This document shows, piece after piece, positions 1 through 59,911 of a DNA stretch of 59,911 nucleotides. A program made the translations under genes and the position numbers. The notes under the pieces were generated by a model. It saw nothing but the letters and a program-made list of their open reading frames with translations. It searched no databases and was not told the origin of the DNA. The stretch spans positions 1 through 59,911 of the forward strand of contig JAQTLZ010000005.1 in NCBI GenBank assembly GCA_028714635.1, written 5' to 3'. Origin of the DNA: Minisyncoccota bacterium. Lineage in GTDB: Bacteria > Patescibacteriota > Minisyncoccia > Phycocordibacterales > JAQTLZ01. Position 1 is the first letter of the stretch, and each line of letters starts with the position of its first letter.

Positions 1-55
1 TTTTTGAGTTGAATTATTAAGTCTGAAATTAAATCGGTTGACATAAATATTTTTT

Positions 56-180
56 AAAATTTGTTAAATTGTGAGCAATTCGAGGCGGGAGGGAGAAGTG
101 CGTCTGAGCTGTAGATGACCTACTGCGAGGATGCCTTCGATCCGAACCAACGATGAAGTGCTCCGATTTTACAAATTTTT
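56..180 (-). repeat. palindrome-closed ~120-nt element abutting the rpsZ stop codon (homolog of 22938-23059)
   Basis: Closing stems aaaatttgt (57-65) / acaaatttt (171-179) and gagca / tgctc. Shares cgaggcgg, aagtgcg, agctgtag, ctac.gcg and ccaacga blocks with the fusA copy. Confidence 0.6.
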
Positions 181-365
181 TACCATGATGATTTCTTGAT
201 ACCTGGAATCATTCCCTCGTTAGCAAACTCTCGGAAACAAATTCGGCACATATCGAAATCTCGCATATAGCCGTTCTTTCGTCCGCATCGAAAACATCGT
301 CGAACAACTCGAGATGCAAATTTTGGCTTCTTTTTTGAACGCGCAACAACTGATGTTTTGGCCAT
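180..365 (-). CDS. rpsZ: 30S ribosomal protein S14, zinc-ribbon type Z (61 aa)
   Basis: Short S14 with CxxC...CxxC (RCFRCGR, MCRICFRE) and GIKKSSW tail. Lies in the spc-operon position after rplE. Confidence 0.95.
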   Translation of the reverse strand: MAKTSVVARSKKKPKFASRVVRRCFRCGRKNGYMRDFDMCRICFREFANEGMIPGIKKSSW

Positions 366-490
366 TTTGAACAGCTTATGACTTTCAGAGAAAGCCGATT
401 TCTTTAATAAAACGCTTTAGGGGCTTATCCGTTGCATTCTAGGCAGATACTACTTTTAGACGCTGGAGTATGATTGCATCTAAGAAAAGC

Positions 491-596
491 CTCCACCTTA
501 CAGGTGCTGTACACCTTTTCGGTTTTTTCTTCGTGAGAGCACTCGAAAAATCCTGAAAAGGTCTTGCTCCGACGGTACCTACCATCGGCTCACCTT
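491..596. ncRNA. candidate structured RNA motif, three hairpins, copy 1 (in the putative rpsZ leader)
   Basis: P1 cacct-tac-aggtg (494-506), P2 acctttt...aaaaggt (513-562), P3 ccgacggt-acct-accatcgg (569-588). All three stems are compensated in copy 2. Confidence 0.5.
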
Positions 597-627
597 GCAA
601 ACAAAAAAGCCTAAAGGGCTTGGGGCT

Positions 628-656
628 ATACTAGCAAAGGGTTTTATCGCTGTCAA
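628..656 (-). promoter_or_regulatory. sigma70-like promoter, TTGACA-N17-TAGTAT, upstream of rpsZ
   Basis: Reverse complement of 651-656 is TTGACA and of 628-633 is TAGTAT. Lies just downstream of the terminator of the inserted gene. Confidence 0.6.
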
Positions 657-663
657 ACCAAAG

Positions 664-690
664 AAAAAGCCACCCATTGGGTGGCTTTTT
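664..690 (-). terminator. intrinsic terminator after the PG-binding protein gene
   Basis: agccaccc-att-gggtggct stem flanked by A and T runs. Confidence 0.75.
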
Positions 691-714
691 CTTTGGTTAT
701 TTTTGAAAATTGTA

Positions 715-2154
715 TCAAATTCCGCAACTAACCTGGTGGATCTTCGCTCGTGTTATTGGACCCACAAATCCAGTTGGACTAATACCATTGGCTTTCTGAA
801 AATCTTTGACTGCCTGGAAAGTCAACATACCGAAATATCCAGTTGGTTCTGAACTGAGATATCCTTTCGATTGCAAGAAGTCTTGCAAGGAAGAAACTTC
901 ACCGTTAGTGGATATATCTCGTGACTGATAGCGAAGATCATAAGTAAGAACAACACATGAAGAGGAGGAAGCTTGGGTATCTATATCAGCGGTTCCCGCA
1001 TTGTGAGCAGTATCAGCATTGGTATTTTCATTGCAAGGATGTCCCGTCCTTGGATTAAAGCGGAATCCTGGTTCACATCCCACCGAAGAATCTGGAGGAG
1101 GTACAACTGCAGGAGGTATCGCTGATCGCGCGACAACCGAGAAAGAATCACTGTTGTCACCTGTTGCACCAGCGCCGCTGAATTGGATTTGATATCCAGA
1201 ACTCGGGACGACATCTCCCGGCACAGTCCAACTAAACCAGTCTTGAGTAGCAGTATTAACTGTCCCGAGAGAGCGGCTACCATTCGATCCAAGTGCGCCC
1301 CCCACCAAATAAACCGAGTAACTTGTAACCCCGACATCTCTTCCAGACCACAGAAGTTTATAAATCATTCCCTGTTTCAGAGTGGCTCCGGCGGATGGAT
1401 ATGTCACAGTAAAGGGATACAGATTTTGATTAGTGCTTGCCGCAATCGAAAATGATGAGCTATTATCACCAGTAGCGCCAGCGCCACTAAACTGGATTTG
1501 ATAACCTGATTCAGGTGGGATATTTGAAGGAACTGTCCAACTAAACCAATCCTGATTCTCTGTGTCTACAGTACCAAGATAGCGGCTTCCATTTGAACCT
1601 AAACTTCCTCCAACCAGATACACAGAGTAGCTCCTAACTCCATTATCTCTTCCAGACCACATGAGTTTGTAGGTTGAACCTTGATTCAAGGTCGCTCCAG
1701 AAGAAGGAAACGTTACTTTGAAAGGATTTTGTGGCTGGTTAGGGATTATTGTTACCGTCCTAGAAACAGAATTTATTCCATAAGCAGACAGTAAAAGTCC
1801 CTCATTAATATTTTGAGAGGTATTATTTGTAAATACAAGATCCGTTGAATATTCGCCCGAAGGGAAATATCCATTCGTACCACCAGCTCCAATATCTCCG
1901 CAACTAAAAGGATGCAGTTTGCCAGCATCATCTCGCATCTGGATTATAAGCCCCTCATGACAATCAGCTGTTACTGTCACACCTTGTGCTGTCACATCAG
2001 AAAACGCATAAGAAACATTAAACGCATTCGGATATGATTCAGGGTTGTATGATGCTGTAGAAACAGTAAATCTTACAACTGTCGCTTGAGCAGAGACAGA
2101 TGATACAACCACAAAAGAAGCTAGAATAGTAAGTCCTACTAGATATTTTTTCAT
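715..2154 (-). CDS. secreted repeat protein with C-terminal peptidoglycan-binding (PG_binding_1-like) domain
   Basis: N-terminal signal peptide (ILASFVVVSSVSAQA). Two 103-aa tandem repeats, a Cys loop (CEPGFRFNPRTGHPC), and a C-terminal LQDFLQSKGY...FGMLTFQAVKDFQKANGISPTG motif. Confidence 0.8.
   Translation of the reverse strand: MKKYLVGLTILASFVVVSSVSAQATVVRFTVSTASYNPESYPNAFNVSYAFSDVTAQGVTVTADCHEGLIIQMRDDAGKLHPFSCGDIGAGGTNGYFPSGEYSTDLVFTNNTSQNINEGLLLSAYGINSVSRTVTIIPNQPQNPFKVTFPSSGATLNQGSTYKLMWSGRDNGVRSYSVYLVGGSLGSNGSRYLGTVDTENQDWFSWTVPSNIPPESGYQIQFSGAGATGDNSSSFSIAASTNQNLYPFTVTYPSAGATLKQGMIYKLLWSGRDVGVTSYSVYLVGGALGSNGSRSLGTVNTATQDWFSWTVPGDVVPSSGYQIQFSGAGATGDNSDSFSVVARSAIPPAVVPPPDSSVGCEPGFRFNPRTGHPCNENTNADTAHNAGTADIDTQASSSSCVVLTYDLRYQSRDISTNGEVSSLQDFLQSKGYLSSEPTGYFGMLTFQAVKDFQKANGISPTGFVGPITRAKIHQVSCGI
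1108..1725 (-). repeat. in-frame tandem duplication, 2 x 309 nt (2 x 103 aa)
   Basis: PFKVTFPSSGATLNQG...QIQFSGAGATGDNSSSFS aligns with PFTVTYPSAGATLKQG...QIQFSGAGATGDNSDSFS. Confidence 0.85.
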
Positions 2155-2226
2155 TTTTAATAAGTGATTTTACTAATAGCTTTATTGTATCATGCGTTCG
2201 AAAAAAAGAGGTGGAAAATTCTGAAG

Positions 2227-2256
2227 CAAAAAACCGCTCTTCTCGGCGGTTTTTTG
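2227..2256 (-). terminator. intrinsic terminator directly after rplE, inside the spc operon
   Basis: aaaccgc...gcggttt stem flanked by A and T runs, 11 nt after the rplE stop. Confidence 0.7.
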
Positions 2257-2266
2257 CTCTTATATA

Positions 2267-2815
2267 CTATTTCTTGACCTCTTCCTTCTTGAGCGGTAAC
2301 CCAATATATTCAAGAAAAGCCTCGGCTTCTTTTGGATTCTTTGCGTTCGTAACGAGCGTTACTGCAAGACCGAACACATCTTTGATTTCTTCATCCGGAG
2401 TTTCTGGGAAAATGGTGTGCTCCTTGATTCCAATCGTGTAGTTCCCCATCGCGTCCACTGCTTTCCTAGAAAGTCCTCGGAAGTCTCGCGTTCGAGGGAG
2501 GGCGACATTCAAAAGCTTATCGAGAAAACCGTACATTCGCGTTCCTCGGATAGTGACCTGATATCCAACTGGATCATTCTGTCGAACTTTGAAAGACGCA
2601 ATTGATTTCTTTGCGCCTCGAACTGCAGGCTTCTGGCCGGTAATTTTTGCGAGTCGGTTTGCAACGAGTTCGATCTTCTTCTTGTCTTTCATAGAACCAA
2701 CGCCAGCGCTCACCACAACCTTCACCATCTTTGGCGCCTGCATTGCGTTCTTGTAATGCATCTTTGTTTTGAGATGCTCAAACGCTTTATTCTGTTTTTC
2801 TTTTACTGAATCCAT
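2267..2815 (-). CDS. rplE: 50S ribosomal protein L5
   Basis: 182-aa ORF with a typical L5 sequence (NAMQAPKMVKVVVSAGVG, RGTRMYGFLDKL) and the expected operon position. Confidence 0.97.
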   Translation of the reverse strand: MDSVKEKQNKAFEHLKTKMHYKNAMQAPKMVKVVVSAGVGSMKDKKKIELVANRLAKITGQKPAVRGAKKSIASFKVRQNDPVGYQVTIRGTRMYGFLDKLLNVALPRTRDFRGLSRKAVDAMGNYTIGIKEHTIFPETPDEEIKDVFGLAVTLVTNAKNPKEAEAFLEYIGLPLKKEEVKK

Positions 2816-2824
2816 GTGTTTGAT

Positions 2825-3127
2825 TTAAATTTCCTGGCCGCTTTTTCGAGCGATTCGCACTTTCTTCTCACCAACCATCTTTGAACCAACTCGTGTTCCC
2901 TTTCCGCTCTTCTTATCAACAATCATGACGTTTGAAGCGTGCATTGGAAAACTTTTCTCGACAGTCTGGCCTTTCTCACCTTCTTTTCGAGGTCGCTGAT
3001 GTTTCTTGTGCTTGTTGATTCCTTCAACGATCAAAGTAGAAAGTTTTGGAAAAGCGCGAACAACCGTACCGGTCTTGCCCTTGTCCTTTCCTGTCATCAC
3101 TATTACGTTGTCTCCTTTTTTAATCAT
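2825..3127 (-). CDS. rplX: 50S ribosomal protein L24
   Basis: KOW motif MIKKGDNVIVMTGKDKGKTG. Start moved to the internal Met at 3127, because the ORF-track start at 3175 runs into an intergenic hairpin. Confidence 0.9.
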   Translation of the reverse strand: MIKKGDNVIVMTGKDKGKTGTVVRAFPKLSTLIVEGINKHKKHQRPRKEGEKGQTVEKSFPMHASNVMIVDKKSGKGTRVGSKMVGEKKVRIARKSGQEI

Positions 3128-3159
3128 GATTTTGTTATGAGCGAAGCGAGTTAGAAAAT

Positions 3160-3274
3160 CTTGACCCCCCACCAATTCTCATACTTGACGTATTAAGATT
3201 GATTACGAATAAATTCTTTTTTCCTTTTATGGTTTTCATATCTTTTGAATGTTAGGAATTGGTGGGGGGTTAAG
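3160..3274. repeat. long-range inverted repeat filling the rplN-rplX spacer
   Basis: ccccccaccaattc (3165-3178) is the perfect reverse complement of gaattggtgggggg (3256-3269), extendable to about 19 bp. The loop is 77 nt and AT-rich. Confidence 0.7.
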
Positions 3275-3304
3275 TAAATTATACTCACTACGTTCGTTAA
3301 TTTT

Positions 3305-3676
3305 CTAAACAATCTCCGGTGCGAGTGATGCAATAGTCTGAAAACCCATTTCAGAAATTTCTCGAGGGATTGGGCCGAAAACGCGTCCTGCGATAGGCTC
3401 CTGCTTTCCTTTTTCGATGATAACTACTGCGTTCTCATCAAATCGAATATAAGAACCGTCCTTTCGTCGGAAAGGCTGTACTTGTCGCACGACAACTGCC
3501 TGAAGCACATCTTTCTTCTTTACTCCCTTTCGAGGCTCTGCAGTCTGGACAGAAAGCACCACGATGTCTCCGATGCGAGCGTATCGCTTCTTACTTGAAC
3601 CAAGCACTTTGAAAATACGGCCGATCTTTCCCCCGCAGTTATCCGTTATTTTGACGATGGATCGTGGTTGAATCAT
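3305..3676 (-). CDS. rplN: 50S ribosomal protein L14
   Basis: MIQPRS...GRIFKVLG...VVVRQ pattern of L14, in operon order. Confidence 0.97.
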   Translation of the reverse strand: MIQPRSIVKITDNCGGKIGRIFKVLGSSKKRYARIGDIVVLSVQTAEPRKGVKKKDVLQAVVVRQVQPFRRKDGSYIRFDENAVVIIEKGKQEPIAGRVFGPIPREISEMGFQTIASLAPEIV

Positions 3677-3680
3677 ACAA

Positions 3681-3938
3681 TTATTTTATGACGATGAATG
3701 ACTTGTCTTTGGACATCGGTCGGCATTCCTGAATGGTAACAGTCTGACCTACTTCGTATGTTCCTTCCGCGTGCGCTTTATATCGCTTTATCTTTTTCAA
3801 GAATTTCTGATACTTTGGGTGCTTTACATATCGCATCACTTCGACGACGACGGTCTTCGCCATCTTGTTTGATGCCACCTTGCCGGTAAAAAGTTTCCCC
3901 TCTGCTTTCTTTTCTGTTTTGGTTACTTGTTCAGCCAT
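3681..3938 (-). CDS. rpsQ: 30S ribosomal protein S17
   Basis: 85 aa with GKVASNKMAKTVVVEV...KHPKYQK motif, in operon order. Confidence 0.95.
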   Translation of the reverse strand: MAEQVTKTEKKAEGKLFTGKVASNKMAKTVVVEVMRYVKHPKYQKFLKKIKRYKAHAEGTYEVGQTVTIQECRPMSKDKSFIVIK

Positions 3939-3943
3939 GATAA

Positions 3944-4123
3944 TTATTTAGTCTTTGTGTTGAGTTGAGTCAAAATTCGAGCAATATCTTTTCGCAACAC
4001 TCTTCCCTCTCGAACATTCTTTGTCTTGCTTCCTGAAACTCCAAATCGGAATTTCTGAAGACCTGCTCGCTTTTCAGTGAGCATTCGGTTCAATTCTTTT
4101 TCGTTTGTATCTTTGATTTCCAT
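3944..4123 (-). CDS. rpmC: 50S ribosomal protein L29 (59 aa, below the ORF-track cutoff)
   Basis: Hand translation gives MEIKDTNEKELNRMLTEKRAGLQKFRFGVSGSKTKNVREGRVLRKDIARILTQLNTKTK. This is L29-like and lies between rplP and rpsQ. Confidence 0.85.
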   Translation of the reverse strand: MEIKDTNEKELNRMLTEKRAGLQKFRFGVSGSKTKNVREGRVLRKDIARILTQLNTKTK

Positions 4124-4216
4124 ACGGGTAGATTTATGATTTAAGATTCATGATTTAAGAATGGGATTCGGATTCGATTTTATTTTGCATTATTCATATA
4201 TCCTGAATCGTAAATC
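4124..4216 (-). repeat. heptad-periodic spacer between rplP and rpmC (GATT/AATC flavour)
   Basis: gatt(t/c) at 4131, 4138, 4145 and 4152. On the mRNA strand GA recurs every 7 nt five times, starting at the last base of the rplP stop codon. Partial complementarity gattcggat / atcctgaatc. Confidence 0.5.
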
Positions 4217-4633
4217 TTATCTCTTTAAAATAACGGTCTTCAAAGGAAGCTTTGTGCCCGCCTTTCGAAGTGCCTCTCGTGCTGTTGCATCATCAACTCC
4301 GTCAATTTCAAAAATGATTCGTCCTGGGTATACCTGCACGCAGTATCCCTGTGGATCTCCTTTTCCGCCTCCCATACCTACTTCTGCAGCTTTGGCAGTA
4401 TAGGGCATATCAGGGAAAACGCGAATCCAAATCTTTCCAGTCTTACCGACAAGTCGTGACATCACCTTTCGGGCAGCTTCAAGCTGATTGGAACGCACTC
4501 GCATCGCGCTCAAAGATTTGATTCCGTATGAACCGAAAGCAATAGTAGTACCTCGTGTCTCCACGCGATCCTTCTTCATATTTCGGCGCATAGTCTGCCA
4601 CTTTCGATGTTTTACTTTTTTAGGAAGAAGCAT
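4217..4633 (-). CDS. rplP: 50S ribosomal protein L16
   Basis: MLLPKKVKHRK...GKGDPQGY motif, in operon order. Confidence 0.97.
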   Translation of the reverse strand: MLLPKKVKHRKWQTMRRNMKKDRVETRGTTIAFGSYGIKSLSAMRVRSNQLEAARKVMSRLVGKTGKIWIRVFPDMPYTAKAAEVGMGGGKGDPQGYCVQVYPGRIIFEIDGVDDATAREALRKAGTKLPLKTVILKR

Positions 4634-4641
4634 GGTAGTAA

Positions 4642-5316
4642 TTATTTAGCGGCTGGCTTTTTATCGGAAAAAACTTCTCCTTTGTATATCCAAACTTTGA
4701 TTCCAATATCTCCGTAACTCATATGAGCTTTCTCTCGTGCAAAATCAATATCAGCGCGGAATGTCTGAAGAGGGATTCGTCCTTTCTTGATCTTTTCTCG
4801 TCGTGCCATATCAGCACCTCCTAGGCGCCCTGAAAGACCTACTTTCACTCCGAGCACGTCTCGATTTGCCATAACTTTCTCAACGATCTGTTTTGCAACA
4901 CGTCGGAAAGGCATTCTTTTTTCAAGAGAGTCGGCAACCATTTGTGCAACGATAGCGGCATTTGATTCTGGAGAACGAATTTCAACAACATCAATTTTCA
5001 ATTCCTCTTTTGTCTTTACTCCCCATCGAGCAAATTGTTTTAAAATATCATTTCGAAGTTTTACCTGACCCTCTCCGTTTCGTCCGATGAGCACGCCTGG
5101 TCGAGAAGTTTTGATGATAACTCGCATTGTCTTTTGATTTCGTTCGATATCAACTCCGCTCACGAACATTCCTCGGAATTTGACTGCCAAGTATTCTCGC
5201 AAGAGTACATCCACCTTGAGAGATGCGCGGTATCCTTTGCCATCACTAAACCATCGACTCTTCCAGTCTCTGATGATGCCAAGTCTATGTGAATATGGAT
5301 GAACAATGTGTGTCAT
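4642..5316 (-). CDS. rpsC: 30S ribosomal protein S3
   Basis: HPYSHRLGIIRDWKSRWF with a KH domain, in operon order. Confidence 0.97.
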   Translation of the reverse strand: MTHIVHPYSHRLGIIRDWKSRWFSDGKGYRASLKVDVLLREYLAVKFRGMFVSGVDIERNQKTMRVIIKTSRPGVLIGRNGEGQVKLRNDILKQFARWGVKTKEELKIDVVEIRSPESNAAIVAQMVADSLEKRMPFRRVAKQIVEKVMANRDVLGVKVGLSGRLGGADMARREKIKKGRIPLQTFRADIDFAREKAHMSYGDIGIKVWIYKGEVFSDKKPAAK

Positions 5317-5325
5317 GATAAAAAA

Positions 5326-5712
5326 TTATTTCTTAACTGCTGTTTTTTCTTTCTTAATTTTTGCTGTTACTTTCGCGATGTCAGCTCCTCTTTCAGCAAG
5401 CGCGATAGACACGTGACTATTTCGTTTCAAAATCTGGAAAGCAGAACCTCGAGCTCGAGGCATTGATCGCTTCAAAACTCGTGCAGTATCTACTCGAACT
5501 TCTTTTACCAAAAGATCTTCCGCTTTGAATCCGTTTGTATTTTTTGCATTTGCAACTGCAGATGCGAGAAGCTTTGCGAAAACTTCGCTCGCCTTCTTCG
5601 GGAGAAATGAAAGCTGGCTCTGTGCCTCGACAACGCTCTTGCCTTTAATAAGATCCGCAACAAGGCGAACTTTTCGAGGTGATTGTCTGTAATCTGATAG
5701 GTAAGCTTTCAT
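5326..5712 (-). CDS. rplV: 50S ribosomal protein L22
   Basis: SPRKVRLVADLIKGK...A motif, in operon order. Confidence 0.95.
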   Translation of the reverse strand: MKAYLSDYRQSPRKVRLVADLIKGKSVVEAQSQLSFLPKKASEVFAKLLASAVANAKNTNGFKAEDLLVKEVRVDTARVLKRSMPRARGSAFQILKRNSHVSIALAERGADIAKVTAKIKKEKTAVKK

Positions 5713-5720
5713 GTTTTTGA

Positions 5721-5803
5721 TTAGGGTTTAGGGTAAAGGGTTGAGGGTTTAGGATTTTGGTTTCAGTGTTTTCTATACCCTGTCCCCTTCACCCTCTACC
5801 CTA
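5721..5803 (-). repeat. heptad-periodic hairpin filling the rpsS-rplV spacer (TTAGGG-like arm plus complementary CCCT arm)
   Basis: GGG recurs every 7 nt at 5724, 5731, 5738 and 5745, with GG at 5752. The C-rich arm at 5775-5803 pairs in the same 7-nt register. Confidence 0.7.
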
Positions 5804-5808
5804 GTTCG

Positions 5809-6150
5809 TTATTTTTTAGTATCAGCAGAGCCCTTTGCAGCTTGAGCAGCAGCGACTTCTGCCTCTTTCTTCTTCATTTCAAGTTCTTTCTGCATCTTAC
5901 CTCCGTGTCGGATGAATTTGCGTGTGTGTGAGAATTCTCCAAGTCTGTGGCCCACCATTTCTTCAGAGACAAGAACTTCGAGATGCTCTCGGCCGTTGTG
6001 AACGCCAAATTTAAAACCTACCATCTCCGGTGCGATCTGTGAGCGTCGTGACCAAGTCTTAATAAGCCCAGTTGTCTGGGGAGTTTTGCCTTCAATCTTT
6101 TTCAAGAGTTTCGGGTCAATATAAGGGCCTTTTTTGAGCGATCGTGTCAT
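5809..6150 (-). CDS. rpsS: 30S ribosomal protein S19 with Lys/Ala-rich C-terminal extension
   Basis: [12 protein letters not shown]...HNGREHLEV...GHRLGEF motif. Confidence 0.95.
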
Positions 6151-6219
6151 GATTTAATAAGCAAACTTGAGCTTTTTCGCGAACAGAAAAATAAAAAGCC
6201 CTCAAGAGAACTTGGCAAG

Positions 6220-6248
6220 ATACTAGCAAAATGGCCTATAAGTGTCAA
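6220..6248 (-). promoter_or_regulatory. sigma70-like promoter, TTGACA-N17-TAGTAT, upstream of rpsS
   Basis: Reverse complement of 6243-6248 is TTGACA and of 6220-6225 is TAGTAT. Same hexamers as the rpsZ promoter. Confidence 0.65.
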
Positions 6249-6295
6249 CGAGAGGTGGCTTTTAACCAGTAGACTGTGAGGTTTTAACTAAAAAT

Positions 6296-6333
6296 TGAAT
6301 AAAAAGGCGTCACGCTCTGGGAGCGGACGCCTT
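6296..6333 (-). terminator. intrinsic terminator after the 6342-6962 orphan
   Basis: aaggcgtc..cgctc-tgg-gagcg..gacgcctt long stem followed by TTTTTATT on the minus strand. Confidence 0.75.
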
Positions 6334-6341
6334 ATGTAACT

Positions 6342-6962
6342 TTACTTGAAAGCAGCCTGTACGATGTAGTCACTCTGGACCACTTGGGCACGAAGTTCGA
6401 GCATTGTTTTCCAGAGTCGCTCACGACTTTCTGCCCACTCTTGAGTGGTCCGAACCAATTGGTTCCATATCTGAATGGGATCTAAACGGACACCTTTTAC
6501 GAGGTCAGTGATGTTTACTCGGTCGACTCGTACCGCCTGCACCACTTCCGTCCCCCGATTTTTATACCCCGCAGCGCCGACAATCGAGACGTTTACCAAA
6601 AGCCAGTCGCCACTCCGACTCAGACCCCAGATGGGGATTGTTCCATTGCAAAGATATGTCCCCGAACTATAGCGATGCCCTGTATCGGGGATACTTATCT
6701 TCTCTCCTTTCCCAAAAATTCCTTGGATATCTGCTGTCGACTTCCCGTCTTCGTAACCAGTAATTACAGATCGACCCACCTCTCTCTCCCAAACATAATC
6801 CTTTAAGCACTTGAACTCGGAAAGCTTCGCCAACGAAACCGTATCTAGATACGGTTTCATATTATTGCGAAGTTCATCCAAAAGAGAGAGAAACCTGGCT
6901 TCTGTGGACAATCCACCTTTCACAATGAGCTTGCCTAGCTCGTCTTTCTTGAAAGAGGGCAT
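6342..6962 (-). CDS. hypothetical protein (GC-rich orphan inside the ribosomal operon)
   Basis: 206-aa ORF with no recognisable motif. Sampled 60-nt lines are about 50 percent GC against roughly 32-43 percent in the flanks. It has its own terminator at 6296-6333. Confidence 0.6.
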   Translation of the reverse strand: MPSFKKDELGKLIVKGGLSTEARFLSLLDELRNNMKPYLDTVSLAKLSEFKCLKDYVWEREVGRSVITGYEDGKSTADIQGIFGKGEKISIPDTGHRYSSGTYLCNGTIPIWGLSRSGDWLLVNVSIVGAAGYKNRGTEVVQAVRVDRVNITDLVKGVRLDPIQIWNQLVRTTQEWAESRERLWKTMLELRAQVVQSDYIVQAAFK

Positions 6963-7113
6963 ACCCTCCTCCTTTCTTTAATGTCCCCGGGCGTACCCAA
7001 GAACAGGCCGAAGCGACCAATCGCTTCTCTGGGTTAGAGACTACTGATTGCGTCTCAGAAAGTCAATTACATAAAACTAAAAAAAATAAAGATGTTTGAA
7101 TATTTACCGTTGC

Positions 7114-7134
7114 TGTCAAGGACAGTCCTTGACA
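7114..7134. repeat. REP-like 21-bp palindrome upstream of the RAYT gene
   Basis: TGTCAAGGACAGTCCTTGACA, identical to the copy at 7790-7810. Confidence 0.85.
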
Positions 7135-7144
7135 TAATAGAGGG

Positions 7145-7774
7145 ATGAAAAAGAGAGATTACAAAAATAGTGCGGAGGGTACTTTCGTGCATGTTTACAA
7201 CAGAGGAAATAATCGAGAGAAAATTTTTCATGATGAAAAGGACTACAAAGCTTTCGCTTTTCGAGTCGGACTCGCCCTAGGCATTGAAAGAGAAACTCTT
7301 CAAAAAGAAGACCTGCTGTCATTCCCCCACTCTCGAATTAGAATCAATGCAGGAGCTGATCTCTTCAAACTTCATTCATTTTGTCTCATGCCAAATCATT
7401 TCCATTTATTGATTGAACAATGCGGAGAGACAGAAATAGCAAAAATCATTTCCCAAATATCCACGAGCTATGCGATGTATCTCAATAAAAAATATCATAG
7501 AGTCGGGCATGTATTTCAGGAGAGATATAAAGCTGTAGTCATCGAATCCGATCCGCAACTCCTTTGGACTTCATCTTATATCCATATGAATCCGGTCAAA
7601 GCAAATATCGTAAAACACCCTGGTGAATATACATGGAGCAGTTACCAAGATTTTACAAAGAAAAGAAACTTACCGATTATCCACACAGATTTTTTACTAC
7701 CAATGTTCGGAGCGAAAGATTTCGAAAAAGAGACACTTGCCCTCTTTCTGAAATCCGAAGAATCCCCTTATTAG
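7145..7774 (+). CDS. REP-associated tyrosine transposase (IS200/Y1 HUH family, RAYT-like)
   Basis: HUH motif (NHFHLLIE) and catalytic Tyr region (SSYIHMNPVKA). Flanked on both sides by the same 21-bp palindrome. Confidence 0.85.
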   Translation: MKKRDYKNSAEGTFVHVYNRGNNREKIFHDEKDYKAFAFRVGLALGIERETLQKEDLLSFPHSRIRINAGADLFKLHSFCLMPNHFHLLIEQCGETEIAKIISQISTSYAMYLNKKYHRVGHVFQERYKAVVIESDPQLLWTSSYIHMNPVKANIVKHPGEYTWSSYQDFTKKRNLPIIHTDFLLPMFGAKDFEKETLALFLKSEESPY

Positions 7775-7789
7775 GATTAAGGGCCCGAG

Positions 7790-7810
7790 TGTCAAGGACA
7801 GTCCTTGACA
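7790..7810. repeat. REP-like 21-bp palindrome downstream of the RAYT gene
   Basis: TGTCAAGGACAGTCCTTGACA, identical to the copy at 7114-7134. Confidence 0.85.
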
Positions 7811-7935
7811 CCTTAAAAATAACAAAGAAAAGGCCCCATAAGGACGGAACCTTAAGGGGTGATCTTTTCCGTTGGTGATGACACTAGTATAGACGAATGA
7901 GGGGCCAAAAGTCAACAAAGCAGGTAAAACCGTCA

Positions 7936-8433
7936 TTATTCTGCCAGCTTGTAAGTTTGATTAAATTCCGCGCGAGCAATTATATAAGGTTCCCCCCCCA
8001 TTGCCTTTGTATCAATATCATAAGTATCAGCGATAAGACAATCAGCAGCACCATTCTGCATTTCTCCCCAGGATGCCATCATCGTAACTGGGCTATTAAA
8101 AGGATTATCGATTGCTTTACAGTATCCTTTTGCCGAATATACTCCTGGCTCTCCGGCTTTTGGTTCATATCTTTTTGCAAATTTTATTCCGTCAATAACA
8201 TATCGTTCGCCACCGGGGTTTGTAATAATAGCATCACCTGCTTTCGCTACATTTTTCGTTTCAGTTGTTCCGTCTGTTAATTTTGTAATTATTTCCTCTC
8301 CCCCTTTGGCGATCTCAGCTCTCATTTCTCCTTGTTTTTTAAAGATAGGAGCATTTTCAAGTCCCTGCATAATTTCCGGTGCATGTCTGTTAATTTCTTT
8401 AAAAGTTATGGGCTCCGGCGCTTGTTCTGTCAT
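7936..8433 (-). CDS. hypothetical protein
   Basis: 165-aa ORF with no signal peptide. I cannot confirm any family assignment. Confidence 0.55.
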   Translation of the reverse strand: MTEQAPEPITFKEINRHAPEIMQGLENAPIFKKQGEMRAEIAKGGEEIITKLTDGTTETKNVAKAGDAIITNPGGERYVIDGIKFAKRYEPKAGEPGVYSAKGYCKAIDNPFNSPVTMMASWGEMQNGAADCLIADTYDIDTKAMGGEPYIIARAEFNQTYKLAE

Positions 8434-8528
8434 TTTATCTAAATTATTAATAATAAATAATTGTACTCTTTTCTTTTCTCACTTACTAGATATCAAAAAG
8501 GATGAACTTCCTTAGCACGAAAGCGAGT

Positions 8529-8710
8529 CCCACACCTTTTGGGAAACTCACTGGGCTCTGCGCAAAACAAAGGAGCTTTTTAGGAAAACTGAATTGTTTG
8601 AGAAAACCGCCCCCGAAGAGGTGCGGTTTTTGAGTTTTCAATTTTCCGTGAAGAAAAGTGACTATTATTTAAGCGGAGAACCAGTGGGGCTGTTTTCCAA
8701 AAGGTGTGGG
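8529..8710. mobile_element. 182-bp MITE-like element with ~30-35-bp imperfect terminal inverted repeats and a 5-bp target-site duplication
   Basis: Left end cccacaccttttgggaaactcactgggctc, right end gagaaccagtggggctgttttccaaaaggtgtggg. CGAGT is directly repeated at 8524-8528 and 8711-8715. A terminator hairpin lies inside. Confidence 0.7.
8603..8631. terminator. bidirectional terminator-like hairpin inside the MITE downstream of rplB
   Basis: aaaaccgc...gcggtttt stem. Confidence 0.6.
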
Positions 8711-8718
8711 CGAGTGCC

Positions 8719-9570
8719 TTATTTCTTATTCTTCCCCTTCCCCACCTTTCGTCGAGAGACGATGAAAATGTTTGAATATTTTTTTGCTCGGCGGGATTTC
8801 TGTCCTTTTCCTGTCGGCTTTCCATATGAAGTCTTTTGTCGTCGGCTTCCTCGTCCTTGTCGTCCTTCACCTCCTCCGTGTGGGTGGTCTACCGGGTTCA
8901 TAGCAGTACCTCGCACTGTCGGTCGGATACCAAGCCATCGAGAACGTCCTGCTTTACCGATATTTACAAGACGATTTTCATCATTTGAAACTTCACCGAC
9001 ACATGCGTAGCACTCTTCGTGTACTCGTCGAATTTCTGTCGAAGGCATTTTGAGGTGAGTGTAATTGGCGTCCTGCGCAACAACTTCGATGTAGTTTCCA
9101 GCGCTGCGGCCGAGCTTTCCACCATTTCCGGGTTTAAGTTCTACGTTATATACAAAAGTACCAACTGGAATTTTCTTGAGAGGCATTCGATTGCCCATTT
9201 TTACAGGAGCTTTTTCAGAAACGACGAATGAATCACCAACTTTCATAGACTTTGGAGCGAGCACATAGCGCTTCTCTCCATCCTGATATTGTACGAGTGC
9301 GATGAAACCAGTTCGGTTTGGATCGTATTCAATGGTCAACACTTTTGCAGGAACATCTTTCTTGTTGTATCGAAAATCAACATCTCGGAAAAGTCGCTTA
9401 TGTCCGCCTCCTTTGTGGCGCACAGTCAAACGGCCAAAGCTGTTTCGTCCCACATCTCGCTTAAAACCTGACGTGAGCGATTTCAAAGGCTCTGACGCAG
9501 TAAGGAACTCTCGGTAGTTGATACCGGTCATTCCACGTCGTGATGCTGTTGTTGGTTTATAGGTCTTCAT
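8719..9570 (-). CDS. rplB: 50S ribosomal protein L2
   Basis: GRNSFGRLTVRHKGGGHKR...HPHGGGEGR motif. Confidence 0.97.
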   Translation of the reverse strand: MKTYKPTTASRRGMTGINYREFLTASEPLKSLTSGFKRDVGRNSFGRLTVRHKGGGHKRLFRDVDFRYNKKDVPAKVLTIEYDPNRTGFIALVQYQDGEKRYVLAPKSMKVGDSFVVSEKAPVKMGNRMPLKKIPVGTFVYNVELKPGNGGKLGRSAGNYIEVVAQDANYTHLKMPSTEIRRVHEECYACVGEVSNDENRLVNIGKAGRSRWLGIRPTVRGTAMNPVDHPHGGGEGRQGRGSRRQKTSYGKPTGKGQKSRRAKKYSNIFIVSRRKVGKGKNKK

Positions 9571-9575
9571 GTTTT

Positions 9576-9947
9576 TTATACAAATTCAATCTTGTCGCCT
9601 TTTTTCAGAAAAACATATGCTTTCTTCACTCGTGTTTTCATCCCCACTTTCCCTCGGACAAACACTTTCTTTGCAGGGGTGAAAACAATGTTTACCTTCG
9701 TCGGCGTCACTTTATACATCTCTTTTATCGAAGACGCGACAGTAGCCTTTGTTGCAGAGTGAGCAATAGAAAATACATAGATATTTTTTTCAGCTTCTTG
9801 TGATGATTTTTCAGTCACTCGAGGATGAAGGACGATATGAGAAAGGTCAGCATGAGGCTTCGTCGAAGGCGCTTTTACAACAGCAACTTCTGTTTCCACA
9901 ACCTTTGCTTTCTTTTTTACCTCTTCTTTTTTAGCGAAAATAGCCAT
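9576..9947 (-). CDS. rplW: 50S ribosomal protein L23 with N-terminal extension
   Basis: The C-terminal 90 aa are L23-like (HPRVTEKS...YVFSI...KVNIV). Operon position is between rplD and rplB. Confidence 0.9.
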   Translation of the reverse strand: MAIFAKKEEVKKKAKVVETEVAVVKAPSTKPHADLSHIVLHPRVTEKSSQEAEKNIYVFSIAHSATKATVASSIKEMYKVTPTKVNIVFTPAKKVFVRGKVGMKTRVKKAYVFLKKGDKIEFV

Positions 9948-9952
9948 GGTAA

Positions 9953-10627
9953 TTATTTAGTCTTAGCGGGAATTTTTGAAGAAAGAAATTCAAATGACTT
10001 TTCTGGTTCTGTGATGATGAGATATGCATTCTGCATGAGATCCATAGGATTCATATTTCGAAGTTCGTCCACAGTAACATTTCCAAAGTTTCCAAAACCT
10101 CGCTCTACCGCAACGTCCTTGTGTCCGAGAGTGATATAAGCCGCATTCTTTCGCTTTGTAGAAAGCTTTTCAAATCCTGCGATCTTGCCGAGATTCATAA
10201 CGATCTCCTTTGCATCTTTTGTCTTTCCGCTATCCATATTCAAAGTATCGACAAAGATGATTTCTTTATCTTTCAATTTTCTAGAAAGGATCGTGTAGAG
10301 AGCTTTCGCTTTCATAGAACGATTGATTTTTCGAGTGAAATTCTGATCGTTTCGAGGACCGTGAGCAACACCTCCGCCAACCCAGATAGGAGAACGAGTA
10401 GAACCGTGACGAGCTCGGCCAGTACCTTTCTGTCTCCAAGGCTTCTTGCCTCCTCCTCGTACCTCTCCTCGAGTCTTTGTGTGAGCAACAGGCTTTCGTG
10501 CGTTGGTCTTCATTGAAGTCGTCACTTGGTGAACCAAGTCAGAATTCCAGTGAACGCCGAATACTGCTTCAGGAAGTTTTACTTTCCCTGTTTCTTTTCC
10601 CTTTTGGTTGTAAACGGTTGCTTCCAT
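9953..10627 (-). CDS. rplD: 50S ribosomal protein L4
   Basis: KTRGEVRGGGKKPWRQKGTGRARHGS motif. Confidence 0.95.
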   Translation of the reverse strand: MEATVYNQKGKETGKVKLPEAVFGVHWNSDLVHQVTTSMKTNARKPVAHTKTRGEVRGGGKKPWRQKGTGRARHGSTRSPIWVGGGVAHGPRNDQNFTRKINRSMKAKALYTILSRKLKDKEIIFVDTLNMDSGKTKDAKEIVMNLGKIAGFEKLSTKRKNAAYITLGHKDVAVERGFGNFGNVTVDELRNMNPMDLMQNAYLIITEPEKSFEFLSSKIPAKTK

Positions 10628-10632
10628 TGTAT

Positions 10633-11235
10633 TTAGGCTTTGATCTCAACAAGTGTTCCTCGTCGTCCTGGAACCGCTCCGCCGATAATAATTTCTCGTT
10701 TTGCTTCGTCAACCATAAGCACAGTCATACCTTTTGAAGTAATCGTGTCTTGTCCCATTCTGCCTCCCATTCTCATTCCTTTTGGAACACGAGTTCGAAG
10801 CCCTCCTCCAATAGAACCAGGTTCTCGTTCAGAGTGTTTCTGCCCGTGAGTTCGTCGTCCTCCGCCGAAGCCGTGTCGCTTGATAACACCTTGGAAACCT
10901 TTTCCTTTTGAAACAGAAGTGATGACGACTTTCTCCCCAACTTTGAAAAGTGCTGGGCTAAGTGTGTCGCCGACTTTCAAATCTGAAACGCCTGCGAATT
11001 CTCGGAAATTAGAGAAATTTCCAAGCTCTTTTGTGTGGCCTTTTTGAGCCTTGTTTACGTTCTTTGGGTTTCGAGTGCCGTAGCCGATTTGTACAGCTTT
11101 GTAGCCGTCTTTTTCGTCTGTTTTCACTTGAGTAACAACGTTTGCGCCACAGGAAATAATCGTTCCAGGGTGAAGTGCCCCGTTTTCATCGAAGACTTGC
11201 GTCATATTTACCTTTTGTCCTAGGACGAATTTCAT
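10633..11235 (-). CDS. rplC: 50S ribosomal protein L3
   Basis: GKGFQGVIKRHGFGGG...HG motif, in operon order. Confidence 0.95.
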   Translation of the reverse strand: MKFVLGQKVNMTQVFDENGALHPGTIISCGANVVTQVKTDEKDGYKAVQIGYGTRNPKNVNKAQKGHTKELGNFSNFREFAGVSDLKVGDTLSPALFKVGEKVVITSVSKGKGFQGVIKRHGFGGGRRTHGQKHSEREPGSIGGGLRTRVPKGMRMGGRMGQDTITSKGMTVLMVDEAKREIIIGGAVPGRRGTLVEIKA

Positions 11236-11329
11236 GTTTTTTGCAAAAAAATCTCACTCAACTTAACAGAAACAGACCAAAAAGTAAAGCTTAAAGCCAT
11301 TTTAAGCTATTCTGCTTCCCTCTTTTTGT

Positions 11330-11731
11330 TTAGAGGATTTTGACGTCGATATCTACACCACTTGGGAGGTTCATATTGGTCAAAGCCTCGATGATCTTCC
11401 CTGACGGATTCAAGATATCAATAAGTCTCTTGTGGACTCGCATTTCGAACTGTTCTCGTGCATTTTTGTACACGAACGCAGAGCGGTTGACTGTGTATTT
11501 ATTTATTTCTGTTGGAAGCGGAACGGGGCCAACAACTTTCGCATCGTAGCGAAGAGCAGTGTCGATGATCTGCTTTACCGAAAGATCGAGAATTTTATAT
11601 TCATATGCTCGAACTCGGATGCGCAATTTTGAGATCGCGCCATCTTTTGGAGCGGGAGATACTTTGACTGCTTTCTTCGCAGACGCTCTCTTTGCAGGAA
11701 CTTTCTTTTCTGTTGTTTCTTTCACAGCCAT
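11330..11731 (-). CDS. rpsJ: 30S ribosomal protein S10 with ~30-aa basic N-terminal extension
   Basis: KLRIRVRAYEYKILD...GPVPLPT...HKRLIDI motif. Confidence 0.95.
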   Translation of the reverse strand: MAVKETTEKKVPAKRASAKKAVKVSPAPKDGAISKLRIRVRAYEYKILDLSVKQIIDTALRYDAKVVGPVPLPTEINKYTVNRSAFVYKNAREQFEMRVHKRLIDILNPSGKIIEALTNMNLPSGVDIDVKIL

Positions 11732-11736
11732 TTGAA

Positions 11737-11756
11737 TAGGGTTTAGGGTAAAGGGT
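11737..11756 (-). repeat. 20-nt TTAGGG-like tract in the tuf-rpsJ spacer, identical to 5722-5741
   Basis: tagggtttagggtaaagggt is identical at both loci. Each copy ends 6-10 nt upstream of a ribosomal-protein start codon. Confidence 0.7.
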
Positions 11757-11762
11757 GTAGGG

Positions 11763-12953
11763 TTAGGCGATGACTTTCGTTACAACTCCGGCACCCACAG
11801 TCTTGCCTCCTTCTCGGATAGCAAATCGCTGTTGATCTTCAAGAGCAATCGGAGCAACCAATTTTACTTTGAAAGTAATCGTATCTCCTGGCATAACCAT
11901 TTCTGTCTTTTCTGGCAAAGTCACTTCTCCAGTCACGTCTGTTGTTCGGAAGTAGAACTGTGGCTTGTAACCAGTGAAGAACGGAGTATGTCGTCCGCCT
12001 TCTTCTTTCTTCAAGATGTACACTTCTGAAGTAAATTCTGTGTGAGGAGTAACTGAACCTGGCTTTGCGATAACCTGACCTCGGTGTACGTCTTCTTTTC
12101 GAGTACCTCGGAGCAAAATTCCAGCGTTGTCTCCTGCCATACCTTCTGAAAGCTGTTTGTTGAACATTTCAATACCAGTCACAGCAGTCTTTGCTGTTGG
12201 CTTGATACCAACGATTTCAACTTCCTCTCCAACTTTCACCATTCCTCTTTCAATTCTTCCAGTCACTACAGTACCTCGTCCTTCAATCGAGAAGATGTCT
12301 TCGATAGGCATAAGAAAAGGCTTGTCTGTTTCTCGCTTTGGAACTGGGATATAGGTATCAAGAGCGTTGGTGAGTTCAAGAATTTTCTTTACCCATTCAT
12401 CGTCTTTTGATGTTGCTTCAAGAGCTTTGAGTGCTGAACCTCGAATAACAGGAGCTCCTTTTCCATCAAAGCCTTGCTTTGTAAGGAGTTCTCGAACCTC
12501 TTCTTCAACGAGGTCTACGAGATCTTTGTCATCAACCATGTCTACTTTGTTTAGAAAGACGATGATCTTTGGCACTCCAACCTGCTTTGCGAGGAGAACG
12601 TGCTCACGAGTCTGTGGCATCACTCCGTCAGTAGCTGCGATAACGAGAATAGCACCGTCCATTTGTGCGGCACCGGTGATCATGTTCTTAATATAGTCGG
12701 CGTGTCCAGGAGCGTCGATGTGAGCGTAGTGTCGAGTTGCTGTTTCGTATTCGTTGTGAGAGAGGGCGATCGTAATACCTCGGGCCTTTTCTTCAGGCGC
12801 TGAGTCAATTTCGTCAACTTTTTTCAACTTCACTGTTTGTCCAGAGAGATGAAGTGAGTTAAGAATTGCCGCAGTAAGAGTTGTCTTCCCGTGGTCAACG
12901 TGACCGATGGTACCGACGTTTACGTGAGGCTTCGAGCGATTAAATTCTGCCAT
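11763..12953 (-). CDS. tuf: elongation factor Tu
   Basis: [23 protein letters not shown] and NKVD motifs. Start moved to MAEFNRSK at 12953, since the ORF-track start adds 19 non-homologous residues. Confidence 0.97.
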
Positions 12954-13075
12954 AGTTTTTATTAAATAAATTAATAATAAATAATTTCTAACAACGAAAC
13001 AAAACGCCACGCCTATTTTTTCTGCCCAAAATCAAAGATCGTGCAGGAAAATAAACGAAAAATGCGATGGCACTC

Positions 13076-13103
13076 ATCATAACAAATGCCGAAAAGAAGT
13101 CAA
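13076..13103 (-). promoter_or_regulatory. sigma70-like promoter, TTGACT-N16-TATGAT, upstream of tuf
   Basis: Hexamers read on the minus strand. Adjacent to the terminator of the upstream surface-protein gene. Confidence 0.55.
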
Positions 13104-13111
13104 TTCAAGGC

Positions 13112-13143
13112 AAAGCCCCCACTAAAGCTTTAGTGGGGGCTTT
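13112..13143 (-). terminator. terminator-like palindrome after the 13166-16378 gene
   Basis: aaagcccccactaaagc / gctttagtgggggcttt. The T-run is short. Confidence 0.6.
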
Positions 13144-13165
13144 CCTATCCTCTTCGATAAGAGAT

Positions 13166-16100
13166 CTAGAACCCTAAGAGATGCCCGAAGGATTCAAGAA
13201 CCGAAGCGACACTACTGGTAGTCGGAGCAACGGAAAGACTTGTCACATTGAAGACTGCTGTATTAGTAAATTGAGCAGTTCCTCCTATATAGACCTTGAT
13301 TACATACGAACCAATTGGGGCACCAGTGGGAACTTGGAATGTAACATTATTACCATTAACCGTACCAGTAACAGAACTATAATTTCCAAAATAGACTGTT
13401 CCATAAGGGAACGCCACCGGACCATTAATCGTAACCATTGTTCCTGGATGCCCTGACCCTGGTGAAATAGAACTGATTGAGGGCGTTGCTGGCGTGGTAA
13501 CAGGAGGAAAACTCTTTCTAATACCAACATTCCCTGAATTATCTATGGGATCAATCGAGAATGTATAGGTAACACCCGCTGTTAATCCCGTCACATTCAT
13601 GCTCCCGACAGGACCGCTAATCTGATTTCCATTAACACTACTGTTAGGCGAACTTGTTATCTGGTAGTTCACAGTACCTCCGGAATTATCGCTTGCTCCG
13701 CTCCAATTCAAGGTCAAACTATTTGATGTTACGTTGGAGGTGGTAAAGGTGGAAGAGCCCGACCAGACAGGAGCCGTTGTGTCTGCAGCGGGACCCACCG
13801 TAATATTGACATACTTGTATACACCATCAGCGCTGTGAATTGTCAGCATTCCACTGCCGGTAGCAGTTGGAGTGTAAGTTCTTGTTGCAGCACCTGCGGT
13901 TCCTCCGATAGTTCCTGAAACAGATGAGGTAAAGTAGTCGAAGGCAGGTTGTGGAGAAAGGGCGACGCCAGATGCATTTTTTGCAGTGAATGTATATGTG
14001 TATGTCGTATTTTGTGTGAGACTGGTTGATCCTGCTACGTCGATGGAGGCGGTGGTTGGACAACCCGTAGTCGTCGCCGTAACCGTCTTTGCAGGAGAGC
14101 TGACATTGCCAGCACCATCAGTGGCTGTGATCGAGAAAGTATACGTTGTACAAGCGGAGAGGCTTGCAACACCAGTCCCACTATTCGAAGCGCCATTAAA
14201 AGTAAGGGTACTGCCGGTACCGCTCGGAGAACGGGTGATGGTGTAACTTGCGACTCCACTACCACCAGTGTTGTCGGTTGCTCCGCTCCAATAAAGTGAG
14301 AGACTATTGTTGCCTATACCTGAAGCAGTAAAGCTTGTAGGAGAAGTGGGCGCAGTGACGTCGGCACCTCCACCTGTAGCATTCACCGTAATTGTTTTAG
14401 AATTACTGCTGTTCGTTCCACCAATAATAGAAACCGACAAACTATACGTGCCCGCTACAACTGCTGGAATGGTGTAGCTTAGAGACGTCCCGTTTGCTGA
14501 GGAAGCTTGAGTTTGGTAGGGCGTTCCGTTGGCAGTATTTACGAGGGTTATCAAGTTTGGGTGAGCCGCGTCAGTGGAAAAATTAGTACCGCTAATGACC
14601 GCAGGTGTCGCTACTCCCGCTGTTACCGATGTTGGGGAAACGGAAGTGATGGTTGGAGCTGAGGGCGTAGTGGTAATCGTCACCGTCTTCGAATCTGTAA
14701 CCGTTCCGTATGATCCGGTACACGTGATGGTGTATGTCTTTGATTGCGTGAGGAGACCTGTATAAATACCAGTAGAATTGTAAGTTGCACCTGATGTAAC
14801 CGATCCGTTCGCTGTAGTAAAGTTGGTTCCCGTACATGAAGTGACGTTGGAAGATGTCCAAGTGAGATACGTTCCATTTCCAGATGGCAGTGAACTTGCT
14901 GCGACGGTCAGGGTGACGGAAGGGGTTGGTGTACCGGTAGCATTCACCGTAATTGTTTTAGAATTACTGCTGTTCGTTCCACCAACAATAGAAACTGACA
15001 AACTATACGTGCCCGCTACAACTGCTGGAATGGTGTAGCTTAGAGACGTCCCGTTTGCTGAGGAAGCTTGAGTTTGGTAGGGCGTTCCGTTGGCAGTATT
15101 TACGAGGGTTATCAAGTTTGGGTGAGCCGCGTCAGTGGAAAAATTAGTACCGCTAATGACCGCAGGTGTCGCTACTCCCGCTGTTACCGATGTTGGGGAA
15201 ACGGAAGTGATGGTTGGAGCTGAGGTAGCGTTCACCGTAACAGTTGCAGTATCACTTTTACCGCCAGAAGAAGCTGTCACCGTTACCGTACGCGCAGTCC
15301 CCGGAGCTGTGAGAAGTCCTCCACTTGAAATAGTCCCCGCAGTCGTAGTCCAAGAATAGGCGGGTTGTGTAGATAACGCGTGGGTAAACTGGTCTAAGGC
15401 AGTTGCAGTAAATTGCTGGGTTCCGTTAACTGTGACACTAGCAGTTTCTGGAGTAACAGAGATAGAAGTAAAGACTTGAGCTGCGTTTGACACCGTAACT
15501 TCTTTTGTACCGATTATCGTTCCGGAATAAGCGCTCACTGTCACCGGAAGTGACGTGCCCGTTATACTTGAGGGAGCTCTAAAGAGACCGCTTGAGTTAA
15601 TTGTCCCCCCAGTCGCATACCAAGTGAACGAGGACGGCTGTGTGCGAAGATCATTATTTTTCTGATCTTTCGCAGTTGCGGTAAATTGTATTGTTCCATT
15701 TGTCCCAACAGTAAGGCTCGAAGAAGTTGTTAATTCGATAGAACTGAAAACGGGTGTGTAGGAACCGCCACTATGACCACCACTTCCACCGCCACCTCCG
15801 CCACCACTACCACCTCCCGAAGCTACACAAAGAGAACCACTTAATGGGCTGTATTTTGTTGTAAGCGTACAGCCAGCTGGGAGCGAAGCGAAACAACTTG
15901 CACCAGTTATATTATTGAACAACGCGCCCCCACTGCATGGACCAGTTCCTCCTCCCGGCAATGACACGCACGCAAAACCAGTCAGCGTGCTATAGCCTGA
16001 AGCGCTGGTACATCCTGGCGGGAAATTTCCTGAAACTGTTCCACCAGCTTCAAAGTCTCGAATCACTGCTTCTATGGTCAGAGGACCAAAGAGAGAAGTT

Positions 16101-16378
16101 ACGTGAACGAGGTAAAGGAGTTTTTTACCAATGAGAATAGTTTGGAGAGCCGGGACAGTAGTGACTCCGTACTTCTTCAATGTCAGAGCTTTGGTCAGAG
16201 GACCAAAAGGACCGACAACACCAGGAGGAAGAATGCTTGCTTGGTAAGCGTGAATTCTTGCATCCGAAACTGCCGCGTGTACTGGCAAAGCAAATGAAAA
16301 AGCGAGCGCGGCTAGCGCCAAAATTCCTCCTATTATTGCAACGATTCTTGCTGGATTAACAGCGTGTGAATGACTCAT
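13166..16378 (-). CDS. giant secreted surface protein with PG-binding-like N-domain, Cys loops, Gly linker, Ig-like (Big_2/IPT-like) and FN3-like modules; ends in VLESFGHLLGF
   Basis: Signal peptide ending VHA-AV. Repeated Ig/FN3-like sequence patterns (LSLYWSGATDN...YTFSITATD), an internal 96-aa duplicated module, and a conserved C-terminal tag. Confidence 0.85.
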   Translation of the reverse strand: MSHSHAVNPARIVAIIGGILALAALAFSFALPVHAAVSDARIHAYQASILPPGVVGPFGPLTKALTLKKYGVTTVPALQTILIGKKLLYLVHVTSLFGPLTIEAVIRDFEAGGTVSGNFPPGCTSASGYSTLTGFACVSLPGGGTGPCSGGALFNNITGASCFASLPAGCTLTTKYSPLSGSLCVASGGGSGGGGGGGSGGHSGGSYTPVFSSIELTTSSSLTVGTNGTIQFTATAKDQKNNDLRTQPSSFTWYATGGTINSSGLFRAPSSITGTSLPVTVSAYSGTIIGTKEVTVSNAAQVFTSISVTPETASVTVNGTQQFTATALDQFTHALSTQPAYSWTTTAGTISSGGLLTAPGTARTVTVTASSGGKSDTATVTVNATSAPTITSVSPTSVTAGVATPAVISGTNFSTDAAHPNLITLVNTANGTPYQTQASSANGTSLSYTIPAVVAGTYSLSVSIVGGTNSSNSKTITVNATGTPTPSVTLTVAASSLPSGNGTYLTWTSSNVTSCTGTNFTTANGSVTSGATYNSTGIYTGLLTQSKTYTITCTGSYGTVTDSKTVTITTTPSAPTITSVSPTSVTAGVATPAVISGTNFSTDAAHPNLITLVNTANGTPYQTQASSANGTSLSYTIPAVVAGTYSLSVSIIGGTNSSNSKTITVNATGGGADVTAPTSPTSFTASGIGNNSLSLYWSGATDNTGGSGVASYTITRSPSGTGSTLTFNGASNSGTGVASLSACTTYTFSITATDGAGNVSSPAKTVTATTTGCPTTASIDVAGSTSLTQNTTYTYTFTAKNASGVALSPQPAFDYFTSSVSGTIGGTAGAATRTYTPTATGSGMLTIHSADGVYKYVNITVGPAADTTAPVWSGSSTFTTSNVTSNSLTLNWSGASDNSGGTVNYQITSSPNSSVNGNQISGPVGSMNVTGLTAGVTYTFSIDPIDNSGNVGIRKSFPPVTTPATPSISSISPGSGHPGTMVTINGPVAFPYGTVYFGNYSSVTGTVNGNNVTFQVPTGAPIGSYVIKVYIGGTAQFTNTAVFNVTSLSVAPTTSSVASVLESFGHLLGF
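14376..14664 (-). repeat. 289-bp intragenic direct repeat, copy 1
   Basis: Identical to 14937-15225 except for two substitutions. Encodes the IPT-like module PTITSVSPTSVTAGVATPAVISGTNFS... Confidence 0.9.
14937..15225 (-). repeat. 289-bp intragenic direct repeat, copy 2
   Basis: Offset by 561 nt (187 codons) from copy 1, with 2 mismatches in 289. Confidence 0.9.
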
Positions 16379-16467
16379 AATAATTTTATGATTGTTAATA
16401 AAAAAAATACTCCTTTGCTTTAATAGTACCTCTTCAGAGACTTAAATGATAATCGGTTTTCCACAAG

Positions 16468-16496
16468 AAAAACCGCCTTATTTATTGGCGGTTTTT
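16468..16496 (-). terminator. intrinsic terminator after the 16526-19114 gene
   Basis: accgcc-ttatttatt-ggcggt stem with a T-run on the minus strand. Confidence 0.7.
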
Positions 16497-16525
16497 CTTG
16501 TTTCTAGCTATTACTGACACCCCAC

Positions 16526-19114
16526 CTATTGCAAAGTAACACGCACTAGAGGAGAGATAATGTCTCCAGCATTTGTCTGTATCCAGAGAGACCCAGCACC
16601 CTTTGGCCAAGTACTTGGTATGTTTACAGTGGTTGTTTTCGGTGCAGTACCGCTATTACTGAGCAGGAATAATTGATGGCTAATTCCGCCTAAATCTTGA
16701 TAAATACCCTTGATGTTACTGACACGAACATCATCGCAATATTTTACTTCATGATTTCCAACTGCCCACGTTGTATTTTGAGAAGGTGTGACAATACTCA
16801 ATACCCCAGATGTACACGCGTCTTGAGCAAGTACAGATATCGATGGCGTAGAACATGTGACTGTCTGACCGCCAGAGGTGACTTTTACTGACTCGGTGTA
16901 AGACCCCGGAGTGGTGTAGGTTATGTTGAATATATTATTATCTGTTGGAGATCTGTAAGAACCACTAAACAACCATTCGTAGGAATAAGATCCACTGCCC
17001 CCACTTGCAGTTGCTGTAAATGTAATTGACTGGGTCACTTTCGCACTCGAAGGTGTCGCAGAGACAGAGCAAGAGAGGGGTGTGCCACTACCTGCACTCG
17101 TAGTTGTCACTGTAACCGTCTTCTCTACACTGACATTGCCCGCCGCATCTTTAGCTGTAATTGTGAAAGTATATCTAGTTCCAGGAGAAAGACCCGTAAC
17201 ACCCGTACCGCTATAAGCACCGTTGGGAGTGAGGGTGCTACCGCTACCGCCTGGGTCACGAGTGATGGTGTAGCCTGTGACTCCCACATTATCGGTAGCA
17301 CCGCTCCATTGAAGCGAGAGACTATTGGCGCCAACACCATACGCAGTAAAGCTTGTGGGAGGAGTTGGTCGAGTGGTATCTGACCCGGCATTGATCGAGA
17401 ATGAATTGTTGCTTTCATCGCACACGTTACGATCTTCATCACATACTTTTACCTTGAACGATCCGCTCCAAGAGGAATTAATATTGAGCTTAGTGTAATT
17501 ATTTACATTAGGTTGATTCGTAACATTCCCCGCCACAGTTCTGGAAATAAGAGCTGAAGTGAATGCGTCTGCACCAGAAGAGTTAAGAAGATGAATCCTG
17601 ATATGGCTTGCGTCCAGATTCAGACCAAACAAGACAGGAATGATTCCATTTGAGGTTACGAAACGATCTCCCCCATTCGGACTAATGACCGTAATTGATT
17701 GGGTATCTCCCCCAGGAATCGTCAAAGTCCCGCTATTGCTCGTACCCTTGCTGTTAGTAACGGACACCGTATGATTTCCAGAAGAAGGAAGAGGAGAGAG
17801 AGTAAAGAGAAAACCCGCTGAACTCTGGAGAGAACCGGAAATCGGTGATCTACTGTCAAAATTGACTTTCGTGTCAGAAGTAAACCGAGAACCATTAATA
17901 TAATACATTCCGACTACTCCTGTTGTAGAGACAGAAGTTATGGAAGGAGGCAAATCAGTTGTTGATGATACAACATTTACTGTTATCGATTTCGTGAAGC
18001 TTGGATGAAGAGAGTCAGAAAGATTTATACAAGTGATGCTGTAGGTGTATGTCTGTCCTAGAGAAAGAGAAGACTTGGACTCACTCCCGGAAGCAAGACC
18101 GGACCCGCTCCAACTTCCAGATTTTGTACAAAGTGCTACCGGGTCTGTATGAACTGGATCATTTAATTTCCAAGCAAGCGTGACTGAATCAGTCGGCAAT
18201 ACTGAAATGGATGAGACAGCCTGGCCATTTGCGGTGAATGAGAGAGAGGCGGTGGAATTGCCTCCGTCACCCCCTGATATTACCGGAGGAGGAATATCTG
18301 CTGTCTGACTTGCTGGGAGACGAACTACGCGGATGGTATCGGCGAGTGTCACACCACTAGAGAGAGTAAATTTCACATTGTATACTCCAACCGCTGGGTA
18401 AGTGTGGCTTAAGACAAAGTTAGTCGCAGTTGTCTCTACAGTACTGTCTACATGAGATGTCTTCCCATCTCCCCAATTTATATCCACACCCGATTTTAAT
18501 GCAGTCTGTGTTCTTCCTTCAAGCTCCCATACTGCTACTTTGCCAGCTTGGGCGCTCCCTGGACGCTTGAAATCAACAAAGCATTCAGTAAGACCCGTAG
18601 AGTGACCAAGCCCCGTACTTGGCGGAGGACAGACTACGATCGCGCTGAAACGAAGGGACGAAGCAGCACCGCCATAAGGCAAAAGAGGATTGGTTCGTAC
18701 AAGAACGTGTGAAGACAAATCTTTTCCATTTGGAATCACCGGAACAGAAGGGGCGCTCGAAGAAGTTCCTGAAAAAGTCGGGGTAATCTTGTGCTGGCCA
18801 GGTTTTGTGTACTTATGAGTACGCGTAAAAACTTCTTTCCGGTCGGAAGATTGAGCCTGCAAAACTCCTTTTTCATCTGCCGTCCCCTGTTCACCCCAAT
18901 CTATGTTCCAAGAGACCGCCACACCCCCGGGGACAAGAAGCTCTAACGCAACTGTTTCAATCCCGTTTATAGGCAGAGCTCTTTGGCTCACGACATAAGG
19001 AACCGAAACGGAATTTGTTGCAGTGCCTACCGCTCCGGCAATACTCACAAAAGCGGAAAGGCCCAAGACAAGAAGGGATGCTCCTAATCCAAGAGTTGAT
19101 AGATATTTCTTCAT
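16526..19114 (-). CDS. giant secreted surface protein with PKD-like and FN3-like modules
   Basis: Signal peptide. PKD-like NIDWGEQG/INWGDGKTS...HTYPAVGVYNV motifs and an FN3 module (LSLQWSGATDNVGVTGYTITRDP). No C-terminal tag. Confidence 0.85.
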   Translation of the reverse strand: MKKYLSTLGLGASLLVLGLSAFVSIAGAVGTATNSVSVPYVVSQRALPINGIETVALELLVPGGVAVSWNIDWGEQGTADEKGVLQAQSSDRKEVFTRTHKYTKPGQHKITPTFSGTSSSAPSVPVIPNGKDLSSHVLVRTNPLLPYGGAASSLRFSAIVVCPPPSTGLGHSTGLTECFVDFKRPGSAQAGKVAVWELEGRTQTALKSGVDINWGDGKTSHVDSTVETTATNFVLSHTYPAVGVYNVKFTLSSGVTLADTIRVVRLPASQTADIPPPVISGGDGGNSTASLSFTANGQAVSSISVLPTDSVTLAWKLNDPVHTDPVALCTKSGSWSGSGLASGSESKSSLSLGQTYTYSITCINLSDSLHPSFTKSITVNVVSSTTDLPPSITSVSTTGVVGMYYINGSRFTSDTKVNFDSRSPISGSLQSSAGFLFTLSPLPSSGNHTVSVTNSKGTSNSGTLTIPGGDTQSITVISPNGGDRFVTSNGIIPVLFGLNLDASHIRIHLLNSSGADAFTSALISRTVAGNVTNQPNVNNYTKLNINSSWSGSFKVKVCDEDRNVCDESNNSFSINAGSDTTRPTPPTSFTAYGVGANSLSLQWSGATDNVGVTGYTITRDPGGSGSTLTPNGAYSGTGVTGLSPGTRYTFTITAKDAAGNVSVEKTVTVTTTSAGSGTPLSCSVSATPSSAKVTQSITFTATASGGSGSYSYEWLFSGSYRSPTDNNIFNITYTTPGSYTESVKVTSGGQTVTCSTPSISVLAQDACTSGVLSIVTPSQNTTWAVGNHEVKYCDDVRVSNIKGIYQDLGGISHQLFLLSNSGTAPKTTTVNIPSTWPKGAGSLWIQTNAGDIISPLVRVTLQ

Positions 19115-19199
19115 ACAAAAATGATACTTAGTAATAAATATGACTCAATACATTATATACATCCCTTATAAAAACGCATCCACAACCAAACCCCGGCGA

Positions 19200-22109
19200 T
19201 TAGAATCCCAATAAATGACCAAAAGCTTCGAGAATCGAGGCCGTCGCTTCCGCAAGATTTTTTTGATAGAAATAGGAGCTAGGACCGCTTACCATTCCTC
19301 CCCCACTATATGAAGGGAAAGTTGTAGTATAAGTCGAGACTGCGGAGTAGGTGGGAATCGCGGTCGCACTTGCTGCCGTAGTATGGGTAGGTGCTGCAGT
19401 CACAGTGGGCGGAATGGTTGAGGTTGCCCCGCCTCCGCTTGTGGAGAATGAAACAGAATCTGATGAGGGATTATTTGAAAGATCATAAACTAGTACGGTA
19501 AGAATATGCTCACCTGCAGAGCCCGGATTAAAAGAATAACTAAATGGCGCGGAAGTGTCGTTTCCGATAAAACTATCGTCAATGTAAAAGTCTGCTTTAG
19601 CCACTCCAACATTATCAGAAGCGCTAATAGAGACAGTCACTATTCCGGAGACAGTGGCGTCTGAAGCGGGATAAGTAATGGAAACAGTTGGAGGTGTTGT
19701 ATCTGGGACAGTTCCCGAAGTGGCTGTCGGAGCAGCTGTCGGAGCAGCCGTGGGTTGCGGTGTCGTAGTGGTTCTATTGGTGCCCGAACTTCCCCCTCCG
19801 CCACTGTGACGAATTGCGGTTGGAGCGGGATTAGAATATGAGTTATTTACATTCCCATTGGTAGCAGAATCGGGAACTGTGGTATTAGGATTGGAATATG
19901 AAGTTGAGGTGTTCGAAATTCCTGAACCGCAACTGCAGGCTTGAATCCCACCATCTCTACCAGGTTCCCCTTTACTACGACTGACAGGAGTAAATGCATA
20001 TCTGCCTTTACTGTCATACCCTTTTGTATAGCAATATATATTTTTCTTCTCGCAGTCATTATCCGGAGAACATTGCTTAGTAGGGATGTCTTTACAAAAA
20101 TCTGTTAGGCTTGGGTACGACCTATGCGCCCTATCCGCTTCAGGTTGCGTTGAGTTCTGGCCAAGATTCGAATATGTCATTATTTGATTCGAATCACACG
20201 GACTTGCTGTATATTTGGGTTTACAACTGGAAGGACCTTTGTTTGAATTTCCAGAACCTGAACCAGAACCAGGAGTTCCGTCTGTTCCACTTGAACCACC
20301 ATCAGCCGGCCCTCCAGTTGCTGGAGAATTATCAGCTGGTGGAGCGGTGTCTGCCGGAGTTGTATCGGCCGGAGGAGTGTCTGCGGGAGGACAGATAAAA
20401 GGTCCGATGGGTCCAAGAAGATCAGGCCAAATAGGCTCTATATGATTTTTGAAAAAGGGACATAAAAAACCTTGATCGGTTTCGTCCTCCAGTGTTGCAG
20501 GAGGTTCTTCCGCGGCAGGAGGAAACTTTCCGATATCATCTTTTGGAGTTTCAGGTTCCGGAGCAGAAGGTTCTTGTGCAGTCGCGTCATCGGGTGGCGC
20601 AGAAGTTCCATCATCTGGCGGGGCATCAGCGGATGGTTCATCTGTAGCTGGAGTATTATCATCAGGCGGTGGTGGCGGGACTTTATCTGGAGGAACATTC
20701 AGCGATGGAGGAGGAAACATCCCACTATTCCCCGGCTCTGTGATATCGGGAGGTTCTACGGGTTCTGGAAAATCATTAGGCGGAACACCCTGAAGGCCTG
20801 GGGGATTCTGAGCGGGCGGTGGTGGAGGTGAAATTGGCAGAGGCAGTATACTTGCTGGCGGGCAATATTGAAGAGGAGGATTGAGGAGAGGAATCCTGTA
20901 ACATCCTGGATCAGCGCTTACAACTGCATTACTAGTATCATCGCTCACGGGCTTCTCGATAACTGTCACAGAATCTTTCTCCTCATCAAAAGCTTCCGGC
21001 GCTTTCGCGCTGACTTTTATATTAGGAAAGTAGATACCAGGCTCCCCATAACTACAAGTAGGAAAACTAAAACTTGTTTCTGAAGTATCGATTGGCCCAT
21101 TTGTATCTCCATCACCACACGAGTAGGTCATTGTGTATGGTGGGTCTTGGTCAGTTACCCAAGTAGCAATGACGTACGACGGATCTCTCACAAAGATTTT
21201 GTCAGGAGTATGGGGATTCGCGACGAGAGTTACACTTAAAAAAGGTCCGCTAACAACAGTGACACCCGCTTTCCCTACAACTTTCCCACTTGTCGCAATC
21301 ACATCGCAATCTCCGACTTTATTACCGCTATAGTGCCCCTTTTCATCAATACCCACGCAAGTCCCAGAAGTCCATTTAATTGCAGGAATTAGCCCTGTAA
21401 ATTTTTGTCCATTTTGATCTTTAGGTTCAGCTGTGGCATCACCGCCTCCATTTAAAGCTATTTTGGGAGGATATGCAGCTACCTTAAGCGAGGAAAAAAC
21501 GGGTGTCCCCACAAATTCCCATTTTCCGTTGGCACCCTTTCTTAAATCTCCTTGATGGACACCTTTGTCGGGGAATTTATCATTTATAAGTCCAGATACG
21601 GTTGGTCCGTCAGTTTCACCTTTTCTAGTAATAGGATCGAAAGCCCCATTTCCCAAGAAATGAAAGCTGAAGCCCCCGTTTGGTGGAGAGCCATACAATG
21701 CAACTGATTTATTTAGTATCGTTATCTTATCTCTCGCATGACTATTTAAATATTGAAGCATCAAATCCTCGAATTTTTTCTCGTCAATGCATTCGTTTTT
21801 GTTTGGATCTGCTATTTTGACTTGTTTAGATGATCCATCCCATCCCATAATACAGACTTGCCCTTTTTCGGTAACTCTGTACCCCAACATCACTACGGTA
21901 TAGTCTGTACCTCCAACAGTAGTATATATAAATATGAGCGGCCCGAAGATATGCTGTTCTCCATTCGCGTCAATCAATATCTTGTCGAGTATATGATCTC
22001 CTGGTGCAAAGACTTGGGGAGGTAAAACGTCGGCTCGGGCAACTCCAGAGAAGGAAAGAAAAAAAACTAGCGAAAGAAATACTAGAGAAAAGATCCTTGT
22101 CTTTTGCAT
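19200..22109 (-). CDS. giant secreted surface protein with Pro-rich linker, Cys-rich region and Ig-like domain; ends in ILEAFGHLLGF
   Basis: Signal peptide ending ARA-DV. Roughly 200 aa of P/D/T-rich low complexity, an Ig-like TPPTVSITYPASDATVSG...DNVGV module, and the conserved C-terminal tag. Confidence 0.85.
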   Translation of the reverse strand: MQKTRIFSLVFLSLVFFLSFSGVARADVLPPQVFAPGDHILDKILIDANGEQHIFGPLIFIYTTVGGTDYTVVMLGYRVTEKGQVCIMGWDGSSKQVKIADPNKNECIDEKKFEDLMLQYLNSHARDKITILNKSVALYGSPPNGGFSFHFLGNGAFDPITRKGETDGPTVSGLINDKFPDKGVHQGDLRKGANGKWEFVGTPVFSSLKVAAYPPKIALNGGGDATAEPKDQNGQKFTGLIPAIKWTSGTCVGIDEKGHYSGNKVGDCDVIATSGKVVGKAGVTVVSGPFLSVTLVANPHTPDKIFVRDPSYVIATWVTDQDPPYTMTYSCGDGDTNGPIDTSETSFSFPTCSYGEPGIYFPNIKVSAKAPEAFDEEKDSVTVIEKPVSDDTSNAVVSADPGCYRIPLLNPPLQYCPPASILPLPISPPPPPAQNPPGLQGVPPNDFPEPVEPPDITEPGNSGMFPPPSLNVPPDKVPPPPPDDNTPATDEPSADAPPDDGTSAPPDDATAQEPSAPEPETPKDDIGKFPPAAEEPPATLEDETDQGFLCPFFKNHIEPIWPDLLGPIGPFICPPADTPPADTTPADTAPPADNSPATGGPADGGSSGTDGTPGSGSGSGNSNKGPSSCKPKYTASPCDSNQIMTYSNLGQNSTQPEADRAHRSYPSLTDFCKDIPTKQCSPDNDCEKKNIYCYTKGYDSKGRYAFTPVSRSKGEPGRDGGIQACSCGSGISNTSTSYSNPNTTVPDSATNGNVNNSYSNPAPTAIRHSGGGGSSGTNRTTTTPQPTAAPTAAPTATSGTVPDTTPPTVSITYPASDATVSGIVTVSISASDNVGVAKADFYIDDSFIGNDTSAPFSYSFNPGSAGEHILTVLVYDLSNNPSSDSVSFSTSGGGATSTIPPTVTAAPTHTTAASATAIPTYSAVSTYTTTFPSYSGGGMVSGPSSYFYQKNLAEATASILEAFGHLLGF

Positions 22110-22184
22110 TCTTTTATTTTAGCAACTCTAGCTCTTCCTGTCTCACAACATGTGTGTACAAGTATAAAAATTCTGCTAAATAAT

Positions 22185-22210
22185 AAAACCACGCTTTTGG
22201 CGTGGCTTTT
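22185..22210 (-). terminator. intrinsic terminator after the 22231-22773 gene
   Basis: ccacgc-ttttg-gcgtgg stem flanked by A and T runs. Confidence 0.65.
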
Positions 22211-22230
22211 GCGATGAGTGAGTTGTAACC

Positions 22231-22773
22231 TCACTGCGAAGAGGTGAATTCCAGTTTTGAGAACTGGGTTTCATCGTCACCGTAGATATAATCGGGACTT
22301 TGCTCGGCCTCCATTATCTCTTGAAGGTCTTCGGGTGTCTCTGTGAGAGCAAAAGCGTCTGAACGCTTGCTCTCTTTCGTGCTATAGACCCAGCGGACCT
22401 TTATCGTTCCATCCTTCTGGAGACGCACCCGATAGACAACCGCCGAACGCTCGGACTTCTTGTCGCTGTTACCGACACCAGTAAGACACTCGAATCGGAA
22501 AAAGGTGTCGCCACGAAACGAGGTCATCCAGCCACGGCACAATTCTCCCAATGTCAGCGTCCACTTGCCGTTAGAGCGGATTGCAGTGTAGACGAGAAGG
22601 CCGTAATCGTTTTCACCGAACCTCACTACCTGATAGAGGTGGTAGGGCTGGTCATCAAACAACAGGCTGTCGTTAGTCCAGATGCCAACGATACAGCTAG
22701 AGATCGGTTTCTCTTCCTCTGCGCGAACAAAAAAACATGCCACGAGAAGAAACATGATCATGAATGCTTTCAT
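22231..22773 (-). CDS. hypothetical secreted protein (GC-rich orphan)
   Basis: Start set at MKAFMIMFLLVACFFVRA, a signal peptide. A sampled 60-nt line is about 53 percent GC. Has its own promoter (22845-22873) and terminator (22185-22210). Confidence 0.6.
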   Translation of the reverse strand: MKAFMIMFLLVACFFVRAEEEKPISSCIVGIWTNDSLLFDDQPYHLYQVVRFGENDYGLLVYTAIRSNGKWTLTLGELCRGWMTSFRGDTFFRFECLTGVGNSDKKSERSAVVYRVRLQKDGTIKVRWVYSTKESKRSDAFALTETPEDLQEIMEAEQSPDYIYGDDETQFSKLEFTSSQ

Positions 22774-22844
22774 GAAATCCCCCTTTAAAGGTACTGCCCT
22801 GTTTCTTACTTGCATCGCTCGGAAACAGATCCTAAGCTATATTA

Positions 22845-22873
22845 ATTTAACAGTAAAATAGGCTTTTTGTCAA
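22845..22873 (-). promoter_or_regulatory. sigma70-like promoter, TTGACA-N17-TTAAAT, upstream of the 22231-22773 gene
   Basis: Hexamers read on the minus strand, immediately after the fusA terminator. Confidence 0.55.
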
Positions 22874-22888
22874 TGTTATCCACAGCAC

Positions 22889-22916
22889 GAAAAAAGGTCC
22901 TAGTAGGGCCTTTTTT
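22889..22916 (-). terminator. terminator-like hairpin after fusA and its 3-prime element
   Basis: aaaaaaggtcc-tagta-gggcctttttt. Confidence 0.6.
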
Positions 22917-22937
22917 CGTGCATGAGAGTAATAGAGA

Positions 22938-23059
22938 TTTTGTTTATTTTGAGATGAAATGCGAGGCGGAAGTGCGGCTTGCGCCTAAGCTGTAGTACTC
23001 CTACAGCGCAGAAGCAAACGCAAGCTTCCAACGAAGCAGTTCGCTCAAAATAAACAAAA
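22938..23059 (-). repeat. palindrome-closed 122-nt element abutting the fusA stop codon
   Basis: Perfect 16-bp inverted repeat ttttgtttattttgag (22938-22953) / ctcaaaataaacaaaa (23044-23059). Inner stems gcttgcg/cgcaagc and ctgtag/ctacag. Ends 2 nt from the fusA stop. Confidence 0.7.
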
Positions 23060-23061
23060 GA

Positions 23062-25215
23062 TTACTTTCTAGCTTCAATAATAGTAGTAGCCACATTCGG
23101 CGGTACAGCCTCATAGTGATCAAATTCCATCGTGTAGCTTGCTCGGCCTTCTGACATCGAGCGGAGAGTAGTGACGTAACTGAACATTTCAGCAAGCGGA
23201 ACTTTTGCATCAATCACTTTGTTCATTCCCCTCTCGCTCATACCATCGATCACCGCTCGCTTCGAACTCAAGTGTCCAGTGATGTCTCCCATGAATTTAT
23301 CAGGTGTGACAACTTCCACTTTCATAATCGGCTCAAGAATAACTGGCTTTGCTCGTTTTGCAGCATCTTGGAAAGCTTGCGAAGCGGCAATTTTGTAAGC
23401 GATTTCAGACGAGTCCACGTCGTGGTATGAACCGAAGGTAAGTTCACAAGAAACATTTACCATTTTGTATCCAGCAACAATTCCTCGCTCCATTGCTTCC
23501 TTCACACCTTTCTCAACAGCAGGAATAAATTCATTTGGGATAACACCTCCTTTAATATTGTCGATGAATTCAAATTCTTCTTCTCGGTGTACGTTCTTCG
23601 GAATTTTCTTTCCTTCTGCAAGCTCAAGCGGTTCAAGAGGTTTGATCGTAATGCGCACGTGTCCGTATTGTCCCTTACCTCCAGATTGTTTGATGTATTT
23701 GTGTTCAGCTTCAGCACTGCCCTGAATCGTTTCTTTGTATGCCACTTGAGGCTTGCCGACATTTGCTTCCACTCCGAATTCTCGTTTCATTCGGTCAACC
23801 ATGATCTCAAGCTGGAGCTCTCCCATACCTTTAATAACCGTCTCCCCTGTTTCAGAATCGGCAACCACTTTAAAAGTAGGATCTTCATCAGAAAGACGCT
23901 TCAAGGCAAATCCCATTTTCTCCTGGTCGGCTTTTGTCTTTGGTTCGATTCGAAGGGAGATCACCGGCTCCATGAATTTAATTCTTTCAAGAATGATTGG
24001 ATGATTTTCATCACAGAAGGTATCAGAAGTCTTTGCTTCTTTCAGTCCCACAGCAGCGGCAATTTCTCCAGCGAATACTTTCTTCACTTCTTCACGCTTG
24101 TCAGCCTGAAGTCTAACGATTCGGCCGAGTCTTTCTTTCTTTCCACTTGTGACGTTGTAGATGTATGAACCTGCTTCAAGTGTCCCAGAATAGACGCGGA
24201 AGAAAGTAAGCTGTCCAACGAATGGATCGCTTTGGAGTTTAAATGCGAGTGCAGCAAATGGTTCAGAATCATCAGCGTGTCGTTCAATAATCTGATCTGT
24301 ATTTGGATCAATTCCTTTAATAGGTGGAATATCGAGCGGAGATGGAAGATAATCAACGACGGCGTCGAGCACAAGCTGAACTCCTTTGTTTTTGAGTGCA
24401 GAACCGGTAAATACAGGAACGATTTCTACTTTGAGACACGCTTCTCGAAGAAGTTTTTTCAAAACATCCACAGGAGGAACTTTTCCTTCAAAATACTCAT
24501 TCATGAGTTTCTCATCTCGTTCAACGATCTTTTCTACGAGCTCATTTCGGTATTTCTGTGCAGATTCAAGATATTCGGCAGGAATTTCTTTTTCAACAAT
24601 AGTGCCTCCCATTTCTCCTTCGAAATAGAACGCTTTCATTTTAAGAAGATCGATAACTCCCTCGAATTTTTCTTCTTCTCCGATAGGAAGCTGCATTCGC
24701 ACAGCGTTTTTATTGAGACGATTGAGAATTGATTGGAATGATCGCTCGAAGCTTCCACCTGTTCGGTCGAGCTTGTTGATGAAACAGATTCGGGGCACGT
24801 TTCCTTCATCCGCGTATCTCCAGTTGGTTTCTGATTGGGGTTCCACACCGGCTACTCCGTCGAATACCACGACAGCACCGTCGAGCACGCGAAGAGATCG
24901 CTTCACTTCCACAGTAAAGTCGATGTGCCCTGGGGTATCGATAACATTGAAACGATATTTTGTTTCTTTCTTTGAGCGGTCTGGAAGATCGGTCTTGTTC
25001 CAGAAACAAGTAATCGCAGCGGCAGTAATCGTGATACCTCGTTCTCGTTCCTGTTCCATCCAGTCAGTCGTCGTCTCTCCTTCGTGCACCTCGCCGATCT
25101 TATGAATTTCTCCGGTGTAATACAAAATTCGCTCGGACGTGGTGGTCTTTCCGGCGTCGATGTGCGCGATGATTCCGAAGTTACGAACTTTTGCGAGTGG
25201 ATAGTCTCTTTCCAT
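23062..25215 (-). CDS. fusA: elongation factor G
   Basis: AHIDAGKTTTSERILYYTG, DTPGH and NKLDR motifs, 717 aa. Confidence 0.97.
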   Translation of the reverse strand: MERDYPLAKVRNFGIIAHIDAGKTTTSERILYYTGEIHKIGEVHEGETTTDWMEQERERGITITAAAITCFWNKTDLPDRSKKETKYRFNVIDTPGHIDFTVEVKRSLRVLDGAVVVFDGVAGVEPQSETNWRYADEGNVPRICFINKLDRTGGSFERSFQSILNRLNKNAVRMQLPIGEEEKFEGVIDLLKMKAFYFEGEMGGTIVEKEIPAEYLESAQKYRNELVEKIVERDEKLMNEYFEGKVPPVDVLKKLLREACLKVEIVPVFTGSALKNKGVQLVLDAVVDYLPSPLDIPPIKGIDPNTDQIIERHADDSEPFAALAFKLQSDPFVGQLTFFRVYSGTLEAGSYIYNVTSGKKERLGRIVRLQADKREEVKKVFAGEIAAAVGLKEAKTSDTFCDENHPIILERIKFMEPVISLRIEPKTKADQEKMGFALKRLSDEDPTFKVVADSETGETVIKGMGELQLEIMVDRMKREFGVEANVGKPQVAYKETIQGSAEAEHKYIKQSGGKGQYGHVRITIKPLEPLELAEGKKIPKNVHREEEFEFIDNIKGGVIPNEFIPAVEKGVKEAMERGIVAGYKMVNVSCELTFGSYHDVDSSEIAYKIAASQAFQDAAKRAKPVILEPIMKVEVVTPDKFMGDITGHLSSKRAVIDGMSERGMNKVIDAKVPLAEMFSYVTTLRSMSEGRASYTMEFDHYEAVPPNVATTIIEARK

Positions 25216-25305
25216 GATTTATTTGTAAATATAAAAAGCCCGAAGGCCCTGATTAACGTGACACTAGAGTACCGTAAAAGTTGAAAAAAAGCAAAGGGAA
25301 AAGTT

Positions 25306-33465: not shown

Positions 33466-35010
33466 TTATAGCTGGTTTTTGAATAAATCCCCCACATTCT
33501 CACGTCTTGTGTAAAATCGAAAAAGTATCCTTGCATAAAGAACATAAAGGGCAGACATAAGCCACCAAGGAAACCAAGGAATCTGAACCGCTGCAAATGG
33601 GAGCGAAGAGAAAAAGTGGACCACAAAAAGCTCATACCAGAGAGAAACATACGAAATGAGGGTGAGAGGAAAAGCCAGTGCGATTGAAATATAGCTAAGA
33701 AGTGTGGCAAGAAAACCTACAAACATCGTAAAAGGCACGAACATCATGATGAGCGTGTTGGTGAAAAGAGCGACAAGCGAAAGATTTCCGATCTGATATA
33801 AAAGAAACGGCAAGACAAAAATCTGCGTTGCAATCGTAGCTGTCACTGTTTCTCTTATTTTGAAACGGATGGGAAGAAATAAGAGGTGAGGTGCAATAAG
33901 CGGAGCTCCTAGAATAAGACCGAGCGTAGCTAGAAAAGATAACTGGAAGGAGGGATCGAATGCTAAAATTTTTGGATTGACGATAATCATAAGCGCTCCA
34001 GCAATACAAAGTGCGCGCAAAACATCATATCGGCGCCCAAAAGCTTTTCCCAAAATCACCACGAGTGCCATAATCCCCGCGCGCACGATGCTCGCTGTTC
34101 CTCCTGCTAAGACAACAAAAAGGATAATGCCGAGAGCGCCGAACGAAAGAGCGGAAGTGCGAGGTAAAAATGAGAGTGCTTTCGTGATTGCGTCAGAAAC
34201 TAAAGTAACGTTGTACCCGGAAAGGACAATGACCTGAATCGCGCCGGCTCGCACAAATTCGTCTTGCAGATCTTTGCCGAGCGATCCTTTTCCCGCAACT
34301 AAAAGCCCCGAAAGGAGCGAGGAGTGCGGAGGAGAAAGAATGGCGTTTATGTGCTCGATAAAATTATTTTTTATCTTGAAAAGTACGGAACGAATTGGAT
34401 TTCCCTCTCCCTCTCCGATCAAAGAAATCTTGGGAAATTTCATCTCATAATAAATAGCGTCTTTCGCCAGATACGAAACGTAATCAAATGCCCGCGCGCC
34501 GGCTTCTGGTTCAAAATTTTCCGGCTTCGTAATCGCACCAGAGAGACTGACTCGATCGCCATAATGAAAATTGGCATAACGATCGGCTTTTGTAATAATT
34601 TTCGCCGAAACAGCAGTAGACGCGATCTTTTGGAGAATAATCGTAAGCCTCTGGTAAGTATCACGAATATCGGGCTCTTCTGTAATGACACCCTCGGCGG
34701 AAACTTTTTGCCCGACAAACCTTTCAGGAAGCGGGTAGCGGCCTCGCTCGGAAATGCTGTAACGAAGGATACCTAGAGATATGAGAAGGAGGCAGAGCGA
34801 CGCGGTGACTATCGTCTTAGAAAAATTTTCACCGCTCTCTTCTTTCTGACGGACATACCAAATATAAAAAAGTACAGCACCACTCACGAGACAGAGGAGT
34901 ACGGAAAGCGTAAAACTTATTTCCCAAAACGATCGAAGAAAAACTCCCAAAATAAAACTGGAGAGGACGATATAAAAAGTTTTATTTTGCATTGCTATTT
35001 CACGCCCCAC
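33466..35010 (-). CDS. comEC: ComEC/Rec2 DNA-uptake channel (DUF4131 plus Competence domains, no MBL domain)
   Basis: Polytopic membrane protein with an OB-like N-domain and Competence-domain pattern (GAIQVIVLSGYNVTLV). 514 aa. Confidence 0.8.
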   Translation of the reverse strand: MGREIAMQNKTFYIVLSSFILGVFLRSFWEISFTLSVLLCLVSGAVLFYIWYVRQKEESGENFSKTIVTASLCLLLISLGILRYSISERGRYPLPERFVGQKVSAEGVITEEPDIRDTYQRLTIILQKIASTAVSAKIITKADRYANFHYGDRVSLSGAITKPENFEPEAGARAFDYVSYLAKDAIYYEMKFPKISLIGEGEGNPIRSVLFKIKNNFIEHINAILSPPHSSLLSGLLVAGKGSLGKDLQDEFVRAGAIQVIVLSGYNVTLVSDAITKALSFLPRTSALSFGALGIILFVVLAGGTASIVRAGIMALVVILGKAFGRRYDVLRALCIAGALMIIVNPKILAFDPSFQLSFLATLGLILGAPLIAPHLLFLPIRFKIRETVTATIATQIFVLPFLLYQIGNLSLVALFTNTLIMMFVPFTMFVGFLATLLSYISIALAFPLTLISYVSLWYELFVVHFFSSLPFAAVQIPWFPWWLMSALYVLYARILFRFYTRRENVGDLFKNQL

Positions 35011-35756
35011 TCTTTCATAATAGCTTGTTCGTCTTCAGCCGAGAGGGCTTTGCGAAATTTCGCTTTTTTGCCTTTTACTCGCTTTTCGCAGTCCGCCCAA
35101 GTCGAATGTTTGATAAGCACCCCATCGATAAGACTTAAGTATGAATAAGCTTTCGCGTTCGAATGAGCGCGCGAAGCGCTTTTTTCTTTTGCGAGAGATT
35201 TGTCGAGATCGAAATTCAAAATGTCTCTCCCGTATCCGGAAAGCACTCCGTTATAAAGCTTCGTCGGTCTTCCATCTGCAAAAGAAGTTGCGATCTCATC
35301 CGCGCGCTCGTTTCCGGCGATTCCCACATGGCCACCGAGATATTTCCATTCAATATTTTTGCCATCTATCGCATCAAGAAGTTTCTCCCACAAATCTCGA
35401 TTTTGCACATCTTCTTTTGTTTTTGTCTTCCAACCATTCGCTTCCCACGCCTTTGCCCATTTAGTTATGCCATTCAAAAGATAGCTTGAATCAGAGAACA
35501 GCGTAAAGCGTTTAGCGGCGAGCGGATAGGAAGAAAGAAACTTAAAAGCCTCTATTGCTCCGGTTAATTCCATCCTATTGTTTGTGATCTTTTTCTCACT
35601 GCCACCGATTTCAGTAACCCGCATTTCTGCTGAATTTGCATGCACGCCATCCGCTCCACGCTCGCCGCTAAACGCTATCACCGCTCCCCACCCGCCCGGC
35701 CCTGGATTTCCGCGAGAGGCCCCGTCGGTGAAAATAATTATTTCGTCCTTTTTCAT
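34995..35756 (-). CDS. rnhA: ribonuclease HI with C-terminal hybrid-binding-like domain
   Basis: IFTDGASRGNPGPGGWG...NNRMEL...SDS...HVGIAGNERADE catalytic pattern. C-terminal YSYLSLIDG...W...V.G...FRK resembles an RNase H1 HBD. Start set at MKKDEIII. Confidence 0.85.
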   Translation of the reverse strand: MKKDEIIIFTDGASRGNPGPGGWGAVIAFSGERGADGVHANSAEMRVTEIGGSEKKITNNRMELTGAIEAFKFLSSYPLAAKRFTLFSDSSYLLNGITKWAKAWEANGWKTKTKEDVQNRDLWEKLLDAIDGKNIEWKYLGGHVGIAGNERADEIATSFADGRPTKLYNGVLSGYGRDILNFDLDKSLAKEKSASRAHSNAKAYSYLSLIDGVLIKHSTWADCEKRVKGKKAKFRKALSAEDEQAIMKEWGVK

Positions 35757-35925
35757 TGCAAAATTGTAACATAAAAAAACCGCCGACCCTCTCCGGATCG
35801 GCGATACTAAAAGACCGGCCTTAAGCACGCGACAATGAAGACCACCAAAAGCATCAAGGTGATCATCATCAAAAAGAGCGTCTCTGCACCGAGATATCTC
35901 AACATTTTCCCCTCCTTCAATCTCT

Positions 35926-36351
35926 CTAGTGCATTGACTGGTAGGCGAGCTGGAACAAAAATCCAGCACCACCGAAATAAAATGGGAAGTCCCAGCGGAC
36001 CAATCCGCCGAAAAGTGCCTTCCCCGACCTACGGTAGACTTCTTCGCAAGGCCCTTGGCCGTGGATGAGTCTTAAACACAGGTTCTGCAACGCCTCGAGG
36101 ACGAACGCATACGCTGTGAAAAAGAAGTATCTCCCGATCCAATGCCACTCGAAAATTGCACTGCCCTGCCACGCAAACAAAAGCGCGACAGTTCCGTAAG
36201 TGATGATGAAATAGGGGTGGCTATACCCCATTGCCATCCGGTGATGAACGACGTTCGTCTGGTTTCTCTTCGCTGCGAAGAACCAGGTGAACACCACTTC
36301 CATCCCAAGGCCGGCTAGGCCCAAAAGGAAAAAATCTCTGAGAATCAACAT
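35926..36351 (-). CDS. hypothetical integral membrane protein
   Basis: 141 aa with about four hydrophobic helices and no recognisable motif. Confidence 0.45.
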   Translation of the reverse strand: MLILRDFFLLGLAGLGMEVVFTWFFAAKRNQTNVVHHRMAMGYSHPYFIITYGTVALLFAWQGSAIFEWHWIGRYFFFTAYAFVLEALQNLCLRLIHGQGPCEEVYRRSGKALFGGLVRWDFPFYFGGAGFLFQLAYQSMH

Positions 36352-36416
36352 GATCCCGGTCTCCCAAAAGAGTGAATGTTATCGAAAAACTACCGAGTTA
36401 TATTATATACTAAATA

Positions 36417-38165
36417 TTATACAATGTCAATAATCCGTAATCGTAATTCAGGAAAATTTCTGAAGGTAGATTTTTCCATCGAGGCGACAAGATTAACTGA
36501 ACTTCCCTTTTCGATTGGCACCTCAAAATCTTTAAGTGAAGAGAAGAAAGAAATTGCTGAAACCTTTCTGCCGTCTGCTTTTCTAAAGATAAGCTCGAGA
36601 TGATTTTTCTCTTTCCCAAACTGCTTTACTTCTTCGATCGCGACTTTATCAAAAAGAAAAACAGGTTTCGCATTCCCCACCCCAAACGGAGCGAGCTTTT
36701 CTATCTCACCGTAGGTCTGCCAATTTACATCTTCGAGCAAAAGTTTTTTATCCGCCACAAGGGCGTCCGGTTTTTCATACGCCTCCCGCGCTTTCTCATA
36801 TGCATGTTCCAATTCTTCTTCAAGAAAATGAACTTTGTCTGATATGACAGTGAATCCTCCGGCCATATGGTGCCCGCCAAATTCCGCAAATACTCCTGGG
36901 CGTGTTGCTTGCATAAGTCCGACGAGAGATACGCTCCCATCCGATCTGCACGAGCCCTTAAGCGCACCTTCTCCATCTCCTCCGTCTCTGCCCCACAAAA
37001 ATACCGGCCGAGAATGAGCTTCCATTAAAGTATTCGCTGCCAGTCCCAAAAGCGATGGGCGCCAAAGCGGATTTCCCATCACCAAAACTTTCGGCATCTC
37101 TTTCTTGGCAAACCGCTCTGAAATTTTCCTCTTCATCTCTTTGACCATCGATGCAACTACGCCTTTGCGTTCATCGTTCACCTGATTCAAATAATCAGAG
37201 AGCTCGTCTGCTTCCGCCTCATCATCCGTCGAGAGAAGTCGAAAGGCCTGCATCGGATCGCCCATTCGAGACGCGGCGTTTATTCTCGGAGCAATAGTAA
37301 AACCAATATCATCTTCGGTAAGATCGCGCTGATTGACGCGGTTCTTTGCAAAAAATTTTACGAGGCCCACACGAGGAGATTTGCGTAGTACTTTCAAACC
37401 ATATTGCGCAAAAACACGATTCTCACCCACAAGCGGAACCATATCCGAACAGGTCGCCATGCCGACCATGTCCAGTAGCCACTTCTCTGTTCCCTCTTTC
37501 AAACCAAAATCATTTTTCAAGAGAAGCGCCTGGACGAGTTTGAACACAACCCCAGAACCACAAAGATCTTGAAATGGGTACTCCGGAGAACATTTCGGAT
37601 TTATGATCGCAAACGCTTCGGGTAAAATTTTCCCAGGCAGATGATGATCGGTGACAATAACATCAAGACCAAGCGAATTTGCGTGGGCCACTTCTTTCGG
37701 ATCAGCAATTCCGCAATCAATAGTAATGAGAAGCTTCGCACCCTCCTTTGCAATGTCTTCTATCGCATCATGATTCAATCCAAACCCCTCGTCGTGGCGA
37801 TGCGGAATATAAACTCGAATATTTTCTTTGTAGCCAATTCTTTTGAAAAAATCAGAGAGAACGATTGCTCCCGGAATTCCGTCCATGTCGTAATCGCTAT
37901 AGATACAAATTTTTTCCTTTTTTTCTATCGCTTTCAAAATTCTCTGCACCGCTTTCTCCATTCCAGAGAGAAGGAACGGATCATGGACATGCGAAATATA
38001 ATCAGGATTTAAAAATGTTTTAGCATCTTCACCATTTTGTATACCCCGATGAAATAAAAGGTGACGAGTGAGCTCCGGAAAAGCTTCCAACTCCTTTTCA
38101 GCATCTTTCGGCAAGCATGCCCGGGTAGAATAAGACTTCATAGAGAACATTATATCACCATTCAA
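36417..38165 (-). CDS. recJ: single-stranded-DNA-specific exonuclease RecJ
   Basis: DHH motifs (IYSDYDMDGIPG, VIVTDHH) and a DHHA1 GGHHMAGG motif. Confidence 0.9.
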   Translation of the reverse strand: MNGDIMFSMKSYSTRACLPKDAEKELEAFPELTRHLLFHRGIQNGEDAKTFLNPDYISHVHDPFLLSGMEKAVQRILKAIEKKEKICIYSDYDMDGIPGAIVLSDFFKRIGYKENIRVYIPHRHDEGFGLNHDAIEDIAKEGAKLLITIDCGIADPKEVAHANSLGLDVIVTDHHLPGKILPEAFAIINPKCSPEYPFQDLCGSGVVFKLVQALLLKNDFGLKEGTEKWLLDMVGMATCSDMVPLVGENRVFAQYGLKVLRKSPRVGLVKFFAKNRVNQRDLTEDDIGFTIAPRINAASRMGDPMQAFRLLSTDDEAEADELSDYLNQVNDERKGVVASMVKEMKRKISERFAKKEMPKVLVMGNPLWRPSLLGLAANTLMEAHSRPVFLWGRDGGDGEGALKGSCRSDGSVSLVGLMQATRPGVFAEFGGHHMAGGFTVISDKVHFLEEELEHAYEKAREAYEKPDALVADKKLLLEDVNWQTYGEIEKLAPFGVGNAKPVFLFDKVAIEEVKQFGKEKNHLELIFRKADGRKVSAISFFSSLKDFEVPIEKGSSVNLVASMEKSTFRNFPELRLRIIDIV

Positions 38166-38189
38166 AAACGCGATATTGGGAGAAAAAAA

Positions 38190-38489
38190 TCACGAAGAAA
38201 GCTCGGATTGGAGATTTTTGATCCGAAGCGCATCCTCGAGCACCCTTTTCATCTTTTCTAGCTGCGACATTGCGTCTAGCGCTTCAGTTTGAATACCCGT
38301 GATTTGTTTTTTTTCGAGCGCTTCATCCTGCAGAGATTCCTCAAAAAAAGCCGAAGTTATTTTACTCTGGATATCTTCCGGGAAATCGCTAAAATGATCG
38401 GTGAGAAATTTCCGAGCCGCGTCTTCGCCTTCCGTGTTAGCAACAGCGAGAAATTTTTTGTACAACTCTCCTAATTTTTTTTCTGACAT
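38190..38489 (-). CDS. hypothetical acidic helical protein
   Basis: 99-aa ORF reading in the same direction as its neighbours. Confidence 0.45.
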   Translation of the reverse strand: MSEKKLGELYKKFLAVANTEGEDAARKFLTDHFSDFPEDIQSKITSAFFEESLQDEALEKKQITGIQTEALDAMSQLEKMKRVLEDALRIKNLQSELSS

Positions 38490-38495
38490 ATATTT

Positions 38496-39605
38496 TTATA
38501 CTGACAATTTCCTACTGCCTATAAGCGGGATAGAAAAAGTGGAATTGACCAGACTCCAAAATCCTTCTTTTTTCTTCTCCTCTTCTTTATTAATTCTTTT
38601 TTTCTTGAATTCTTCGAAACGTTTTTCTTTTTCCCCTTCGTCAAGCTTTTCCCAACCGCTAATCCCTCTTTTTTCTGTCTGCCACTCTTCATTGAATTTC
38701 TCTTCGGTCAGAGCAGTCGCCATCGCGCCAGAAAAAGATTGTTTTCTTGTTATCTCTGGCGATTTTCCCGAAATCTCTCTGGAAACCGCGGACCGAACAG
38801 AATCGTTATTGGAGATGGTAAAGTCCAAAGCATCCCCTATCATCTTCATCCTTTGATCAAGCTCCAAGACGGTGTTTTCAATGTCGCCACGGTTAGCATC
38901 AAGCTCGAACGCCTTCTTTTCTGAAATAGTCCGGAATGATGCCAAATCAAGAGCTGTTTTAAGTTTGCCAAATTTTTCGCGTACTATTTTTTGCAGAGCT
39001 TTGCTTCGCTTATCTGGATCTTCTATAAGCATTGCTTCGCGATAACTATCCTGGTTAACCCCATATTTCTTCACTGTCTGTTGAATTCTTTTTTCAGCTT
39101 CCTTCAATTCACCTCCTTGAAATTTCGCGAGATTATCAAGATAAACAGAGATACTCTCAAAATTTGACGGGTCTGTATGAGCAAGTTCTCCAATCTCTTG
39201 TTTCAAAATATGGGTAACTTTGTCCGGACCAACAAGACCAATGATTTTCTTAAGTCCAGGAGAATGATAAGCGAGCCTCGCTATGAGTTCAGGAGTAATG
39301 GAGCCAGCAACCTCGGCAGCTCTGTTCGATACCTCGTTAAAATAGATGCGAAATTTTTCTAATTGCTCCAGATCTTTTCCTTCGAGTTTCCCTTCCGCCA
39401 GCCTCTTCGAAAGTTCAACAGTTTCCTCGCCCTCTTTTTCAAATCTTTCGAGCATCGCCCCAAACAAATGGCTTCTTTCGGGATCGCGCAAAATCGCAGT
39501 AATATCTGGACCAGTCTCGGCCTTATGTAATGAAGGATCTTTCGCTTTTTCAGTCTTTCCCTGACCCGCCTCTTTCCCCTTCTTGTATGAATCAAAAAAA
39601 GACAT
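38496..39605 (-). CDS. hypothetical Glu/Lys-rich coiled-coil protein
   Basis: 369-aa ORF preceded by a TTTACA-N17-TATAAT promoter. Confidence 0.6.
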   Translation of the reverse strand: MSFFDSYKKGKEAGQGKTEKAKDPSLHKAETGPDITAILRDPERSHLFGAMLERFEKEGEETVELSKRLAEGKLEGKDLEQLEKFRIYFNEVSNRAAEVAGSITPELIARLAYHSPGLKKIIGLVGPDKVTHILKQEIGELAHTDPSNFESISVYLDNLAKFQGGELKEAEKRIQQTVKKYGVNQDSYREAMLIEDPDKRSKALQKIVREKFGKLKTALDLASFRTISEKKAFELDANRGDIENTVLELDQRMKMIGDALDFTISNNDSVRSAVSREISGKSPEITRKQSFSGAMATALTEEKFNEEWQTEKRGISGWEKLDEGEKEKRFEEFKKKRINKEEEKKKEGFWSLVNSTFSIPLIGSRKLSV

Positions 39606-39642
39606 AGTTTGGAATAATTGAATACAGGCTTATGATTCAATC

Positions 39643-39671
39643 ATTATAGTGTCGGTAAAGGTGGGTGTAAA
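39643..39671 (-). promoter_or_regulatory. sigma70-like promoter, TTTACA-N17-TATAAT, upstream of the 38496-39605 gene
   Basis: Reverse complement of 39666-39671 is TTTACA and of 39643-39648 is TATAAT. Confidence 0.55.
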
Positions 39672-39723
39672 GCACATTCTCCTTAGTTTCCATTTTCTTT
39701 TTCTCCCTCTATAATATATACCT

Positions 39724-40086
39724 ATGGAAGACGATTGCATCTTTTGCAAAATTGTGAAAAAAGAGATCCCCGCTCATATTGTCTACGAGGACAGTGATTT
39801 TCTGGCTTTTCTAGATATCAACCCCCAATCCCCAGGACATACACAAGTTATCCCCAAGAAACACTACCGATGGGTATGGGATGTTCCGAATGCGGGCGAA
39901 TATTTCGAGTTGGTAAAAAAAATCGCTCTGACGCAAAGAAAAGCATTCAATACAGATTGGATTCTCTCAAAAATAATTGGTGATGAAGTTCCTCATGCCC
40001 ACATCTGGGTATTTCCGAATGATAAAGTAAAAGGCGATAAAAAAGATCTTGAGGGAAACGTGCAGAAGCTTCGAAAAAAACTTTAG
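39724..40086 (+). CDS. HIT (histidine triad) family protein with variant triad
   Basis: CIFCKI N-terminus and a HIT-like PHAHIWVFP motif, where the third His is replaced by Trp. Confidence 0.8.
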
Positions 40087-40091
40087 AATCA

Positions 40092-40122
40092 AAAGCCGCG
40101 GCCTTTTTAAGGGCGCGGCTTT
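40092..40122. terminator. bidirectional terminator between the convergent HIT gene and the metzincin-like gene
   Basis: aaagccgcg...cgcggcttt stem. Confidence 0.65.
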
Positions 40123-40148
40123 TCCATTAGCTTTAGTAATCTAATTGA

Positions 40149-43100
40149 TTACGGAGCGATTATTTTTACCGTAGTGTAGCCAAATTTAGTTGCTGTTCCG
40201 TTTGTACCGGGAACTGAAGCGATGATAGCCGCAGACCCAATAGGATCATTAGCATCTGAAGTGAAAAGTCCGTTAGCATCAATCCTGTGGGTACTAGTTA
40301 TATTTGTACTCCAATGGACAGCAGTTGAAAGAACATCTCCGTTTGCATTTTGAACCACAGCAGTAAACTGCTGGGAACCGCCCCGCGATACTGAAGGACT
40401 GGTTGGCGAAATAGAAATTTTCGCTACCGTCTGACTTGAGTCGGCTACCGGAGGCACGGGTGTTGGAGTCGCGCTTCTAACTGGAGTAGGAGTTGGCGTG
40501 CTGCTAGACGGGGTTGGATTCGCGACAACACCATTCGAAGCAATGGTCAGAGTGAGAATAGCACTCCCTTTCCCTGTCGCATTTGTCGCAGTGATAATGA
40601 GACGATATGTTCCGGCACCAGTCGGAGTACCTGAAATAACTCCCGTGGCTGTATTCACGCTCATCCAGGATGCCGGATTCGTAACACCAAACCCCGTAGG
40701 ATTATTGGAAGCGGTGATCGGGTAACTCCAAGCTTGTCCGACAGTCGCGCTTGAAGAAATGTTGCTTGTAATTTTTGGCAACGAACCAGAGACAAGAGAA
40801 TTTACTGTCGGCGAATTTACTGCTGGCTCGGCTCCCGCGGGAATATTCGGAGTTTGAGGAGTATTGGTATGAGTAGTTTGTACCAAACTTGCGTCATTCG
40901 TTACAACAAACTCTACTGAATCTGTGATCCCTTGTTGCGGACCAGTCTTTACCGATACCACATAACGTCCAAGCGTACTGCCGACATGAAGAAGTCCTGT
41001 TGCTTCATCAATCGCGCCGCCGCCGTTTACACTCCAGTGCTTTGCGGGCTGAGGAACAACCTGCACCCCAGAGATATTTGAGGCAATAGCGTTGAATTGA
41101 TAATCAGAATTAGCAAGGACCGCTATTGATACGCCATTGTTGGGACGCATAATATTGACCCGAACCACGTCATCGTGACCCAAGACTTCCAGAATACCGG
41201 TTCCTGTCACTCCTTGCGCGCTCGCGGTAACCGTATACTCGCCGGGAGTTTCCGCGTGAACCGTGTGAATTGAAGTAAACGTTGCCCCGCCATTGACGCT
41301 CCAATTGAAAGAGATATTCGCTGATGTTGTCATCGGATTTCCCCGCTGATTCAAAGCGACGGCATAATATTGCTTGCCGATAAGTGGTTCAGTTGCGGGA
41401 GCAGGATAGGTTGTCGCGAATGGAGGATGAATAGCAATAGTGGTAAATTTTTCGGCTTCAGCGGTTGCAGTTACTGTCACATCGCTCGTCACAACATGGC
41501 CAGCGGTATCTTTTACATGAGCCTCAAAAACATACTGTCCGGGTCCGCTCATAATAGCTTCCAAATTTTTCGCATCATGACCGATTGGACTTGCGTATAT
41601 TACCCGGCCAATGGAATCAACGAAATAAAACATTGCGTGAGCTCCTGAAGGCACACTTTTCACCGTCCAGTAATAAGTAAGACTCGGCTCTCCCTTGTCG
41701 TCTGCTCCCGATACATGCAACTGCGTAGTATTGTCAGGAGTAGTAGAGGGAGAAGCGCTTGCTGGTTCAGCAATAGTTGGAGGAGTATCAGCTACAGCTG
41801 CATCTACAGTGGCCTGACTTACTGTACTCACAGCAAAGGTAAAGTCACCCGCGCTTTGCGCTCCGGTAGCATCTATTCCATAGAGGGCAATATTGTAAGT
41901 CGTACCGAGAACTGCGTCCCATGACACTTGACCCGAATGATATACCCCGTTCGTCGGCTTTTCATCAGCCACAAGTGAGAGGGCGTTGACCGCAGAGCCG
42001 GTAAAAATAGATACCATCGTGGCGAACCTGCTTCCCGCCGTATCAAGGACCATATGGGCATTCGCTGGAGCAGTCCATCGATACCAGACAGACTTTTTGG
42101 TTCCCGCAAGTCCTGGATATTCTGCTGGCTCTCCGGCTTCAGAGGTAGCACCAACATTGCTTCCCGCTCCTGTTGGTGTTGCGCCCGAGAGCACTGTCGC
42201 ATTCGCGAAGTTATCATTTGGAGGAGTGCCCGAAGTAACAGCTATCGTTTTTGATGCTGATTGAGTTTTCCCTCCTTTTCCGTCATACGCGGTGACTGTT
42301 ACTGTATATGTGCCGGGTACGCTATACATTTTACTCACGCTCGTTGCGTTCGCGTCAGTACTGTACGTACCGTCGCCAAAGTTCCACGAAAGAGTAACGG
42401 GATCTCCATCAGGATCGCTTGCTGTTGCCGTAAAAGTCGCGTTTTGATACGCCGCGACAGAATCAGGCACAGTGATAACGGGAGCGTTTGGATTTTGATT
42501 GCCGGGAAAACTGCCGAATTTTACACTCATATCAGCAGAAGGCGGAGTAGTGCTATTATCCCTTCTAAGAAGCGTGAAGCACACACCACCATCAGTGGTA
42601 TCTTTGTCGCAGAATGTTTCTCCCGGAAGAAGAGCTGCGGCACTGCTATCAGGAAAGAGATGTCCGATAATCGTCTTCTTCATCGATTGGTGAGTAGTGA
42701 CCAACGCCGAGCCCTCGATATTGGGAGCGGATGTAAAATAGAGCATAACGCCGTTTGAGGTGAAGAAATTCGGCGCCGCTGACATATTAATAACAGTCGA
42801 GCCGAGAACGGTATGAATATTTCCAAGGAGTCCGACCATGTAATGGCGAGTCGCGTCTTTTGTAACATCCAGCGCATACTTTACCCCGCTCTTCGCGCCT
42901 TGGTCAGAAGCATAAATACGATAGGTGCCGCCCGAGTTTGAACTTGGAGAAAGAGAAGTGATTTGTGCAGGGTCAATCCAGTGCGCTACCGCCTGTTCGG
43001 CAACATTGAAACCTTTTGGGGGTATGCCAACAGTCATATTGCCGCCTTGAATGTCATTTGGATCTCCATATTCCATAGCATATCCGGAACCAATGACTGC

Positions 43101-44306
43101 TCCATCTTGATCATTTTCAAAGTTTGCATGATTCAAGCCGGCGTTGTGTGCCAATTCATGGATGAAGGTCGCTTCGTCGCCGCTCACGCGCCAAGAAGTT
43201 TTCCCCCCGACAACAGCAAGCCCCGCACAAGCACTGATAGCTTGATCGGCGTTAAAACGATAAGAGACAAAGTCAAACTTATTAGGATCGAAGCCAGCCG
43301 CTATAGCTAATTTTTTAGCATCAGCAGAAGCGAGAGAAAATCCGTTCTTCACCGAAGCATAATAAGACGCAGATTGAGGGAGTACGAAAACTTGAGTGAC
43401 GGTCGGAATGATAGTAAGCCGGCCGAGTGTCTGTCTATTAAGCTCTGCGCTCCAGGCTTTCAAATTTGCAAGTTCGGTAGCAGGATCTTCTGGAATGCCG
43501 CTCGGCTGTTCAGGATATTTAAAAAGAATGTCGAGATAGGTGTGAGTCCCCGTGCTGTGAGCGGGGTCAATTCCAACACCAGCAGTAGCTTTCACATCTC
43601 CGGAAGTAACCGCCAGACCATGCGCAAGCGAATTAAGAACATTTTGAGAAATCGGAGCGACGACAAGTATCCCGCCCTGCATAAGGCCGGTTATAGTGAC
43701 TTGTACCGTGGAATTTATTTCCGGCGCCTCTCCGGTAAATTGAAGGGGTTGTTCGGTACCATCAGAAAGAAGGAGGAAGTATTGATCAGCAATTGGATCA
43801 TTTGGGTCTATCGAGTCGCTGTGGATCTTCTCAAATTTTCCAGTAAGAGTTACCTGCGTCCCATCCGCCGCCACTATAGCAGCAACCGCAGATGGCAAAC
43901 CGTCTATATCGGAAGGAGTAAAAGCTGAATGAATGGCGCGGTAAGGATCCACATTCATAAGGTCAGCGAAAAGCGCCTGGTGTTTTTCGACGAGTGAAGA
44001 GATACTGCTCATTATAGAAGCTGAATTCAGCTCCCCTTCAGGAGAAGATAGGTACTCAGAAAAAGCGAGCAATTCCTGCTTTACGATATCCAAATGTTTG
44101 GAGATAAGGGCGGGATTTTTTGACGTCTCTTGTATCGGAGCAAAAGAATCCCCGACAAGCCTTTCTGTAACTTGGGAGATAGTTTGAAGGCTAAAAATGA
44201 GGATGAGGATGAAAATAATAAAGTGCACCAAAGAGCTCTTCGGATTTTTGTGCCACGAAGCATACGAAGTGTGATTTTCCTGAAGCGTAGTGTGAAGTAT
44301 TTCCAT
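40149..44306 (-). CDS. giant secreted metzincin-like zinc metalloprotease with PKD, PPC-like and Ig-like modules
   Basis: N-terminal anchor or signal. HELAHNAGLNH (HExxHxxGxxH) at 43128-43160, PKD motif WNFGDGTYS...YSVPGTYTVTV, and C-terminal Big_2-like modules. Confidence 0.85.
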   Translation of the reverse strand: MEILHTTLQENHTSYASWHKNPKSSLVHFIIFILILIFSLQTISQVTERLVGDSFAPIQETSKNPALISKHLDIVKQELLAFSEYLSSPEGELNSASIMSSISSLVEKHQALFADLMNVDPYRAIHSAFTPSDIDGLPSAVAAIVAADGTQVTLTGKFEKIHSDSIDPNDPIADQYFLLLSDGTEQPLQFTGEAPEINSTVQVTITGLMQGGILVVAPISQNVLNSLAHGLAVTSGDVKATAGVGIDPAHSTGTHTYLDILFKYPEQPSGIPEDPATELANLKAWSAELNRQTLGRLTIIPTVTQVFVLPQSASYYASVKNGFSLASADAKKLAIAAGFDPNKFDFVSYRFNADQAISACAGLAVVGGKTSWRVSGDEATFIHELAHNAGLNHANFENDQDGAVIGSGYAMEYGDPNDIQGGNMTVGIPPKGFNVAEQAVAHWIDPAQITSLSPSSNSGGTYRIYASDQGAKSGVKYALDVTKDATRHYMVGLLGNIHTVLGSTVINMSAAPNFFTSNGVMLYFTSAPNIEGSALVTTHQSMKKTIIGHLFPDSSAAALLPGETFCDKDTTDGGVCFTLLRRDNSTTPPSADMSVKFGSFPGNQNPNAPVITVPDSVAAYQNATFTATASDPDGDPVTLSWNFGDGTYSTDANATSVSKMYSVPGTYTVTVTAYDGKGGKTQSASKTIAVTSGTPPNDNFANATVLSGATPTGAGSNVGATSEAGEPAEYPGLAGTKKSVWYRWTAPANAHMVLDTAGSRFATMVSIFTGSAVNALSLVADEKPTNGVYHSGQVSWDAVLGTTYNIALYGIDATGAQSAGDFTFAVSTVSQATVDAAVADTPPTIAEPASASPSTTPDNTTQLHVSGADDKGEPSLTYYWTVKSVPSGAHAMFYFVDSIGRVIYASPIGHDAKNLEAIMSGPGQYVFEAHVKDTAGHVVTSDVTVTATAEAEKFTTIAIHPPFATTYPAPATEPLIGKQYYAVALNQRGNPMTTSANISFNWSVNGGATFTSIHTVHAETPGEYTVTASAQGVTGTGILEVLGHDDVVRVNIMRPNNGVSIAVLANSDYQFNAIASNISGVQVVPQPAKHWSVNGGGAIDEATGLLHVGSTLGRYVVSVKTGPQQGITDSVEFVVTNDASLVQTTHTNTPQTPNIPAGAEPAVNSPTVNSLVSGSLPKITSNISSSATVGQAWSYPITASNNPTGFGVTNPASWMSVNTATGVISGTPTGAGTYRLIITATNATGKGSAILTLTIASNGVVANPTPSSSTPTPTPVRSATPTPVPPVADSSQTVAKISISPTSPSVSRGGSQQFTAVVQNANGDVLSTAVHWSTNITSTHRIDANGLFTSDANDPIGSAAIIASVPGTNGTATKFGYTTVKIIAP

Positions 44307-44490
44307 TTTTGTTTTCTTATAAAACTAATAATTTTCTAATAATGCAAAAGGCACGCTTTCGGAAGGAATCGTTTTTACGATTACTCACGAGAACGTGCCT
44401 CTCTCTTACGTTCTATATTACTCTCCCGCTAAACGTATGAAAAGAGTCTAAATGTGGATAACTTTTCTAAATTGAAAAAATCCCGAAATT

Positions 44491-45609
44491 TCAAGCTTTT
44501 TCTAAAGCTTGAATGCCCGGCAAAGTCTCATTTGCAAGGAATTCAAGCATCGCTCCGCCCCCCGTCGAGACGAAAGAAAATTTATCAAAAAGATCGAGCT
44601 CTCGGATTGCCGCCAAAGTATCTCCCCCGCCAACAATCGCTTCCACCCCGCTTTTCACAATCGCTTTCGCGAGAACGAACGTCGGCTCCTTGAAACCTTC
44701 TTCATATTGACCGAGCGGACCATTCCAAAGAATGAACTTTGCTTCTTTGATTTTCTTTTCCAAAATTTCATCTGTCTTCGGTCCAGCGTCCGTCATTTTT
44801 TCCTCTTTTGAAACCGCGTCAGGCGCTTCCACAGAAATTTTTCCCGCATTCTCCACCGTCACATCCTCCGGCAAGATGAGTTTTGGATTCTGAAGTATCG
44901 AAGAAAAATCAATCTTTTCTTCCGAAACCAAAGACTTCCCCGTCTCGTATCCTTCCGCTTTGAAAAGATCGTTCGCAAGTGCACCTCCGATGAACACTGT
45001 ATCAGCGAGTTTTAGAAATTTCTCTACAAGAGGCAATTTGGTTGAGAATTTTGCTCCAGCAAGAATGAAAAGAAATGGATGCGGAGGGTTGAAAGCTCTC
45101 GAAAGATTTTGTACTTCTTCTTCCAAAAGAAGTCCGGCGAACGAAGGAAGATATTTTGGCACTCCGACGATAGATGCGTGGGCGCGATGAGAAGCGGAAA
45201 ACGCTTCGTTCACATAGATTTCTCCGAACTCTGACAAGTCTTTTGCAAATTTTTCGTCATTTGTTGTTTCACCTTCATATCTCCTCACATTCTCTAACAA
45301 AAGAAAATCTCCTTCAGAGAGATTATTATAAATATCTTTTGCTGATTGATCGTAAATATCTTGCGCGAATGAAATTGAGAAAGTTTTTTTCAAATATTCA
45401 AAAACGGGGAGAAGCGTTTTCTCGGTGCTTTCAATGTGACTCATAAGCACAACTTTTGCTCCTTCTTTTTGCAAATACAAAAGAAGCGACAATGTTCTCT
45501 CTATTCGATAATCATCCGTAATACTATTCCCAGAAACAGGAACATTGAAGTCGCACCGGACCAAAACTTTTTTTCCTTTTAGCTGTCCGGCTTCTCGAAT
45601 AGACTTCAT
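44491..45609 (-). CDS. pgk: phosphoglycerate kinase
   Basis: VLVRCDFNVP, SHRAHAS and GGGDT motifs. True start is MKSIREAG at 45609; the MPFFTNR extension comes from a repeat element. Confidence 0.95.
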   Translation of the reverse strand: MKSIREAGQLKGKKVLVRCDFNVPVSGNSITDDYRIERTLSLLLYLQKEGAKVVLMSHIESTEKTLLPVFEYLKKTFSISFAQDIYDQSAKDIYNNLSEGDFLLLENVRRYEGETTNDEKFAKDLSEFGEIYVNEAFSASHRAHASIVGVPKYLPSFAGLLLEEEVQNLSRAFNPPHPFLFILAGAKFSTKLPLVEKFLKLADTVFIGGALANDLFKAEGYETGKSLVSEEKIDFSSILQNPKLILPEDVTVENAGKISVEAPDAVSKEEKMTDAGPKTDEILEKKIKEAKFILWNGPLGQYEEGFKEPTFVLAKAIVKSGVEAIVGGGDTLAAIRELDLFDKFSFVSTGGGAMLEFLANETLPGIQALEKA

Positions 45610-45739
45610 CCTGTTAGTGAAAAATGGCATCGCTCTTTGGAGCGGCTATGCCATTCTCATTATTTACCGCTGTTAAATTCAACCGTTTCATATTTTTGAA
45701 TATTTTATGATTTGCTCCAATGCCATTTTCTACTACGGG
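45610..45739 (-). mobile_element. hairpin-ended element copy B (130 bp, no ORF), abutting the ATG of pgk
   Basis: The terminal ~26 nt on each side are near-identical to copy A. Flanked by a 7-bp direct repeat ACTTCAT (45603-45609 and 45740-45746), which is ATGAAGT on the gene strand. Confidence 0.8.
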
Positions 45740-45749
45740 ACTTCATTGA

Positions 45750-46514
45750 TTATTTGGATGCATTAGCAACTTTTAAAATCGTACCGAAATTTTTGGGGTT
45801 GAGAGATTCTCGTCCAACCAAAAGCCCGTCTACTTCTCCTGCGAGAAGGAGAAGCTCCACATTTTCTGTATTCACCGTGCCTCCGTAAATAACAGGAATT
45901 TTAACAACAGCGCTCGGGCCAAAAAATTCTGAAAGGACTTTCCGAATATAAATTTTCATTTGGTGGAGGTCTCTCGGTAAAATTGCATTCTCCGCTCCGA
46001 TCGCCCACACAGGTTCATATGCAATAAGCATATTTGGCAAAGCTTTTTTCGAAACGCCTTGTAATCCTAAATGAATTTGACTCTTCACGAATTCGAGAAA
46101 ATGCCCGTCGTGGCCGCGTTCTTTTTCTCCAACACAGAAAATCACTTTAAGCCCAGCGCCCAAACTCGCGAGAATCTTTTTATTAATTAGATCGTCTGTC
46201 TCGCCGGCATTTCTCCTTTCGGAGTGACCGATAATGATATATTCCGCACCGGTATTTTTAATCATAAGAGGAGAGAGAAAACCCGTATATGAACCGCTCG
46301 ATTCAAAAGAAGAAGTATCCTGAGCGCCCAAAACAATATCGCTTCGGGAAGACTTTGCGACAAGGTCGGAAAGATAGAGAACGGGAGGACAAATTACTGT
46401 GTTTACTTTTTTACACTCGGAGGCAATTTTTTTTATTTTCGAGAAAATCGCCCGAGCTTCAGGAAGAGTCTCTGGGTTCATTTTCCAGTTGCCGATAACA
46501 ATTTTTTTCGCCAT
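45750..46514 (-). CDS. tpiA: triosephosphate isomerase
   Basis: GNWKMN, GHSERR, AYEPVWAIG and YGG motifs. Start set at MAKKIVIGNWKMN; a start at 46523 is also possible. Confidence 0.93.
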   Translation of the reverse strand: MAKKIVIGNWKMNPETLPEARAIFSKIKKIASECKKVNTVICPPVLYLSDLVAKSSRSDIVLGAQDTSSFESSGSYTGFLSPLMIKNTGAEYIIIGHSERRNAGETDDLINKKILASLGAGLKVIFCVGEKERGHDGHFLEFVKSQIHLGLQGVSKKALPNMLIAYEPVWAIGAENAILPRDLHQMKIYIRKVLSEFFGPSAVVKIPVIYGGTVNTENVELLLLAGEVDGLLVGRESLNPKNFGTILKVANASK

Positions 46515-46545
46515 AACGTTCATTGTAGCACGTCTGGACAAAGAG

Positions 46546-47988
46546 CTAAATCTCGCGCCATTTTTTAATTTTCCAAGTCCCCCCGGGCCCAGAAGTAAAC
46601 AAAGTTTGGGCAAGTCCGATAGAATAGATAACTTCGGTGTTGTTAATAAGAGTAAGTTTGTAAGCGGTCACCTCGCGTAGCGCTACGTTATTTTCGAGCT
46701 TGATCTGGCCATGTGAAGCATACGTCAAGAGATTTCCAGCAGCGCCGTTTACAAAATCCATTGCCAGAACAGAACCGCCTTGTTCCGCGCTCTTATTCAT
46801 TGAAATAAGCATTACGTATGAATCCGCATTTCCTGTCGAACCGTAAAAATTCGAATTCCCAGTGGCAACAATTTTGCTGGATGTAGTCTGCGCAGAGGGA
46901 TTGTCAGCGATAACAGGAACACTCTTATCTCCAACTGGATCAGCTACTTTCATCTGCACTCCTGTTCCCCCGGTACCACTGATTGTGATGTTCCCTGTGA
47001 CCCACACTGCTCCAGCGACTATAACCGTCGTACCATTTCCACTTATGGTCAAATCGCAAGGAATCTTTTTCGGTCCTATAGTCACATTTGAGGTTATCGT
47101 ATAGCTTCCATTTGTGCAGGTTGCGGTTCCCCCGGCTGCCGCGTCGCTCTCCCATTGGCTTATGAGACTGTCGGGAATTGGAAAATCTATAAGTGGTTGG
47201 TCGGCACTTCCCGGATGAGTTGTCCCAGAAATAGTTGAATTCGTAAAAGTTGAAGCATAATAAGCGCTTCCGCCAATAGTCGTGTGATCAATCGAATGAG
47301 CATAAAGACTCGAACTTGCGTGGACGTCGCTTATAAAACCAGAGGGGCCAGCCGAAACTGCAGAACCTTCAATAAAATTATAGCTGTTGGGATTGCTACT
47401 CCCGCCCTGAATAATACCGTTCGAATATACATTGCCGAGGACAAGAGAACCGTTATTCATATAAAGCCCTCCAACACCAGTCTGTACGCCGAAATTAAAA
47501 GAGAAACCATCTGTAACCGTAATATCTTTCACGACTGTTCGAATATAATTAGAAGCATTACCGCTTGCGGTAATTTCCTCTTCGTTTATGCCCGTTGTTG
47601 CAAGTGTGACCGTGGTTGTCGCTGTGCCAAGTACCAGCGTTTCCGGAAACGACGTCGTAAGATTATTTTTAATTCTATAGTACGCATCCTCACTTCCCGC
47701 TTCTGCGGCAAAATAACTCTGCCGAGATAAATGTAGTCCCACTACAATGCGGATTTGGCGGATAACAGGGGTGGTGACGCCAAGCACAATCACCAAGGCG
47801 ATGAGCATAAAAAATATCACGGCAACCATAACCGCTTGCCCGCGCACCAAGTTTGATTTTTTATAATTCTTCCGAGAAAAAAGTTCTGAAAAATATCCGT
47901 AATTCTTTTTCAAAGCTGGCAAGATAAAACTTGGTGCATGGGCTTGCCCGCGCTTTCTCGATATTTTTTTGTAATTGTATAACTTCAT
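46546..47988 (-). CDS. pilus-associated large protein with PilX_N-like anchor
   Basis: N-terminal RGQAVMVAVIFFMLIALVIVLG resembles a PilX N-terminal segment. Gly/Ser/Thr-rich beta-rich body. Last gene of the pilin gene run. Confidence 0.55.
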   Translation of the reverse strand: MKLYNYKKISRKRGQAHAPSFILPALKKNYGYFSELFSRKNYKKSNLVRGQAVMVAVIFFMLIALVIVLGVTTPVIRQIRIVVGLHLSRQSYFAAEAGSEDAYYRIKNNLTTSFPETLVLGTATTTVTLATTGINEEEITASGNASNYIRTVVKDITVTDGFSFNFGVQTGVGGLYMNNGSLVLGNVYSNGIIQGGSSNPNSYNFIEGSAVSAGPSGFISDVHASSSLYAHSIDHTTIGGSAYYASTFTNSTISGTTHPGSADQPLIDFPIPDSLISQWESDAAAGGTATCTNGSYTITSNVTIGPKKIPCDLTISGNGTTVIVAGAVWVTGNITISGTGGTGVQMKVADPVGDKSVPVIADNPSAQTTSSKIVATGNSNFYGSTGNADSYVMLISMNKSAEQGGSVLAMDFVNGAAGNLLTYASHGQIKLENNVALREVTAYKLTLINNTEVIYSIGLAQTLFTSGPGGTWKIKKWREI

Positions 47989-47994
47989 TGATGT

Positions 47995-48546
47995 TTATTG
48001 GAGAGGATAGGAACCTCGAAGTACGGCAGTGTCCTGGAAAGATGCTTGTTTGTAACTTGTGCTTGTACCGCTTTCAACCGTCATTGAAATTTTGACCGCT
48101 TCCGAGAGCGACGTGGTAACTCTCTGGAAGGTAAGACTGGTGACCCGGGCAGAAGAGCGCGTCAGAGCTCCCTGATCCGTGCCATTCTCTTTTACGTGAA
48201 GCGTCTGACTTGTCACGAAAAATTGCACGGTACTCGTAGCTCCGCTCGCATTCGTAGTATTTAAAAGAAGCACTCCTGGCGAAGAGTTGAGAGTACTCCC
48301 CGATATGTCGATGCTTTTTGCGTCGTGGATCTCCCGAGTCATCCGCTCAAATCCATCAATCGCAGAATTTTCTACGTTGCGCCCGGATTGAAGAAGTCGG
48401 AAAGAGCGAGAGAAAGCAATCATAGCAGTAACAACAGCTGTCAAAAGAATTACAAGAATGAAAATATACACAAGTGTCTCGATGAGAGTCGCTCCCCCCT
48501 TTCTCTGTGCTTCTTTTCCTTTTTTACGAAAAAATAAAATGGGCAT
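47995..48546 (-). CDS. type IV pilin-like (pseudopilin) protein
   Basis: Class III signal RKGG-ATLIETLVYIFILVILL. Confidence 0.75.
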   Translation of the reverse strand: MPILFFRKKGKEAQRKGGATLIETLVYIFILVILLTAVVTAMIAFSRSFRLLQSGRNVENSAIDGFERMTREIHDAKSIDISGSTLNSSPGVLLLNTTNASGATSTVQFFVTSQTLHVKENGTDQGALTRSSARVTSLTFQRVTTSLSEAVKISMTVESGTSTSYKQASFQDTAVLRGSYPLQ

Positions 48547-48549
48547 ACA

Positions 48550-49032
48550 TTAATTGCTAAAAATATTTGTAAGATAGGTCTGAATGGACTCTGTTGAGGT
48601 AGCGTTATGATCTTTCCATGAAACAGTCACGGTGAAAAGTTTTGTCTTAGGATCAAGCGTTCCGCTTCCCGCTATATCCTGCGAACCATTCCGATACACA
48701 TTCGAAATCCTGAATTTTCTATAGAAAATAGAATTTATGACGGAAGAAGTCGTAGTTGCCGTGTAACTCGTGCCATTAAAAGTAAGATAATAGTCTGTAT
48801 TTGTCGAAAGAGTCTGGATGTTTGCCGTCCACCCGCCGTCACGGAGCAACCGTATCGCCTCCAACCCTTCTTCTTCCAAAAAAGTCGCTTGAATTTTCGA
48901 AGTGTTCGCAAGCGAGGCTTTGAGTATGAGAGAGAGGGCGGTAGAAAGTCCAAGCAAAACTACGAGAAAAATACTTGCCCCGATGAGGACCTCCACCACT
49001 GTTATTCCTTTTTGAATTTTGACGTTCGACAT
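48550..49032 (-). CDS. type IV pilin-like (pseudopilin) protein
   Basis: Class III signal QKG-ITVVEVLIGASIFLVVLL. Confidence 0.75.
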   Translation of the reverse strand: MSNVKIQKGITVVEVLIGASIFLVVLLGLSTALSLILKASLANTSKIQATFLEEEGLEAIRLLRDGGWTANIQTLSTNTDYYLTFNGTSYTATTTSSVINSIFYRKFRISNVYRNGSQDIAGSGTLDPKTKLFTVTVSWKDHNATSTESIQTYLTNIFSN

Positions 49033-49037
49033 AATAA

Positions 49038-49517
49038 CTATTGTATTTGAGAGAGACCCGTACCGGCAATAGAAATGATTTTTGTCGAAGATGCTCCCGT
49101 GAGAGAAAGCGTGACGGTGCCCGAAACTGAGGTTTTTCCAGAAAGTCTCTGGAAAACAACGTTAGACGTCCCGCCCGTCAGGCTTATTGTACTTATCTGT
49201 ACGCGGGGATTGAAGATCACTGAAATGTTGGAAGCGTTTCCCGAACTATACGTTGCACCGGTGAAAAGAGTGGCTTTCGTGGTTTCAAAATGCACTCCAT
49301 ACTGGGTAGCTCCTTTTGAACCAAGGGTGTCCGCGCGGGCTTTTTCTAGAAGCGACAAAACAGAAAGTGTGTCCGTTTCTAACGTCTTACTCTGGCGTAG
49401 GGAAGAAAATGAAGAGAATGTGAGGGACGCGATAATTGCGAAGATGGCAATGACGACCAAGAATTCAAGAACGGAAAAACCTTTTTGAGCGGGAAAATTG
49501 TTTGAAAAAAGTTTCAT
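49038..49517 (-). CDS. type IV pilin-like protein (GspH/FimT-like)
   Basis: Class III signal AQKG-FSVLEFLVVIAIFAII. Its start overlaps the pilC stop as TAATG. Confidence 0.8.
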   Translation of the reverse strand: MKLFSNNFPAQKGFSVLEFLVVIAIFAIIASLTFSSFSSLRQSKTLETDTLSVLSLLEKARADTLGSKGATQYGVHFETTKATLFTGATYSSGNASNISVIFNPRVQISTISLTGGTSNVVFQRLSGKTSVSGTVTLSLTGASSTKIISIAGTGLSQIQ

Positions 49518-50746
49518 TATGAAATATGACTAACCAAAGAATAAATCGGGGAAAGGATTGAAACAGCGAAGAATCCTACGGCCACTCCGACAATGACCAT
49601 AAGAAACGGCTCAATGATTGTGGACATATCCTTCGTCTTTTGATCAACGTCTTCTTCGTAAAAAGCTGCCACCTCAAGAAGCATTTGCGAAAGTTTTCCC
49701 GTCTCTTCCCCAACAGAGACCATTTCTGCGACAAAAACAGGATAGAGTTTTTCCTGCGCAGAAAAAGCGCTAGAGATGCTCTCGCCTTTCTCTATTCGTA
49801 TCTCGGCAGCCTTAAGCACTGCTTTGTAATATGAATTTTGAATAACATCGGCTGTGATAGAGACCGCGCTGATTACTTCCACACCCGCAGAAAGAAGAGA
49901 GGAAAGAGTCCGGGTCGTGCGCGCGGAATTTACTTCTCGAGTCAAAGTTGCAAGAAAAGGAAAATGGAGAAGAATAAAATCCATCATCCGTTTTCCTGTC
50001 CTTGTTCTTAGGAAACTCACAAGAGTAATGACAATTCCAAGAAAGACCCCGAGAGAAAGCAGAAAATGATTGACCAAAACGTCGCTGATACCGATGATAA
50101 TCCTTGTGGTCAAAGGCAGTTCTCCCCCAAGATCTTTGAAGGTGCTCGCGAGCGTCGGAACCACGAAGACGAACATAAGCACAGCAATGATCATCATCAC
50201 GGTAACAATAATAGCCGGATAAATCATCGCCCCTTTTATTTTCTTCTGGAGAAGATACACTCTTTCAATCTGATTGGCGATGACTTTCAAAGATTCGTCG
50301 AGATTCCCGCTTTCCTCGCCGGCTTTCGTCATATAAATAAAAACGGGAGAAAACACTTTGGGGAATTTTTTCATTCCCTCGCTCAAGCTCATACCCCGGC
50401 TCACGTCGCTTCGAAGACTTGCCACCACCGTTTTGAGTTTTCCACTCTTGGACTGGCGGGAGATGACGTCCAAGGCGCGGGAAAGCGAGAGCCCGCCCTT
50501 CATCATTGCGCCCAAATTTCGGGCGAGCATAATCTGGTCGTGAACGCCCACAGATCCGAAAGAATCGCTTACGCGCGATACAAGTCCGGAAAGAGCATTA
50601 TTGCTTTTCGAGACAGAATTAGCAGAGAATATAGTTTGGCCTTCTTTTTTCAAATCCCGGTACAAGGCAAATTTATCAGTCGCCTCTCGTTCTCCTTCGT
50701 ATATATCTCCAGATATACTCTGTGCTCTAAAATGAAATGTGGGCAT
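49517..50746 (-). CDS. pilC: type IV pilus platform protein PilC (GspF family)
   Basis: Two GspF-type repeats and three TM segments. Start set at MPTFHFRAQS. Confidence 0.9.
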   Translation of the reverse strand: MPTFHFRAQSISGDIYEGEREATDKFALYRDLKKEGQTIFSANSVSKSNNALSGLVSRVSDSFGSVGVHDQIMLARNLGAMMKGGLSLSRALDVISRQSKSGKLKTVVASLRSDVSRGMSLSEGMKKFPKVFSPVFIYMTKAGEESGNLDESLKVIANQIERVYLLQKKIKGAMIYPAIIVTVMMIIAVLMFVFVVPTLASTFKDLGGELPLTTRIIIGISDVLVNHFLLSLGVFLGIVITLVSFLRTRTGKRMMDFILLHFPFLATLTREVNSARTTRTLSSLLSAGVEVISAVSITADVIQNSYYKAVLKAAEIRIEKGESISSAFSAQEKLYPVFVAEMVSVGEETGKLSQMLLEVAAFYEEDVDQKTKDMSTIIEPFLMVIVGVAVGFFAVSILSPIYSLVSHIS

Positions 50747-50756
50747 AAAAATAAAT

Positions 50757-52514
50757 CTATTCAGACACAACTCTCAAAACTTCCTCGATCGTGGTAACTC
50801 CCTGCACTGCTTTAAAAATGCCGTCTTCGATCATCGTAAGCATTCCTTCTTTCTTCGCCTGATCTTCGATATCTTTCGCGGAAGCTCTCTTCATAACTAA
50901 ATCTTTTATGGAAGCAGAAATTTTAAGCACCTCGTGGATACCAACTCTTCCTTTATAACCATCTTCGGAATCCGTGGAAGGTTTCGCTCTGAAAAAAGGT
51001 ATTTTGTCCCAGGTGGCGGTCTTTGCCACAATTTTTTCTTCCCGAAGAATATCAAGCACGTGATTCATATCCACCTCCTTTGAAATGTCCGCGAATTCAG
51101 CCTTGCTTAAAAAATACTGATCTTTCTTGTCGCACAGTTTTCGGATGAGTCTCTGTCCAATGACGACATTCAATGTCGAAACCAAAAGGAACGGCTCGCA
51201 TTTCATATCAAGTAGTCTCGGAATCGCGCCAGCAGCAGAGTTAGTGTGAAGTGTTGAAAGCACCAAGTGTCCAGTCAGAGATGCGTTAATCGCCAAGCCA
51301 GCTGTCTCGTTGTCTCGAATTTCTCCCACCATCACAATGTCCGGATCTTGTCGGAGAAGGGAGCGGAGCCCGTTTGCAAAACTGAAACCAATCTCCGGCT
51401 TCACCTGCGTTTGATTGACGCGGGGCATTTGATATTCGATCGGGTCTTCGATAGTGGAAATATTTACTGAAGCAGTATTCAAAATATCAAGCACAGTATA
51501 AAGAGTCGTCGTTTTTCCAGAACCAGTCGGGCCGGCGCAGAGAATCATTCCGGTGCGCTGTTTGGTGCCTGAATGAATTCTTTCCAGCCCCTCCCCATGA
51601 AAACCGAGCTTCTCCAAAGTAAAACCGGACTTCCCTTCTTTCAAAAGTCGCATCACAATTTTCTCTCCGAAATAGGTCGGTAACACAGAAACGCGAAAAG
51701 AAACTTTCTCGGCATTGGCCTCAACTTTAAAACGTCCGTCCTGCGGGAGTCTTTTTTCGTCGAGTTTCAAATTCGAAAGCACTTTGATGCGGGCGACGAT
51801 ACCGAGAGCAGAGTTCCGAGGAAGAACCATCGCGTCATGAAGAATTCCGTCAATGCGATAACGCACTAAAACTTCAGTTTCGAGTGGTTCAATATGAATA
51901 TCGGATGCGTTTTGGATGATGGCGTGCTTGAGAAGGGTCTCGACGATCCTCACGATAGGAAGATCCTCTGCCATTTTTTTCAAATCGCTTTCTGTTGCGC
52001 CTGCCCCCTTGTCATCTGAAGGTGTGTAGGTTTGAATTGCTTCCGCTTCTTTTTGAATAATGTCGCCGAATTCCGCTTTCAAACTTTTCTGATACTGGAG
52101 AAGCGCGGATTTCATACTCTCAACATCGGTCAGCCGAGGCAAAATTTTAAGTCCGAGTTTCTTTTTTATAAAATCAATAACGGGAAGATCATCGGTATCG
52201 AGCATCACCACTTGGAGAGAGTCGCCATTTTTCTCAAACGCGAGAATATTATGATTTCGGGCAATCGGTTCCGGAATAAGCGAAAGGACGTCGCTCTCGA
52301 TTTTGAGACCCTTGAGATCAACAAAAGGAATACCCATCATATAGGCTTGCACCCTTCTCCAATCATCATCGTTCAATTTCCCGGTCTTTATGAGCGCCTT
52401 GCTTATCGGAATTTTATCCGCAATGGCTTCTTCCTCTACCTTTTCGAAATCAGCTCGAGAAACAAGGCCCGAGTCGAGAATGAATTCTTTCAATTGTTTC
52501 TCATCAATGTGCAT
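50757..52514 (-). CDS. pilB: type IV pilus assembly ATPase PilB (GspE family)
   Basis: T2SSE N-domain, Walker A GPTGSGKTTT, Asp box, and MVGEIRD / LTGHLVLSTLHTN motifs. Confidence 0.95.
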   Translation of the reverse strand: MHIDEKQLKEFILDSGLVSRADFEKVEEEAIADKIPISKALIKTGKLNDDDWRRVQAYMMGIPFVDLKGLKIESDVLSLIPEPIARNHNILAFEKNGDSLQVVMLDTDDLPVIDFIKKKLGLKILPRLTDVESMKSALLQYQKSLKAEFGDIIQKEAEAIQTYTPSDDKGAGATESDLKKMAEDLPIVRIVETLLKHAIIQNASDIHIEPLETEVLVRYRIDGILHDAMVLPRNSALGIVARIKVLSNLKLDEKRLPQDGRFKVEANAEKVSFRVSVLPTYFGEKIVMRLLKEGKSGFTLEKLGFHGEGLERIHSGTKQRTGMILCAGPTGSGKTTTLYTVLDILNTASVNISTIEDPIEYQMPRVNQTQVKPEIGFSFANGLRSLLRQDPDIVMVGEIRDNETAGLAINASLTGHLVLSTLHTNSAAGAIPRLLDMKCEPFLLVSTLNVVIGQRLIRKLCDKKDQYFLSKAEFADISKEVDMNHVLDILREEKIVAKTATWDKIPFFRAKPSTDSEDGYKGRVGIHEVLKISASIKDLVMKRASAKDIEDQAKKEGMLTMIEDGIFKAVQGVTTIEEVLRVVSE

Positions 52515-52823
52515 CCCGTAGTGAAATTTTAGTCTGTTAAATTTTTCTTGTACAAATATTCTTTGACTCTCCGTTTTAATAACCTACCACCTTGTGTTGT
52601 CTTTAAATATCGCTCTCTGCGAAAAGCGTCATCTTTATCGATACAAGCTTCGTAATAAACACATTTCCACGGCCGATATCGTTTTGTAGAAAAATTTAAC
52701 CCTTGATTATGTTCTTCTAATCGTTTTCTCAAATCTGCTGTAAAACCAATATACCATTGTGCATTTTTCAAACTTTCGATTACATAAGTGTAGAACATAA
52801 TCGGACTAAAATTCTACTACAGG
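52515..52823 (-). mobile_element. hairpin-ended element copy C (309 bp) carrying a GIY-YIG ORF, abutting the ATG of pilB
   Basis: Arms cccgtagtgaaattttagtc (52515-52534) and gactaaaattctactacagg (52804-52823). Flanked by tgcat at 52510-52514 and 52825-52829. Confidence 0.75.
52529..52798 (-). CDS. GIY-YIG nuclease domain-only protein (89 aa)
   Basis: FYTYVIES...QWYIGFTADLRKRLEEHN pattern. The ORF lies inside a 309-bp hairpin-ended element and its TAA stop lies within the element arm. Confidence 0.85.
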   Translation of the reverse strand: MFYTYVIESLKNAQWYIGFTADLRKRLEEHNQGLNFSTKRYRPWKCVYYEACIDKDDAFRRERYLKTTQGGRLLKRRVKEYLYKKNLTD

Positions 52824-52907
52824 ATGCATGATTACGATTTTCCTTCTCTTTAGTATACCAAAAATAGAGAGACCCGTTTTCACCGTTCTGTGTACAAAAT
52901 AGGCAAA

Positions 52908-52973
52908 CCCCGTAGTGAAAAACAGCATCGATTTTCCTGCACATTTTGTGCAATGCTGTTTTCTACTACAGGG
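52908..52973 (-). mobile_element. hairpin-ended element copy E (66 bp solo hairpin)
   Basis: Arms ccccgtagtgaaaaacagcat and atgctgttttctactacaggg with a 24-nt loop. Same outer consensus as copies A-C, with a compensated inner stem. Confidence 0.65.
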
Positions 52974-53041
52974 CAAATAAAAAGGCGGAAAGAACAACAC
53001 GTGTCCAAACCGCCCTTAACAACAAAGAAACTCCATGCACC

Positions 53042-54970
53042 TTAGGGTGCATTTACCACGACTCTAAATCCATAATCACCAGCTCCAATGTCAGGAAGAT
53101 AACTTCGGGTAGCTGACCGACAAGTCGTTGCGGTAGCCCACCAATACCCCCCGCGAAGAACGTGCGAAGGATACGCTGGATTGAATGCTGGTCCCTGTGG
53201 ATCAGTCACCGCATCAGCTTGGTACACATCGAACCAATCCTGGCAGTACTGCCACACGTTCCCGCTCATGTCATACAGACCAAAAGCGTTTGGCAACTTC
53301 TGCCCGACAGGATGGGTTGTACCATAGCCAGGCTGATAGTCCGGCGTTGCCGAATTTGAATCATACCAGCCGATACTGTCCATAACAGGATCGTCATAAT
53401 TGTTGGAAGAATCTCCGGCATAAAACGCCGTCGTCGTCCCGGCACGGCACGAATATTCCCATTCAGCTTCTGTTGGGAGGCGAACGTCCAATCCCGTCAT
53501 AGCCTTGAGTTCCGCACAGAAAGCCTGGGCGCCTTCGAACCCCATTGTTTCAACGGGGTTTTCCGACCCGATGAAATGGCTTGGGTTATTCCCCATCACT
53601 TTCGTATATTGTGACTGAGTGACTGTGAATTTGCCCATAAAGAACGCGTGACTAATGGTCACCTGATGCCGAGGACTTTCTCCAACATCATGACCAATTT
53701 CAGTCTCCGGGCTTCCCATCATAAACGAACCCGCGGGAATGTGAACCAGCTCCAACTTGACACCGTTGCCGAGGTCAATTGAATTGATTGCGATATACAC
53801 TCTGCCGACCGCGCTATCTAGCATTTCATTCTCCAATGCAATCGCCCGAATCATTGTCGTATTACCGACAGAGACTGGACTAGTGTACTGAAGCGAAGAT
53901 GCTGTCGGCACACTCCCATCAGTCGTGTAATAGATTGTCGCGCCGGCTGTGGCGCAGGAGATCGTTACACTCTGCCCGCTTTGGTAAATACCTGTGGGCA
54001 GACTGAAGGTGGGAGACGCGACCTGAACAAGTTGAATAGTGTACGTTGCACTGGCTACCGCACTGTCGGAATAGATGTCCTTGAGCGCAATAGCTTTGAT
54101 CGTAGTCGTCGACCCAAACGCGATCGCCCCGGTGTACACCGAAGACGAAGGCGTGGGAATGCTTCCATCAGTCGTGTAATAGATTGTCGCGCCGGCTGTG
54201 GCGCAATCAATCGTCACACTCTGTCCGGTGGTGTAAACACCTCCTGGCAGACTGAATGTGGGAGTGGAGACAGGAGACAAGACAACAGGCAGGCTGTTAA
54301 ACACAAACCCGCTTCCAAATCTTGTGCCTACCGTGACCGTAACTTTTGCCGCTCCGCCGTTTCCTCCCGTGGTAAGAGACACAACATTTGTCTTCTTCCA
54401 CGTGGGGTTTCCGTCTACGATATTACCGGCGATACCGGCGACATTCGTAACAGTCGCCTCTGGAGTCGTCGCAGCAATACCGATCTGGTAGACCTTGAAT
54501 TGTACAGTCTTCCCCGACTTTCCCTGCACCTTCACTGATGAAGATTTTACGATAACGAGCGGACCTAACGTTTTCACGCGAAGCATCGCCGTTTTGATCT
54601 TCCCTCCAGAGTCCATGGCCCCAAGAATTACTGGAAGCCACTGCTGGTATTTTGCAGGATCAGCGACTGCTTTCTTTGCTTTCTGAAGCGCCTTCTTAAA
54701 AGCGCTGGCGCCTTTTTTGACGACAGGCAGAGAATCCGCTTCTGCTGCGCTCTCAAGAGTCGCCGCGAATGCAAGTGCGTCATCAACTTTTCCCGCGACA
54801 GCTTGTAAGTTGCCGCGGGAAAACATGTGGGTAACAGCTTCGGCAAGAGCGCCGTTGGCCGTGTCCAATTTCTGCTGCAACTGGTCGAGCTTGTCCGCGA
54901 CATCATCGCCGCGAACCGAGACACCCGCGCACACAAAAAGCGCGAGAACTACAATCCGAATGGTTTTCAT
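53042..54970 (-). CDS. secreted protein with two Fn3_assoc/CHB_HEX_C-like repeats and a C-terminal FGE-sulfatase (C-type-lectin-fold) domain
   Basis: Signal peptide at MKTIRIVVLALFVCAG. Two TIYYTTDGS.PT repeats. FGE motifs RLPTEAEWEY, GNVWQYCQDW, LRGGYW, GFRVV. Sampled 60-nt lines are 43-58 percent GC. Confidence 0.85.
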   Translation of the reverse strand: MKTIRIVVLALFVCAGVSVRGDDVADKLDQLQQKLDTANGALAEAVTHMFSRGNLQAVAGKVDDALAFAATLESAAEADSLPVVKKGASAFKKALQKAKKAVADPAKYQQWLPVILGAMDSGGKIKTAMLRVKTLGPLVIVKSSSVKVQGKSGKTVQFKVYQIGIAATTPEATVTNVAGIAGNIVDGNPTWKKTNVVSLTTGGNGGAAKVTVTVGTRFGSGFVFNSLPVVLSPVSTPTFSLPGGVYTTGQSVTIDCATAGATIYYTTDGSIPTPSSSVYTGAIAFGSTTTIKAIALKDIYSDSAVASATYTIQLVQVASPTFSLPTGIYQSGQSVTISCATAGATIYYTTDGSVPTASSLQYTSPVSVGNTTMIRAIALENEMLDSAVGRVYIAINSIDLGNGVKLELVHIPAGSFMMGSPETEIGHDVGESPRHQVTISHAFFMGKFTVTQSQYTKVMGNNPSHFIGSENPVETMGFEGAQAFCAELKAMTGLDVRLPTEAEWEYSCRAGTTTAFYAGDSSNNYDDPVMDSIGWYDSNSATPDYQPGYGTTHPVGQKLPNAFGLYDMSGNVWQYCQDWFDVYQADAVTDPQGPAFNPAYPSHVLRGGYWWATATTCRSATRSYLPDIGAGDYGFRVVVNAP

Positions 54971-55084
54971 GGTGCTCCTTTCGAGCAATGAGTTCCTTGT
55001 CAAACAACTAGAAGTCAGCTCCAATGAGCCAGACAGTTCCAGTATCTATAGTACCACAAGAAAAGGAGGAGGGCAATAAGATTC

Positions 55085-55369
55085 CTACTTTGTCAATGAG
55101 TCAAGAATGGCCTTCTTTTGAGCCGCAGTTAAAGGAGTTGGGGTATTTTTCTCTGAAGTGGGGGCTGAAAGACTTTGCAGGACTTGTGCTTGCACTTTCA
55201 TATCGACAGGAGCATTTGAAGAGCCTTTAAGGCTATCGAGGATTTTTTGTTGTTCTGTCCTTGCGTCTTCTATCTTTTTGTTAGAAAAACTCATCCACAA
55301 AAAGAATCCTACACTGATAAGCACGACGCAAAGAATTATAATTTTTACTGATGAAGAAGTCGAGTTCAT
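55085..55369 (-). CDS. small N-terminally anchored hypothetical protein
   Basis: 94 aa with one N-terminal TM segment. Confidence 0.45.
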   Translation of the reverse strand: MNSTSSSVKIIILCVVLISVGFFLWMSFSNKKIEDARTEQQKILDSLKGSSNAPVDMKVQAQVLQSLSAPTSEKNTPTPLTAAQKKAILDSLTK

Positions 55370-55554
55370 GGGACTAGAAATTTTGTGATGCTTTTAAAAA
55401 TGCTTTCTCCTTTTGATAGTTTTCTTCCTACACTTGCGTCTAAGATTCCCTGCTAAATTAGAAATTTCTGCGTCCCATTCCCTTTTGAATCTGCGATCAG
55501 ACCCTTATTATTGTTCGGTGCGGTAAGAACGATTTTGCCGTAACTGCATTATCT

Positions 55555-56451
55555 TTATGGCTCGCAACACCTTAAATACATCACAGAAACATTATTCGTA
55601 TTCTCATCTGAATTACAAGACATGGCTCCTTCATCTCCTGCAAGAACAGTACTGTCTGATGGTCCAGTTACAGATATAGGCGAAATATCAGAGCCCATCG
55701 CTCCCGCACCTGGCTCAATATTGTATGTGCCGAGTCCGCCATCATCACAACGAATAGCAATACCTGTCAGGCGTGTGTAAGTATTGATCGTTCCACTTGG
55801 AAGTCCGTCTGCAGCCGCAGCGTCACTACATTTCTTATGAAACCAATTATTTGCTTTGCCTCCGAGAGCTGGAGCTTTTGGCCTTTGAAAGTTAAAAGTC
55901 ACGCACTTCAATTTTGCCTGCCATGCTGGAGTTCCATTCCCCGTTGTGTCGGTTAAAACCTTCCCCACTCCAGGGGTTCCTCCGTAAGTAGCACCGGCCG
56001 GCCAAGTGCTAATACAACCTGCATCAGCAGTAGCAGTATCACCGATACAGAATTTGGTGGCACGAGCATTGCCTTTCACCTGAAGCGGATCAGTCGGAGT
56101 AGCTGTTTTAACTCCAAGACTCCCATTCAGCACAACCGCATTCCCATTCTGTACATAAATACCATTCGTCGCTGACTGACTTGCCACGACAACACCGTTG
56201 GTAAAAGAACCGCTCCCAGTTACATCAAAATTCGCATGCGTACCAGGCACAGATGATTGTCCAAGAATAAAGTCTCCTAATCTTGCCTGTGCTAAAGATC
56301 CGACACTTACATACGTGCTCACATTGTTGGCTGTCGGAGTTCCACCAGTAGGACCCGTCCACGGTGACGCGTTCAAAGCTGTTGCTCCGAGGATGAGAAA
56401 GAGCGCGAGAGCGGAAATTTTAATAGCTTGTAAAAAATCTTTTTTCGTCAT
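55555..56451 (-). CDS. secreted Cys-rich hypothetical protein
   Basis: N-terminal hydrophobic signal, a tail-fibre-like LGVKTATPTDPLQVKG motif, and a Cys-rich C-terminal half. Confidence 0.55.
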   Translation of the reverse strand: MTKKDFLQAIKISALALFLILGATALNASPWTGPTGGTPTANNVSTYVSVGSLAQARLGDFILGQSSVPGTHANFDVTGSGSFTNGVVVASQSATNGIYVQNGNAVVLNGSLGVKTATPTDPLQVKGNARATKFCIGDTATADAGCISTWPAGATYGGTPGVGKVLTDTTGNGTPAWQAKLKCVTFNFQRPKAPALGGKANNWFHKKCSDAAAADGLPSGTINTYTRLTGIAIRCDDGGLGTYNIEPGAGAMGSDISPISVTGPSDSTVLAGDEGAMSCNSDENTNNVSVMYLRCCEP

Positions 56452-56512
56452 ACGTTCGAATTTTTATCTAATAAATTTTTAATACTTTATTGCTATTAAG
56501 TATACTACATTT

Positions 56513-59500
56513 TTAACGCTCTACTCCCTTAGGGTCAATCACATTAGCCGAGCAGGGTATAAGCGTATCTGTTGGTGTGGTAACTGTGGTGCCGTCATCC
56601 AGTGTCGTTGTCACTATCGCATGAATTTTAAAATTAACTACTTTTGTTCCGGTAGCCGAATAGGAAATCGCATTGCTTGTGACAGAAGTGTTTGGACTGC
56701 AAGCCCCGCCTGCTGGATTTGTCAAAGATGGGATTGGGTTTCCGCCAGTTACAATCTCCCAAGAATAATCACAATGAGGAGGTAGAGCGGGAGGAACGGG
56801 CGCAGGGAGATTGTCCGTAGGAATGGAAACTACCCAGGAGAAAGGAACGGAGAGACCAGAAGAAGTCATTATCACGCTTTTATTGGGACAGGTCCCGACG
56901 AAAGCCTCTTTAACAGTCGCTGAACAACTTCTGTTGCCAGTCTCGTGTGTTACATTATCAGTCACAGTGACACTCACTGTCTTCTGAGGACTCGGCGAAA
57001 GCGATGTATAGGTAACCTGCGGAGAAGGATCGTCATAATTAGGATTTGCACCTGTTGTTGTTATACCATCGCCAGACCAACTATAACTGTAAGATCCCGA
57101 GCCACCATGCTGAATTGCGACCCAATTCATTGGAAGATTTAAGATCGGACTTGTAGGATTTGCCTCGCAATCTGTTACAGAAAGGGGTGTCGGAGGAGGG
57201 GTAGGAGAAGGATCTGCTGTAATAGTGCAGGTAGGATTGACCGAACCACCTGCGCTATCAGTTACTGTAACAAATGCTTGTTTTGGACCTGTTGTTGTAT
57301 AAGTAGCAGTAACAGAAGGAGCATCTGCTGCTGGCGTGACTATACCTTCTCCAGACCATGCATAATGATAAGGAGCTGTGCCGTTAATAGGTGCAGTCAA
57401 AGACCATGTCACGGGAGTTCCGACGTATACCGTACCACTTGGACTTGAAGAACACGTAGTGCTGATCTGTGCAGGAATAGTTCCAGTGTAGTTTACATCC
57501 CAAAACTTTACCCAACCCAATCCCCCAGAACCAACACCAGCATTCCATCCGAAACCGATAAATTTCTTTGTTGTTCTGTTAAATGTCACTCCTTGCATGC
57601 CATAATCAGGAGAAGAGGTATTGGCAAGATTCGGATCCGGAGAGACGTGATTCGTCCCCGACAATTCGATCCAACCGTCGCCAGCGCCACCAATCATAGA
57701 AAGAGCTCTCGCCCAACCGGTAACTTTTCCAGTATTGAAATCAACTTGTGGCTGACAAGGAAGAAGAGGAGACGGAAGTGAGGTTGGACACCCAGAAGTC
57801 TGTTCAAAATCTATCCAACCGACAGTGTCACTCCACGCCTGGCCTGAAAAAGTTCCCATATTTCCGCTAACAGTGATATTGACTCCATAATCATGCGCTC
57901 CGCAAATACTTCCTCCACCAGCTTTTCCTGTCAAACAATTCATGCTCCCCCAACCAACACCTTCGTCATTCGCTGAGTTTGAATCCGATCCATCAGCCTC
58001 CCAAAGCCAACCGTTCACATTCGTTGCAACACCGAGGTCATCATCATTGCTTGTTACTGGAACATCAGCAACAGGAACGCCCGCAAAAACTCCACCGGCA
58101 CTCTGTTGCGCAGCTCCTGTTTGGATAGTTGAGAATTGAGTATCGTTATTTGTTTGGTCGTTCACAGTGGTTACAGTAACGGTCGTTGAAAGAGTATTCG
58201 CGGGAATGAAAGCATTAGCTGGCACTGTAATTCGAGCTGTCGCAGGAACGGGCTGGCCGGGGGTCGCAACGACCGAAAGAGGGATGGTGACGGAAAGCGG
58301 AGAAGTTTTCGAAAGCGTTATCGTAAAGGTTGGATTCACACTCTGATTTACTCCCCCCGCTCCAGTCACTTCTGTCGTGGTAAGTGAAGCCGGACTAACT
58401 GTTATTGTTGCCGGGAACCAGCAAGCATCATTAGTACTAAGACCACTCACAAAATTATCAACGGAATTCGCGGGCGAAATTGCCGGAGTAAGAGCTGTAC
58501 ATCCTCCATAAGAAACATCTAGGTAACTCACACTCTTCGAACCGAAAGAGGGATTAATGAACCATTTTGTTGTTGGCGCGCTTATGGAAGGACGCAGAGA
58601 AATAAGACCTGCTGGTGAACCATCCGCTGTAAATTTGCCCAAAATTTGTATGGCATTTGCGTTGGAGCTCGTAAAATAGAAAAGTTTCGGTGTACCAGCA
58701 GGAGCAAGAAGCGTAAGATTATTGAAAGCTATTGGTGCGTAGAAAATAACTGAAACCGAAGCGTTGGAAGGATTCAAGGTAACTGTGCCAGAACGAGCCA
58801 CGACTGCACCGCTATTGGTAAAATTTCCAGCGACAGAAAGCGTCGGAGTGGGGCTGTATGTTCCGGCGTCATAGCTGACTCCAGCGCTATTTAGAAAATC
58901 CCCTCTCGCAATGATCGCTCCTCCTGCGGTTTTTGTTCCGCTTCCAGAGAGCCAAAGATTGGCATACCCAGGCGAGACCAAGGGAGTAATCGTCTGATTT
59001 CCATTTGCATTGTAGTCTACGGTAGTACCCGAAGCGATGGTATAGCTAGCGAATGTAGGCATAGTACTTGCTTTCACTCTATAGATACCGCTGGTAAAAG
59101 TAAGTGACGCGCTTCCAGCGGTGATAGTCTTGCCCCCATCGTCAAAAAGAGCGTTCGAGACAAGGTCGCCAATGTAGAGCTTGGAGAGAGAAGGAATGTT
59201 CCCCGCCAAGGTGGCACCAGACCCAGTGGCATTAATTTTGAGCGTGTTGTAGCCGACACCTTGTACAGAACATCCCGAGCTTGTATAGTTGACGACATTA
59301 TTTGACGCAGTTGCTGTGAAAGCATTAGTACTATTACAAGTATTAAGAGTGCTACCCGAACCCTGCGTCCACGTTCCAGTTCCTGAAATAGCGAGAATGT
59401 TGACCGCTCCAATATTGGTAATTGCGCCATTATTGGTAAATCCGGAGTTCATGGTAAGCCCTGTAGCGGCCATTGTGAAATTGCCTGCTCCTATAGTAAC

Positions 59501-59911
59501 CGCGCTGGCAATTGTTCCACTGCCACCAAGAGTTCCGCCATTTGGAAAATAGAATGGAGATGGAATCCCGGCACGCAAGGCATACCCACCACCACCACCA
59601 AAAGTACCGTCTATCCCAGCAGTACCTGTAACTTTGACAGATGCGAAGCCTTTGCCCGAATGCAGAAGGAGGGTTGAACCAGCATTCACACCAAAGTTAG
59701 TTATTGTCAGGAGGTCATCAATATCGAGCGTTGCGTTGTTGTACACAGTCACATTACCGAGTGTCCTGCCTCCAGGAAGATCCATGTGAGAGTATGAACC
59801 GATAGTAACATTATCGCCATTTGCGGGGACACCGGAGGGAGACCAACATGCCGCATTTGACCAAAGATTTGTATTACATCCTATCCAAGTCTTCTCTGCA
59901 GCATGACTCGT
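56513..59911 (-). CDS. giant secreted surface protein, 5-prime partial (continues beyond the window end)
   Basis: The frame stays open from 59785 to 59911 (TWIGCNTNLWSNAACWSPSGVPANGDNVTIGS). Beta-helix-like N-region, a GW-repeat core and PKD-like C-terminal modules. Confidence 0.8.
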   Translation of the reverse strand, partial: TSHAAEKTWIGCNTNLWSNAACWSPSGVPANGDNVTIGSYSHMDLPGGRTLGNVTVYNNATLDIDDLLTITNFGVNAGSTLLLHSGKGFASVKVTGTAGIDGTFGGGGGYALRAGIPSPFYFPNGGTLGGSGTIASAVTIGAGNFTMAATGLTMNSGFTNNGAITNIGAVNILAISGTGTWTQGSGSTLNTCNSTNAFTATASNNVVNYTSSGCSVQGVGYNTLKINATGSGATLAGNIPSLSKLYIGDLVSNALFDDGGKTITAGSASLTFTSGIYRVKASTMPTFASYTIASGTTVDYNANGNQTITPLVSPGYANLWLSGSGTKTAGGAIIARGDFLNSAGVSYDAGTYSPTPTLSVAGNFTNSGAVVARSGTVTLNPSNASVSVIFYAPIAFNNLTLLAPAGTPKLFYFTSSNANAIQILGKFTADGSPAGLISLRPSISAPTTKWFINPSFGSKSVSYLDVSYGGCTALTPAISPANSVDNFVSGLSTNDACWFPATITVSPASLTTTEVTGAGGVNQSVNPTFTITLSKTSPLSVTIPLSVVATPGQPVPATARITVPANAFIPANTLSTTVTVTTVNDQTNNDTQFSTIQTGAAQQSAGGVFAGVPVADVPVTSNDDDLGVATNVNGWLWEADGSDSNSANDEGVGWGSMNCLTGKAGGGSICGAHDYGVNITVSGNMGTFSGQAWSDTVGWIDFEQTSGCPTSLPSPLLPCQPQVDFNTGKVTGWARALSMIGGAGDGWIELSGTNHVSPDPNLANTSSPDYGMQGVTFNRTTKKFIGFGWNAGVGSGGLGWVKFWDVNYTGTIPAQISTTCSSSPSGTVYVGTPVTWSLTAPINGTAPYHYAWSGEGIVTPAADAPSVTATYTTTGPKQAFVTVTDSAGGSVNPTCTITADPSPTPPPTPLSVTDCEANPTSPILNLPMNWVAIQHGGSGSYSYSWSGDGITTTGANPNYDDPSPQVTYTSLSPSPQKTVSVTVTDNVTHETGNRSCSATVKEAFVGTCPNKSVIMTSSGLSVPFSWVVSIPTDNLPAPVPPALPPHCDYSWEIVTGGNPIPSLTNPAGGACSPNTSVTSNAISYSATGTKVVNFKIHAIVTTTLDDGTTVTTPTDTLIPCSANVIDPKGVER

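Follow-up and report, generated by a model that had tools for sequence, protein, structure and literature searches.

A three-hairpin structured repeat dispersed through Paceibacteria genomes, with two copies beside ribosomal protein genes of one contig

REP elements are short hairpins preceded by a conserved GTAG, with compensated stems and strand-specific folding, that occur in many copies and in clusters, mostly extragenic, and REP/BIME units are mobilised by RAYT, an IS200/IS605-type Y1 transposase. To our knowledge, REPs show neither long target duplications nor in-frame gene insertions. The RPE of Rickettsia are structured repeats of 100-150 nt in reduced genomes, located in intergenic regions, in-frame in protein genes and in RNA genes, which encode no protein and have no known mobilising enzyme (PMC2229807). 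The YPAL or RU-2 elements of Yersinia are small and non-autonomous, have no TA termini, contain internal inverted repeats and are bordered by target duplications of variable size (3-26 bp), their targets being at or next to dyad symmetries (PMC2229807). By our comparison, these three systems would be the closest in behaviour to the element reported here.

This element is a previously undescribed structured repeat of about 90-110 nt that is specific to Paceibacteria (Parcubacteria, CPR); full-text literature searches returned no description of a three-hairpin element in CPR and no dispersed structured repeat for Paceibacteria. Like RPE it is intergenic, in-frame in protein genes and in RNA genes, is non-coding and has no known mobilising enzyme, although it belongs to a different phylum and is likened to RPE by behaviour, not by sequence. 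Whereas RPE form one long stem-loop with terminal inverted repeats, the element has three hairpins, invariant joints and no conserved terminal repeats, and target duplications that are long and rebuild genes have no described counterpart in RPE. It shares with YPAL/RU-2 the absence of TA termini, the internal inverted repeats, the variable target duplications and the dyad-symmetry targets, but its duplications extend to 91 nt, some of its target copies are inverted, and its architecture and taxon are different. As in REPs, each hairpin is preceded by a G-rich joint (GUGAG, GCAAG or GUACAG), the stems are compensated and folding is strand-specific, while unlike REPs three different hairpins stand in fixed order and orientation and no RAYT-like gene was seen beside the copies among the top 25 of 71-76 Pfam families of the flanking proteins. 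The element differs from all three systems in its fixed hairpin series, its lack of terminal repeats and its long variable duplications with filler. Like the MITEs (Correia/NEMIS, ERIC and RUP) it is small, non-coding, dispersed, structured when transcribed and able to lie in transcripts, but it is without the conserved terminal inverted repeats, the fixed short target duplications (often TA) and the related IS of those elements. A GUGAG-like 5' end and the position of some copies just after terminator hairpins are shared with group IIC introns, but the element is only about 100 nt long, has neither domains I-VI nor an intron-encoded protein, and comes with duplications of its target.

The window, that is the whole stretch of DNA analysed, comprised 59,911 nt of contig JAQTLZ010000005.1 from a Minisyncoccota bacterium. 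An earlier sequence-only reading had aligned two of its regions as P1-CTGTAC-P2-CTTGC-P3-CTCAC, and this alignment was found where that reading had placed it, with three compensated stems in both copies that were borne out by the sequence and by covariation across the family (Table 1). The 24-mer CCTTACAGGNGCTGTACACCTTTT occurred exactly twice in the window against 0.00 occurrences expected from shuffles, and a chance likeness of the two copies is excluded. All three hairpins formed in both copies on either strand with z-scores of -2.6 to -7 relative to shuffled controls. A covariance model from other genomes matched copies 1 and 2 and nothing further in the window.

Table 1. Positions of the two element copies and of the genes and signals beside them in the window
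Feature	Position	Strand	Details
Sigma-70-like promoter, TTGACA, 17 nt, TAGTAT, TG-extended	628..656	minus	kept in L002
Small hairpin AAGCCCUUUAGGCUU, then UUUUGUUUGC, between promoter and copy 1	607..621	minus	
Copy 1, whole covariance-model match	489..597	minus	cmsearch 74.9 bits, E 3e-20; fold; alignment to copy 2
Copy 1 P3 with 5' joint GUGAG (593-589)	569..593	minus	arms 588-581/576-569, loop AGGU
Copy 1 P2 (562-513) with joint (A)GCAAG (567-563)	513..567	minus	sequence, fold, alignment
Copy 1 P1 (506-494; CACCU GUA AGGUG) with joint GUACAG (512-507)	494..512	minus	
Copy 1 P1, plus-strand view	494-498/502-506		CACCT/AGGTG, loop TAC
Copy 1 linkers, plus-strand view	507-512; 563-567; 589-593		CTGTAC; CTTGC; tail CTCAC
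rpsZ (S14 type Z), downstream of copy 1	180..365	minus	PF00253
rpmB (L28)	29426..29666	plus	PF00830
Copy 2, whole covariance-model match	29668..29762	minus	cmsearch 87.9 bits, E 5e-24
Copy 2 P3 (GAAAUGGG AAGGGA CCCAUUUC) with joint GUGAG (29758-29754)	29733..29758	minus	
Copy 2 P2 (29727-29692) with joint GCAAG (29732-29728)	29692..29732	minus	
Copy 2 P1 (CUCCU GUA AGGAG, 29685-29673) with joint GUACAG (29691-29686)	29673..29691	minus	
Copy 2 P1, plus-strand view	29673-29677/29681-29685		CTCCT/AGGAG
Copy 2 linkers and P3, plus-strand view	29686-29691; 29728-29732; 29733-29754; 29754-29758		CTGTAC; CTTGC; P3; CTCAC
Hairpin CGCGGUA...UACCGCG, overlapping the MBL stop codon	29763..29788	plus	terminator-like for rpmB
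MBL-fold (ComEC-like) gene	30653-29775	minus	

Copy 1 had been assigned to an rpsZ leader of about 260 nt, and the distance from the promoter to rpsZ agreed with this (about 255 nt). The promoter would transcribe both copy 1 and rpsZ, and copy 1 is predicted to be transcribed within the rpsZ leader in its folding orientation. Gene positions likewise confirmed that copy 2 fills the gap, of 108 nt, between the convergent rpmB and MBL genes. Only 6 nt separate the rpmB stop codon from P1 of copy 2, and the rpmB transcript would therefore carry the element in its antisense form. Copy 2 would be present as the antisense form in the rpmB 3' UTR and as the sense form behind the MBL gene. The 3' arm of the hairpin that overlaps the MBL stop codon repeats the MBL 3' end in inverted orientation and is missing in relatives.

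The minus-strand consensus was (R)(R)G-UGA-G[P3]C-GCAAG-ACCUU[P2]AAGGU-GUACAG-NNNCU-GUA-AGNNN, in which the joints are invariant and the helix sequence is free provided that pairing holds. The base of P2 (ACCUU/AAGGU) is invariant, and the P2 tip of copy 1 contains a tandem G.A-type GAG...CGAA. In a model-derived alignment of 123 copies, standard pairs occupied 93.3% of pair cells compared to 72.6% after shuffling, double changes occurred in 21 of 22 pairs, none of 500 shuffles reached the observed covariation values, and slid registers were 35-56% paired. P1 was 98% paired with double changes in all five of its pairs, and the P3 pairs covaried across the 123 copies. The three-helix structure is proven by covariation. 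Conservation stopped sharply at the end of P1 and on the 5' side faded via a purine-rich stretch, while the bases after P1 were purine-rich with no U tract (121 copies). The core was also embedded in larger junction RNAs of 170-260 nt whose closing and side helices covary, as where CGCGAG/CUUGUG becomes CGCGGA/UCCGUG.

A weak preference for the minus strand had been drawn from P3 of copy 1, where the single plus-strand C.A mismatch turns into a minus-strand G.U pair, and the family as a whole pointed the same way. G.U pairs numbered 44 on the minus (model) strand against 11 A.C, the model strand folded better in 110 of 123 copies (by about 5 kcal/mol), and 33 of 35 copies were co-oriented with adjacent tRNA genes. 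One defined strand folds, as ssDNA or RNA, and in the window this is the minus strand.

A search through one genome of each GTDB species, with a gapped pattern drawn from the conserved joints, identified at least 120 loci, nearly all of these in Paceibacteria/Parcubacteria MAGs. Labels among the matches listed were Paceibacterota, Parcubacteria, Kaiser-, Zambryski-, Nomura-, Lloyd-, Taylor- and Campbell-bacteria. Further covarying copies in CPR genomes, a prediction of the sequence-only reading, were found in quantity: covariance model R1, built from 84 copies, detected at least 155 in the fetched loci. One Kaiserbacteria MAG had 12 copies within six 8-kb pieces, and clusters and tandem arrays were present at some loci, including three copies with a 160-nt period at L115. 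A third variant, with other compensated P1 and P3, was located in the rpsZ leader of the related assembly GCA_028711065.1 (L002). Two pattern matches on viral contigs were attributed to chance, having no P1 or P3 and no model match.

No known RNA family matched the element, as had been surmised. Rfam 15 at gathering thresholds gave no matches in the whole window, permissive E-value scans of both copies returned the neighbouring terminators only and nothing on the motif, and ARAGORN detected no tRNA or tmRNA in the window. Among 18 related loci Rfam identified only tRNA, one group I intron and one L10 leader, with the motif unmatched. The family did behave as a dispersed repeat, one of the outcomes that would have counted against the sequence-only reading, but not a known one.

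Several structural likenesses were considered. A tRNA-like element was rejected as P1 consists of 5 bp capped by a GUA triloop and no ARAGORN cloverleaf was found in the window; P1 is not a tRNA-Tyr-like anticodon arm (CUGUAAG) either, since the loop positions on its flanks show base-pair covariation and the would-be position 33 varies (UC GUA GA, AU GUA AU) and pairs with its partner. The tRNA-like flanks of some copies were partial duplicates of neighbouring tRNA genes. The larger versions had no Rfam support as RNase P, SRP, tmRNA, T-box or group II domain V, and a group II intron was dismissed on size (about 100 nt), the lack of an Rfam group II match and a GUGAG start instead of GUGYG. 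An intrinsic terminator did not fit the purine-rich sequence after P1, and a terminator consensus scan marked the neighbouring hairpins and not the element. MITEs were excluded as the flanking inverted repeats differ at every locus and the length of the direct repeats varies between about 6 and 91 nt. Two RPE-like traits were observed, in-frame fusion to conserved protein genes and occurrence within RNA genes, but the single long RPE stem-loop with terminal inverted repeats is replaced by three independent hairpins, and the host is Paceibacteria instead. The conserved G-Y-R-A-G-type joint before each hairpin and the many, mostly extragenic copies are REP-like traits, here in a fixed triple, and no Y1 transposase was among the top 25 of 71-76 Pfam families per scan of the roughly 200 proteins directly beside the copies.

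Direct repeats of at least 14 nt flanked 31 of 114 copies compared to 5 of 114 in a reversed-flank control and reached 91 nt. The upstream repeat extends to the element edge, the downstream repeat begins 0-50 nt past P1, and together they rebuild the interrupted gene or tRNA. In msrA the first 12 or so codons were rebuilt at GCFWG| (L080 and L115), and in a GH1 glycosidase gene the first codons were rebuilt at GFYWG| (L008, and the same codon in L079). The 5' parts of tRNA-Ser, Asn/Phe and Val were rebuilt over 17, 25 and 43 nt, respectively, the first 8 nt and the leader of tRNA-Met were restored, and the 3' ends of tRNA-Leu, His and Phe were rebuilt. At the junctions a target ending in G, GG, GGGG or GAG was always followed by the UGAG of the element, as in ...UGGGG|UGAG and ...GAG|UGAG. 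By eye, the decapitated upstream copy at L080 and L008 reads in-frame through the element to a stop 3-10 nt before the rebuilt start. A 3-nt target duplication corresponding to the outer P1 bases was also judged by eye and was not general.

About one-fifth of the copies were surrounded by long perfect inverted repeats of 14-26 bp whose sequence differed per locus, and at L107, L092 and copy 2 of the window such repeats reproduce the adjoining tRNA or gene end in inverted form. Two protein genes contained the element without a rebuilding duplication. A threonine-dehydrogenase gene carried it antisense as an in-frame insert of about 70 aa, which splits the alignment to PDB 2dfv between residues 216 and 220, and a ribonucleotide reductase gene carried an in-frame insert in the C-terminal linker.

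The element comes and goes among close relatives. In two of these (L126 and L127, MBL identity 85-87%) the MBL-rpmB spacer held an ordinary hairpin terminator and no element, and in a co-occurring strain from the same landfill metagenomes 26 nt of plain terminator replaced window positions 29667-29771. Conversely, L127 carried a copy next to a SOD gene that the window was without, although the SOD-region spacers of the two did not align and gave no clean empty site. In the rpsZ leaders the promoter and the right flank are common to the window and L002, but the two copies lie on opposite sides of a shared UUUUUGUUUGCARGGUG stretch, 14 nt apart: the element comes after the stretch in the window and before it in L002. 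P2 is nearly the same in these two copies whereas P3 and P1 are unrelated, and copy 1 is bracketed by AAGGUG microhomology to the 'empty' sequence of L002. Identity above 90% was found for 6 of 68 within-genome pairs but only 1 of 7435 between-genome pairs.

The nearest proteins on both sides of about 100 copies were diverse housekeeping functions, including Hsp20, UvrD, MsrA, glycolytic enzymes, aaRS, SecY and RRF, and no Pfam family occurred more than three times in about 100 flanking proteins. Transposases, integrases and reverse transcriptases were absent from the top 25 of 71-76 Pfam families in about 200 flanking proteins. Approximately 60% of flanking ORFs were co-oriented with the folding strand and about 40% of copies were antisense to flanking genes, and 55% of coding bases within 8 kb were likewise co-oriented; GC skew in the 8-kb loci, used as a replication-strand test, was confounded by gene orientation. 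Promoter-like sites were located upstream of 7 of 115 copies, the same as in controls, and the element has no promoters of its own and probably no independent transcription. Divergent, convergent and tandem spacers were equally occupied, and copies were also located in leaders just past promoters and in gene interiors.

The position of both window copies beside ribosomal protein genes had implied a link to those genes, which was not upheld, as neighbours elsewhere were unrelated and the rpmB/MBL copy was missing in close relatives. A dedicated cis-regulatory or small-RNA role, also implied, did not stand up to the antisense share of about 40%, the lack of promoter enrichment and the copies inside coding sequences. 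Neither window copy is a specific regulator of rpsZ or rpmB, and in the flanks of about 100 copies the rpsZ-upstream position was found only in the window and L002. An autoregulatory leader or 3'-UTR element, in which an rRNA mimic bound by S14, S8 or L28 controls rpsZ and rpmB, is accordingly very improbable: copy 1 does lie in the rpsZ leader of both genomes and copy 2 abuts rpmB, but ribosomal proteins were rare among about 200 proteins flanking other copies, the element is antisense relative to rpmB, relatives were without it beside rpmB, and no Rfam r-leader family matched.

The reading we favour, at a probability of slightly over one half, is that of a non-autonomous, single-strand-folding dispersed repeat that behaves like a small mobile element. 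This reading is based on the many copies, the lack of consistent neighbours, the gain and loss, the in-gene insertions, the target duplications, the folding strand and the absence of an own promoter. New copies would arise by duplicative, copy-in insertion, with joining after G, GG, GGGG or GAG in the target as microhomology to the GGUGAG start of the element, and the target would often be duplicated in the process, directly (over 15-91 nt) or in inverted form (12-26 nt). Such a footprint would be expected less of cut-and-paste than of template switching or priming on a single-stranded intermediate rich in hairpins; we infer the intermediate, the template switching and any enzyme involved. The surviving insertions would be those that spare genes, whether by falling between them, by keeping the frame in a tolerant protein region or by bringing along a duplication that rebuilds the gene or tRNA hit. 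Copy 1 may have landed in the rpsZ leader just past the promoter, and copy 2 may have taken the place of an ordinary terminator between rpmB and the MBL-fold gene.

A number of observations count against the mobile-repeat reading. No autonomous partner or mobilising enzyme was found in the flanking genes, there were neither conserved terminal inverted repeats nor a fixed-length target duplication, and the relatives compared yielded no filled site with a clean empty counterpart that shows an exact excision footprint. Even very deeply separated Paceibacteria lineages keep the joints invariant, copies and tRNA genes are co-oriented almost without exception (33/35), and the positions upstream of tRNA-Asn, tRNA-Ser(GGA), msrA and GH1 are common to several species. 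Mean identity was 0.65 within and 0.60 between genomes while about 90% of copies kept perfect stems, and such old yet intact copies look like the product of long-term selection on each copy and not of recent bursts. Slippage of replication at the hairpins, acting once the element is in place, could also have produced the flanking duplications, which would then not stem from the insertion itself.

A host-functional RNA module, or a functional DNA structure, is a reading that we regard as possible but clearly less probable. In the RNA version, the module would act in RNA processing or stability or would offer its fold and invariant joints to a conserved binding protein. It would be made within neighbouring transcripts (tRNA precursors, mRNA leaders or trailers) or as the core of multi-helix RNAs of 170-260 nt, and its spread would be secondary, via segmental duplication and recombination. 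The deep invariance of the joints, the very strong covariation, the strand-specific wobble pairs, the tRNA co-orientation (33/35), the scarcity of recent-looking within-genome pairs (6 of 68) and the old yet intact copies within genomes are in keeping with it, as are the arrangements upstream of tRNA-Asn and tRNA-Ser common to several species, in which the pseudo-tRNA part tracks the real tRNA, the covarying helices of the larger junction RNAs, and the sense transcription expected for copy 1 past a good promoter. A host RNA is harder to reconcile with inconsistent neighbours, about 40% of copies antisense to flanking genes, upstream promoters that are not enriched, one antisense in-frame copy inside a coding gene, the absence of copy 2 from orthologous spacers of close relatives and the lack of an Rfam match. 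The mobile and functional readings would not be mutually exclusive, as REP elements are both.

Two further explanations are each improbable. An unusual terminator or attenuator cassette, or a structure protecting RNA 3' ends, that replaces hairpin-plus-U terminators would suit the position of copy 2, where three relatives have a canonical bidirectional terminator, and the UUUUUGUUUG that comes after P1 in L002, and REP-like elements are known to stabilise upstream mRNA; it conflicts with the purine-rich sequence without a U tract after P1 (121 copies), the equal occupation of all spacer types and the copies in leaders just past promoters and inside genes. A miniature intron, ribozyme or retro-element RNA with a group-II-like GUGAG start, spliced, self-cleaved or reverse-transcribed like a bacterial SINE, would explain the sharp 5' boundary at (G)UGAG and the sharp 3' boundary at the P1 end, insertion after G-runs compatible with priming on a ...CUCACCC-3' template end, and long variable target duplications with filler as in target-primed reverse transcription, and CPR genomes are rich in reverse transcriptases. 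Nevertheless, the element has no domain V/VI, no Rfam intron or ribozyme match and no 3' A-tail or equivalent, no reverse transcriptase was nearby among the top 25 of 71-76 Pfam families, splicing would not restore the pseudo-tRNAs, and one copy is antisense and in-frame. More speculatively, the element may be a new kind of mobile element copied from folded single-stranded RNA or ssDNA by G-run priming, and/or the core of a new tRNA-linked family of 170-260-nt multi-helix RNAs in Paceibacteria. If the mobile-element version were true, it would be a SINE-like retroposon or a replisome-dependent template-switch parasite whose insertion inherently duplicates tens of target bases and so rebuilds the genes it strikes.

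Paceibacteria genomes are among the smallest and most streamlined in bacteria. The element breaks and rebuilds tRNA genes and protein N-termini, makes pseudo-tRNAs and upstream ORFs, inserts peptides and replaces terminators, and would therefore be a driver of small-scale genome change. Long, variable, gene-rebuilding duplications with no transposase nearby suggest an insertion mechanism outside the well-understood ones, and specific control of ribosomal protein genes is not indicated in the window. As it is abundant, deeply conserved and absent from Rfam, intergenic RNA screens of CPR genomes will mistake the element for a new riboswitch or sRNA, and covariance model R1 with alignment A4 could seed a new family description.

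The sequencing runs that matched the locus were landfill DNA metagenomes, with no RNA run among these. In those that contained the window, assembler word depth was 216-235 over the conserved P1/P2 joint compared to about 25-45 in the flanks, and the joint was also detected in a metagenome sample without the window genome.

Larger versions of the three-hairpin element, 170-260 nt in length, were found at related loci in which a closing helix encloses the three-hairpin core. On the 5' side these versions had a further hairpin (..GCCGGAG..CGAGGC) and on the 3' side another (CGCGAG..CUUGUGAC), with pairs that covaried, and they were often located after a tRNA gene or terminator. A conserved pseudo-tRNA-Asn was located upstream of the real one. 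In it, a copy of the acceptor and D-arm was followed by the element, which took the position of nucleotide 26, and then by a hairpin resembling the anticodon arm; the copy matched the changes of the real tRNA-Asn sequence species by species. The tRNA-Asn gene that adjoins the element at L117 was missed by ARAGORN because of the group I intron within it. At L020, the tandem repeat was positioned immediately upstream of two neighbouring element copies and was similar to the D-loop/element junction (GGUAGAG/UGAG).

Features near the element and elsewhere in the window
Feature	Location	Strand	Remarks
Larger versions	L007, L015, L016, L018, L026, L027, L032, L045, L047, L107		around element
Pseudo-tRNA-Asn with element	L005 5150-5330	-	
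Pseudo-tRNA-Asn with element	L023 4880-5080		
Pseudo-tRNA-Asn with element	L117, L013, L024, L017		
Group I intron	L117 7531-7784		Rfam RF00028, 71.6 bits; inside tRNA-Asn gene
Simple tandem repeat GTAGTGAGTAGTTG	L020 360-440	-	
Quasi-palindrome, 136 nt	window 44-180		rpsZ/rpsH spacer; fold on + strand
Kre9_KNH / PG_binding_1 secreted protein gene, 479 aa	window 715-2154	-	between rplE and rpsZ
G-rich short repeats, TTTAGGGT-type (TTTGATTAGGGTTTAGGGTAAAGGGTTGAGGGTT)	window 5716-5770, 11731-11764		intergenic; repeat pair D9
Direct repeat, 293 nt, 99% identity	window 14372-14664, 14933-15225		inside 1070-aa ORF
Recurring stretches, ~30-50 nt, 80-97% identity	window 28550-28687, 45605-45740		repeat pairs D13, D17

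The quasi-palindrome is a second insertion-type repeat, distinct from the three-hairpin element. Its + strand fold reached -51.7 kcal/mol (z -7.2), and the strand that folds is antisense to the ribosomal-protein operon. The repeat was absent from the related genome L002 (GCA_028711065.1), where the rpsZ-rpsH gap is 16 nt, and from a co-occurring strain (joint 61->193). The spc ribosomal-protein operon was split by the Kre9_KNH / PG_binding_1 gene, which carries its own terminator, and in L002 another ORF of ~160 aa was located at this position.

Other repeats were present within the window. The two G-rich sites had 91% similarity, and the two recurring stretches, whose sites lie 17 kb from each other, preceded different genes. 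The 293-nt direct repeat fell within a 1070-aa ORF (13166-16378), and more diverged repeat units were common to this ORF and the adjoining 862-aa ORF, which suggests a surface protein of the repeat-domain type.

What the first reader, a model, noticed from the sequence alone, without database searches (positions are those of the whole stretch)
5721..5803. Heptad-periodic, telomere-like hairpins fill ribosomal-operon spacers directly upstream of start codons
The 96-nt rpsS-rplV spacer holds five 7-nt units (TTAGGGT TTAGGGT AAAGGGT TGAGGGT TTAGGA). A complementary C-rich arm follows, in the same 7-nt register. The rpsL-rpsG spacer (26062-26149) has the same architecture with AGCG/CGCT units, and the rplP-rpmC spacer (4124-4216) has GATT/AATC units. 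On the mRNA strand the arm next to the upstream stop codon shows NAG or GA at a strict 7-nt spacing. This is reminiscent of repeat-RNA-binding regulators such as TRAP, which binds G/UAG repeats. An identical 20-mer, tagggtttagggtaaagggt, recurs upstream of rpsJ (11737-11756) without a partner arm. Each flavour of the hairpin ends 6-10 nt before the ATG.
Basis: seen in the sequence. Interest (0 to 1): 0.62.

Follow-up and report, generated by a model that had tools for sequence, protein, structure and literature searches.

The report
Heptad-repeat hairpin inserts between ribosomal genes
Short hairpin-forming inserts built from 7-base repeats sit between ribosomal-protein genes of this tiny uncultured (Paceibacterota) bacterium; its closest relatives lack them at the same spots, and they belong to a widespread, barely studied class of repeat elements, so they are not a dedicated ribosomal regulator.

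Summary
Strict 7-nt periodicity occurs at 7 places in the window (0.08 expected), and all 7 are arms of the reported elements or of one new pair inside an RNase HI gene. The rpsS-rplV and rpsL-rpsG spacers fold far better than shuffles; the rplP-rpmC spacer does not. A relative with 88-94% DNA identity (MAG STB_28) has 4-5-nt spacers where H1 and H3 sit, and other relatives have 7-8 nt where H2 sits. The hairpins are recent, strain-variable gains. They belong to a cross-phylum class: two inverted arrays of 4-5 heptads with fixed polarity (YAG-type arm 5', complement 3'; 42 pairs against 3 in two surveys). This is the same chassis that flanks genes of the '23S rRNA intervening-sequence protein' family (PF05635): 48 of 77 loci against 2 controls. 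Patescibacterial r-protein operons are peppered with ORF-less copies (86 period-7 arrays against 2 at period 6 and 19 at period 8). My best reading is ORF-less, IVS-like insertion elements. The genome is SD-less, and the stem foot puts the upstream stop next to the downstream start, so the inserts are tolerated. RNase III cleavage is plausible but untested. How they spread is unknown.

The parts
5713..5808 (-). H1, the whole rpsS-rplV spacer. On the mRNA the 5' G-rich arm (UAGGGU AGAGGGU GAAGGGG ACAGGGU) is 5772-5803, the loop is about 5757-5771, and the 3' C-rich arm (ACCCUNN x5) is 5721-5756. An A-rich tail AAUCAAAAAC precedes the rplV AUG at 5712.
   Evidence: (-38.7 kcal/mol, z = -7.4). 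Absent in STB_28, in STB_34 and in co-occurring relatives in landfill runs, where contigs skip 5713->5809.
26056..26151 (-). H2, the rpsL-rpsG spacer hairpin of the AGCG/CGCT flavour. On the mRNA the 5' arm is 26122-26151; its first unit overlaps the last two S12 codons and the stop codon. The 3' arm is 26062-26096. The tail UAUCAAACAC precedes the rpsG AUG at 26055.
   Evidence: (-23.5 kcal/mol, z = -3.5). The spacer is 7-8 nt in STB_34 and GCA_040384425, and STB_28 has a different hairpin there.
4124..4216 (-). H3, the rplP-rpmC spacer element of the GATT/AATC flavour. The arms are about 4188-4228 and 4127-4165.
   Evidence: (weak fold, z = -1.5). Absent in STB_28 (5-nt spacer), in STB_34 (4 nt) and in landfill relatives, where contigs skip 4120->4233.
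11732..11762 (-). H5, a solo C-rich array (ACCCUNN x4) that fills the 31-nt tuf-rpsJ spacer. It has the same unit order as the 3' arm of H1, including an identical 20-mer, but no partner arm.
   Evidence: (no structure).
35490..35702 (-). H4, an AGCG/CGCT array pair inside the RNase HI coding sequence. The arms are 35641-35702 and 35490-35530 and encode VIAFSGERGADGV and SYPLAAKRFTLF. About 110 nt of conserved RNase H sequence (TNNRMEL) lies between them. The arms form an 18-bp perfect stem.
   Evidence: PF00075, E = 6e-36; z = -4.6. The STB_28 orthologue lacks the arrays and is 16 aa shorter across this segment.
3128..3304 (-). A larger hairpin element in the rplN-rplX spacer. The arms are 3139-3178 and 3256-3295 with a 77-nt loop. 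It is not clearly heptad-periodic. It ends with AUAACAAAAUC before the true rplX AUG at 3127.
   Evidence: (I1). STB_34 has a homologous element whose inner stem is fully compensated. STB_28 has only a 19-nt spacer.

Best explanation
The spacer hairpins are ORF-less members of a widespread class of insertion or repeat elements. Each element is two inverted arrays of 4-5 heptanucleotide units. The 5' arm carries a YAG-type core (TAGGG, TAGCG, AGATT) and the 3' arm carries its complement. This is the same chassis that surrounds genes of the '23S rRNA intervening-sequence protein' family (S23p, four-helix-bundle, PF05635) in many phyla.

Shown:
- The elements were gained, or replaced, in this lineage after it split from relatives with 88-94% DNA identity.
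- They occur as small sequence families within one genome.
- They do not occupy orthologous sites.

Inferred, on why they persist in an essential operon:
- The genome initiates translation without Shine-Dalgarno sequences, and its r-protein cistrons normally abut with 4-12-nt spacers.
- On the polycistronic mRNA the arms pair into an interrupted stem of about 25 bp. The foot of the stem lies 5 nt after the upstream stop codon and 6-9 nt before the downstream AUG.
- A ribosome terminating upstream therefore melts the foot and is delivered next to an A-rich, unstructured initiation tail (AUCAAAMAC-AUG) that the element itself carries. Translational coupling survives the insertion.
- The periodic TAG/TAA also stops any reading frame that enters the element.

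Inferred by analogy: the stem is the kind that RNase III excises when such elements sit in 23S rRNA, so the operon transcript may be cleaved at these spacers.

The elements are tolerated selfish or neutral DNA, not r-protein regulators. The way they spread is not known.
For: Reality and significance.

Recent gain and non-orthology:
- blastn of STB_28 pieces against the window gives 88-94% identity, with gaps exactly at H1, H3 and the rplN-rplX element.
- STB_34 has empty spacers.
- Landfill contigs skip the hairpins.
- The rpsL-rpsG spacers of three relatives differ.

Families within the genome:
- H1 and H5 share an identical 20-mer and the same unit order.
- H2 and H4 share sequence.
- Near-identical copies sit in different spacers of one operon in L223, L247 and L268.

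Class membership:
- The (AGGGTNN)x4 pattern hits at least 120 genome loci across phyla, against about 1 expected.
- Inverted pairs are G-arm-first in 21 cases and C-arm-first in 2.
- The (TAGCGNN)x4 pattern in metagenomes gives 21 against 1.
- ORFs between the arms are PF05635.
- Of 77 PF05635 loci chosen by protein homology alone, 48 have a strict period-7 array upstream, 33 downstream and 44 have complementary flanks. Controls 600-800 nt away give 2, 1 and 0.
- The flavours of this window recur there.
- The Coxiella IVS carries an S23p ORF, a 28-bp terminal stem, tandem heptamers whose copy number varies, and experimentally shown RNase III excision (PMC4990558).

Patescibacteria r-protein loci (1.19 Mb): 86 arrays at period 7 against 2 at period 6, 19 at period 8 and 16 at period 9. 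At the laxer threshold, 119 of 164 are intergenic and 52 have a partner.

SD-less genome and A-rich tails. No terminator signature.
Against: - No transcript data exist: no RNA runs were found. Folding in vivo, coupling and RNase III cleavage are all inference.
- No PF05635 gene was found in the window or in the 80 Patescibacteria r-protein loci. The link to that cassette rests on architecture, polarity and shared flavours only.
- Filled and empty sites show no target-site duplication. The whole spacer, and even a neighbouring codon, is replaced. This does not look like clean cut-and-paste.
- Variable positions of the units are not more complementary between arms than under shuffled unit order in H1-H4 (low power). 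Pairing may therefore be a by-product of two arrays of one motif.
- H3 folds no better than many shuffles.
- Some arrays grow in place from local sequence, as at rplD-rplW in STB_28.
- H4 lies in a coding sequence, with host sequence between the arms. A simple insertion model does not explain this.
- The A1 query for PF05635 was built from ORFs found next to GGGT arrays, so the 62% figure may apply to a subfamily only.
Confidence: 0.6

Rival explanations
1. Slippage-only origin. The arrays are heptanucleotide microsatellites that grow in place by replication slippage. Inverted partners arise by intrastrand template switching (quasi-palindrome correction). No mobility and no protein partner are involved.
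For: - Solo arrays far outnumber pairs: 111 solo against 23 pairs, and 117 solo against 22 pairs.
- The number of units per array falls off as 4 > 5 > 6, like an SSR.
- In STB_28 an array at rplD-rplW overlays sequence that is unarrayed and 10 nt shorter in the window.
- There are no target-site duplications.
- Over-representation of heptamer SSRs and copy-number changes in 7-nt steps are known (PMC4692102; PMC4679880; PMC4990558).
Against: - A 95-nt structure replaces a 4-5-nt spacer with no local seed.
- The same five-unit order, including the odd AAAGGGT unit, appears at two loci 6 kb apart.
- Near-identical complete hairpins occur in different spacers in L223, L247 and L268.
- The 42:3 polarity of pairs is not predicted by template switching.
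- The tight association with one protein family is not predicted either.
Confidence: 0.2
2. Recruited RNA processing or stability signals. The stems are RNase III (or other nuclease) sites or protective hairpins that cut the long r-protein transcript into segments with different half-lives. They are kept by selection wherever they arise.
For: - The stems are of RNase III-substrate length.
- IVS stems of the same build are cut by RNase III (PMC4990558).
- Occupancy peaks at the S10/spc operon boundary and at rplN-rplX in Patescibacteria: 17 and 11 arrays in 80 loci.
- The inner stem of the rplN-rplX element is fully compensated between the window and STB_34.
- Within the window, 5 of 16 translation-gene junctions carry an element against 0 of about 40 other junctions. 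This is my hand count, Fisher p about 0.001, or about 0.005 for 4 of 16 if the non-heptad rplN-rplX element is left out.
Against: - Presence or absence differs between relatives at about 93% identity, at every site examined.
- Flavour and even period differ at the same junction.
- There are no RNA data.
- No rnc gene lies in the window, which is uninformative.
Confidence: 0.15
3. Repeat-RNA-binding regulator. A multimeric protein reads the periodic NAG motifs on the mRNA and controls translation of the downstream r-protein gene, as TRAP does.
For: - A YAG core at strict 7-nt spacing is common to most flavours.
- The 3' arrays abut start codons.
- S23p is a toroidal homopentamer (Lin 2006, cited in PMC4990558), and arrays have mostly 4-5 units.
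- A post-transcriptional regulator was proposed for TAACTGA repeats upstream of start codons (PMC4679880).
Against: - Orthologous spacers are empty in close relatives.
- TRAP geometry is not met.
- Arrays occur between convergent genes and in coding sequence.
- No candidate protein gene lies in the window.
- The count of short distances to start codons is inflated by naive ORF calling, because the arrays carry stop codons.
Confidence: 0.07
4. REPIN-like elements mobilised by the Y1 (IS200/RAYT-type) transposase encoded 1.3 kb from H1.
For: - window:7145-7774(+) is PF01797 Y1_Tnp (E = 1e-11).
- The hairpins are of REPIN size.
- Y1 enzymes act on hairpin DNA (established knowledge).
Against: - The transposase gene is flanked by its own, unrelated perfect palindrome, TGTCAAGGACAGTCCTTGACA. 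It occurs only twice in the window.
- Several unrelated flavours would need several enzymes.
- The hairpin class is found in many genomes irrespective of such a gene.
Confidence: 0.04
5. G-quadruplex or i-motif switches formed by the GGG/CCC tracts.
For: - The G arm of H1 is a canonical G3N4 x4 motif.
- G4 formation was reported for related GGGNATC heptamer repeats (PMC4692102).
Against: - The AGCG, GATT, AAGTTAT and AGCTT flavours cannot form G4 yet have the same architecture.
- In the hairpin the G tracts are paired.
Confidence: 0.03

Closest known systems
Intervening sequences (IVS) of 23S rRNA that carry an S23p / four-helix-bundle ORF (Coxiella, Leptospira; PF05635), and the short ORF-less IVSs of enterobacterial and alphaproteobacterial 23S rRNA
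   Same: - Terminal inverted repeats form a long stem.
- Tandem heptameric repeats lie in the arm next to the ORF, and their copy number varies between strains (PMC4990558).
- Here, 62% of the PF05635 loci surveyed have strict period-7 arrays with the same polarity and the same flavours as the window's hairpins.
- ORF-less forms of about 100 nt exist in both.
- Both sit in highly expressed genes of the translation apparatus.
   Different: - The window's elements lie in mRNA intercistronic spacers and in one coding sequence, not in rRNA helices.
- They carry no ORF.
- RNase III excision is not shown here.
- That PF05635 cassettes in general are bounded by polar heptad arrays was not described in any paper I could find.
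Intergenic heptanucleotide tandem repeats: STRR of Calothrix/Nostoc, GGGAATC of Xanthomonas and GGGGAYT of Nostoc (PMC4692102), and TAACTGA repeats just upstream of start codons in Beggiatoaceae, cyanobacteria and Bacteroidetes (PMC4679880)
   Same: - A 7-nt unit, with 2-6 or more copies, in intergenic positions.
- Orientation bias towards the downstream start codon.
- Stop codons in all three frames.
- Absent from orthologous spacers of relatives.
- Occasional inverted pairs.
- Some lie upstream of r-protein genes.
   Different: - Those reports treat direct repeats, and inverted pairs are mentioned only in passing.
- Here the paired hairpin form, its fixed polarity (42:3), several co-existing flavours in one genome, and the density in Patescibacteria r-protein operons are the salient features.
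REP/REPIN elements with RAYT transposases; other miniature palindromic repeats (ERIC, Correia, the SDR elements of Nostoc)
   Same: Short, multi-copy, hairpin-forming intergenic elements of about 70-110 nt. They are tolerated inside operons and vary between strains.
   Different: - The arms here are internally periodic, with a 4-5-nt core and a variable spacer, instead of being one conserved palindrome.
- The only Y1 transposase in the window has different flanking palindromes.
TRAP-binding (G/U)AG repeat leaders of Bacillus trp genes
   Same: NAG triplets at regular spacing on mRNA near a start codon. A ring-shaped protein is a conceivable partner.
   Different: The period is 7, not 5-6. There are 4-5 units, not 9-11. 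The sites are not conserved at orthologous positions, a complementary arm is present, and they occur in all gene contexts.

Membership tests
TRAP-regulated (G/U)AG repeat leader | 9-11 GAG/UAG triplets separated by 2-3 nt | tested here: not met
   There are 4-5 units, the period is strictly 7 (4-nt spacers), and the cores are 4-5 nt long.
TRAP-regulated (G/U)AG repeat leader | The site is conserved upstream of orthologous genes | tested here: not met
   The spacers are empty in STB_28, STB_34 and GCA_040384425.
TRAP-regulated (G/U)AG repeat leader | The genome encodes TRAP (MtrB) | not tested
   Only about 40 window proteins were scanned against Pfam, with no hit. The rest of the genome is not available.
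IVS-type element (S23p/PF05635 cassette and its ORF-less forms) | Terminal inverted repeats that form a long stem | tested here: met
   H1 -38.7 kcal/mol (z = -7.4), H2 z = -3.5, H4 z = -4.6. H3 is weak at z = -1.5.
IVS-type element (S23p/PF05635 cassette and its ORF-less forms) | Arms built of tandem heptamers with YAG-first polarity | tested here: met
   Window arms. PF05635 loci: 48 of 77 against 2 controls. YAG core in 39 of 48 arms. Polarity 21:2 and 21:1. Coxiella heptamers: PMC4990558.
IVS-type element (S23p/PF05635 cassette and its ORF-less forms) | Contains a PF05635 ORF | tested here: not met
   tblastn finds none in the window or in the 80 r-protein loci. ORF-less short IVSs are known, so this does not exclude kinship.
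IVS-type element (S23p/PF05635 cassette and its ORF-less forms) | Inserted in 23S/16S rRNA helices | tested here: not met
   The elements lie in mRNA spacers and in an RNase HI coding sequence. No rRNA gene is in the window.
IVS-type element (S23p/PF05635 cassette and its ORF-less forms) | Excised from the transcript by RNase III | not testable with these tools
   No RNA runs hold this sequence.
Heptanucleotide SSR arrays (STRR, TAACTGA, GGGAATC type) | At least 3-4 tandem 7-nt units, intergenic, in excess over other periods | tested here: met
Heptanucleotide SSR arrays (STRR, TAACTGA, GGGAATC type) | Copy number changes in 7-nt steps between close strains | tested here: inconclusive
   The only in-place comparison, rplD-rplW in the window against STB_28, differs by 10 nt plus substitutions. 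The other sites are all-or-none.
REP/REPIN with RAYT | The Y1 transposase gene is flanked by the same repeat that is dispersed in the genome | tested here: not met
   The Y1 gene at 7145-7774 is flanked by TGTCAAGGACAGTCCTTGACA (7114-7134 and 7790-7810). That palindrome is unrelated to the heptad arms and occurs nowhere else in the window.
r-protein autoregulatory mRNA operator (for example the S7 site in the rpsL-rpsG spacer) | A conserved structure at the orthologous spacer, recognised by a curated model | tested here: not met
   No Rfam match at gathering threshold in the whole window. The spacer is 7-8 nt in two relatives, and STB_28 has a different hairpin.
Intrinsic terminator | A GC-rich stem followed by a U tract | tested here: not met
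   No terminator-like site at H1, H3 or H5 in the 2000-13200 scan; H2 lies outside the scanned range. The tails are A-rich.

The most novel reading that the evidence does not exclude
The heptad arrays are the cognate binding sites of the toroidal, pentameric PF05635 (S23p/Avd-like) protein: one YAG-core unit per subunit, 4-5 units per arm. Array pair plus ORF would then be an unrecognised autonomous genetic element found across bacterial phyla. The ORF-less hairpins that pepper Patescibacteria r-protein operons would be its non-autonomous copies, acted on in trans for spread, maintenance or RNA-level excision. This would give the 30-year-old 'IVS protein' a function and would define a new kind of protein-plus-repeat mobile or RNA-processing system. 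Its logic resembles TRAP, but the protein is unrelated.
Probability: 0.2. Interest if true: 0.85.

Novelty: new variant of a known kind. Interest (0 to 1): 0.6.

Why it matters
For this window, the finding removes a tempting but wrong annotation, namely a conserved regulator of the ribosomal operon. It also shows that the tightest operon junctions of a streamlined CPR genome turn over on the time-scale of species divergence.

More generally, the follow-up ties together three separate literatures: over-represented heptamer repeats, repeats upstream of start codons, and rRNA intervening sequences with their orphan S23p ORF. All three fit one architecture with a fixed polarity. The surveys give numbers that make the link testable:
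- 62% of PF05635 loci have a strict period-7 array, against 3% of controls.
- Inverted pairs show 42:3 polarity.
- Patescibacteria r-protein operons hold 86 period-7 arrays, against 2 at period 6 and 19 at period 8.

If the protein-array link holds, it would explain a very common 'hypothetical' gene family and a common class of intergenic repeats. It would also bear on how SD-less bacteria keep cistrons coupled across inserted structures.

Tried and rejected
- **Rfam.** The gathering-threshold scan of the whole window gave nothing, and an E-value scan of one side region also gave nothing.
- **tRNA/tmRNA.** None found.
- **Generic inverted-repeat finder.** It missed the heptad hairpins because of their internal loops.
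- **RNA-seq evidence.** No runs hold the sequence.
- **Exact-protein look-ups** of the window's S12, S10 and EF-Tu to reach relatives: not on record. I solved this through the S7 cluster members.
- **Unit-specific compensation between arms.** The test was not significant for H1-H4. It has low power, so I did not use it as evidence either way.
- **Pentamer-matching mode in units per array.** The distribution simply decays from the detection floor of 4, so it is uninformative.
- **YAG/CTR polarity in AT-rich Patescibacteria flavours.** This metric is noisy (7:9:7). Purine-rich-first is 16:7. Polarity is firm only for the GGGT and AGCG flavours.
- **Distance from array to start codon across phyla.** C-type arrays are within 15 nt of an ORF start in 22 cases, against 2 for G-type. 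Naive ORF calling inflates this, because the arrays carry stop codons, so I cite it only with that caveat.
- **General r-protein association.** Rejected: 0 of 240 array loci across phyla lie near r-protein genes.
- **Rejected explanations.** Terminator, REPIN/RAYT, and G4 as a general explanation. I also considered TIGR or CRISPR-like arrays and dismissed them on unit size, without running a test.
Full report
**What the window is.** All the translation genes lie on the minus strand, in the order rpsL-rpsG-(71 aa)-fusA ... tuf-rpsJ-rplCDWB ... rpsS-rplV-rpsC-rplP-rpmC-rpsQ-rplN-rplX-rplE-secY. A search with RplV found a Candidatus Paceibacterota MAG (STB_28, JAQTSY010000002.1) at 100% protein identity, and a second MAG (STB_34) at 88%. 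The window is not STB_28 itself. Pieces of that contig align collinearly at only 88-94% DNA identity, and its RNase HI orthologue has a different sequence in the same gene neighbourhood. This gave me a very close relative for comparison, plus STB_34 and GCA_040384425.

**Checking the observation.**
- I scanned for 4 consecutive units with at least 4 invariant columns. Period 7 gives 7 regions, against 0.08 expected under a first-order Markov model. Periods 4, 5, 8 and 10 give 0, periods 9 and 11 give 1, period 6 gives 2, and period 12 (codon-driven) gives 6.
- On the mRNA strand, the rpsS-rplV spacer (H1) folds at -38.7 kcal/mol (z = -7.4) and the rpsL-rpsG spacer (H2) at -23.5 (z = -3.5).
- The rplP-rpmC spacer (H3) reaches only z = -1.5. 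The tuf-rpsJ copy (H5) is a single arm with no structure.
- The stems are strings of 4-11-bp helices made by the cores, separated by small internal loops.
- The arrays end 6-9 nt before the ATG. The upstream stop is 5 nt before the stem in H1 and inside the first unit in H2.

**Orthologous spacers.**
- STB_28 has TAA-TTTCC-ATG where H1 sits, TAA-TTTTT-ATG where H3 sits, and 19 nt where the window has a 177-nt rplN-rplX spacer holding a 157-nt hairpin element.
- STB_34 has 11 nt at the H1 site and 4 nt at the H3 site.
- Contigs from two landfill metagenomes that hold this organism also hold relatives whose sequence jumps exactly over H1 (5713->5809) and H3 (4120->4233).
- The rpsL-rpsG spacer is 7 nt in STB_34 and 8 nt in GCA_040384425. 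STB_28 has a 93-nt spacer with a different hairpin: AGCTT/AAGCT cores spaced 9-10 nt apart (z = -3.9). It shares only AATTCAAAA in the loop with H2.
- The relatives carry their own arrays elsewhere. STB_34 has an AAGTTAT-type hairpin at rplX-rplE and an AAGCTAN array at rpsQ-rplN. STB_28 has AAGCTAN arrays at rplD-rplW and upstream of rpsS. The rplD-rplW array overlays sequence that is unarrayed and 10 nt shorter in the window.
- The rplN-rplX element is shared by the window and STB_34, with a fully compensated inner stem (CCCCCCACCAATTC/GAATTGGTGGGGGG against CCCCGCCCTTTC/GAAAGGGCGGGG). STB_28 lacks it.
- The elements are therefore gained, lost and remodelled on the time-scale of species divergence.

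**They form sequence families.**
- H1 and H5 share an identical 20-mer and the same order of five units.
- H2 and the RNase HI pair share 20 of 21 nt and further blocks.
- In other Patescibacteria, near-identical complete hairpins occupy different spacers of one operon: L223 at 7658 and 8732; L247 at 349, 7853 and 17541; and several in L268.

**The class they belong to.**
- The (AGGGTNN)x4 pattern hits at least 120 loci in one-genome-per-species bacteria of many phyla.
- Among these loci, inverted pairs are G-arm-first in 21 cases and C-arm-first in 2. This polarity reads the same on both strands, so gene orientation cannot explain it.
- The pairs fill whole spacers between co-directional, convergent and divergent genes.
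- In several loci the arms enclose an ORF of about 120 aa, which Pfam assigns to PF05635, '23S rRNA-intervening sequence protein' (E = 1e-33), with a weak bAvd-like match.
- I then took 80 PF05635 loci chosen by protein homology alone. Of the 77 with full flanks, 48 have a strict period-7 array within 200 nt upstream, 33 have one downstream, 25 have both, and 44 have complementary flanks. Controls 600-800 nt away give 2, 1 and 0.
- The flavours there include those of this window. AGCG/CGCT occurs, for example, in a MAG from the same site (L154). GGGT/ACCC occurs too, along with AGTGAAT, CGTAG, GGCAACA and AGGGAAY.
- 39 of 48 upstream arms have a YAG core.
- A second scan, (TAGCGNN)x4 in metagenomes, reproduced the picture. 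It gave at least 120 loci, with 21 AGCG-first pairs against 1 CGCT-first. Loops were mostly 15-65 nt. Three pairs with 370-513-nt loops enclosed PF05635 ORFs.

**Literature.**
- Heptamers are known to be the over-represented long SSR class in bacteria. GGGAATC and GGGGAYT repeats, some as inverted pairs, were described in Xanthomonas and Nostoc (PMC4692102).
- TAACTGA repeats lie just upstream of start codons, include some before ribosomal genes, create stops in all three frames, and are absent from orthologous spacers of relatives (PMC4679880).
- The Coxiella 23S rRNA IVS has an S23p ORF, a 28-bp terminal stem, tandem GACAGAT heptamers whose number varies between strains, and experimentally shown RNase III excision. 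S23p of Xanthomonas is a toroidal homopentamer (PMC4990558).
- I found no paper stating that PF05635 cassettes in general are bounded by polar heptad arrays. I also found none describing such hairpins in Patescibacteria operons.

**Patescibacteria r-protein operons.** I examined 80 loci centred on rplN (plus or minus 10 kb, 1.19 Mb, mostly Patescibacteria).
- Arrays with at least 5 invariant columns number 86 at period 7, against 2 at period 6, 19 at period 8, 16 at period 9, 8 at period 10 and 7 at period 11.
- At the laxer threshold of 4 columns there are 164 at period 7. Of these, 119 are mostly intergenic and 52 have a complementary partner within 250 nt.
- 44 of the 80 loci have at least one array. 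Occupancy peaks just upstream of rplN (17 arrays) and just downstream (11).
- None of these loci holds a PF05635 ORF.
- The association with r-protein genes is not general: 0 of 240 array loci from the two cross-phylum scans lie next to an r-protein gene.
- Within the window, 5 of 16 junctions between translation genes carry an element, against 0 of about 40 other junctions. This is my own count, Fisher p about 0.001, or about 0.005 for 4 of 16 if the rplN-rplX element, which is not clearly heptad-periodic, is left out.

**How it most likely works.**

Shown:
- The genome has almost no Shine-Dalgarno sequences, and start codons are preceded by A/T-rich tracts.
- Normal r-protein junctions read TAAATAATTAYC-ATG or shorter.
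- The elements end with their own A-rich tail: AATCAAAAAC-ATG in H1, TATCAAACAC-ATG in H2 and ATAACAAAATC-ATG in the rplN-rplX element.
- There is no terminator signature at H1, H3 or H5; the scan (2000-13200) did not reach H2, and the tails after all the stems are A-rich.

Inferred:
- With the stem formed, the upstream stop and the downstream start lie at the foot of one helix.
- A terminating ribosome melts the outer helix, frees the tail and can reinitiate. Termination-reinitiation coupling therefore survives a 90-nt insertion.
- The periodic TAG/TAA blocks all reading frames that enter the element.
- The stem resembles the IVS stems that RNase III cuts.

I therefore read the hairpins as tolerated selfish or neutral insertions of the IVS/heptad class, not as regulators of ribosomal-protein synthesis.

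**Unresolved points.**
- There are no target-site duplications. The whole spacer is replaced, and in H3 a neighbouring codon is replaced too.
- Variable positions of the units are not detectably co-varying between arms (low power).
- Some arrays grow in place.

**The RNase HI case (H4) is the least explained part.**
- The two arms are translated, as VIAFSGERGADGV and SYPLAAKRFTLF. They bracket about 110 nt of conserved RNase H sequence and form an 18-bp perfect stem (fold z = -4.6).
- Relative to the STB_28 orthologue, the protein has 14 extra residues (42 nt, or six heptads) in the beta2-beta3 loop and 2 more before beta4.
- A Taylorbacteria RNase HI at 58% identity has four perfect CGCT heptads at the homologous codons (SLNAKRLTLYA). 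It also has a different heptad array in its own beta2-beta3 insertion.
- Arrays can therefore enter, or arise in, insertion-tolerant coding loops when the added length keeps the reading frame.

**Verdict.** The elements are a new variant of a known kind: heptanucleotide arrays and IVS-type elements. The most novel reading still open is that the arrays are binding sites of the pentameric PF05635 protein and that the ORF-less hairpins are its non-autonomous copies.

Noticed in passing
window 35490-35702 (RNase HI gene 34995-35756, minus strand); L213:404-444 and L213:527-561: Heptad arrays lie inside RNase HI coding sequences, in frame. In the window this is an inverted AGCG/CGCT pair with an 18-bp perfect stem. 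In a Taylorbacteria homologue, four CGCT heptads sit at the homologous codons and a second array sits in the beta2-beta3 insertion. The STB_28 orthologue has neither.
   Followed up: partly
window 6151-8718 (genes 6342-6962, 7145-7774, 7936-8433): A 2.4-kb block interrupts the S10 operon between rplB and rpsS. STB_28 has an unrelated 760-nt segment there. The block holds an IS200-like Y1 transposase (PF01797) flanked by two identical perfect palindromes, TGTCAAGGACAGTCCTTGACA (7114-7134 and 7790-7810). It also holds a PGDYG-family protein and a 206-aa ORF with the only strong Shine-Dalgarno sequence in the window.
   Followed up: partly
window 13166-22815: About 10 kb separates tuf from fusA. 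It holds three very large ORFs (1070, 862 and 969 aa) with fn3, TIG, PKD and Big_7 domains, which look like surface proteins, plus a 194-aa ORF. This is an unusual break of the str operon.
   Followed up: no
window ~480-600(-) and ~29640-29760(-): Two paralogous structured elements of about 110 nt. Each has a stem that differs between the copies but stays paired, followed by AAGACCTTTTSAG...AAAAGGTGTACAGCNCCTGTAAGG. Neither has an Rfam match. One is also present in STB_28 at 74% identity. This may be an undescribed CPR non-coding RNA or leader.
   Followed up: partly
window 28560-28682, 45615-45735 and 52908-52973: A second dispersed inverted-repeat family. Identical arms TAGTGAAAAATGGCAT / ATGCCATTTTCTACTA about 90 nt apart occur at two loci, and a related pair (GTAGTGAAAAACAGCAT / ATGCTGTTTTCTACTAC) occurs at a third.
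   Followed up: no
whole window compared with L001, L212 and L294: The window is not the public MAG STB_28, although RplV is identical. DNA identity is 88-94% and the order is collinear, with several indels of 0.1-2 kb. It comes from a sister lineage in the same landfill community.
   Followed up: yes
L294:1408-1500 (STB_28 rpsL-rpsG spacer): A hairpin with the same overall build as H2, but with AGCTT/AAGCT cores spaced 9-10 nt apart instead of 7. It shares only AATTCAAAA in the loop with H2. The period is therefore not always 7 at a given junction.
   Followed up: partly
whole window (start-codon contexts): The genome is essentially free of Shine-Dalgarno sequences. Internal r-protein junctions share the motif TAAATAATTAYC-ATG.
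   Followed up: partly
L016:4461-4892 and L016:7503-7528; L351: On single contigs, a PF05635 cassette with heptad arms lies within a few kb of solo arrays or hairpins of the same flavour. This is anecdotal support for action in trans.
   Followed up: no

Follow-up and report, generated by a model that had tools for sequence, protein, structure and literature searches.

A conserved C-terminal peptide on otherwise dissimilar secreted proteins of a Paceibacteria lineage, a candidate docking or anchoring helix

C-terminal signals of exported proteins and the tail of this locus

In the LPXTG signal, an LPXTG-like pentapeptide, a hydrophobic transmembrane (TM) stretch and a basic tail follow one another in that order, whereas signals of the PEP-CTERM type combine a signature motif with a TM helix and a C-terminal Arg/Lys cluster. 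TM helices usually show KD values of about 1.6. The C-terminal domain (CTD) of the T9SS, a beta-sandwich of 70-100 residues, belongs to diderm Bacteroidota, organisms with an outer membrane and PorU/PorV. The OMP beta-signal, recognised by BamA and the DegS PDZ domain, is a terminal amphipathic beta-strand of a beta-barrel protein, with Phe as its last residue. The large, fast-evolving surface proteins of CPR/Patescibacteria are presumed to be tools of host recognition. Two exported proteins are held at the membrane without a TM segment or a covalent link, namely E. coli PBP5 (DacA), whose last 18 residues are a C-terminal amphipathic-helix membrane anchor (PMC2909392), and pestivirus Erns, with an in-plane C-terminal amphipathic helix anchor (PMC4536213). 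The Pam system has been reported chiefly from Saccharimonadia and Microgenomatia; its PamR and Pam chaperones are anchored by TM helices at their C-termini, and no tail-like motif has been described for it (bioRxiv 10.64898/2026.03.03.709456).

The stretch of 59,911 nucleotides analysed here (hereafter the window) contains three minus-strand genes, W1, W2 and W3, whose products have the common end A-S-[VI]-L-E-[SA]-F-G-H-[LF]-L-G-F-stop. The sequence-only reading had described this tail as free of a TM helix and of a basic tail, and as distinct from the LPXTG, PEP-CTERM, GlyGly-CTERM and T9SS CTD architectures, and both statements were borne out. No family was matched when the tails alone were compared with NCBIfam at E<=10, and profile searches returned neither a Pfam nor a PDB match. 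The maximum KD(19) over the last 30 residues was 0.46-1.05, which is not TM-like, and Lys and Arg were absent from the strict tails, giving a net charge of -1. Since both the TM segment and the basic cluster are absent, signals of the LPXTG, PEP-CTERM, GlyGly-CTERM and T9SS-CTD types and their like can be ruled out. This holds for LPXTG and sortase (no LPXTG in the last 40 residues) and also for PGF-CTERM and the exosortase, rhombosortase and archaeosortase kin. The tail is like the tripartite signals in being a short, lineage-restricted terminal signature on unrelated exported proteins of one genome, but differs from them in its very low copy number and in that a cognate enzyme gene was not found in the loci.

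The T9SS CTD is likewise a C-terminal element common to diverse secreted proteins; here, however, the element is a predicted helix of 13-20 residues after a coil, in a CPR bacterium. No CTD model matched, and the PorU model reached only 8.8 bits on the Big_7 region of W2, against a cutoff of 420. The OMP beta-signal shares with the tail an aromatic end (phi-x-Phe-COOH), but was rejected because the hydrophobic moment (muH) is helical (0.06-0.09 at 170 degrees versus 0.30-0.36 at 100 degrees) and the bodies of the tailed proteins are fn3, TIG, Big_7 and Kre9_KNH Ig-like domains, not beta-barrels. The Pam pilus is similar in that it comprises CPR-specific, Sec-exported, Ig-fold surface structures (bioRxiv 10.64898/2026.03.03.709456). 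None of the tailed proteins matched the Pam models (PamA/B/C/D/R). The neighbouring protein W862 scored 31.5 bits with the PamR model (cutoff 300) and was discarded as a Pam component, the match reflecting shared FnIII domains.

Selection on the tail peptide

Coordinates and C-terminal ends of the three genes (Table 1) confirmed that one terminal peptide is present on three otherwise dissimilar proteins, and the DNA strings previously quoted for the tails were exact. Only the description of these proteins as giant was overstated, as W3 has just 339 residues. When L-E-x-F-G-H-x-[LF]-G-F was searched as a degenerate DNA pattern, the window gave three matches and 100 dinucleotide shuffles gave none. 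Ten of the 13 tail residues are invariant across five proteins, and the tail is the exact C-terminus in all six cases of the strict class (6/6).

Table 1. Positions of the tailed genes, their tail cores and the fusA-tuf island in the window
Feature	Positions	Strand	Description
W1	13166..16378	-	1070 aa; export signal, Cys-rich/Gly linker, Ig-like repeats, 2 fn3, TIG, then tail
W1 tail core	13169..13207	-	13 codons ASVLESFGHLLGF; stop TAG 13166-13168
W1 C-terminal end			...SSVASVLESFGHLLGF-stop
W2	19200..22109	-	969 aa; export signal, unique N-domain, Pro-rich linkers, Cys-rich module, Big_7, tail
W2 tail core	19203..19241	-	13 codons ASILEAFGHLLGF; stop TAA 19200-19202
W2 C-terminal end			...EATASILEAFGHLLGF-stop
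W3	32229..33248	-	339 aa; export signal MRKPILVGFALLAF..., Kre9_KNH-like Ig domain (residues ~38-140), second beta domain, tail
W3 tail core	32232..32270	-	13 codons ASVLESFGHFLGF; stop TAA 32229-32231
W3 C-terminal end			...EQFASVLESFGHFLGF-stop
fusA-tuf island	13166..22815	-	four secreted-protein genes W194, W2, W862, W1 between EF-G and EF-Tu

One important question is whether the shared end is kept as a peptide or is a remnant of shared DNA. After correction for composition, the similarity between W3 and the other carriers was limited to the 19-21-residue tail; the uncorrected similarity of 22-25% was merely compositional, of the Ig-repeat kind. Within the tail the DNA was identical at 26-33 of 39 nucleotides, the longest identical run being no more than 8 nucleotides, and 5-12 of the 10-13 codons for the same amino acid differed. 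The tails of W3 and R905, a protein of the sister genome L093, are identical in 13 of 13 residues and are encoded by different codons in 12 of 13 positions. In the 60 nucleotides upstream of the tail, identity fell to that of random sequence (11-24 of 60). Synonymous sites of the tail codons are near saturation, and this almost complete divergence indicates that the peptide itself is under purifying selection. The tail is clearly a 13-residue peptide kept by selection on three otherwise unrelated secreted surface proteins, and the earlier claim that conservation lies at the peptide and not at the DNA level was upheld: the tail is real and modular, the bodies and upstream regions are unalignable, and the paralogues are not recent. 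A recent duplication, a gene conversion or a 3' recombination cassette shuffling surface-protein genes would explain the shared end with no peptide function, and cassette shuffling is plausible in the hypervariable loci where the carrier genes lie; nevertheless, the codon analysis, the flanks at random identity and the pattern counts against shuffles rule this origin out for all practical purposes.

Carrier proteins and the putative docking helix

An N-terminal hydrophobic export segment was found in W1, W2 and W3, and signal-like segments are present in all carriers. Within the window, three of the 14 signal-bearing ORFs have the tail versus none of the 39 other ORFs (Fisher P=0.016), an enrichment in signal-peptide proteins of the kind proposed earlier as a check. 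The tail is separated from the last domain by a Ser/Thr linker of ~14 residues in W1 (after TIG), by a low-complexity linker of ~85 residues in W2 (after Big_7) and by a coil of ~45 residues in W3 (after the second beta domain). An N-proximal PG_binding_1 domain is present in the carriers R905, S950, P0125 and P0126, whereas the domain matches of W2, W3, P0133 and P0140 included no other recognisable retention module.

The amphipathic character that had been ascribed to the tail agrees with its helical periodicity. Its hydrophobic moment peaks at 100-110 degrees (0.31-0.44, compared with 0.06-0.23 at 170 degrees) and exceeds that of 97% of shuffles, and its mean hydrophobicity (H) is 0.5-0.6. 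In two independent AF2 runs, one on the last 144 residues of W1 and one on W3, a helix after coil was placed on the tail (on VASVLESFGHL in W1 and at residues 321-336 in W3) and coincided with the local pLDDT maximum, although both models were built without an alignment and are poor (mean pLDDT 41-42). The predicted helix, coming from low-confidence models, hence rests mainly on periodicity. On a helical wheel the small/polar face is where the invariant residues fall, and changes on the hydrophobic face are conservative. The strict tails (muH 0.28-0.30) fall under the Eisenberg surface line (0.37-0.40), and the variants R403, R1393 and P0140 lie on it.

The tail is likewise C-terminal, with helical periodicity and no TM-like character, as are the helix anchors of PBP5 and Erns, and it combines these properties with an export signal and the low-confidence AF2 helix. 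It differs from them in that the strict form is shorter (13-16 residues), acidic instead of basic and below the surface-seeking Eisenberg line, so that the lipid-seeking property of the PBP5 type is not found in the strict tails. Its polar face is also invariant, which generic lipid binding does not need. Profile and family searches revealed no homology to anchors of this type.

The reading we favour, tentatively and at a little less than an even chance, is that the tail is a modular amphipathic helix that tethers variable exported surface proteins non-covalently at the envelope. The tail and the 3-6 residues that precede it would fold as a short amphipathic alpha-helix, tied to the last beta-domain by a flexible Ser/Thr/Gly-rich linker of 14-85 residues. 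This helix would keep the C-terminal end of Sec-exported, Ig-domain-rich, fast-evolving surface proteins at the cell envelope. Its small/polar face (A, G, G, E, H, S) would be the invariant one, the hydrophobic face being formed by V/I, L, F, L/F/V, L and F. Sequence-specific binding to a conserved envelope partner is the preferred form of this proposal. The second option would be that the helix, like those of PBP5 or pestivirus Erns, lies in the plane of the membrane, here partitioning into the outer leaflet of the cytoplasmic one. The invariant polar face, the moment below the Eisenberg line and the negative charge with no basic residue argue for specific docking over generic lipid binding, and the docking reading would supply the anchor needed by W2, W3, P0133 and P0140, which have no other retention module.

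Several other functions can be assigned to the same helix. It might be a distal host-interaction peptide, with the carrier fixed to the bacterium's wall by its N-proximal PG-binding domain and the C-terminal helix, at the tip of the Ig-domain stalk, inserting into the host envelope or binding it, the episymbiotic lifestyle being assumed from cultivated CPR. In R905, S950, P0125 and P0126 the order is PG_binding_1, stalk domains and helix, so retention may not depend on the helix, which could be distal. The helix is hydrophobic and exposed on a flexible linker, and its carriers show hypervariability between near-identical genomes, as host-contact proteins should. We nonetheless regard this as rather unlikely: W2, W3, P0133 and P0140, having no wall-binding domain, would be lost from the cell, the reverse topology (helix on the own membrane, PG-binding domain on the host wall) fits equally, and an element of host contact should differ along with the body instead of being its sole invariant part. 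Self-association is improbable too, although the G-x-x-x-G stripe (G-H-L-L-G) that would bundle two or three carriers into fibrils or a surface lattice is invariant in five strict tails, small-xxx-small motifs occur in R403 and R1393, and one tail on different proteins would permit hetero-oligomers; 13 residues are short for a stable bundle, the first Gly is Trp in P0127 and a heptad coiled-coil pattern is absent.

The earlier proposal of docking, anchoring or processing is best retained for docking or anchoring, processing being the least supported of the three. An envelope enzyme, either a transpeptidase or a CtpA/Prc-like PDZ protease, could read F-x-H-phi-L-G-F-COOH and cleave or attach the carrier. 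The exact terminal position in the strict class, the very strict conservation (Gly and His included) and the resemblance of the phi-x-phi-COOH end to class II PDZ ligands would suit such a signal, which would be novel since no known model matches. It has a small probability in our view, because the tail has neither a TM segment nor a basic cluster by which a membrane enzyme could retain its substrate, substrates number just 1-3 per genome in one shallow lineage, and the related sister-genome tails are non-terminal, the strict ones ending in L-G-F-COOH. The 60-kb window and the related loci encode no candidate enzyme and neither a PDZ nor an S41 protein. The idea of a new sorting tag is weakened: nothing shows a sorting system, and no conserved partner gene lies nearby. 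A co-occurring enzyme had also been envisaged, and none was present in the neighbourhoods of the tailed genes (window and related loci). In a broader form, the tail would be the address label of a TM-less C-terminal docking/sorting system in which a conserved receptor or enzyme reads F-x-H-phi-L-G-F-COOH, possibly via the invariant Gly/Ala/Glu/His face, and lineage flavours, among them FGHLLGF, ANI.GF.SLF and DxVRLVNxxR, would co-evolve with the receptor. This we consider unlikely.

Distribution, wider class and significance

The strict tail appears confined to one shallow Paceibacteria (CPR) lineage, at 1-3 copies per genome. Among about 185,000 species genomes scanned, two further carriers turned up, both sister Paceibacterota MAGs originating from the same site; a stop codon directly followed the tail in 2/2 true matches versus 1/82 chance matches. 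In JGI metagenomes the tail pattern followed by a stop codon had five matches, all due to chance, and the scan of viral contigs had none. A variant tail (...TFWHFLGF-stop) was found by homology on P0127, from a metagenome contig. An alignment of three tails (46 columns, first sequence 44 aa) was searched against 5.8 billion proteins and produced 22 candidates, none at E<=10; as no motif of 13 residues can be significant in a set of this size, degenerate DNA patterns were used instead. W3 as a word-indexed query retrieved its own fragment as the sole match, and W1 retrieved 120 generic Ig-domain matches, among which the tail was found only on P0002 (= R905). The search extending the window's own genome yielded only short fragments of GCA_028711105.1 and Logan contigs. 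Owing to the low copy number and the thinly sampled lineage, few independent lineages stand behind the conservation, although the paralogues are old.

W1 and W2, two of the three tailed genes, are housed in the fusA-tuf island. Position and N-terminal region make W1 an orthologue of R905/P0002 in L093, a sister genome with an EF-Tu 99.5% identical, whereas W2 and its positional counterpart R1393 have the Cys-rich module alone in common (34% over 109 aa). No conserved partner gene was found near the tailed genes in the window and related loci. The adjacent W194, a putative lipoprotein and the sole adjacent candidate partner, had no counterpart in L093, L098, L102 or L048.

The island genes of L093 end in ...VANILGGFGSLFNTIQSMWK-stop and ...LANIWSGFMSLFQSVTP-stop. 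Their tails (...ANILGGFGSLF... and ...ANIWSGFMSLF...), on the positional counterparts of W2, are related to the strict tail and not strictly terminal: they continue for 5-8 more residues, which indicates that a free ...GF-COOH is not essential to the wider class. The 12-residue pattern common to them was confined to the C-termini of long secreted ORFs. In more remote relatives, P0133, P0125 and P0140, which occupy the syntenic island, finish in different amphipathic helices, the end ...[ED]D.VRLVN..R-stop being common to P0133 and P0125, and P0126, with another tail flavour, lies outside any fusA-tuf island. A core A[SN][IV]phi, chosen post hoc, was present four times in tails versus 1.0 expected (P=0.02), and it may simply reflect an N-capping box of the helix, [SN]-x-x-[ED]. 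Most likely the strict tail is a local, highly constrained form of a looser class of island C-terminal amphipathic helices; a single broad tail family that includes the distant flavours is proposed only tentatively.

As the strict motif is carried by a handful of genes in one shallow lineage, its general importance hinges on whether the looser class is one system. The fusA-tuf island with its lineage-specific tail flavours would provide a comparative framework, and a conserved C-terminal helix swapped among unrelated adhesin-like proteins would be a testable handle, either as receptor bait or as a display tag. If the address-label reading were true, wall-poor, sortase-poor ultrasmall bacteria would mount interchangeable adhesins from the fusA-tuf island on their surface.

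Terminal peptide and its conservation

The window is gene-dense and of a CPR-type bacterium, with the str/S10/spc ribosomal operons, EF-G, EF-Tu, a type IV pilus cluster and ComEC. Proteins identical to its own are present in a Paceibacterota MAG (NCBI assembly GCA_028711105.1). Three genes (W1, W2 and W3) end exactly as the sequence-only reading had described, in a 13-residue core, A-S-[VI]-L-E-[SA]-F-G-H-[LF]-L-G-F, followed by the stop codon (the strict tail); the word 'giant' for their products was too strong, as W3 has only 339 aa. L-E-x-F-G-H-x-[LF]-G-F, searched as a degenerate DNA pattern, gave 3 matches in the window and 0 in 100 shuffles. The three carriers are exported: their N-termini, read directly from the sequence, show a basic and then a hydrophobic segment and an AxA-like site (VHA/AV, ARA/DV, AQA/AG). 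A crude classifier split the ORFs of the window into 14 with and 39 without an export signal; the tail belongs to three of the former and to none of the latter (Fisher P=0.016).

One genome per species (185,579 species) was scanned with the peptide pattern without the stop codon, and 84 loci matched. Only two were long ORFs (>900 aa) that have the upstream A-S-V in common and an immediate stop: one in Paceibacterota STB_28 (locus L093, also L020; ...SSVASVLESFGHFLGF) and one in Paceibacterota STB_34 (locus L048; ...DQLASVLEAFGHVLGF). In the remaining 82 the stop followed directly once, in a 31-aa ORF. JGI metagenomes, scanned with pattern plus stop codon, gave chance matches only, and viral contigs gave none. 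The strict tail is therefore limited to a single shallow lineage, with 1–3 copies per genome. An exhaustive HMMER search with W3 retrieved 68 proteins related to its N-terminal Kre9_KNH-like domain; among them, P0127 (JGI metagenome) terminates in ...SGWQTFWHFLGF, and this variant end narrows the most conserved core to F-x-H-phi-L-G-F-COOH (phi, hydrophobic residue).

The 39-nt core was compared among five strict tails: W1, W2, W3, R905 (905-aa gene of L093) and S950 (950-aa ORF of L048). Only 26–33 of 39 nucleotides were identical, in runs of at most 8 nt, and 5–12 of 10–13 same-residue codons differed; between W3 and R905 all 13 residues are identical and 12 of 13 codons different. The 60 nt directly upstream were at random level (11–24/60 identical). 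Recent duplication, gene conversion and a role as recombination cassette are therefore ruled out, and similarity as a DNA-level artefact is extremely improbable, being refuted by the codon divergence. The proposal of peptide-level conservation is thus borne out: the comparison shows that the conservation is old and that the peptide is under strong purifying selection. Composition-corrected BLASTP of W3 against the other carriers found similarity confined to the terminal 19–21 residues; without the correction, the carriers' bodies gave only 22–25% similarity, attributable to Ig repeats and composition.

No Pfam or NCBIfam model matched the tail at E<=10, using whole proteins and isolated tails including the relatives' variants, and a PDB search with the tail profile gave no match. 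The exclusion of known CTERM classes stands. The feature is real and selectively maintained, and is explained by no known family.

Surface-protein island and other genes of the window

The fusA-tuf interval of the window contains W1, W2, W862 and a putative lipoprotein gene, W194. Across Paceibacteria, genes for secreted surface proteins are concentrated in this interval. In L093, whose EF-Tu is 99.5% identical to that of the window, it holds five genes (129, 403, 1393, 612 and 905 aa) against four, almost unalignable, with 33–37% identity in the alignable parts. This points to very rapid turnover or replacement inside a cluster of translation genes that is strictly conserved in all other respects. 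The tailed genes have no constant neighbour; W194 lacks a counterpart in the relatives.

The 905-aa gene of L093 carries the strict tail. The 1393-aa gene, whose similarity to W2 is limited to a Cys-rich module (34% over 109 aa), ends in ...GLANIWSGFMSLFQSVTP, and the 403-aa gene in ...FVANILGGFGSLFNTIQSMWK. A 12-residue pattern spanning these two and the strict tails, phi-A-[SNTQ]-phi-phi-x-x-[FWY]-[GAMS]-x-phi-phi, was confined, among six-frame ORFs of the window and related loci, to long secreted proteins, always within 20 residues of their C-terminus. In more distant relatives (EF-Tu ~76% identical), proteins of the interval (P0133, P0140 and P0125) end in amphipathic segments of other sequence. 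P0133 and P0125, different island proteins from different samples, share a separate flavour, ...[IV][ED]D[LV]VRLVN..R-COOH, which makes them a second case of Paceibacteria surface proteins that differ elsewhere but end in a conserved tail. That all these tails are lineage-specific flavours of one module is likely but unproven, because the statistics for one broad family are weak (post-hoc core in 4 cases where 1.0 was expected, P=0.02) and an N-capping box of the helix could account for the recurrent A-[SN]-phi-phi-[ED].

W862 matched NCBIfam NF058578 (CPR pilus protein PamR) weakly (31.5 bits, cutoff 300). PamR, reported mainly from Saccharimonadia and Microgenomatia, belongs to the FnIII proteins and has a TM helix at its C-terminus (bioRxiv 10.64898/2026.03.03.709456); the sub-threshold match was therefore judged to reflect shared FnIII only, and a Pam pilus link was dismissed as having no bearing on the tail.

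Several further features were observed. W3, R905 and a 182-aa ORF of L048 share a near-identical signal peptide (MRK.IL.GFA.L...) on unrelated mature parts, so that conserved signal and conserved tail flank a variable body; the signal peptides of W1 and W2 differ. The 182-aa ORF lies in-frame upstream of S950 with one TAA between, and the pair may represent a single gene of ~1139 aa interrupted by a sequencing error, a pseudogene or a case of readthrough. A strong, terminator-like GC-rich hairpin begins 23 nt past the W1 stop, ahead of the tuf upstream region; its short T-run explains its absence from the consensus scan. The S10/spc operon is broken by a secreted protein gene between L5 and S14 (two Kre9_KNH plus PG_binding_1), a 206-aa protein without family, a PGDYG-family protein and an opposite-strand IS200-like Y1 transposase (Pfam 1.2e-11); L098 and L102 have extra genes elsewhere in this operon. 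ComEC is seemingly split into separate genes for a Competence/DUF4131 membrane part and a Lactamase_B part; the ~3 kb that divide them contain W3, a SOD-like gene and a GATase gene, and in L098 the SOD-like gene alone separates them. A secreted protein of 660 aa (642 aa if counted from the first ATG) has two CHB_HEX_C_1/Fn3_assoc repeats and, at its C-terminus, an FGE-sulfatase (SUMF1/GldK-like) domain, an unusual pairing in a CPR genome.

Coordinates and C-termini (before the stop) of the features described
Feature	Location	Strand	Description
W1	window 13166-16378	minus	1070 aa, ...SSVASVLESFGHLLGF
W862	window 16526-19114	minus	secreted, fn3 + PKD, no tail, between W1 and W2
W2	window 19200-22109	minus	969 aa, ...EATASILEAFGHLLGF
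W3	window 32229-33248	minus	339 aa, ...EQFASVLESFGHFLGF
Hairpin	window 13112-13143	minus	AAAGCCCCCACTAAAGCTTTAGTGGGGGCTTT
fusA-tuf surface-protein regions	window 13166-22815; L093 1947-12718; L098 10001-11314; L102 7673-11902
P0133	L098 10001-11314		437 aa, ...SSLASVAFAIEDLVRLVNALR
P0140	L102		...AAFLSLQGIVNWVTSLVK
P0125	JGI 3300071358 contig		1026 aa, ...SVDDVVRLVNYFR
Shared signal peptide	window 33135-33248 (W3); L093 10001-10090; L048 6640-6705
S950 + 182-aa ORF	L048 3286-6705	minus
S10/spc interruptions	window 715-2154; 6342-6962; 7145-7774(+); 7936-8433
ComEC parts	window 29775-30653; 33466-35010
660-aa protein	window 53042-55024	minus

Possible role of the tail

The tail is not a membrane-spanning segment: the Kyte-Doolittle 19-residue mean over the last 30 residues reached at most 0.46–1.05 and the strict tails have no basic residue, in agreement with the sequence-only reading. 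The hydrophobic moment of the tails peaked at 100–110 degrees (0.31–0.44, above 97% of shuffles), against 0.06–0.09 at 170 degrees for the strict tails. Two single-sequence AF2 runs, poor overall (mean pLDDT 42 and 41), placed a helix exactly on the tail (residues 321–336 of W3; 131–141 of the last 144 of W1), after coil and as the local pLDDT maximum. On a helical wheel, the invariant A, G, G, E, H and S come together as a single small/polar face, and variation (V/I, L/F/V) is restricted to the hydrophobic face.

The best-supported reading, held tentatively, is that the tail would be a tethered amphipathic helix, which may provide non-covalent docking or retention for the C-terminal ends of variable surface proteins. 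PBP5 (PMC2909392) and Erns (PMC4536213), exported proteins with a helix anchor, are precedents. We consider binding to a specific protein partner more probable than generic binding to lipid, because the small/polar face is strictly conserved, the net charge is -1 and the moment of the strict tails (0.28–0.30) falls below the Eisenberg surface-seeking line (0.37–0.40). It is unlikely that the tail instead contacts a host from the distal end of wall-anchored stalks; a PG_binding_1 domain lies near the N-terminus of R905, S950, P0125 and P0126, and a Ser/Thr/Gly/Pro-rich linker of 14–85 residues joins the last beta-domain to the tail, while the domain search recognised no anchor besides the tail in W2, W3, P0133 and P0140. 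Self-association through the invariant GxxxG is more doubtful still, and we give as little credence to a true sorting signal, cleaved or processed by some enzyme that reads it.

A new sorting tag, as originally proposed, is accordingly not established: the range is narrow, the copies are few, no enzyme is associated and the variants of a sister genome are non-terminal. For these reasons we argue for a more modest reading, in which surface proteins encoded in the island carry a C-terminal helix module and the tail is a variant of it specific to this lineage.

What the first reader, a model, noticed from the sequence alone, without database searches (positions are those of the whole stretch)
13166..22815. 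A ~10 kb island of giant surface proteins splits fusA from tuf
In the canonical str operon, tuf follows fusA. Here four genes lie between them, encoding proteins of 1070, 862, 969 and 180 aa, all with signal peptides. Terminator-like hairpins lie at 22889-22916, 22185-22210, 16468-16496 and 13112-13143, and promoter-like elements at 22845-22873 and 13076-13103. tuf therefore appears to have been given its own promoter. Placing adhesin-like cargo inside the most conserved operon of the genome is unusual.
Basis: partly seen in the sequence, partly recalled or inferred. Interest (0 to 1): 0.65.

Follow-up and report, generated by a model that had tools for sequence, protein, structure and literature searches.

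The report
Variable surface-protein slot between fusA and tuf
Four genes for secreted surface proteins do sit between the translation-factor genes fusA and tuf in this uncultured landfill bacterium, but related bacteria routinely carry different extra genes at this same junction, so the site is a lineage-typical variable slot and not a one-off intrusion.

Summary
On the minus strand the order is rpsL, rpsG, fusA, four ORFs of 180, 969, 862 and 1070 aa, then tuf, rpsJ and rplC. All four ORFs have signal-peptide-like N-termini. The three large ones are arrays of fn3, PKD, TIG and Big_7 Ig-like domains.

The organism is a Patescibacteria (CPR) Paceibacteria MAG from a landfill. In 160 related loci the fusA-to-tuf spacer is hypervariable. 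Its median is 1.05 kb, 78% exceed 500 bp and 42% exceed 1.5 kb. By contrast rpsL-rpsG (median 36 bp) and tuf-rpsJ (median 81 bp) stay tight. Cargo differs even between genomes with at least 90% identical EF-G.

The tuf promoter plus leader is conserved in relatives that carry other cargo, so it predates this island. Strong hairpins after fusA are common in the lineage. The island shows no mobility genes and no flanking repeats. The three large genes have host-like GC3.

The best reading is a permissive operon boundary that has accumulated lineage-specific surface proteins. A C-terminal motif (ASxLE[SA]FGH[LF]LGF) shared by two island proteins and a third secreted protein elsewhere is the most unusual detail. 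Transcription could not be tested.

The parts
23062..25215 (-). fusA (EF-G, 717 aa), the last gene of the upstream unit rpsL (26564-26142), rpsG (26055-25585), fusA
   Evidence: Pfam GTP_EFTU, EFG_III, EFG_IV and EFG_C. An identical protein is on NCBI contig JAQTSW010000020.1.
22938..23059 (-). Long imperfect hairpin of about 122 nt that starts 3 nt after the fusA stop. Its base is a 16-bp perfect helix.
   Evidence: Together with the terminator it folds at -79.7 kcal/mol, z -9.8. Contigs of co-occurring relatives join about 22896 to 23063/23072, i.e. they lack it.
22885..22921 (-). Terminator-like hairpin (A6 stem U6, bidirectional type) that closes the rpsL-rpsG-fusA unit
   Evidence: (-18.4 kcal/mol, z -6.1).
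22844..22873 (-). Promoter-like site TTGACA-18-TAAATT with TG, upstream of p180
   Evidence: 10/12 match.
22231..22773 (-). p180: small secreted or lipoprotein-like ORFan (MKAFMIMFLLVAC..., lipobox-like LVAC) with anomalous GC3 of 0.61
   Evidence: (only a self hit among 5.8e9 proteins). The AlphaFold model is all-beta with pLDDT 55 and gives only weak avidin/lipocalin-like matches.
22185..22209 (-). Terminator-like hairpin after p180
   Evidence: z -4.6.
19200..22109 (-). p969: signal peptide, unknown N-terminal region, Pro-rich and Cys-rich linkers, one Big_7 Ig domain (aa 807-872) and a C-terminal ASILEAFGHLLGF tag (codons 19241-19203)
   Evidence: Pfam Big_7 E=3e-18. An exhaustive HMMER search matched only through the Big_7 domain. 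Tag.
16526..19114 (-). p862: signal peptide, PKD-like repeats, fn3 (585-663) and PKD (683-755). It is separated from p969 by 85 nt without a hairpin, so it is probably co-transcribed.
16463..16501 (-). Terminator-like hairpin after p862
   Evidence: (z -6.0).
13166..16378 (-). p1070: signal peptide, a possible degenerate PG-binding-like segment, three Cys-bracketed short repeats, a Gly linker, Ig-like/TIG x3/fn3 x2 domains and a C-terminal ASVLESFGHLLGF tag (codons 13207-13169). It contains a 293-nt internal duplication at 99% identity (14372-14664 and 14933-15225).
   Evidence: Pfam fn3 2.9e-14 and TIG 2.2e-8. Duplication. PG-binding-like hhalign P=5e-4, probability 31%. Tag.
13112..13143 (-). 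Perfect 16+16 palindromic terminator-like hairpin after p1070
   Evidence: (-28 kcal/mol, z -5.3).
13076..13103 (-). tuf promoter TTGACT-16-(TG)TATGAT, conserved in relatives, followed by a leader of about 120 nt
11763..12953 (-). tuf (EF-Tu, 396 aa from the ATG at 12953), heading the tuf-rpsJ-rplC... unit
   Evidence: The tuf-rpsJ spacer is 31 nt here and has a median of 81 nt in relatives.

Best explanation
In Paceibacteria (Patescibacteria/CPR) the boundary between fusA and tuf is a transcription-unit boundary, not an intra-operon spacer. fusA ends in strong hairpins, and tuf carries its own conserved promoter and heads the tuf-rpsJ-S10 unit. Genes placed there have no polar cost, so the junction has become a fast-turnover slot that holds different genes in different genomes.

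In this landfill MAG the slot holds four lineage-specific genes in three predicted units: [p180], [p969-p862] and [p1070]. Each unit is closed by a hairpin, and the first has a clear promoter. The products are predicted to be exported by Sec. p180 looks like a small lipoprotein-like beta protein. The three giants are stalks of Ig-like domains (fn3, PKD, TIG, Big_7) typical of cell-surface or adhesion proteins. Two of them end in a 13-residue amphipathic tag that probably retains or docks them at the envelope. Their likely role is envelope or host-contact function in an epibiotic ultrasmall bacterium.

Shown: the gene order, the domain content, the hairpins and promoter motifs, the lineage-wide variability, conservation of the tuf promoter, and the absence of mobility signatures.

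Inferred: actual transcription units, export, surface location, adhesion function, and the role of the tag.
For: 1. Lineage. The best EF-G matches are 79% identical and belong to Zambryskibacteria, Nomurabacteria, Kaiserbacteria and Paceibacterota MAGs. The NCBI name of the same-organism MAG is Candidatus Pacebacteria.

2. The slot.
- The fusA-tuf spacer has a median of 1052 bp and ranges from 67 to 6712 bp in 88 resolved loci.
- 28 more loci run beyond 1.5 kb without reaching tuf.
- For comparison, rpsL-rpsG has a median of 36 bp (maximum 629) and tuf-rpsJ a median of 81 bp (maximum 640).
- Pairs with 90-94% identical EF-G differ by kilobases: 5947 against 231, 4247 against 996, 571 against 5815.

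3. Cargo.
- It is not homologous between loci.
- It is functionally mixed (PG_binding_1 in 8/149, response regulators, FtsX/ABC, dnaE, recA, alaS).
- The flank upstream of rpsL, in contrast, is syntenic (Peptidase_M50 28/149, ComEC 12, MBL 11, SOD 6).
- Large secreted proteins are enriched. Signal-peptide-like proteins make up 24.5% against 15.8% (p=0.002). Signal-peptide-like proteins of at least 400 aa occur at 2.3 against 0.65 per 10,000 aa.

4. Boundary.
- Perfect hairpins of at least 9 bp lie within 150 nt after fusA in 41% of relatives. The figure is 10% after tuf and 1% inside fusA.
- The tuf promoter and leader are conserved across different cargo and are present in tight-spacer genomes.

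5. Native composition and no mobility signatures.
- GC3 is 0.33-0.38 against 0.38-0.42 in the flanks.
- There are no flanking direct repeats of 10 nt or more and no tRNA genes. No integrase or transposase family matched any of the four island proteins.
- Nothing matched in phages or plasmids.

6. Protein nature: Pfam domains and signal-peptide heuristics. In cultivated Saccharibacteria, multiple adhesins are needed for epibiotic growth (PMC10633639).
Against: - No transcript data exist, so terminators and promoters are predictions from E. coli-type consensus in a phylum where they have not been validated.
- No promoter-like site was found upstream of p1070, and only a weak one (9/12) upstream of p969.
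- p180 has GC3 of 0.61, unlike its neighbours, so at least one gene may be recently acquired.
- Signal peptides were judged by hydropathy only.
- Cargo in relatives includes housekeeping genes, so part of the variability may reflect rearrangement and not insertion.
- The nearest sequenced relative is only 79% identical in EF-G, so no strain-level empty site is available for this genome.
Confidence: 0.7

Rival explanations
1. A recently acquired genomic island. On this view the four genes arrived together by horizontal transfer (an integrative element or transformation) and split a previously intact str operon in this organism.
For: - All four proteins lack orthologues in 160 related loci. p180 is an ORFan in 5.8e9 proteins.
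- p180 has a deviant GC3 of 0.61.
- Relatives with near-empty sites exist.
- An IS200-like transposase sits elsewhere in the same ribosomal cluster.
- The window encodes ComEC, RecJ and type IV pilus genes, so DNA uptake is plausible.
Against: - GC3 of the three large genes equals that of the host.
- The island has no integrase, transposase, tRNA or flanking repeats.
- Nothing matched in phages or plasmids.
- The tuf promoter and the hairpin after fusA predate the cargo.
- Similar giant Ig-domain proteins occur elsewhere in the window: 44306-40149, 2154-715 and 59785-56513.
- A co-occurring sister organism has related island ends at about 85-88% nucleotide identity, which suggests vertical descent with divergence.
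Confidence: 0.15
2. Expression hitch-hiking. On this view the surface-protein genes are kept at this site because read-through from the very strong str promoter, or proximity to highly expressed genes, gives them high, growth-coupled expression. The hairpins would act as attenuators or RNA-stabilising or processing structures, not as full terminators.
For: - All four genes are co-oriented with the operon.
- 79% of cargo ORFs in relatives are co-oriented.
- A long stem of about 122 nt directly after fusA looks more like a processing or stability element than a simple terminator.
- p969 and p1070 lack convincing promoters of their own.
- Operon concatenation with functional read-through is documented for tufB-secE in Salmonella (PMC6735719).
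Against: - Co-orientation is equally high (81%) in control flanks, so it is not specific to the slot.
- Each unit ends with a strong hairpin, three of them next to a T-run.
- Cargo in relatives includes genes with no need for high expression, and 21% is on the opposite strand.
Confidence: 0.12
3. An assembly or binning artefact. On this view a chimeric contig joins a ribosomal locus to unrelated surface-protein genes.
For: - The source is a complex landfill metagenome with many related Paceibacteria cross-mapping on fusA and tuf.
- Logan contigs break at the palindromic hairpin at 13113.
Against: - An independent NCBI assembly spans fusA to p1070 at 99.97% identity.
- A single 2264-nt Logan contig spans p969, p180 and the fusA 3' end with no mismatch.
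- Depth is even (about 12-16x) across the island in run X1.
- The same kind of occupied junction is seen in 88 independent assemblies, including a complete 993-kb chromosome (L017).
Confidence: 0.02

Closest known systems
[quoted passage not shown] 2019, PMC6735719; Brandis 2021, PMC8046335)
   Same: Lineage-specific genes unrelated to translation are lodged between otherwise collinear, conserved translation operons. The flanking units stay intact and co-oriented. Terminator-promoter junctions are present.
   Different: In those cases the insertions fall between the units as defined in E. coli (rpoBC|str, str|S10). Here the break is fusA|tuf, which is inside the E. coli str operon. It is also occupied in most members of the lineage and turns over quickly.
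Split of fusA from tuf in Rickettsia prowazekii, leaving rpsL-rpsG-fusA and tuf-rpsJ (Syvanen et al. 1996, J Bacteriol; recalled from memory, not retrieved here)
   Same: tuf is detached from fusA and heads the S10 unit, and rpsL-rpsG-fusA forms its own unit.
   Different: In Rickettsia the two parts are far apart after recombination between tuf copies. Here they remain neighbours and co-oriented, with a variable cargo of 0.1 to more than 10 kb between them.
Hotspots of gene gain between conserved core genes, for example the pneumococcal capsule locus between dexB and aliA (general knowledge, not tested here)
   Same: Highly conserved flanks bracket non-homologous, surface-related cargo that differs between relatives. 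The organism carries competence genes (comEC, recJ, type IV pilus).
   Different: There is no evidence here of allelic exchange by homologous recombination. The cargo classes are heterogeneous and include housekeeping genes. The divergence scale is genus to family, not strain.
Large Ig-like-repeat surface adhesins of bacteria (Big, fn3, PKD and TIG arrays), and the adhesins required for epibiotic growth in Saccharibacteria (PMC10633639)
   Same: Signal peptide plus tandem beta-sandwich domains, Ser/Thr/Gly-rich linkers, internal near-identical domain duplication and lineage specificity.
   Different: None of the recognised anchors tested for was found: no LPXTG or other known C-terminal sorting signal, and no significant PG_binding_1 match. 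Instead there is a short C-terminal amphipathic motif with no match in NCBIfam. There is no sequence orthology to the characterised adhesins.

Membership tests
Canonical str operon (rpsL-rpsG-fusA-tuf as one unit) | Gene order rpsL, rpsG, fusA, tuf on one strand | tested here: met
   The order and strand are kept.
Canonical str operon (rpsL-rpsG-fusA-tuf as one unit) | Contiguity: a short fusA-tuf spacer (about 70-150 nt) with no intervening genes | tested here: not met
   The spacer is 10.1 kb and holds four ORFs. In relatives the median is 1052 bp.
Canonical str operon (rpsL-rpsG-fusA-tuf as one unit) | Co-transcription of tuf from the rpsL promoter without an internal terminator | not testable with these tools
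   No RNA runs are available. Prediction argues against co-transcription: four strong hairpins and a conserved tuf promoter.
Mobile genomic island / integrative element | Integrase, recombinase or transposase within or beside the island | tested here: not met
   Pfam and NCBIfam scans of all four proteins show none.
Mobile genomic island / integrative element | Flanking direct repeats (att or target-site duplication), or a tRNA target | tested here: not met
   The two boundary spacers share no direct repeat of 10 nt or more. The window has no tRNA genes.
Mobile genomic island / integrative element | Composition or codon usage that deviates from the host | tested here: inconclusive
   GC3 is 0.33-0.38 for the three large genes against 0.38-0.42 in the flanks, so they are not deviant. 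p180 has GC3 of 0.61, which is deviant.
Inter-operon insertion / core-gene-flanked hotspot | The same junction is occupied by different, non-homologous cargo in related genomes while the flanks stay syntenic | tested here: met
Inter-operon insertion / core-gene-flanked hotspot | The junction coincides with a terminator-promoter boundary that exists independently of the cargo | tested here: met
   Met at the level of sequence prediction. Hairpins after fusA occur in 41% of relatives against 1% inside fusA. The conserved tuf promoter is also present in tight-spacer genomes.
Ig-like-repeat cell-surface adhesins | N-terminal secretion signal | tested here: met
   Hydropathy heuristic only. AXA-like sites are visible in the sequence.
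Ig-like-repeat cell-surface adhesins | Tandem beta-sandwich domains (fn3, PKD, TIG, Big) | tested here: met
   Pfam: fn3 2.9e-14 and TIG 2.2e-8 (p1070); PKD 2.8e-10 and fn3 3.7e-10 (p862); Big_7 3e-18 (p969).
Ig-like-repeat cell-surface adhesins | A recognised envelope anchor (LPXTG or PG_binding were the ones tested; SLH was not scanned for separately) | tested here: inconclusive
   There is no C-terminal LPXTG. Pfam PG_binding_1 does not hit the p1070 N-terminus at E<=1. A profile built from PG_binding_1 cargo proteins of relatives gives hhalign P=5e-4, probability 31%.
Ig-like-repeat cell-surface adhesins | Demonstrated binding to a host or substrate | not testable with these tools
   This requires an experiment.
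Known C-terminal sorting signals (sortase LPXTG, exosortase PEP-CTERM, rhombosortase GlyGly-CTERM, archaeosortase PGF-CTERM) | Tripartite signal: a signature motif, then a TM helix, then a basic tail at the extreme C-terminus | tested here: not met
   The proteins end ...ASxLE[SA]FGH[LF]LGF-stop, with no TM helix or basic tail. No NCBIfam sorting-domain model matches at E<=0.1.

The most novel reading that the evidence does not exclude
The fusA|tuf junction of Paceibacteria may be a dedicated exchangeable cassette site for envelope or host-contact proteins. Cargo would be swapped by natural transformation and homologous recombination that uses the ultra-conserved fusA and tuf genes as universal flanks, as in the pneumococcal capsule locus. 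Separately, the ASxLE[SA]FGH[LF]LGF C-terminus may be a previously undescribed envelope-retention or sorting signal of this lineage.
Probability: 0.12. Interest if true: 0.65.

Novelty: new member of a known kind. Interest (0 to 1): 0.35.

Why it matters
For this window, the result turns an apparently startling intrusion into the best-conserved operon into something ordinary for the lineage. It also corrects the causal story about the tuf promoter.

More generally, it documents that in Paceibacteria the translation-gene supercluster is porous at defined points. These are fusA|tuf above all, and also rpsG|fusA and rpsJ|rplC. At fusA|tuf the content turns over between genera and is enriched for large secreted proteins.

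Ribosomal loci are the backbone of MAG phylogenomics and binning, and contigs often break here. Knowing about this slot helps assembly and annotation. It also points to an easily located place, between two universally recognisable genes, to look for the fast-evolving surface proteins that probably determine host range in these uncultured epibionts.

Tried and rejected
- Rfam gathering scan and tRNA scan of the whole window found nothing.
- The C-terminal tag was searched as a 3-sequence profile against 5.8e9 proteins. Only 31 word-sharing candidates turned up and none scored E<=10. The profile is too short for significance at that database size, so this shows rarity of the words, not absence. 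A first attempt failed because the query was under 40 aa.
- Homologue searches for p180 and for the 339-aa tag-bearing protein returned only self hits.
- An exhaustive HMMER search with p969 returned 13,435 hits. Every one of the best 150 listed matched through the single Big_7 domain, so no full-length relative was found.
- AlphaFold without an alignment was uninformative for the p969 N-terminal 237 aa (pLDDT 40). For p180 it gave pLDDT 55, and the Foldseek PDB search gave only weak avidin/lipocalin-like barrels (best E=0.067). This is not used as evidence of function.
- An exact-protein lookup for EF-Tu found nothing.
- There are no RNA runs for the locus, so transcription units remain predictions.
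- A diversity-generating retroelement was considered. The only inter-gene repeat (14271-14357 against 17289-17375, 78% identity) has no adenine-specific mismatch pattern by inspection. No reverse-transcriptase domain was seen in the window ORFs that were scanned, though not all ORFs were scanned. Rejected.
- The joint 12933->23309 in run X2 was rejected as an empty-site allele. Only 26 nt lie on one side, it would delete parts of both genes, and it comes from a far more abundant organism.
- Contig ends piling up just after fusA were considered as extra evidence of hypervariability. The excess over the upstream side is modest and partly reflects truncated matches, so it is not used.

Full report
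**Observation.** The window carries the following genes on its minus strand:
- rpsL (26564-26142)
- rpsG (26055-25585)
- fusA (25215-23062)
- four ORFs: 22773-22231 (180 aa, or 194 aa from an upstream ATG), 22109-19200 (969 aa), 19114-16526 (862 aa) and 16378-13166 (1070 aa)
- tuf (12953-11763), rpsJ (11731-11330) and rplC

Each of the four has one N-terminal hydrophobic segment and an AXA-like cleavage site. The 180-aa protein also has a lipobox-like LVAC.

Pfam finds fn3 x2 and TIG x3 in the 1070-aa protein, fn3 and PKD in the 862-aa protein, and Big_7 in the 969-aa protein.

The two promoter-like sites match 10 of 12 positions and have an extended -10 TG.

An independent NCBI MAG contig (GCA_028711105.1) is 99.97% identical over 14.3 kb, including fusA, three island genes and the start of the fourth. 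Contigs of two landfill metagenome runs cover the junctions.

**What organism.** EF-G is at most 79% identical to anything in GTDB species representatives or JGI metagenomes. The best matches are all Patescibacteria of the Paceibacteria type: Zambryskibacteria, Nomurabacteria, Kaiserbacteria and Paceibacterota. No closer relative is available, so there is no strain-level empty site for comparison.

**The junction in relatives.** I located rpsL, rpsG, fusA, tuf, rpsJ and rplC by tblastn in 160 related loci.
- The fusA-to-tuf distance is resolved in 88 loci. It ranges from 67 to 6712 bp with a median of 1052 bp. 78% exceed 500 bp and 42% exceed 1.5 kb.
- Another 28 loci run beyond 1.5 kb (nine of them the full 10 kb) without reaching tuf.
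- rpsL-rpsG (median 36 bp, maximum 629) and tuf-rpsJ (median 81 bp, maximum 640) are tight.
- rpsG-fusA and rpsJ-rplC are intermediate, with 34% and 25% above 500 bp.
- Genome pairs whose EF-G is 90-94% identical differ by kilobases at this junction: 5947 against 231, 4247 against 996, 571 against 5815, 1689 against 579.

**The cargo in relatives.**
- It is essentially non-homologous between loci.
- None of the four window proteins has more than a single-domain match in any locus.
- A Pfam scan of 149 cargo proteins finds 109 families, mostly singletons. The most frequent are PG_binding_1 (8 proteins), response regulators (4) and FtsX (3). Housekeeping genes such as dnaE, recA and alaS also occur.
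- The same scan on 149 proteins from the flank upstream of rpsL shows strong synteny instead: Peptidase_M50 28, ComEC 12, MBL 11, SOD 6, RNase H 5 and RecJ 4. These are the same genes that lie upstream of rpsL in the window.
- The cargo is enriched for proteins with one N-terminal hydrophobic segment (24.5% against 15.8%, p=0.002).
- It is also enriched for large secreted proteins (2.3 against 0.65 per 10,000 aa). Among the closest relatives with cargo, 7 of 16 carry at least one. Several of these have PG_binding_1 followed by Ig-like domains and sit directly upstream of tuf.

**The boundary is older than the cargo.** Within 150 nt after the fusA stop, 41% of relatives have a perfect hairpin of at least 9 bp and 29% have one of at least 12 bp. 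The corresponding figures are 10% and 5% after tuf, and 1% and 0% inside fusA.

Upstream of tuf, many relatives have TTGAC[AT]-16/17-TGnTA[TG][TG]AT about 75-150 nt before the ATG. This includes genomes with spacers of only 103-158 bp. In a MAFFT alignment the window's promoter and the following ...CGCA... segment fall in the same columns as those of L005, L012, L037, L043, L048, L087 and L092, which carry unrelated cargo.

Hence tuf did not acquire a promoter because of this island. The fusA|tuf site is a unit boundary across the clade, with tuf tightly tied to rpsJ. This resembles the Rickettsia arrangement, which I recall from memory. It also resembles the insertions between operons of the same supercluster described for Proteobacteria (PMC6735719, PMC8046335). 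Searches of the paper library found no description of this junction in CPR.

**Is it foreign?**
- Total GC is slightly raised (0.46-0.48 against 0.44-0.46). This comes from codon position 2, which reflects 53-65% Ser/Thr/Gly/Ala/Pro/Asn in these proteins.
- GC3 of the three giants is 0.33-0.38, against 0.38-0.42 in fusA, tuf, rpsG, rpsL and rplC.
- The 180-aa gene is different, with GC3 of 0.61. It has no homologue other than itself among 5.8e9 proteins.
- The island has no integrase or transposase, no tRNA and no shared boundary repeat of 10 nt or more. Nothing matched in phage or plasmid collections.
- Similar giant secreted Ig-domain proteins occur elsewhere in the window: 44306-40149 (1385 aa), 59785-56513 (1090 aa) and 2154-715 (479 aa with PG_binding_1).
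- The ribosomal cluster of this genome is also interrupted between rplB and rpsS by a PGDYG protein, an IS200-like transposase on the opposite strand and an unknown ORF. After rplE it is interrupted again by the 479-aa wall-binding protein.

**Co-occurring relatives.** In the landfill runs, a contig of different abundance (7x against 12x in X1, 14x against 7x in X2) matches only 13113-13213 at 88% identity. That stretch covers the terminator plus the last 15 codons of p1070, including the tag. The contig then diverges, with only short patches of similarity further in.

At the other end, contigs of relatives join the fusA stop region to about 22896. They lack the 122-nt long hairpin, and one retains a p180-like 5' region at about 88% identity. 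This suggests a sister genotype with related island ends and different internal content. The contig sequences could not be read, so this remains suggestive.

**The proteins.** An exhaustive HMMER search of 1.8e9 representatives with p969 found many hits. All of the best 150 listed matched through the Big_7 domain, so the protein has no full-length relative. p1070 contains a 293-nt internal duplication at 99% identity and shares an fn3 module with p862 at 78% DNA identity.

p1070 and p969 end in ASVLESFGHLLGF and ASILEAFGHLLGF. A third secreted protein outside the island (33248-32229, 339 aa) ends in ASVLESFGHFLGF. The motif has three notable properties:
- It has a helical hydrophobic moment well above shuffles (p 0.01-0.03).
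- It lacks the TM helix and basic tail of sortase- or exosortase-type signals.
- It hits no NCBIfam model.

My working hypothesis is an amphipathic C-terminal helix for membrane or envelope retention, comparable to the C-terminal anchor helix of E. coli PBP5 (from memory). This is inference only.

A degenerate PG-binding-like segment in p1070 is possible but unproven (Pfam negative; hhalign P=5e-4).

**Mechanism proposed.** Three predicted units lie between two conserved units:
- P(22873-22844), then p180, then T(22209-22185).
- A weak P(22144-22116), then p969-p862 (85-nt spacer, no hairpin), then T(16501-16463).
- p1070 (no convincing promoter), then T(13143-13112).
- After that, P(13103-13076), then tuf-rpsJ-rplC...

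The products are exported and displayed at the envelope. In a phylum where cultivated members live as epibionts and need adhesins (PMC10633639), host or substrate contact is the most likely role. The site itself is best explained as a permissive boundary where insertions cause no polarity. It is therefore a neutral-to-useful parking place with rapid turnover.

I put 0.70 on this explanation. The rivals are recent horizontal acquisition (0.15), selection for read-through expression (0.12) and artefact (0.02).

**Verdict.** The finding is real, but it is ordinary for its lineage. The notion of a singular violation of the str operon, and the idea that tuf gained a promoter as a result, are not supported.

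What remains of interest is the lineage-wide hypervariable slot between two of the most conserved genes, its enrichment for large secreted proteins, and the unexplained C-terminal motif.

Interest is 0.35. Novelty is a new member of a known kind: insertion hotspots flanked by core genes, and inter-operon insertions in the translation supercluster.

Noticed in passing
window 13169-13207, 19203-19241 and 32232-32270 (minus strand): Three secreted proteins (1070, 969 and 339 aa) end in the same 13-residue motif, A-S-[VI]-L-E-[SA]-F-G-H-[LF]-L-G-F-stop. It is amphipathic, has no TM helix or basic tail, matches no NCBIfam model, and is not seen in 160 related loci. It may be a lineage-specific envelope-retention or sorting tag.
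   Followed up: partly
window 6342-8710: The S10 operon is interrupted between rplB (9570-8719) and rpsS/rplV/rpsC (6150-4642). The inserted genes are a PGDYG-domain protein (8433-7936, minus), an IS200-like Y1 transposase on the opposite strand (7145-7774, plus; PF01797 E=1e-11) and an unknown 206-aa ORF (6962-6342, minus).
   Followed up: partly
window 715-2154 (minus): A 479-aa secreted protein with Kre9/Big_7 Ig domains and a C-terminal PG_binding_1 domain (E=1e-15) directly follows rplE (2815-2267), where the rest of the spc operon would be expected.
   Followed up: no
window 22938-23059, 8529-8710 and 3139-3295: Three long stem structures (about 120-185 nt) have 15-19 bp near-perfect basal helices. 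Each starts within about 10 nt after the stop codon of a conserved translation gene (fusA, rplB, rplN). Their z-scores range from -6 to -10, and the arms share no sequence. Contigs of co-occurring relatives lack the one after fusA. They could be processing or stability elements, or small palindromic insertions.
   Followed up: partly
window 22231-22773 (minus): The 180-aa gene has GC3 of 0.61, against 0.30-0.53 for every other gene measured in the window. It is an ORFan with a lipobox-like LVAC. The low-confidence model is an all-beta barrel.
   Followed up: partly
window 14372-14664 and 14933-15225: A 293-nt direct repeat at 99% identity, spaced 561 nt apart, lies inside the 1070-aa gene. It is a recent duplication of a TIG-like module. 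The Gly-rich region around 15776-15817 attracts many cross-mapping and indel-bearing contigs in the metagenomes.
   Followed up: no
window 13113-13213 (runs X1, X2): A contig of a co-occurring relative (3.2-5.1 kb, with a different abundance ratio between samples) shares only the terminator and the C-terminal tag codons at 88% identity. It then diverges, with only short patches of similarity further in. This is a different tag-bearing gene, probably at the same position.
   Followed up: partly
window 25306-25521 (minus): A 71-aa ORF with two predicted hydrophobic helices lies in the 369-nt spacer between rpsG and fusA. It is annotated as a gene in the NCBI MAG. The rpsG-fusA spacer exceeds 500 bp in 34% of relatives.
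   Followed up: no
window 35507-35524 and 35659-35676: A perfect 18-nt inverted repeat with 134 nt between the arms lies inside the coding region of an RNase H-domain gene (35756-34995). This is far beyond chance for a 60-kb window.
   Followed up: no
window 27297-39605; loci L001-L161, upstream flanks: The block upstream of rpsL (M50 peptidase, MBL-fold protein, SOD, ComEC, RNase H, RecJ) is syntenic across many Paceibacteria. This contrasts with the variable fusA|tuf junction. The tag-bearing 339-aa gene is itself a lineage-specific insert between SOD and ComEC.
   Followed up: partly
window 16526-19114 (p862, aa 210-249): A weak partial match (E=8e-8, 31 bits against a cut-off of 300) to NCBIfam NF058578, 'CPR pilus system RbmA-like protein PamR'. 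The similarity is at domain level only. Type IV pilus genes lie at 46546-52514.
   Followed up: no

Follow-up and report, generated by a model that had tools for sequence, protein, structure and literature searches.

Ssn proteins are single-domain GIY-YIG nucleases of ~94 aa that bind the NTS/SRM hairpin repeats as single-stranded DNA (ssDNA) only and cut beside the hairpin, on one strand only (PMC11893778). Ssn genes are often bracketed by repeats, an arrangement that the authors call "identical to" the architecture of insertion sequences (Chenal et al. 2025, Nat Commun, PMC11893778), and that paper raised as a question whether Ssn-type genes are, or once were, mobile (PMC11893778). As far as examined, the paper describes neither duplicated targets nor empty sites, and it mentions no targeting of start codons, no translational capture, and no Patescibacteria (PMC11893778). 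Among short repeats, the bacterial MITEs, including the Correia elements of Neisseria, ERIC, RUP, and the Rickettsia palindromic elements, are gene-less, bounded by terminal inverted repeats (TIRs), 60 to 150 nt long, and flanked by short target duplications. Their insertion sites are inside genes or beside them, their transcripts are shared with those genes, and they fold as long hairpins; to our knowledge, none of them targets start codons or has a GIY-YIG partner.

We analyzed a window of 59,911 nt, meaning the whole stretch studied, from contig JAQTLZ010000005.1 of a Minisyncoccota bacterium (GCA_028714635.1). The window is cellular DNA, with genes for glycolysis, the type IV pilus, and peptidases, and its closest protein matches are in Patescibacteria/CPR MAGs. 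One element occurs in it as five copies, A to E, all on the minus strand; C and D bear a gene, and A, B, and E are gene-less and MITE-like (Table 1). Copies A and B lie clearly inside operons. Read on the minus strand, copy B is T-CCCGTAGTAGAAAATGGCAT...ATGCCATTTTTCACTAACAGG-A.

Table 1. Copies of the element in the window, with the repeats and reading frames that belong to them
Feature	Coordinates	Strand	Details
Copy A, gene-less, 134 nt	28554-28687	minus	ATGGCAT subfamily, as B; adjoins ATG of ORF 27919-28554
Copy A target duplication, TGAA	28550-28553 and 28688-28691		
Copy B, gene-less, MITE-like, 132 nt	45609-45740	minus	Between tpiA (45750-46613) and pgk (44491-45609); contains the originally predicted interval, 45610-45739
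Copy B upstream target duplication, TGAAG	45741-45745	minus	Original A of the pgk start codon just before it; tpiA stop TAA 3 nt further upstream
Copy B downstream target duplication, TGAAG	45604-45608	minus	With the element-terminal A (45609), rebuilds the pgk ATG
Copy C, full-length, 311 nt	52514-52824	minus	Adjoins ATG of T2SSE/PilB-like gene 50757-52514
Copy C target duplication, TGCA	52510-52513 and 52825-52828		
Copy C GIY-YIG nuclease gene, 89 aa, single domain	52529-52798	minus	Pfam PF01541, E = 9.6e-18; stop TAA 14 nt before host ATG
Copy C leader ORF, seven codons, MHPVVEF*	52806-52829	minus	Starts at original host ATG and runs into the 5' arm; stop 7 nt before GIY-YIG ATG
Copy D, full-length, 279 nt, second divergent clade	31229-31507	minus	Adjoins ATG of glutamine amidotransferase gene 30654-31229
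Copy D target duplication, TGAA	31225-31228 and 31508-31511		
Copy D GIY-YIG gene, 86 aa, 48% identical to C	31226-31486	minus	Stop TGA overlaps host ATG (ATGA)
Copy E, 66 nt, little beyond the hairpin	52908-52973	minus	Inner stem ACAGCAT; C-G termini; sole window copy away from a start codon
Copy E target duplication, TTTG	52904-52907 and 52974-52977		

The original prediction, made for the interval of copy B, had described five copies of a hairpin with constant outer arms and compensated inner stems. All five were found, and the inner stems held exactly: ATGGCAT/ATGCCAT in A and B, ACAGCAT/ATGCTGT in E, TTTTAGTC/GACTAAAA in C, and AGAGATA/TATCTCT in D. The asymmetry it had reported, GTAGTAGAA opposite TTCACTAC, which gives one A.C mismatch and one G.T pair, also held in A, B, C, and E; it is missing in D, whose stem is a perfect 14 bp (TCCCGTTAGAGATA) without mismatch. 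The claim of constant outer arms, CCCGTAG with CTACGGG, failed, as the two occur together in no copy. On the plus strand, A reads CCGGTTAG...CTACGGG, B reads CCTGTTAG...CTACGGG, C and E read CCCGTAG...CTACAGG, and D reads CCCGTTAG...CTAACGGG. The third base of the arm is free and often unpaired, and one arm of A and of B carries an extra bulged T (CCNGTTAG); because of this variation and this bulge, the literal pattern CCCGTAG...CTACGGG has no match in the window. The stem also extends 1 bp further outward than described (T-A or C-G), and A and B, said to be alike at their ends with diverged cores, align along their whole length. The prediction did not recognize that the paired arms are the ends of a transposable element, one that duplicates 4 bp of its target and inserts at start codons.

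The stem was defined from related elements elsewhere. A scan of 185,579 species genomes for relatives of the copy C GIY-YIG gene yielded 80 loci, in ~60 of which the gene lies between CCNGT(T)AG and CT(A)ACNGG, with the arms ~25 nt upstream of the ATG and 14 to 24 nt beyond the stop; in several of the 80, gene-less copies of 55 to 138 nt are found near the gene. Pairs were counted in 68 bulge-free elements (63 of them distinct) from other Patescibacteria genomes, oriented by the asymmetry, and in these the two element ends form a 21-bp stem. Numbered inward, position 0 is C-G in 37 elements and T-A in 29, and positions 1 and 2 are invariably C-G. Position 3 is mostly unpaired (C.A 27, T.G 9, Watson-Crick 28). 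Positions 4 to 8 are invariant (position 8 being T-A in 61 and A-T in 7), position 9 is A.C and position 10 is G.T in 68/68, and positions 11 to 15 are nearly invariant, with a few compensated changes. Each of positions 16 to 19 takes three to four Watson-Crick types and is paired in 67 to 68 of the 68 elements (~99%). Position 20 is paired in 48/68, and beyond it pairing is absent.

In a formal covariation count on the 63 distinct rows, 91.4% of cells were paired, against 79.6 ± 0.5% when shuffled and 27 to 51% with a slid partner column. Double-sided changes affected 12 of the 21 stem pairs (179 cells), the covariation score was 0.351 versus 0.117, and none of 500 shuffles matched the observed value by any measure. 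Since positions 16 to 19 vary across elements and are complementary within each, selection appears to act on pairing and not on a sequence read twice. The prediction of a selected hairpin would have been refuted by a lack of covariation in a larger alignment or by an unconserved mismatch position; neither was the case in these elements from other genomes, and the claim that this is not a random palindrome is supported by strong covariation together with an invariant mismatch.

The same asymmetry was recovered by a separate route. A metagenome scan for the A/B-type arm returned at least 120 stretches, from which 57 complete copies of 65 to 147 nt were recovered; the GTAGTAGAA arm was paired with a TTCACTAC arm in 57/57, though the search pattern also allowed the perfect complement. 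Within the window, CCCGTAGTAG with up to one mismatch occurs 6 times against 1.05 expected, and single-strand DNA folds join the termini in every copy, E reaching z-scores of -7.9/-6.9 and copies A and B scoring between -2.6 and -3.6. An arm taken alone contains no palindrome, and the stem joins ends that lie 12 to ~270 nt apart. A chance palindrome was considered and rejected on the basis of shuffles, folds, and the 68 + 57 related copies. No Rfam RNA family matched the whole window at gathering score on either strand, and no tRNA was found.

Relative to the gene, the AG/GA asymmetry can point either way (45 versus 24), and it switches repeatedly between protein-tree neighbors; it is therefore not tied to coding or expression. 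Coding constraint as its cause was rejected, with no frame-specific reason found and both orientations occurring. Positions 16 to 19 differ between MITEs and the full-length copy of the same locus or window (A/B/E versus C; also L011, L015, and L059), and the inner stem is unmatched to the resident nuclease gene. It is possible, by analogy with the strand-directionality of NTS, that the asymmetry is a mark that could distinguish the hairpins of the two strands. That a protein recognizes the hairpin, as originally proposed, is inferred and has not been shown, and sequence alone cannot decide whether the hairpin acts at the level of DNA or RNA.

To place the ends of the element, two boundary models were compared across 126 elements, one ending at CCN...NGG and the other at Y-CCN...NGG-R. 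Under the second, the direct repeat that abuts the element measures exactly 4 bp in 84/126; in 11 elements it is 5 bp long, and in 8 it is 3 bp. The alternative of a CCN...NGG boundary with a 5- to 7-bp duplication was rejected, as it yields abutting repeats in few elements, and L099, L024, and L046 are cases that fit the longer boundary only. The element is thus bounded by 5'-Y-CCNGTAG...CTACNGG-R-3', with a terminal pair of T-A in 81 and C-G in 42. The commonest duplications are TGAA, TGGA, TATG, TTCA (TGAA in reverse orientation), and ATGA. In T/A-ended elements, the terminal A and the duplicated TGNA rebuild ATGNA, and in C/G-ended elements the whole ATG lies inside the duplication (TATG or ATGA).

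Orthologous empty sites complete this picture of mobility. In Ca. Pacebacteria GCA_028711065.1 (L081), whose phosphoglycerate kinase (PGK) is 87% identical and whose gene order is the same as in the window, the site of insertion B is empty, an uninterrupted tpiA-TAA-tta-ATGAAG junction, and the site of copy C is likewise the uninterrupted ...ATCATGCACATTGATGAG start of the T2SSE gene. The tpiA-pgk site is also empty in a second relative (L083), and a strain with 98% identity (L085) carries insertion B. With TIRs, a target duplication of fixed length, and empty orthologous sites, the element is mobile. No transposase of a recognized class (DDE, DEDD, HUH, serine or tyrosine recombinase) was found in it, and its sole ORF is the GIY-YIG domain protein.

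Insertion is associated with start codons. In full-length elements, an ATG lies 0 to 2 nt from the 3' end in 49/61, and a GTG does so in four more. Among 53 non-redundant metagenomic MITE copies, 52 sit on a host start codon, with the ATG on the TTCACTAC-arm side in 46, the mirror arrangement in 6, and neither in 1; the six mirror-arranged MITEs have CAT on both sides, hence a host gene on the opposite strand. At 46 of the 52 MITE sites, the ORF beginning at this ATG reaches 80 codons or more or continues past the contig end. Flanking sequence played no part in selecting either the full-length or the MITE set. For a rough comparison, 59 ATGNA sites in the window are intergenic and ~21 lie at gene starts; a bare preference for ATGNA, combined with loss of intragenic insertions, would therefore predict only about one-quarter of insertions at starts. 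The association is established; how true starts are told from other ATGNA sites, whether by recognition or by selection, is unexplained. A -10-like hexamer lies no more than 16 nt upstream of the original ATG at 38/90 insertion sites, compared to 82/540 first ATGs of long ORFs from the same loci, and SD-like motifs are rare at insertion sites and in the long-ORF baseline. Start assignment in that baseline was crude, and the comparison offers only a hint that many targets may be leaderless genes in which the ATG is the transcription start.

The layout of reading frames suggests how the nuclease is expressed. No SD-like motif precedes the nuclease ATG, whose consensus is GATTATG. A short ORF begins at the original host ATG, which insertion has left upstream of the element; in 16/20 class-1 elements elsewhere this ORF is M-x-PVV(E/D/K)F-stop and terminates 7 nt short of the nuclease ATG. 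Its sequence is MTP-stop in the -5 register and MPRSRISx-stop in the -4 register, where it either stops 2 nt ahead of the nuclease ATG or overlaps it; in three cases the host ATG is fused in frame with the nuclease. The nuclease ORF ends 14 to 24 nt before the regenerated host ATG, with a TGA overlap (ATGA) in 7 cases, including D. A D-clade element elsewhere (L208) has the layout of D, and its upstream ATG is in frame, giving a 95-aa product. From this layout we infer that the nuclease is translated by capture of the original host ATG. In A and B, an internal ATG (ATGCCAT) follows GGGAG/AAGAG and is in frame with the host gene (MPFFTNR-M...), the bulged base making the distance 21 nt. A 379-aa PGK call in a close strain reflects gene callers using this internal ATG of the element.

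The proteins of C and D (86 to 89 aa) have PF01541 as their sole domain (E ~1e-17), and the catalytic residues Y3/Y5, Y16, R26, H30, and E50 are invariant across 27 homologues. Hundreds of relatives at 60 to 80% identity to the copy C protein occur almost exclusively in Patescibacteria. There was no NCBIfam match above cut-off (TIGR01453 scored 20 to 23 bits against a cut-off of 56). For comparison with Ssn, two SRM-flanked reference genes (Rhizobium, Azospirillum) were recovered from plasmids by tblastn and an SRM regular expression. The profile of the CPR proteins (A1) scored 50.1 and 47.0 bits on these SRM-flanked Ssn proteins and 37.8, 30.6, and 23.7 bits on the UPF0213 proteins BH0048, EF2693, and YhbQ; its scores on Slx1 proteins were likewise below those on the Ssn references. 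An hhalign probability of 98% stands beside the Ssn-reference profile scores, and the bit scores serve only as a proxy for placement in cd10448, the Ssn clade in CDD, as opposed to other small GIY-YIG clades.

The element and the Ssn systems have in common a ~90-aa single-domain GIY-YIG protein, a gene bracketed by inverted, hairpin-capable repeats, many scattered gene-less repeats, and built-in repeat directionality. They differ in that each ~30-nt Ssn repeat is a hairpin on its own, whereas here the two ends make one hairpin with the gene in its loop; the Ssn trait of a self-contained 20- to 50-nt hairpin per repeat unit is not met by the element. The SRM consensus HGTCWYN(0-2)YYVSBRHN(0-5)WNVSBRGN(0-2)RNCYNB has no match in the window or in the 310 kb of the 80 loci L001 to L080, with positive controls yielding two (L206) and four (L207) matches, and the Ssn C-terminal motif W.R.WK..LIE..NP.W.DL is missing from the CPR protein. 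The nuclease scores nearest to the Ssn family and is likely, by analogy and without biochemical data, a sister variant that works like Ssn; it is not a demonstrated member. The only hint of strand-directional ssDNA binding or cleavage is indirect and inferred from sequence alone, namely the invariant asymmetric A.C/G.T tandem.

Other known systems resemble the element in part. With IS200/IS605 and REP/RAYT it shares imperfect hairpins with conserved irregularities in which structure is read and not sequence, as described for those systems (PMC11893778) and as is generally known, as well as abundant short non-autonomous hairpin repeats and a short preferred target. IS200/IS605 elements, however, rely on an HUH Y1 enzyme with a covalent tyrosine, form subterminal hairpins at both ends, and leave the target unduplicated. 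This element, in contrast, has a hydrolytic GIY-YIG protein with no HUH protein found, pairs end to end, and duplicates 4 bp. The Correia, ERIC, RUP, and Rickettsia MITEs derive from DDE-type insertion sequences or lack a known enzyme, whereas the full-length partners of this element are identified. Homing endonucleases such as I-TevI and T4 Seg also place a GIY-YIG domain on a selfish element between or before host genes. Those enzymes exceed 200 aa and have a separate (C-terminal) DNA-binding domain, in contrast to the 89 aa of this protein; they lack TIRs, MITEs, and target duplication and spread by homologous repair at one cognate site, unlike this element, whose insertions precede unrelated genes. 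In the literature searched, the combination of hairpin ends, a fixed mismatch, landing on start codons, and a GIY-YIG protein alone is undescribed.

The reading toward which we lean, by a modest margin, is that of a hairpin-ended mobile element whose stem, formed in ssDNA, is the substrate of its nuclease, with the nuclease translated through a captured host start codon. Pairing of the two ends is proposed to take place in single-stranded DNA or in an extruded cruciform. Sequence is conserved over the outer 12 positions, with an obligatory A.C and G.T tandem at positions 9 and 10 and position 3 unconstrained, and positions 13 to 20 require complementarity alone. This asymmetric stem is the putative substrate of the element's own ~89-aa GIY-YIG nuclease, related to the hairpin-specific ssDNA nucleases of the Ssn family, which may cut at or near the foot of the stem. 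GIY-YIG enzymes are hydrolytic, so rejoining would need host ligation or repair. The junction sequences show the integrated element between copies of a 4-bp duplication that overlaps a host start codon (A|TGNA for T/A-ended elements), and this overlap regenerates the host ATG downstream of the element. Translation of the nuclease may then use a 3- to 8-codon leader ORF ending just before the nuclease ATG, or an in-frame fusion. What the sequences show is the anatomy of the element, the covarying stem, the target duplication, the empty sites, the association with start codons, and the homology; recognition and cleavage of the hairpin by the nuclease, the single-stranded state, rejoining, and translational coupling are inferred.

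A number of observations sit uneasily with this reading. The clade has no biochemical data behind it, and it lacks the SRM motif of Ssn. Duplications of a fixed 4 bp classically point to a staggered cut in double-stranded target DNA, and the best-known transposons with ssDNA hairpins (IS200/IS605) leave none. A GIY-YIG nuclease forms no covalent intermediate, so strand joining is unexplained by the nuclease alone. The arms of full-length elements are ~270 nt apart, and their pairing therefore needs long single-stranded stretches. Position 3 shows no covariation (C.A in 27/68), and thus not the whole stem is under pairing constraint. A simple strand-specific model must also accommodate both orientations of the asymmetry (45 versus 24).

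The alternative that survives best, and that remains possible, is a conventional double-stranded cut-and-paste transposon, in which the arms are TIRs, each bound as a duplex by the same protein, and the hairpin never forms. The TIRs, the fixed 4-bp duplication, the empty sites, and the MITE derivatives are all classic for such a transposon, and position 3, a pyrimidine in both arms read 5' to 3' and not covarying, resembles sequence read-out from each arm. Against it, positions 16 to 19 vary among elements with 70 to 80% identical proteins yet are ~99% complementary within an element; left unread in a duplex, these positions should drift, and if they were read, they ought to fit the resident protein. 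The nuclease is, moreover, one 89-aa catalytic domain without a DNA-binding module, its closest characterized relatives (Ssn) bind no dsDNA, and a known transposase class is absent. We favor the hairpin over ordinary inverted repeats on the grounds that unread duplex sites would drift apart, yet the arms within each element match. If one arm were regenerated as a copy of its partner, neither the A.C/G.T tandem nor the mismatches at position 3 should survive, yet both persist.

An RNA-level role for the pairing appears unlikely as the main explanation. Here the stem would loop the insert out of the mRNA and bring the original initiation signals beside the regenerated AUG, or would stabilize the transcript; a split ribosome-binding site is known from phage T4 genes 38 and 25. 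In its favor, insertion always falls within the transcribed 5' end of a gene with a duplicated AUG at either foot of the stem, G.U pairs are normal in RNA, MITEs at essential genes such as pgk must permit translation, and A and B offer their in-frame ATG (MPFFTNR-M...) after GGGAG/AAGAG. Against it, the stem is kept in copies off start codons (E; L011, L015, and L032) and in both orientations relative to transcription, position 3 on the sense strand is mostly C.A and not U.G, the invariant A.C is unexplained, and ribosomes on the nuclease ORF would melt a stem with a 270-nt loop in full-length copies. An RNA role of the stem is not excluded and may coexist with a DNA role.

A domesticated, immobile Ssn-like host system, whose repeats would be genomic marks through which a host nuclease modulates transformation or recombination, the role suggested for NTS/SsnA in Neisseria, finds support in the Ssn homology and in the many dispersed repeats per genome (five in 60 kb) but is very unlikely, given that presence and absence differ among close relatives at identical sites with target duplications, that there are several nuclease genes per genome, each in its own repeat pair (C and D), and that the gene is parasitic on host start codons.

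Returning to the hairpin-ended element, a bolder reading, in which the parts must hold jointly and which is about as likely as not, is that it represents an unrecognized class of prokaryotic transposable element. Its sole protein would be an Ssn-like single-domain GIY-YIG nuclease, its ends an asymmetric hairpin, its integration at start codons one that rebuilds the ATG, and its expression dependent on a hijacked host translation start, with at least hundreds of MITEs across Patescibacteria; many target starts would, in addition, be leaderless, with the ATG at the transcription start and in the promoter bubble. If this is true, a hydrolytic GIY-YIG nuclease joins the enzymes driving insertion sequences, and structure together with a fixed non-Watson-Crick tandem can define the ends of an element. 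Precise targeting of start codons, regeneration of the ATG, and translational capture would together make for an unusual parasite life in compact genomes, with genes spared. The question of Ssn mobility becomes testable, as target duplications, empty sites, and MITE offspring are available, and the natural series of matched hairpin/nuclease pairs could widen the ssDNA-cutting toolbox proposed for Ssn. Annotation of CPR genomes is affected as well, through spurious N-terminal extensions (the 379-aa PGK) and "GIY-YIG" fusions of 95 to 130 aa.

Two scans of IMG/VR viral contigs found no full-length type-I elements. No full-length partner with the ATGGCAT inner stem was found in 80 metagenome loci, which held one divergent GIY-YIG gene without recognizable ends. 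Among 1.84 billion representatives of 50% identity clusters, matches to the A1 profile number 19,755 at E ≤ 1e-3 and fall to 4,411 when the threshold is E ≤ 1e-10, and a D-type query matched 3,922 clusters at E ≤ 1e-10.

In many cases, a TATAAT-like hexamer lies 5 to 9 nt 5' of the host start codon bearing the insertion, as seen in the window and in the flanks both of further loci (L086-L165) and of loci encoding relatives of the copy C GIY-YIG protein (L001-L080). It was counted at 38 of 90 insertion sites, versus 15% of the first ATGs of long ORFs, and a Shine-Dalgarno motif is absent at these hexamer-preceded, insertion-bearing start codons. Given this combination, the targeted genes may be leaderless, and the promoter bubble is possibly what the element targets, both readings being inferred from sequence alone.

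The element arms carry a recurrent variation of their own, a single extra T/A at a constant place in one arm (CCNGT-T-AG), forming a bulge in the stem. This bulge is found in 11/53 metagenomic MITEs. In MITEs, the gene-less copies, the additional base brings the internal ATGCCAT into frame with the host ATG.

Elements also occur in tandem with exactly 6 nt between them (for example, ...CTACCGG-actaat-CCCGTAG...), the full-length copy being directly preceded by a MITE. This arrangement is reminiscent of BIME-like clustering or, alternatively, of insertion beside an existing element end. A bona fide Ssn gene (GIY-YIG nuclease family) on Azospirillum lipoferum plasmid AZO_p3, with two inverted copies of its SRM hairpin repeat on either side, sits between sufB and sufC, an operon-internal location like that of the CPR elements. 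In some database proteins matched by the profile search, the element-type GIY-YIG domain has a long extension fused to its N- or C-terminal side; such proteins may represent fusion to a host gene by read-through, or an artefact of gene calling where an element has inserted.

Positions and examples of the features described
Feature	Source	Position or size
TATAAT-like hexamer	window	31508-31530
Extra T/A bulge	window	28555-28562; 45610-45617
Extra T/A bulge	L032, L057, L079	
Tandem elements	L049	2298-2365
Tandem elements	L057	1910-1980
Tandem elements	L058	1838-1975
Tandem elements	L070	1904-1980
Tandem elements	L129	
SRM-flanked Ssn gene	L207 (AZO_p3)	255118-256115
Long GIY-YIG protein	P0448	600 aa
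Long GIY-YIG protein	P0466	655 aa
Long GIY-YIG protein	P0361	214 aa, two matched stretches
Large ORFs (minus strand)	window	13166-22109
293-nt direct repeat	window	14372-14664; 14933-15225
21-nt palindrome	window	7114-7134; 7790-7810
ORF between palindromes	window	7145-7774
G-tract motif	window	5716-5770; 11731-11764
Inverted repeat	window	656-698
Overlapped ORF (minus strand)	window	715-2154
Short inverted blocks	window	26069-26151; 35497-35679

The window holds other repeats. Three very large ORFs (1070, 862 and 969 aa) have internal repeats, among them a direct repeat of 99% identity, and the first two have 70- to 87-nt blocks in common. A perfect palindrome, TGTCAAGGACAGTCCTTGACA, flanks one ORF on both sides and contains TTGACA, so it may serve as an operator/promoter, or its two copies may bound a further small cassette. 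Two intergenic sites of 91% identity repeat the G-tract motif TTTGAWTAGGGTTTAGGGTAAAGGGT..AGGGTT, whose four GGG runs make it quadruplex-capable. The sequences AACCAAAGAAAAAGCCACCCA and TGGGTGGCTTTTTCTTTGGTT form a perfect 21-nt inverted repeat whose loop is a single nucleotide; it partly overlaps the 3' end of an ORF and is possibly a bidirectional terminator. A second repeat, unrelated to the hairpin-ended element, consists of the short blocks GATAGCGTTTAGCGG.GAGCGT and CCGC..ACGCTTTACGCTGTT, both of which are found again, inverted, ~9.5 kb away.
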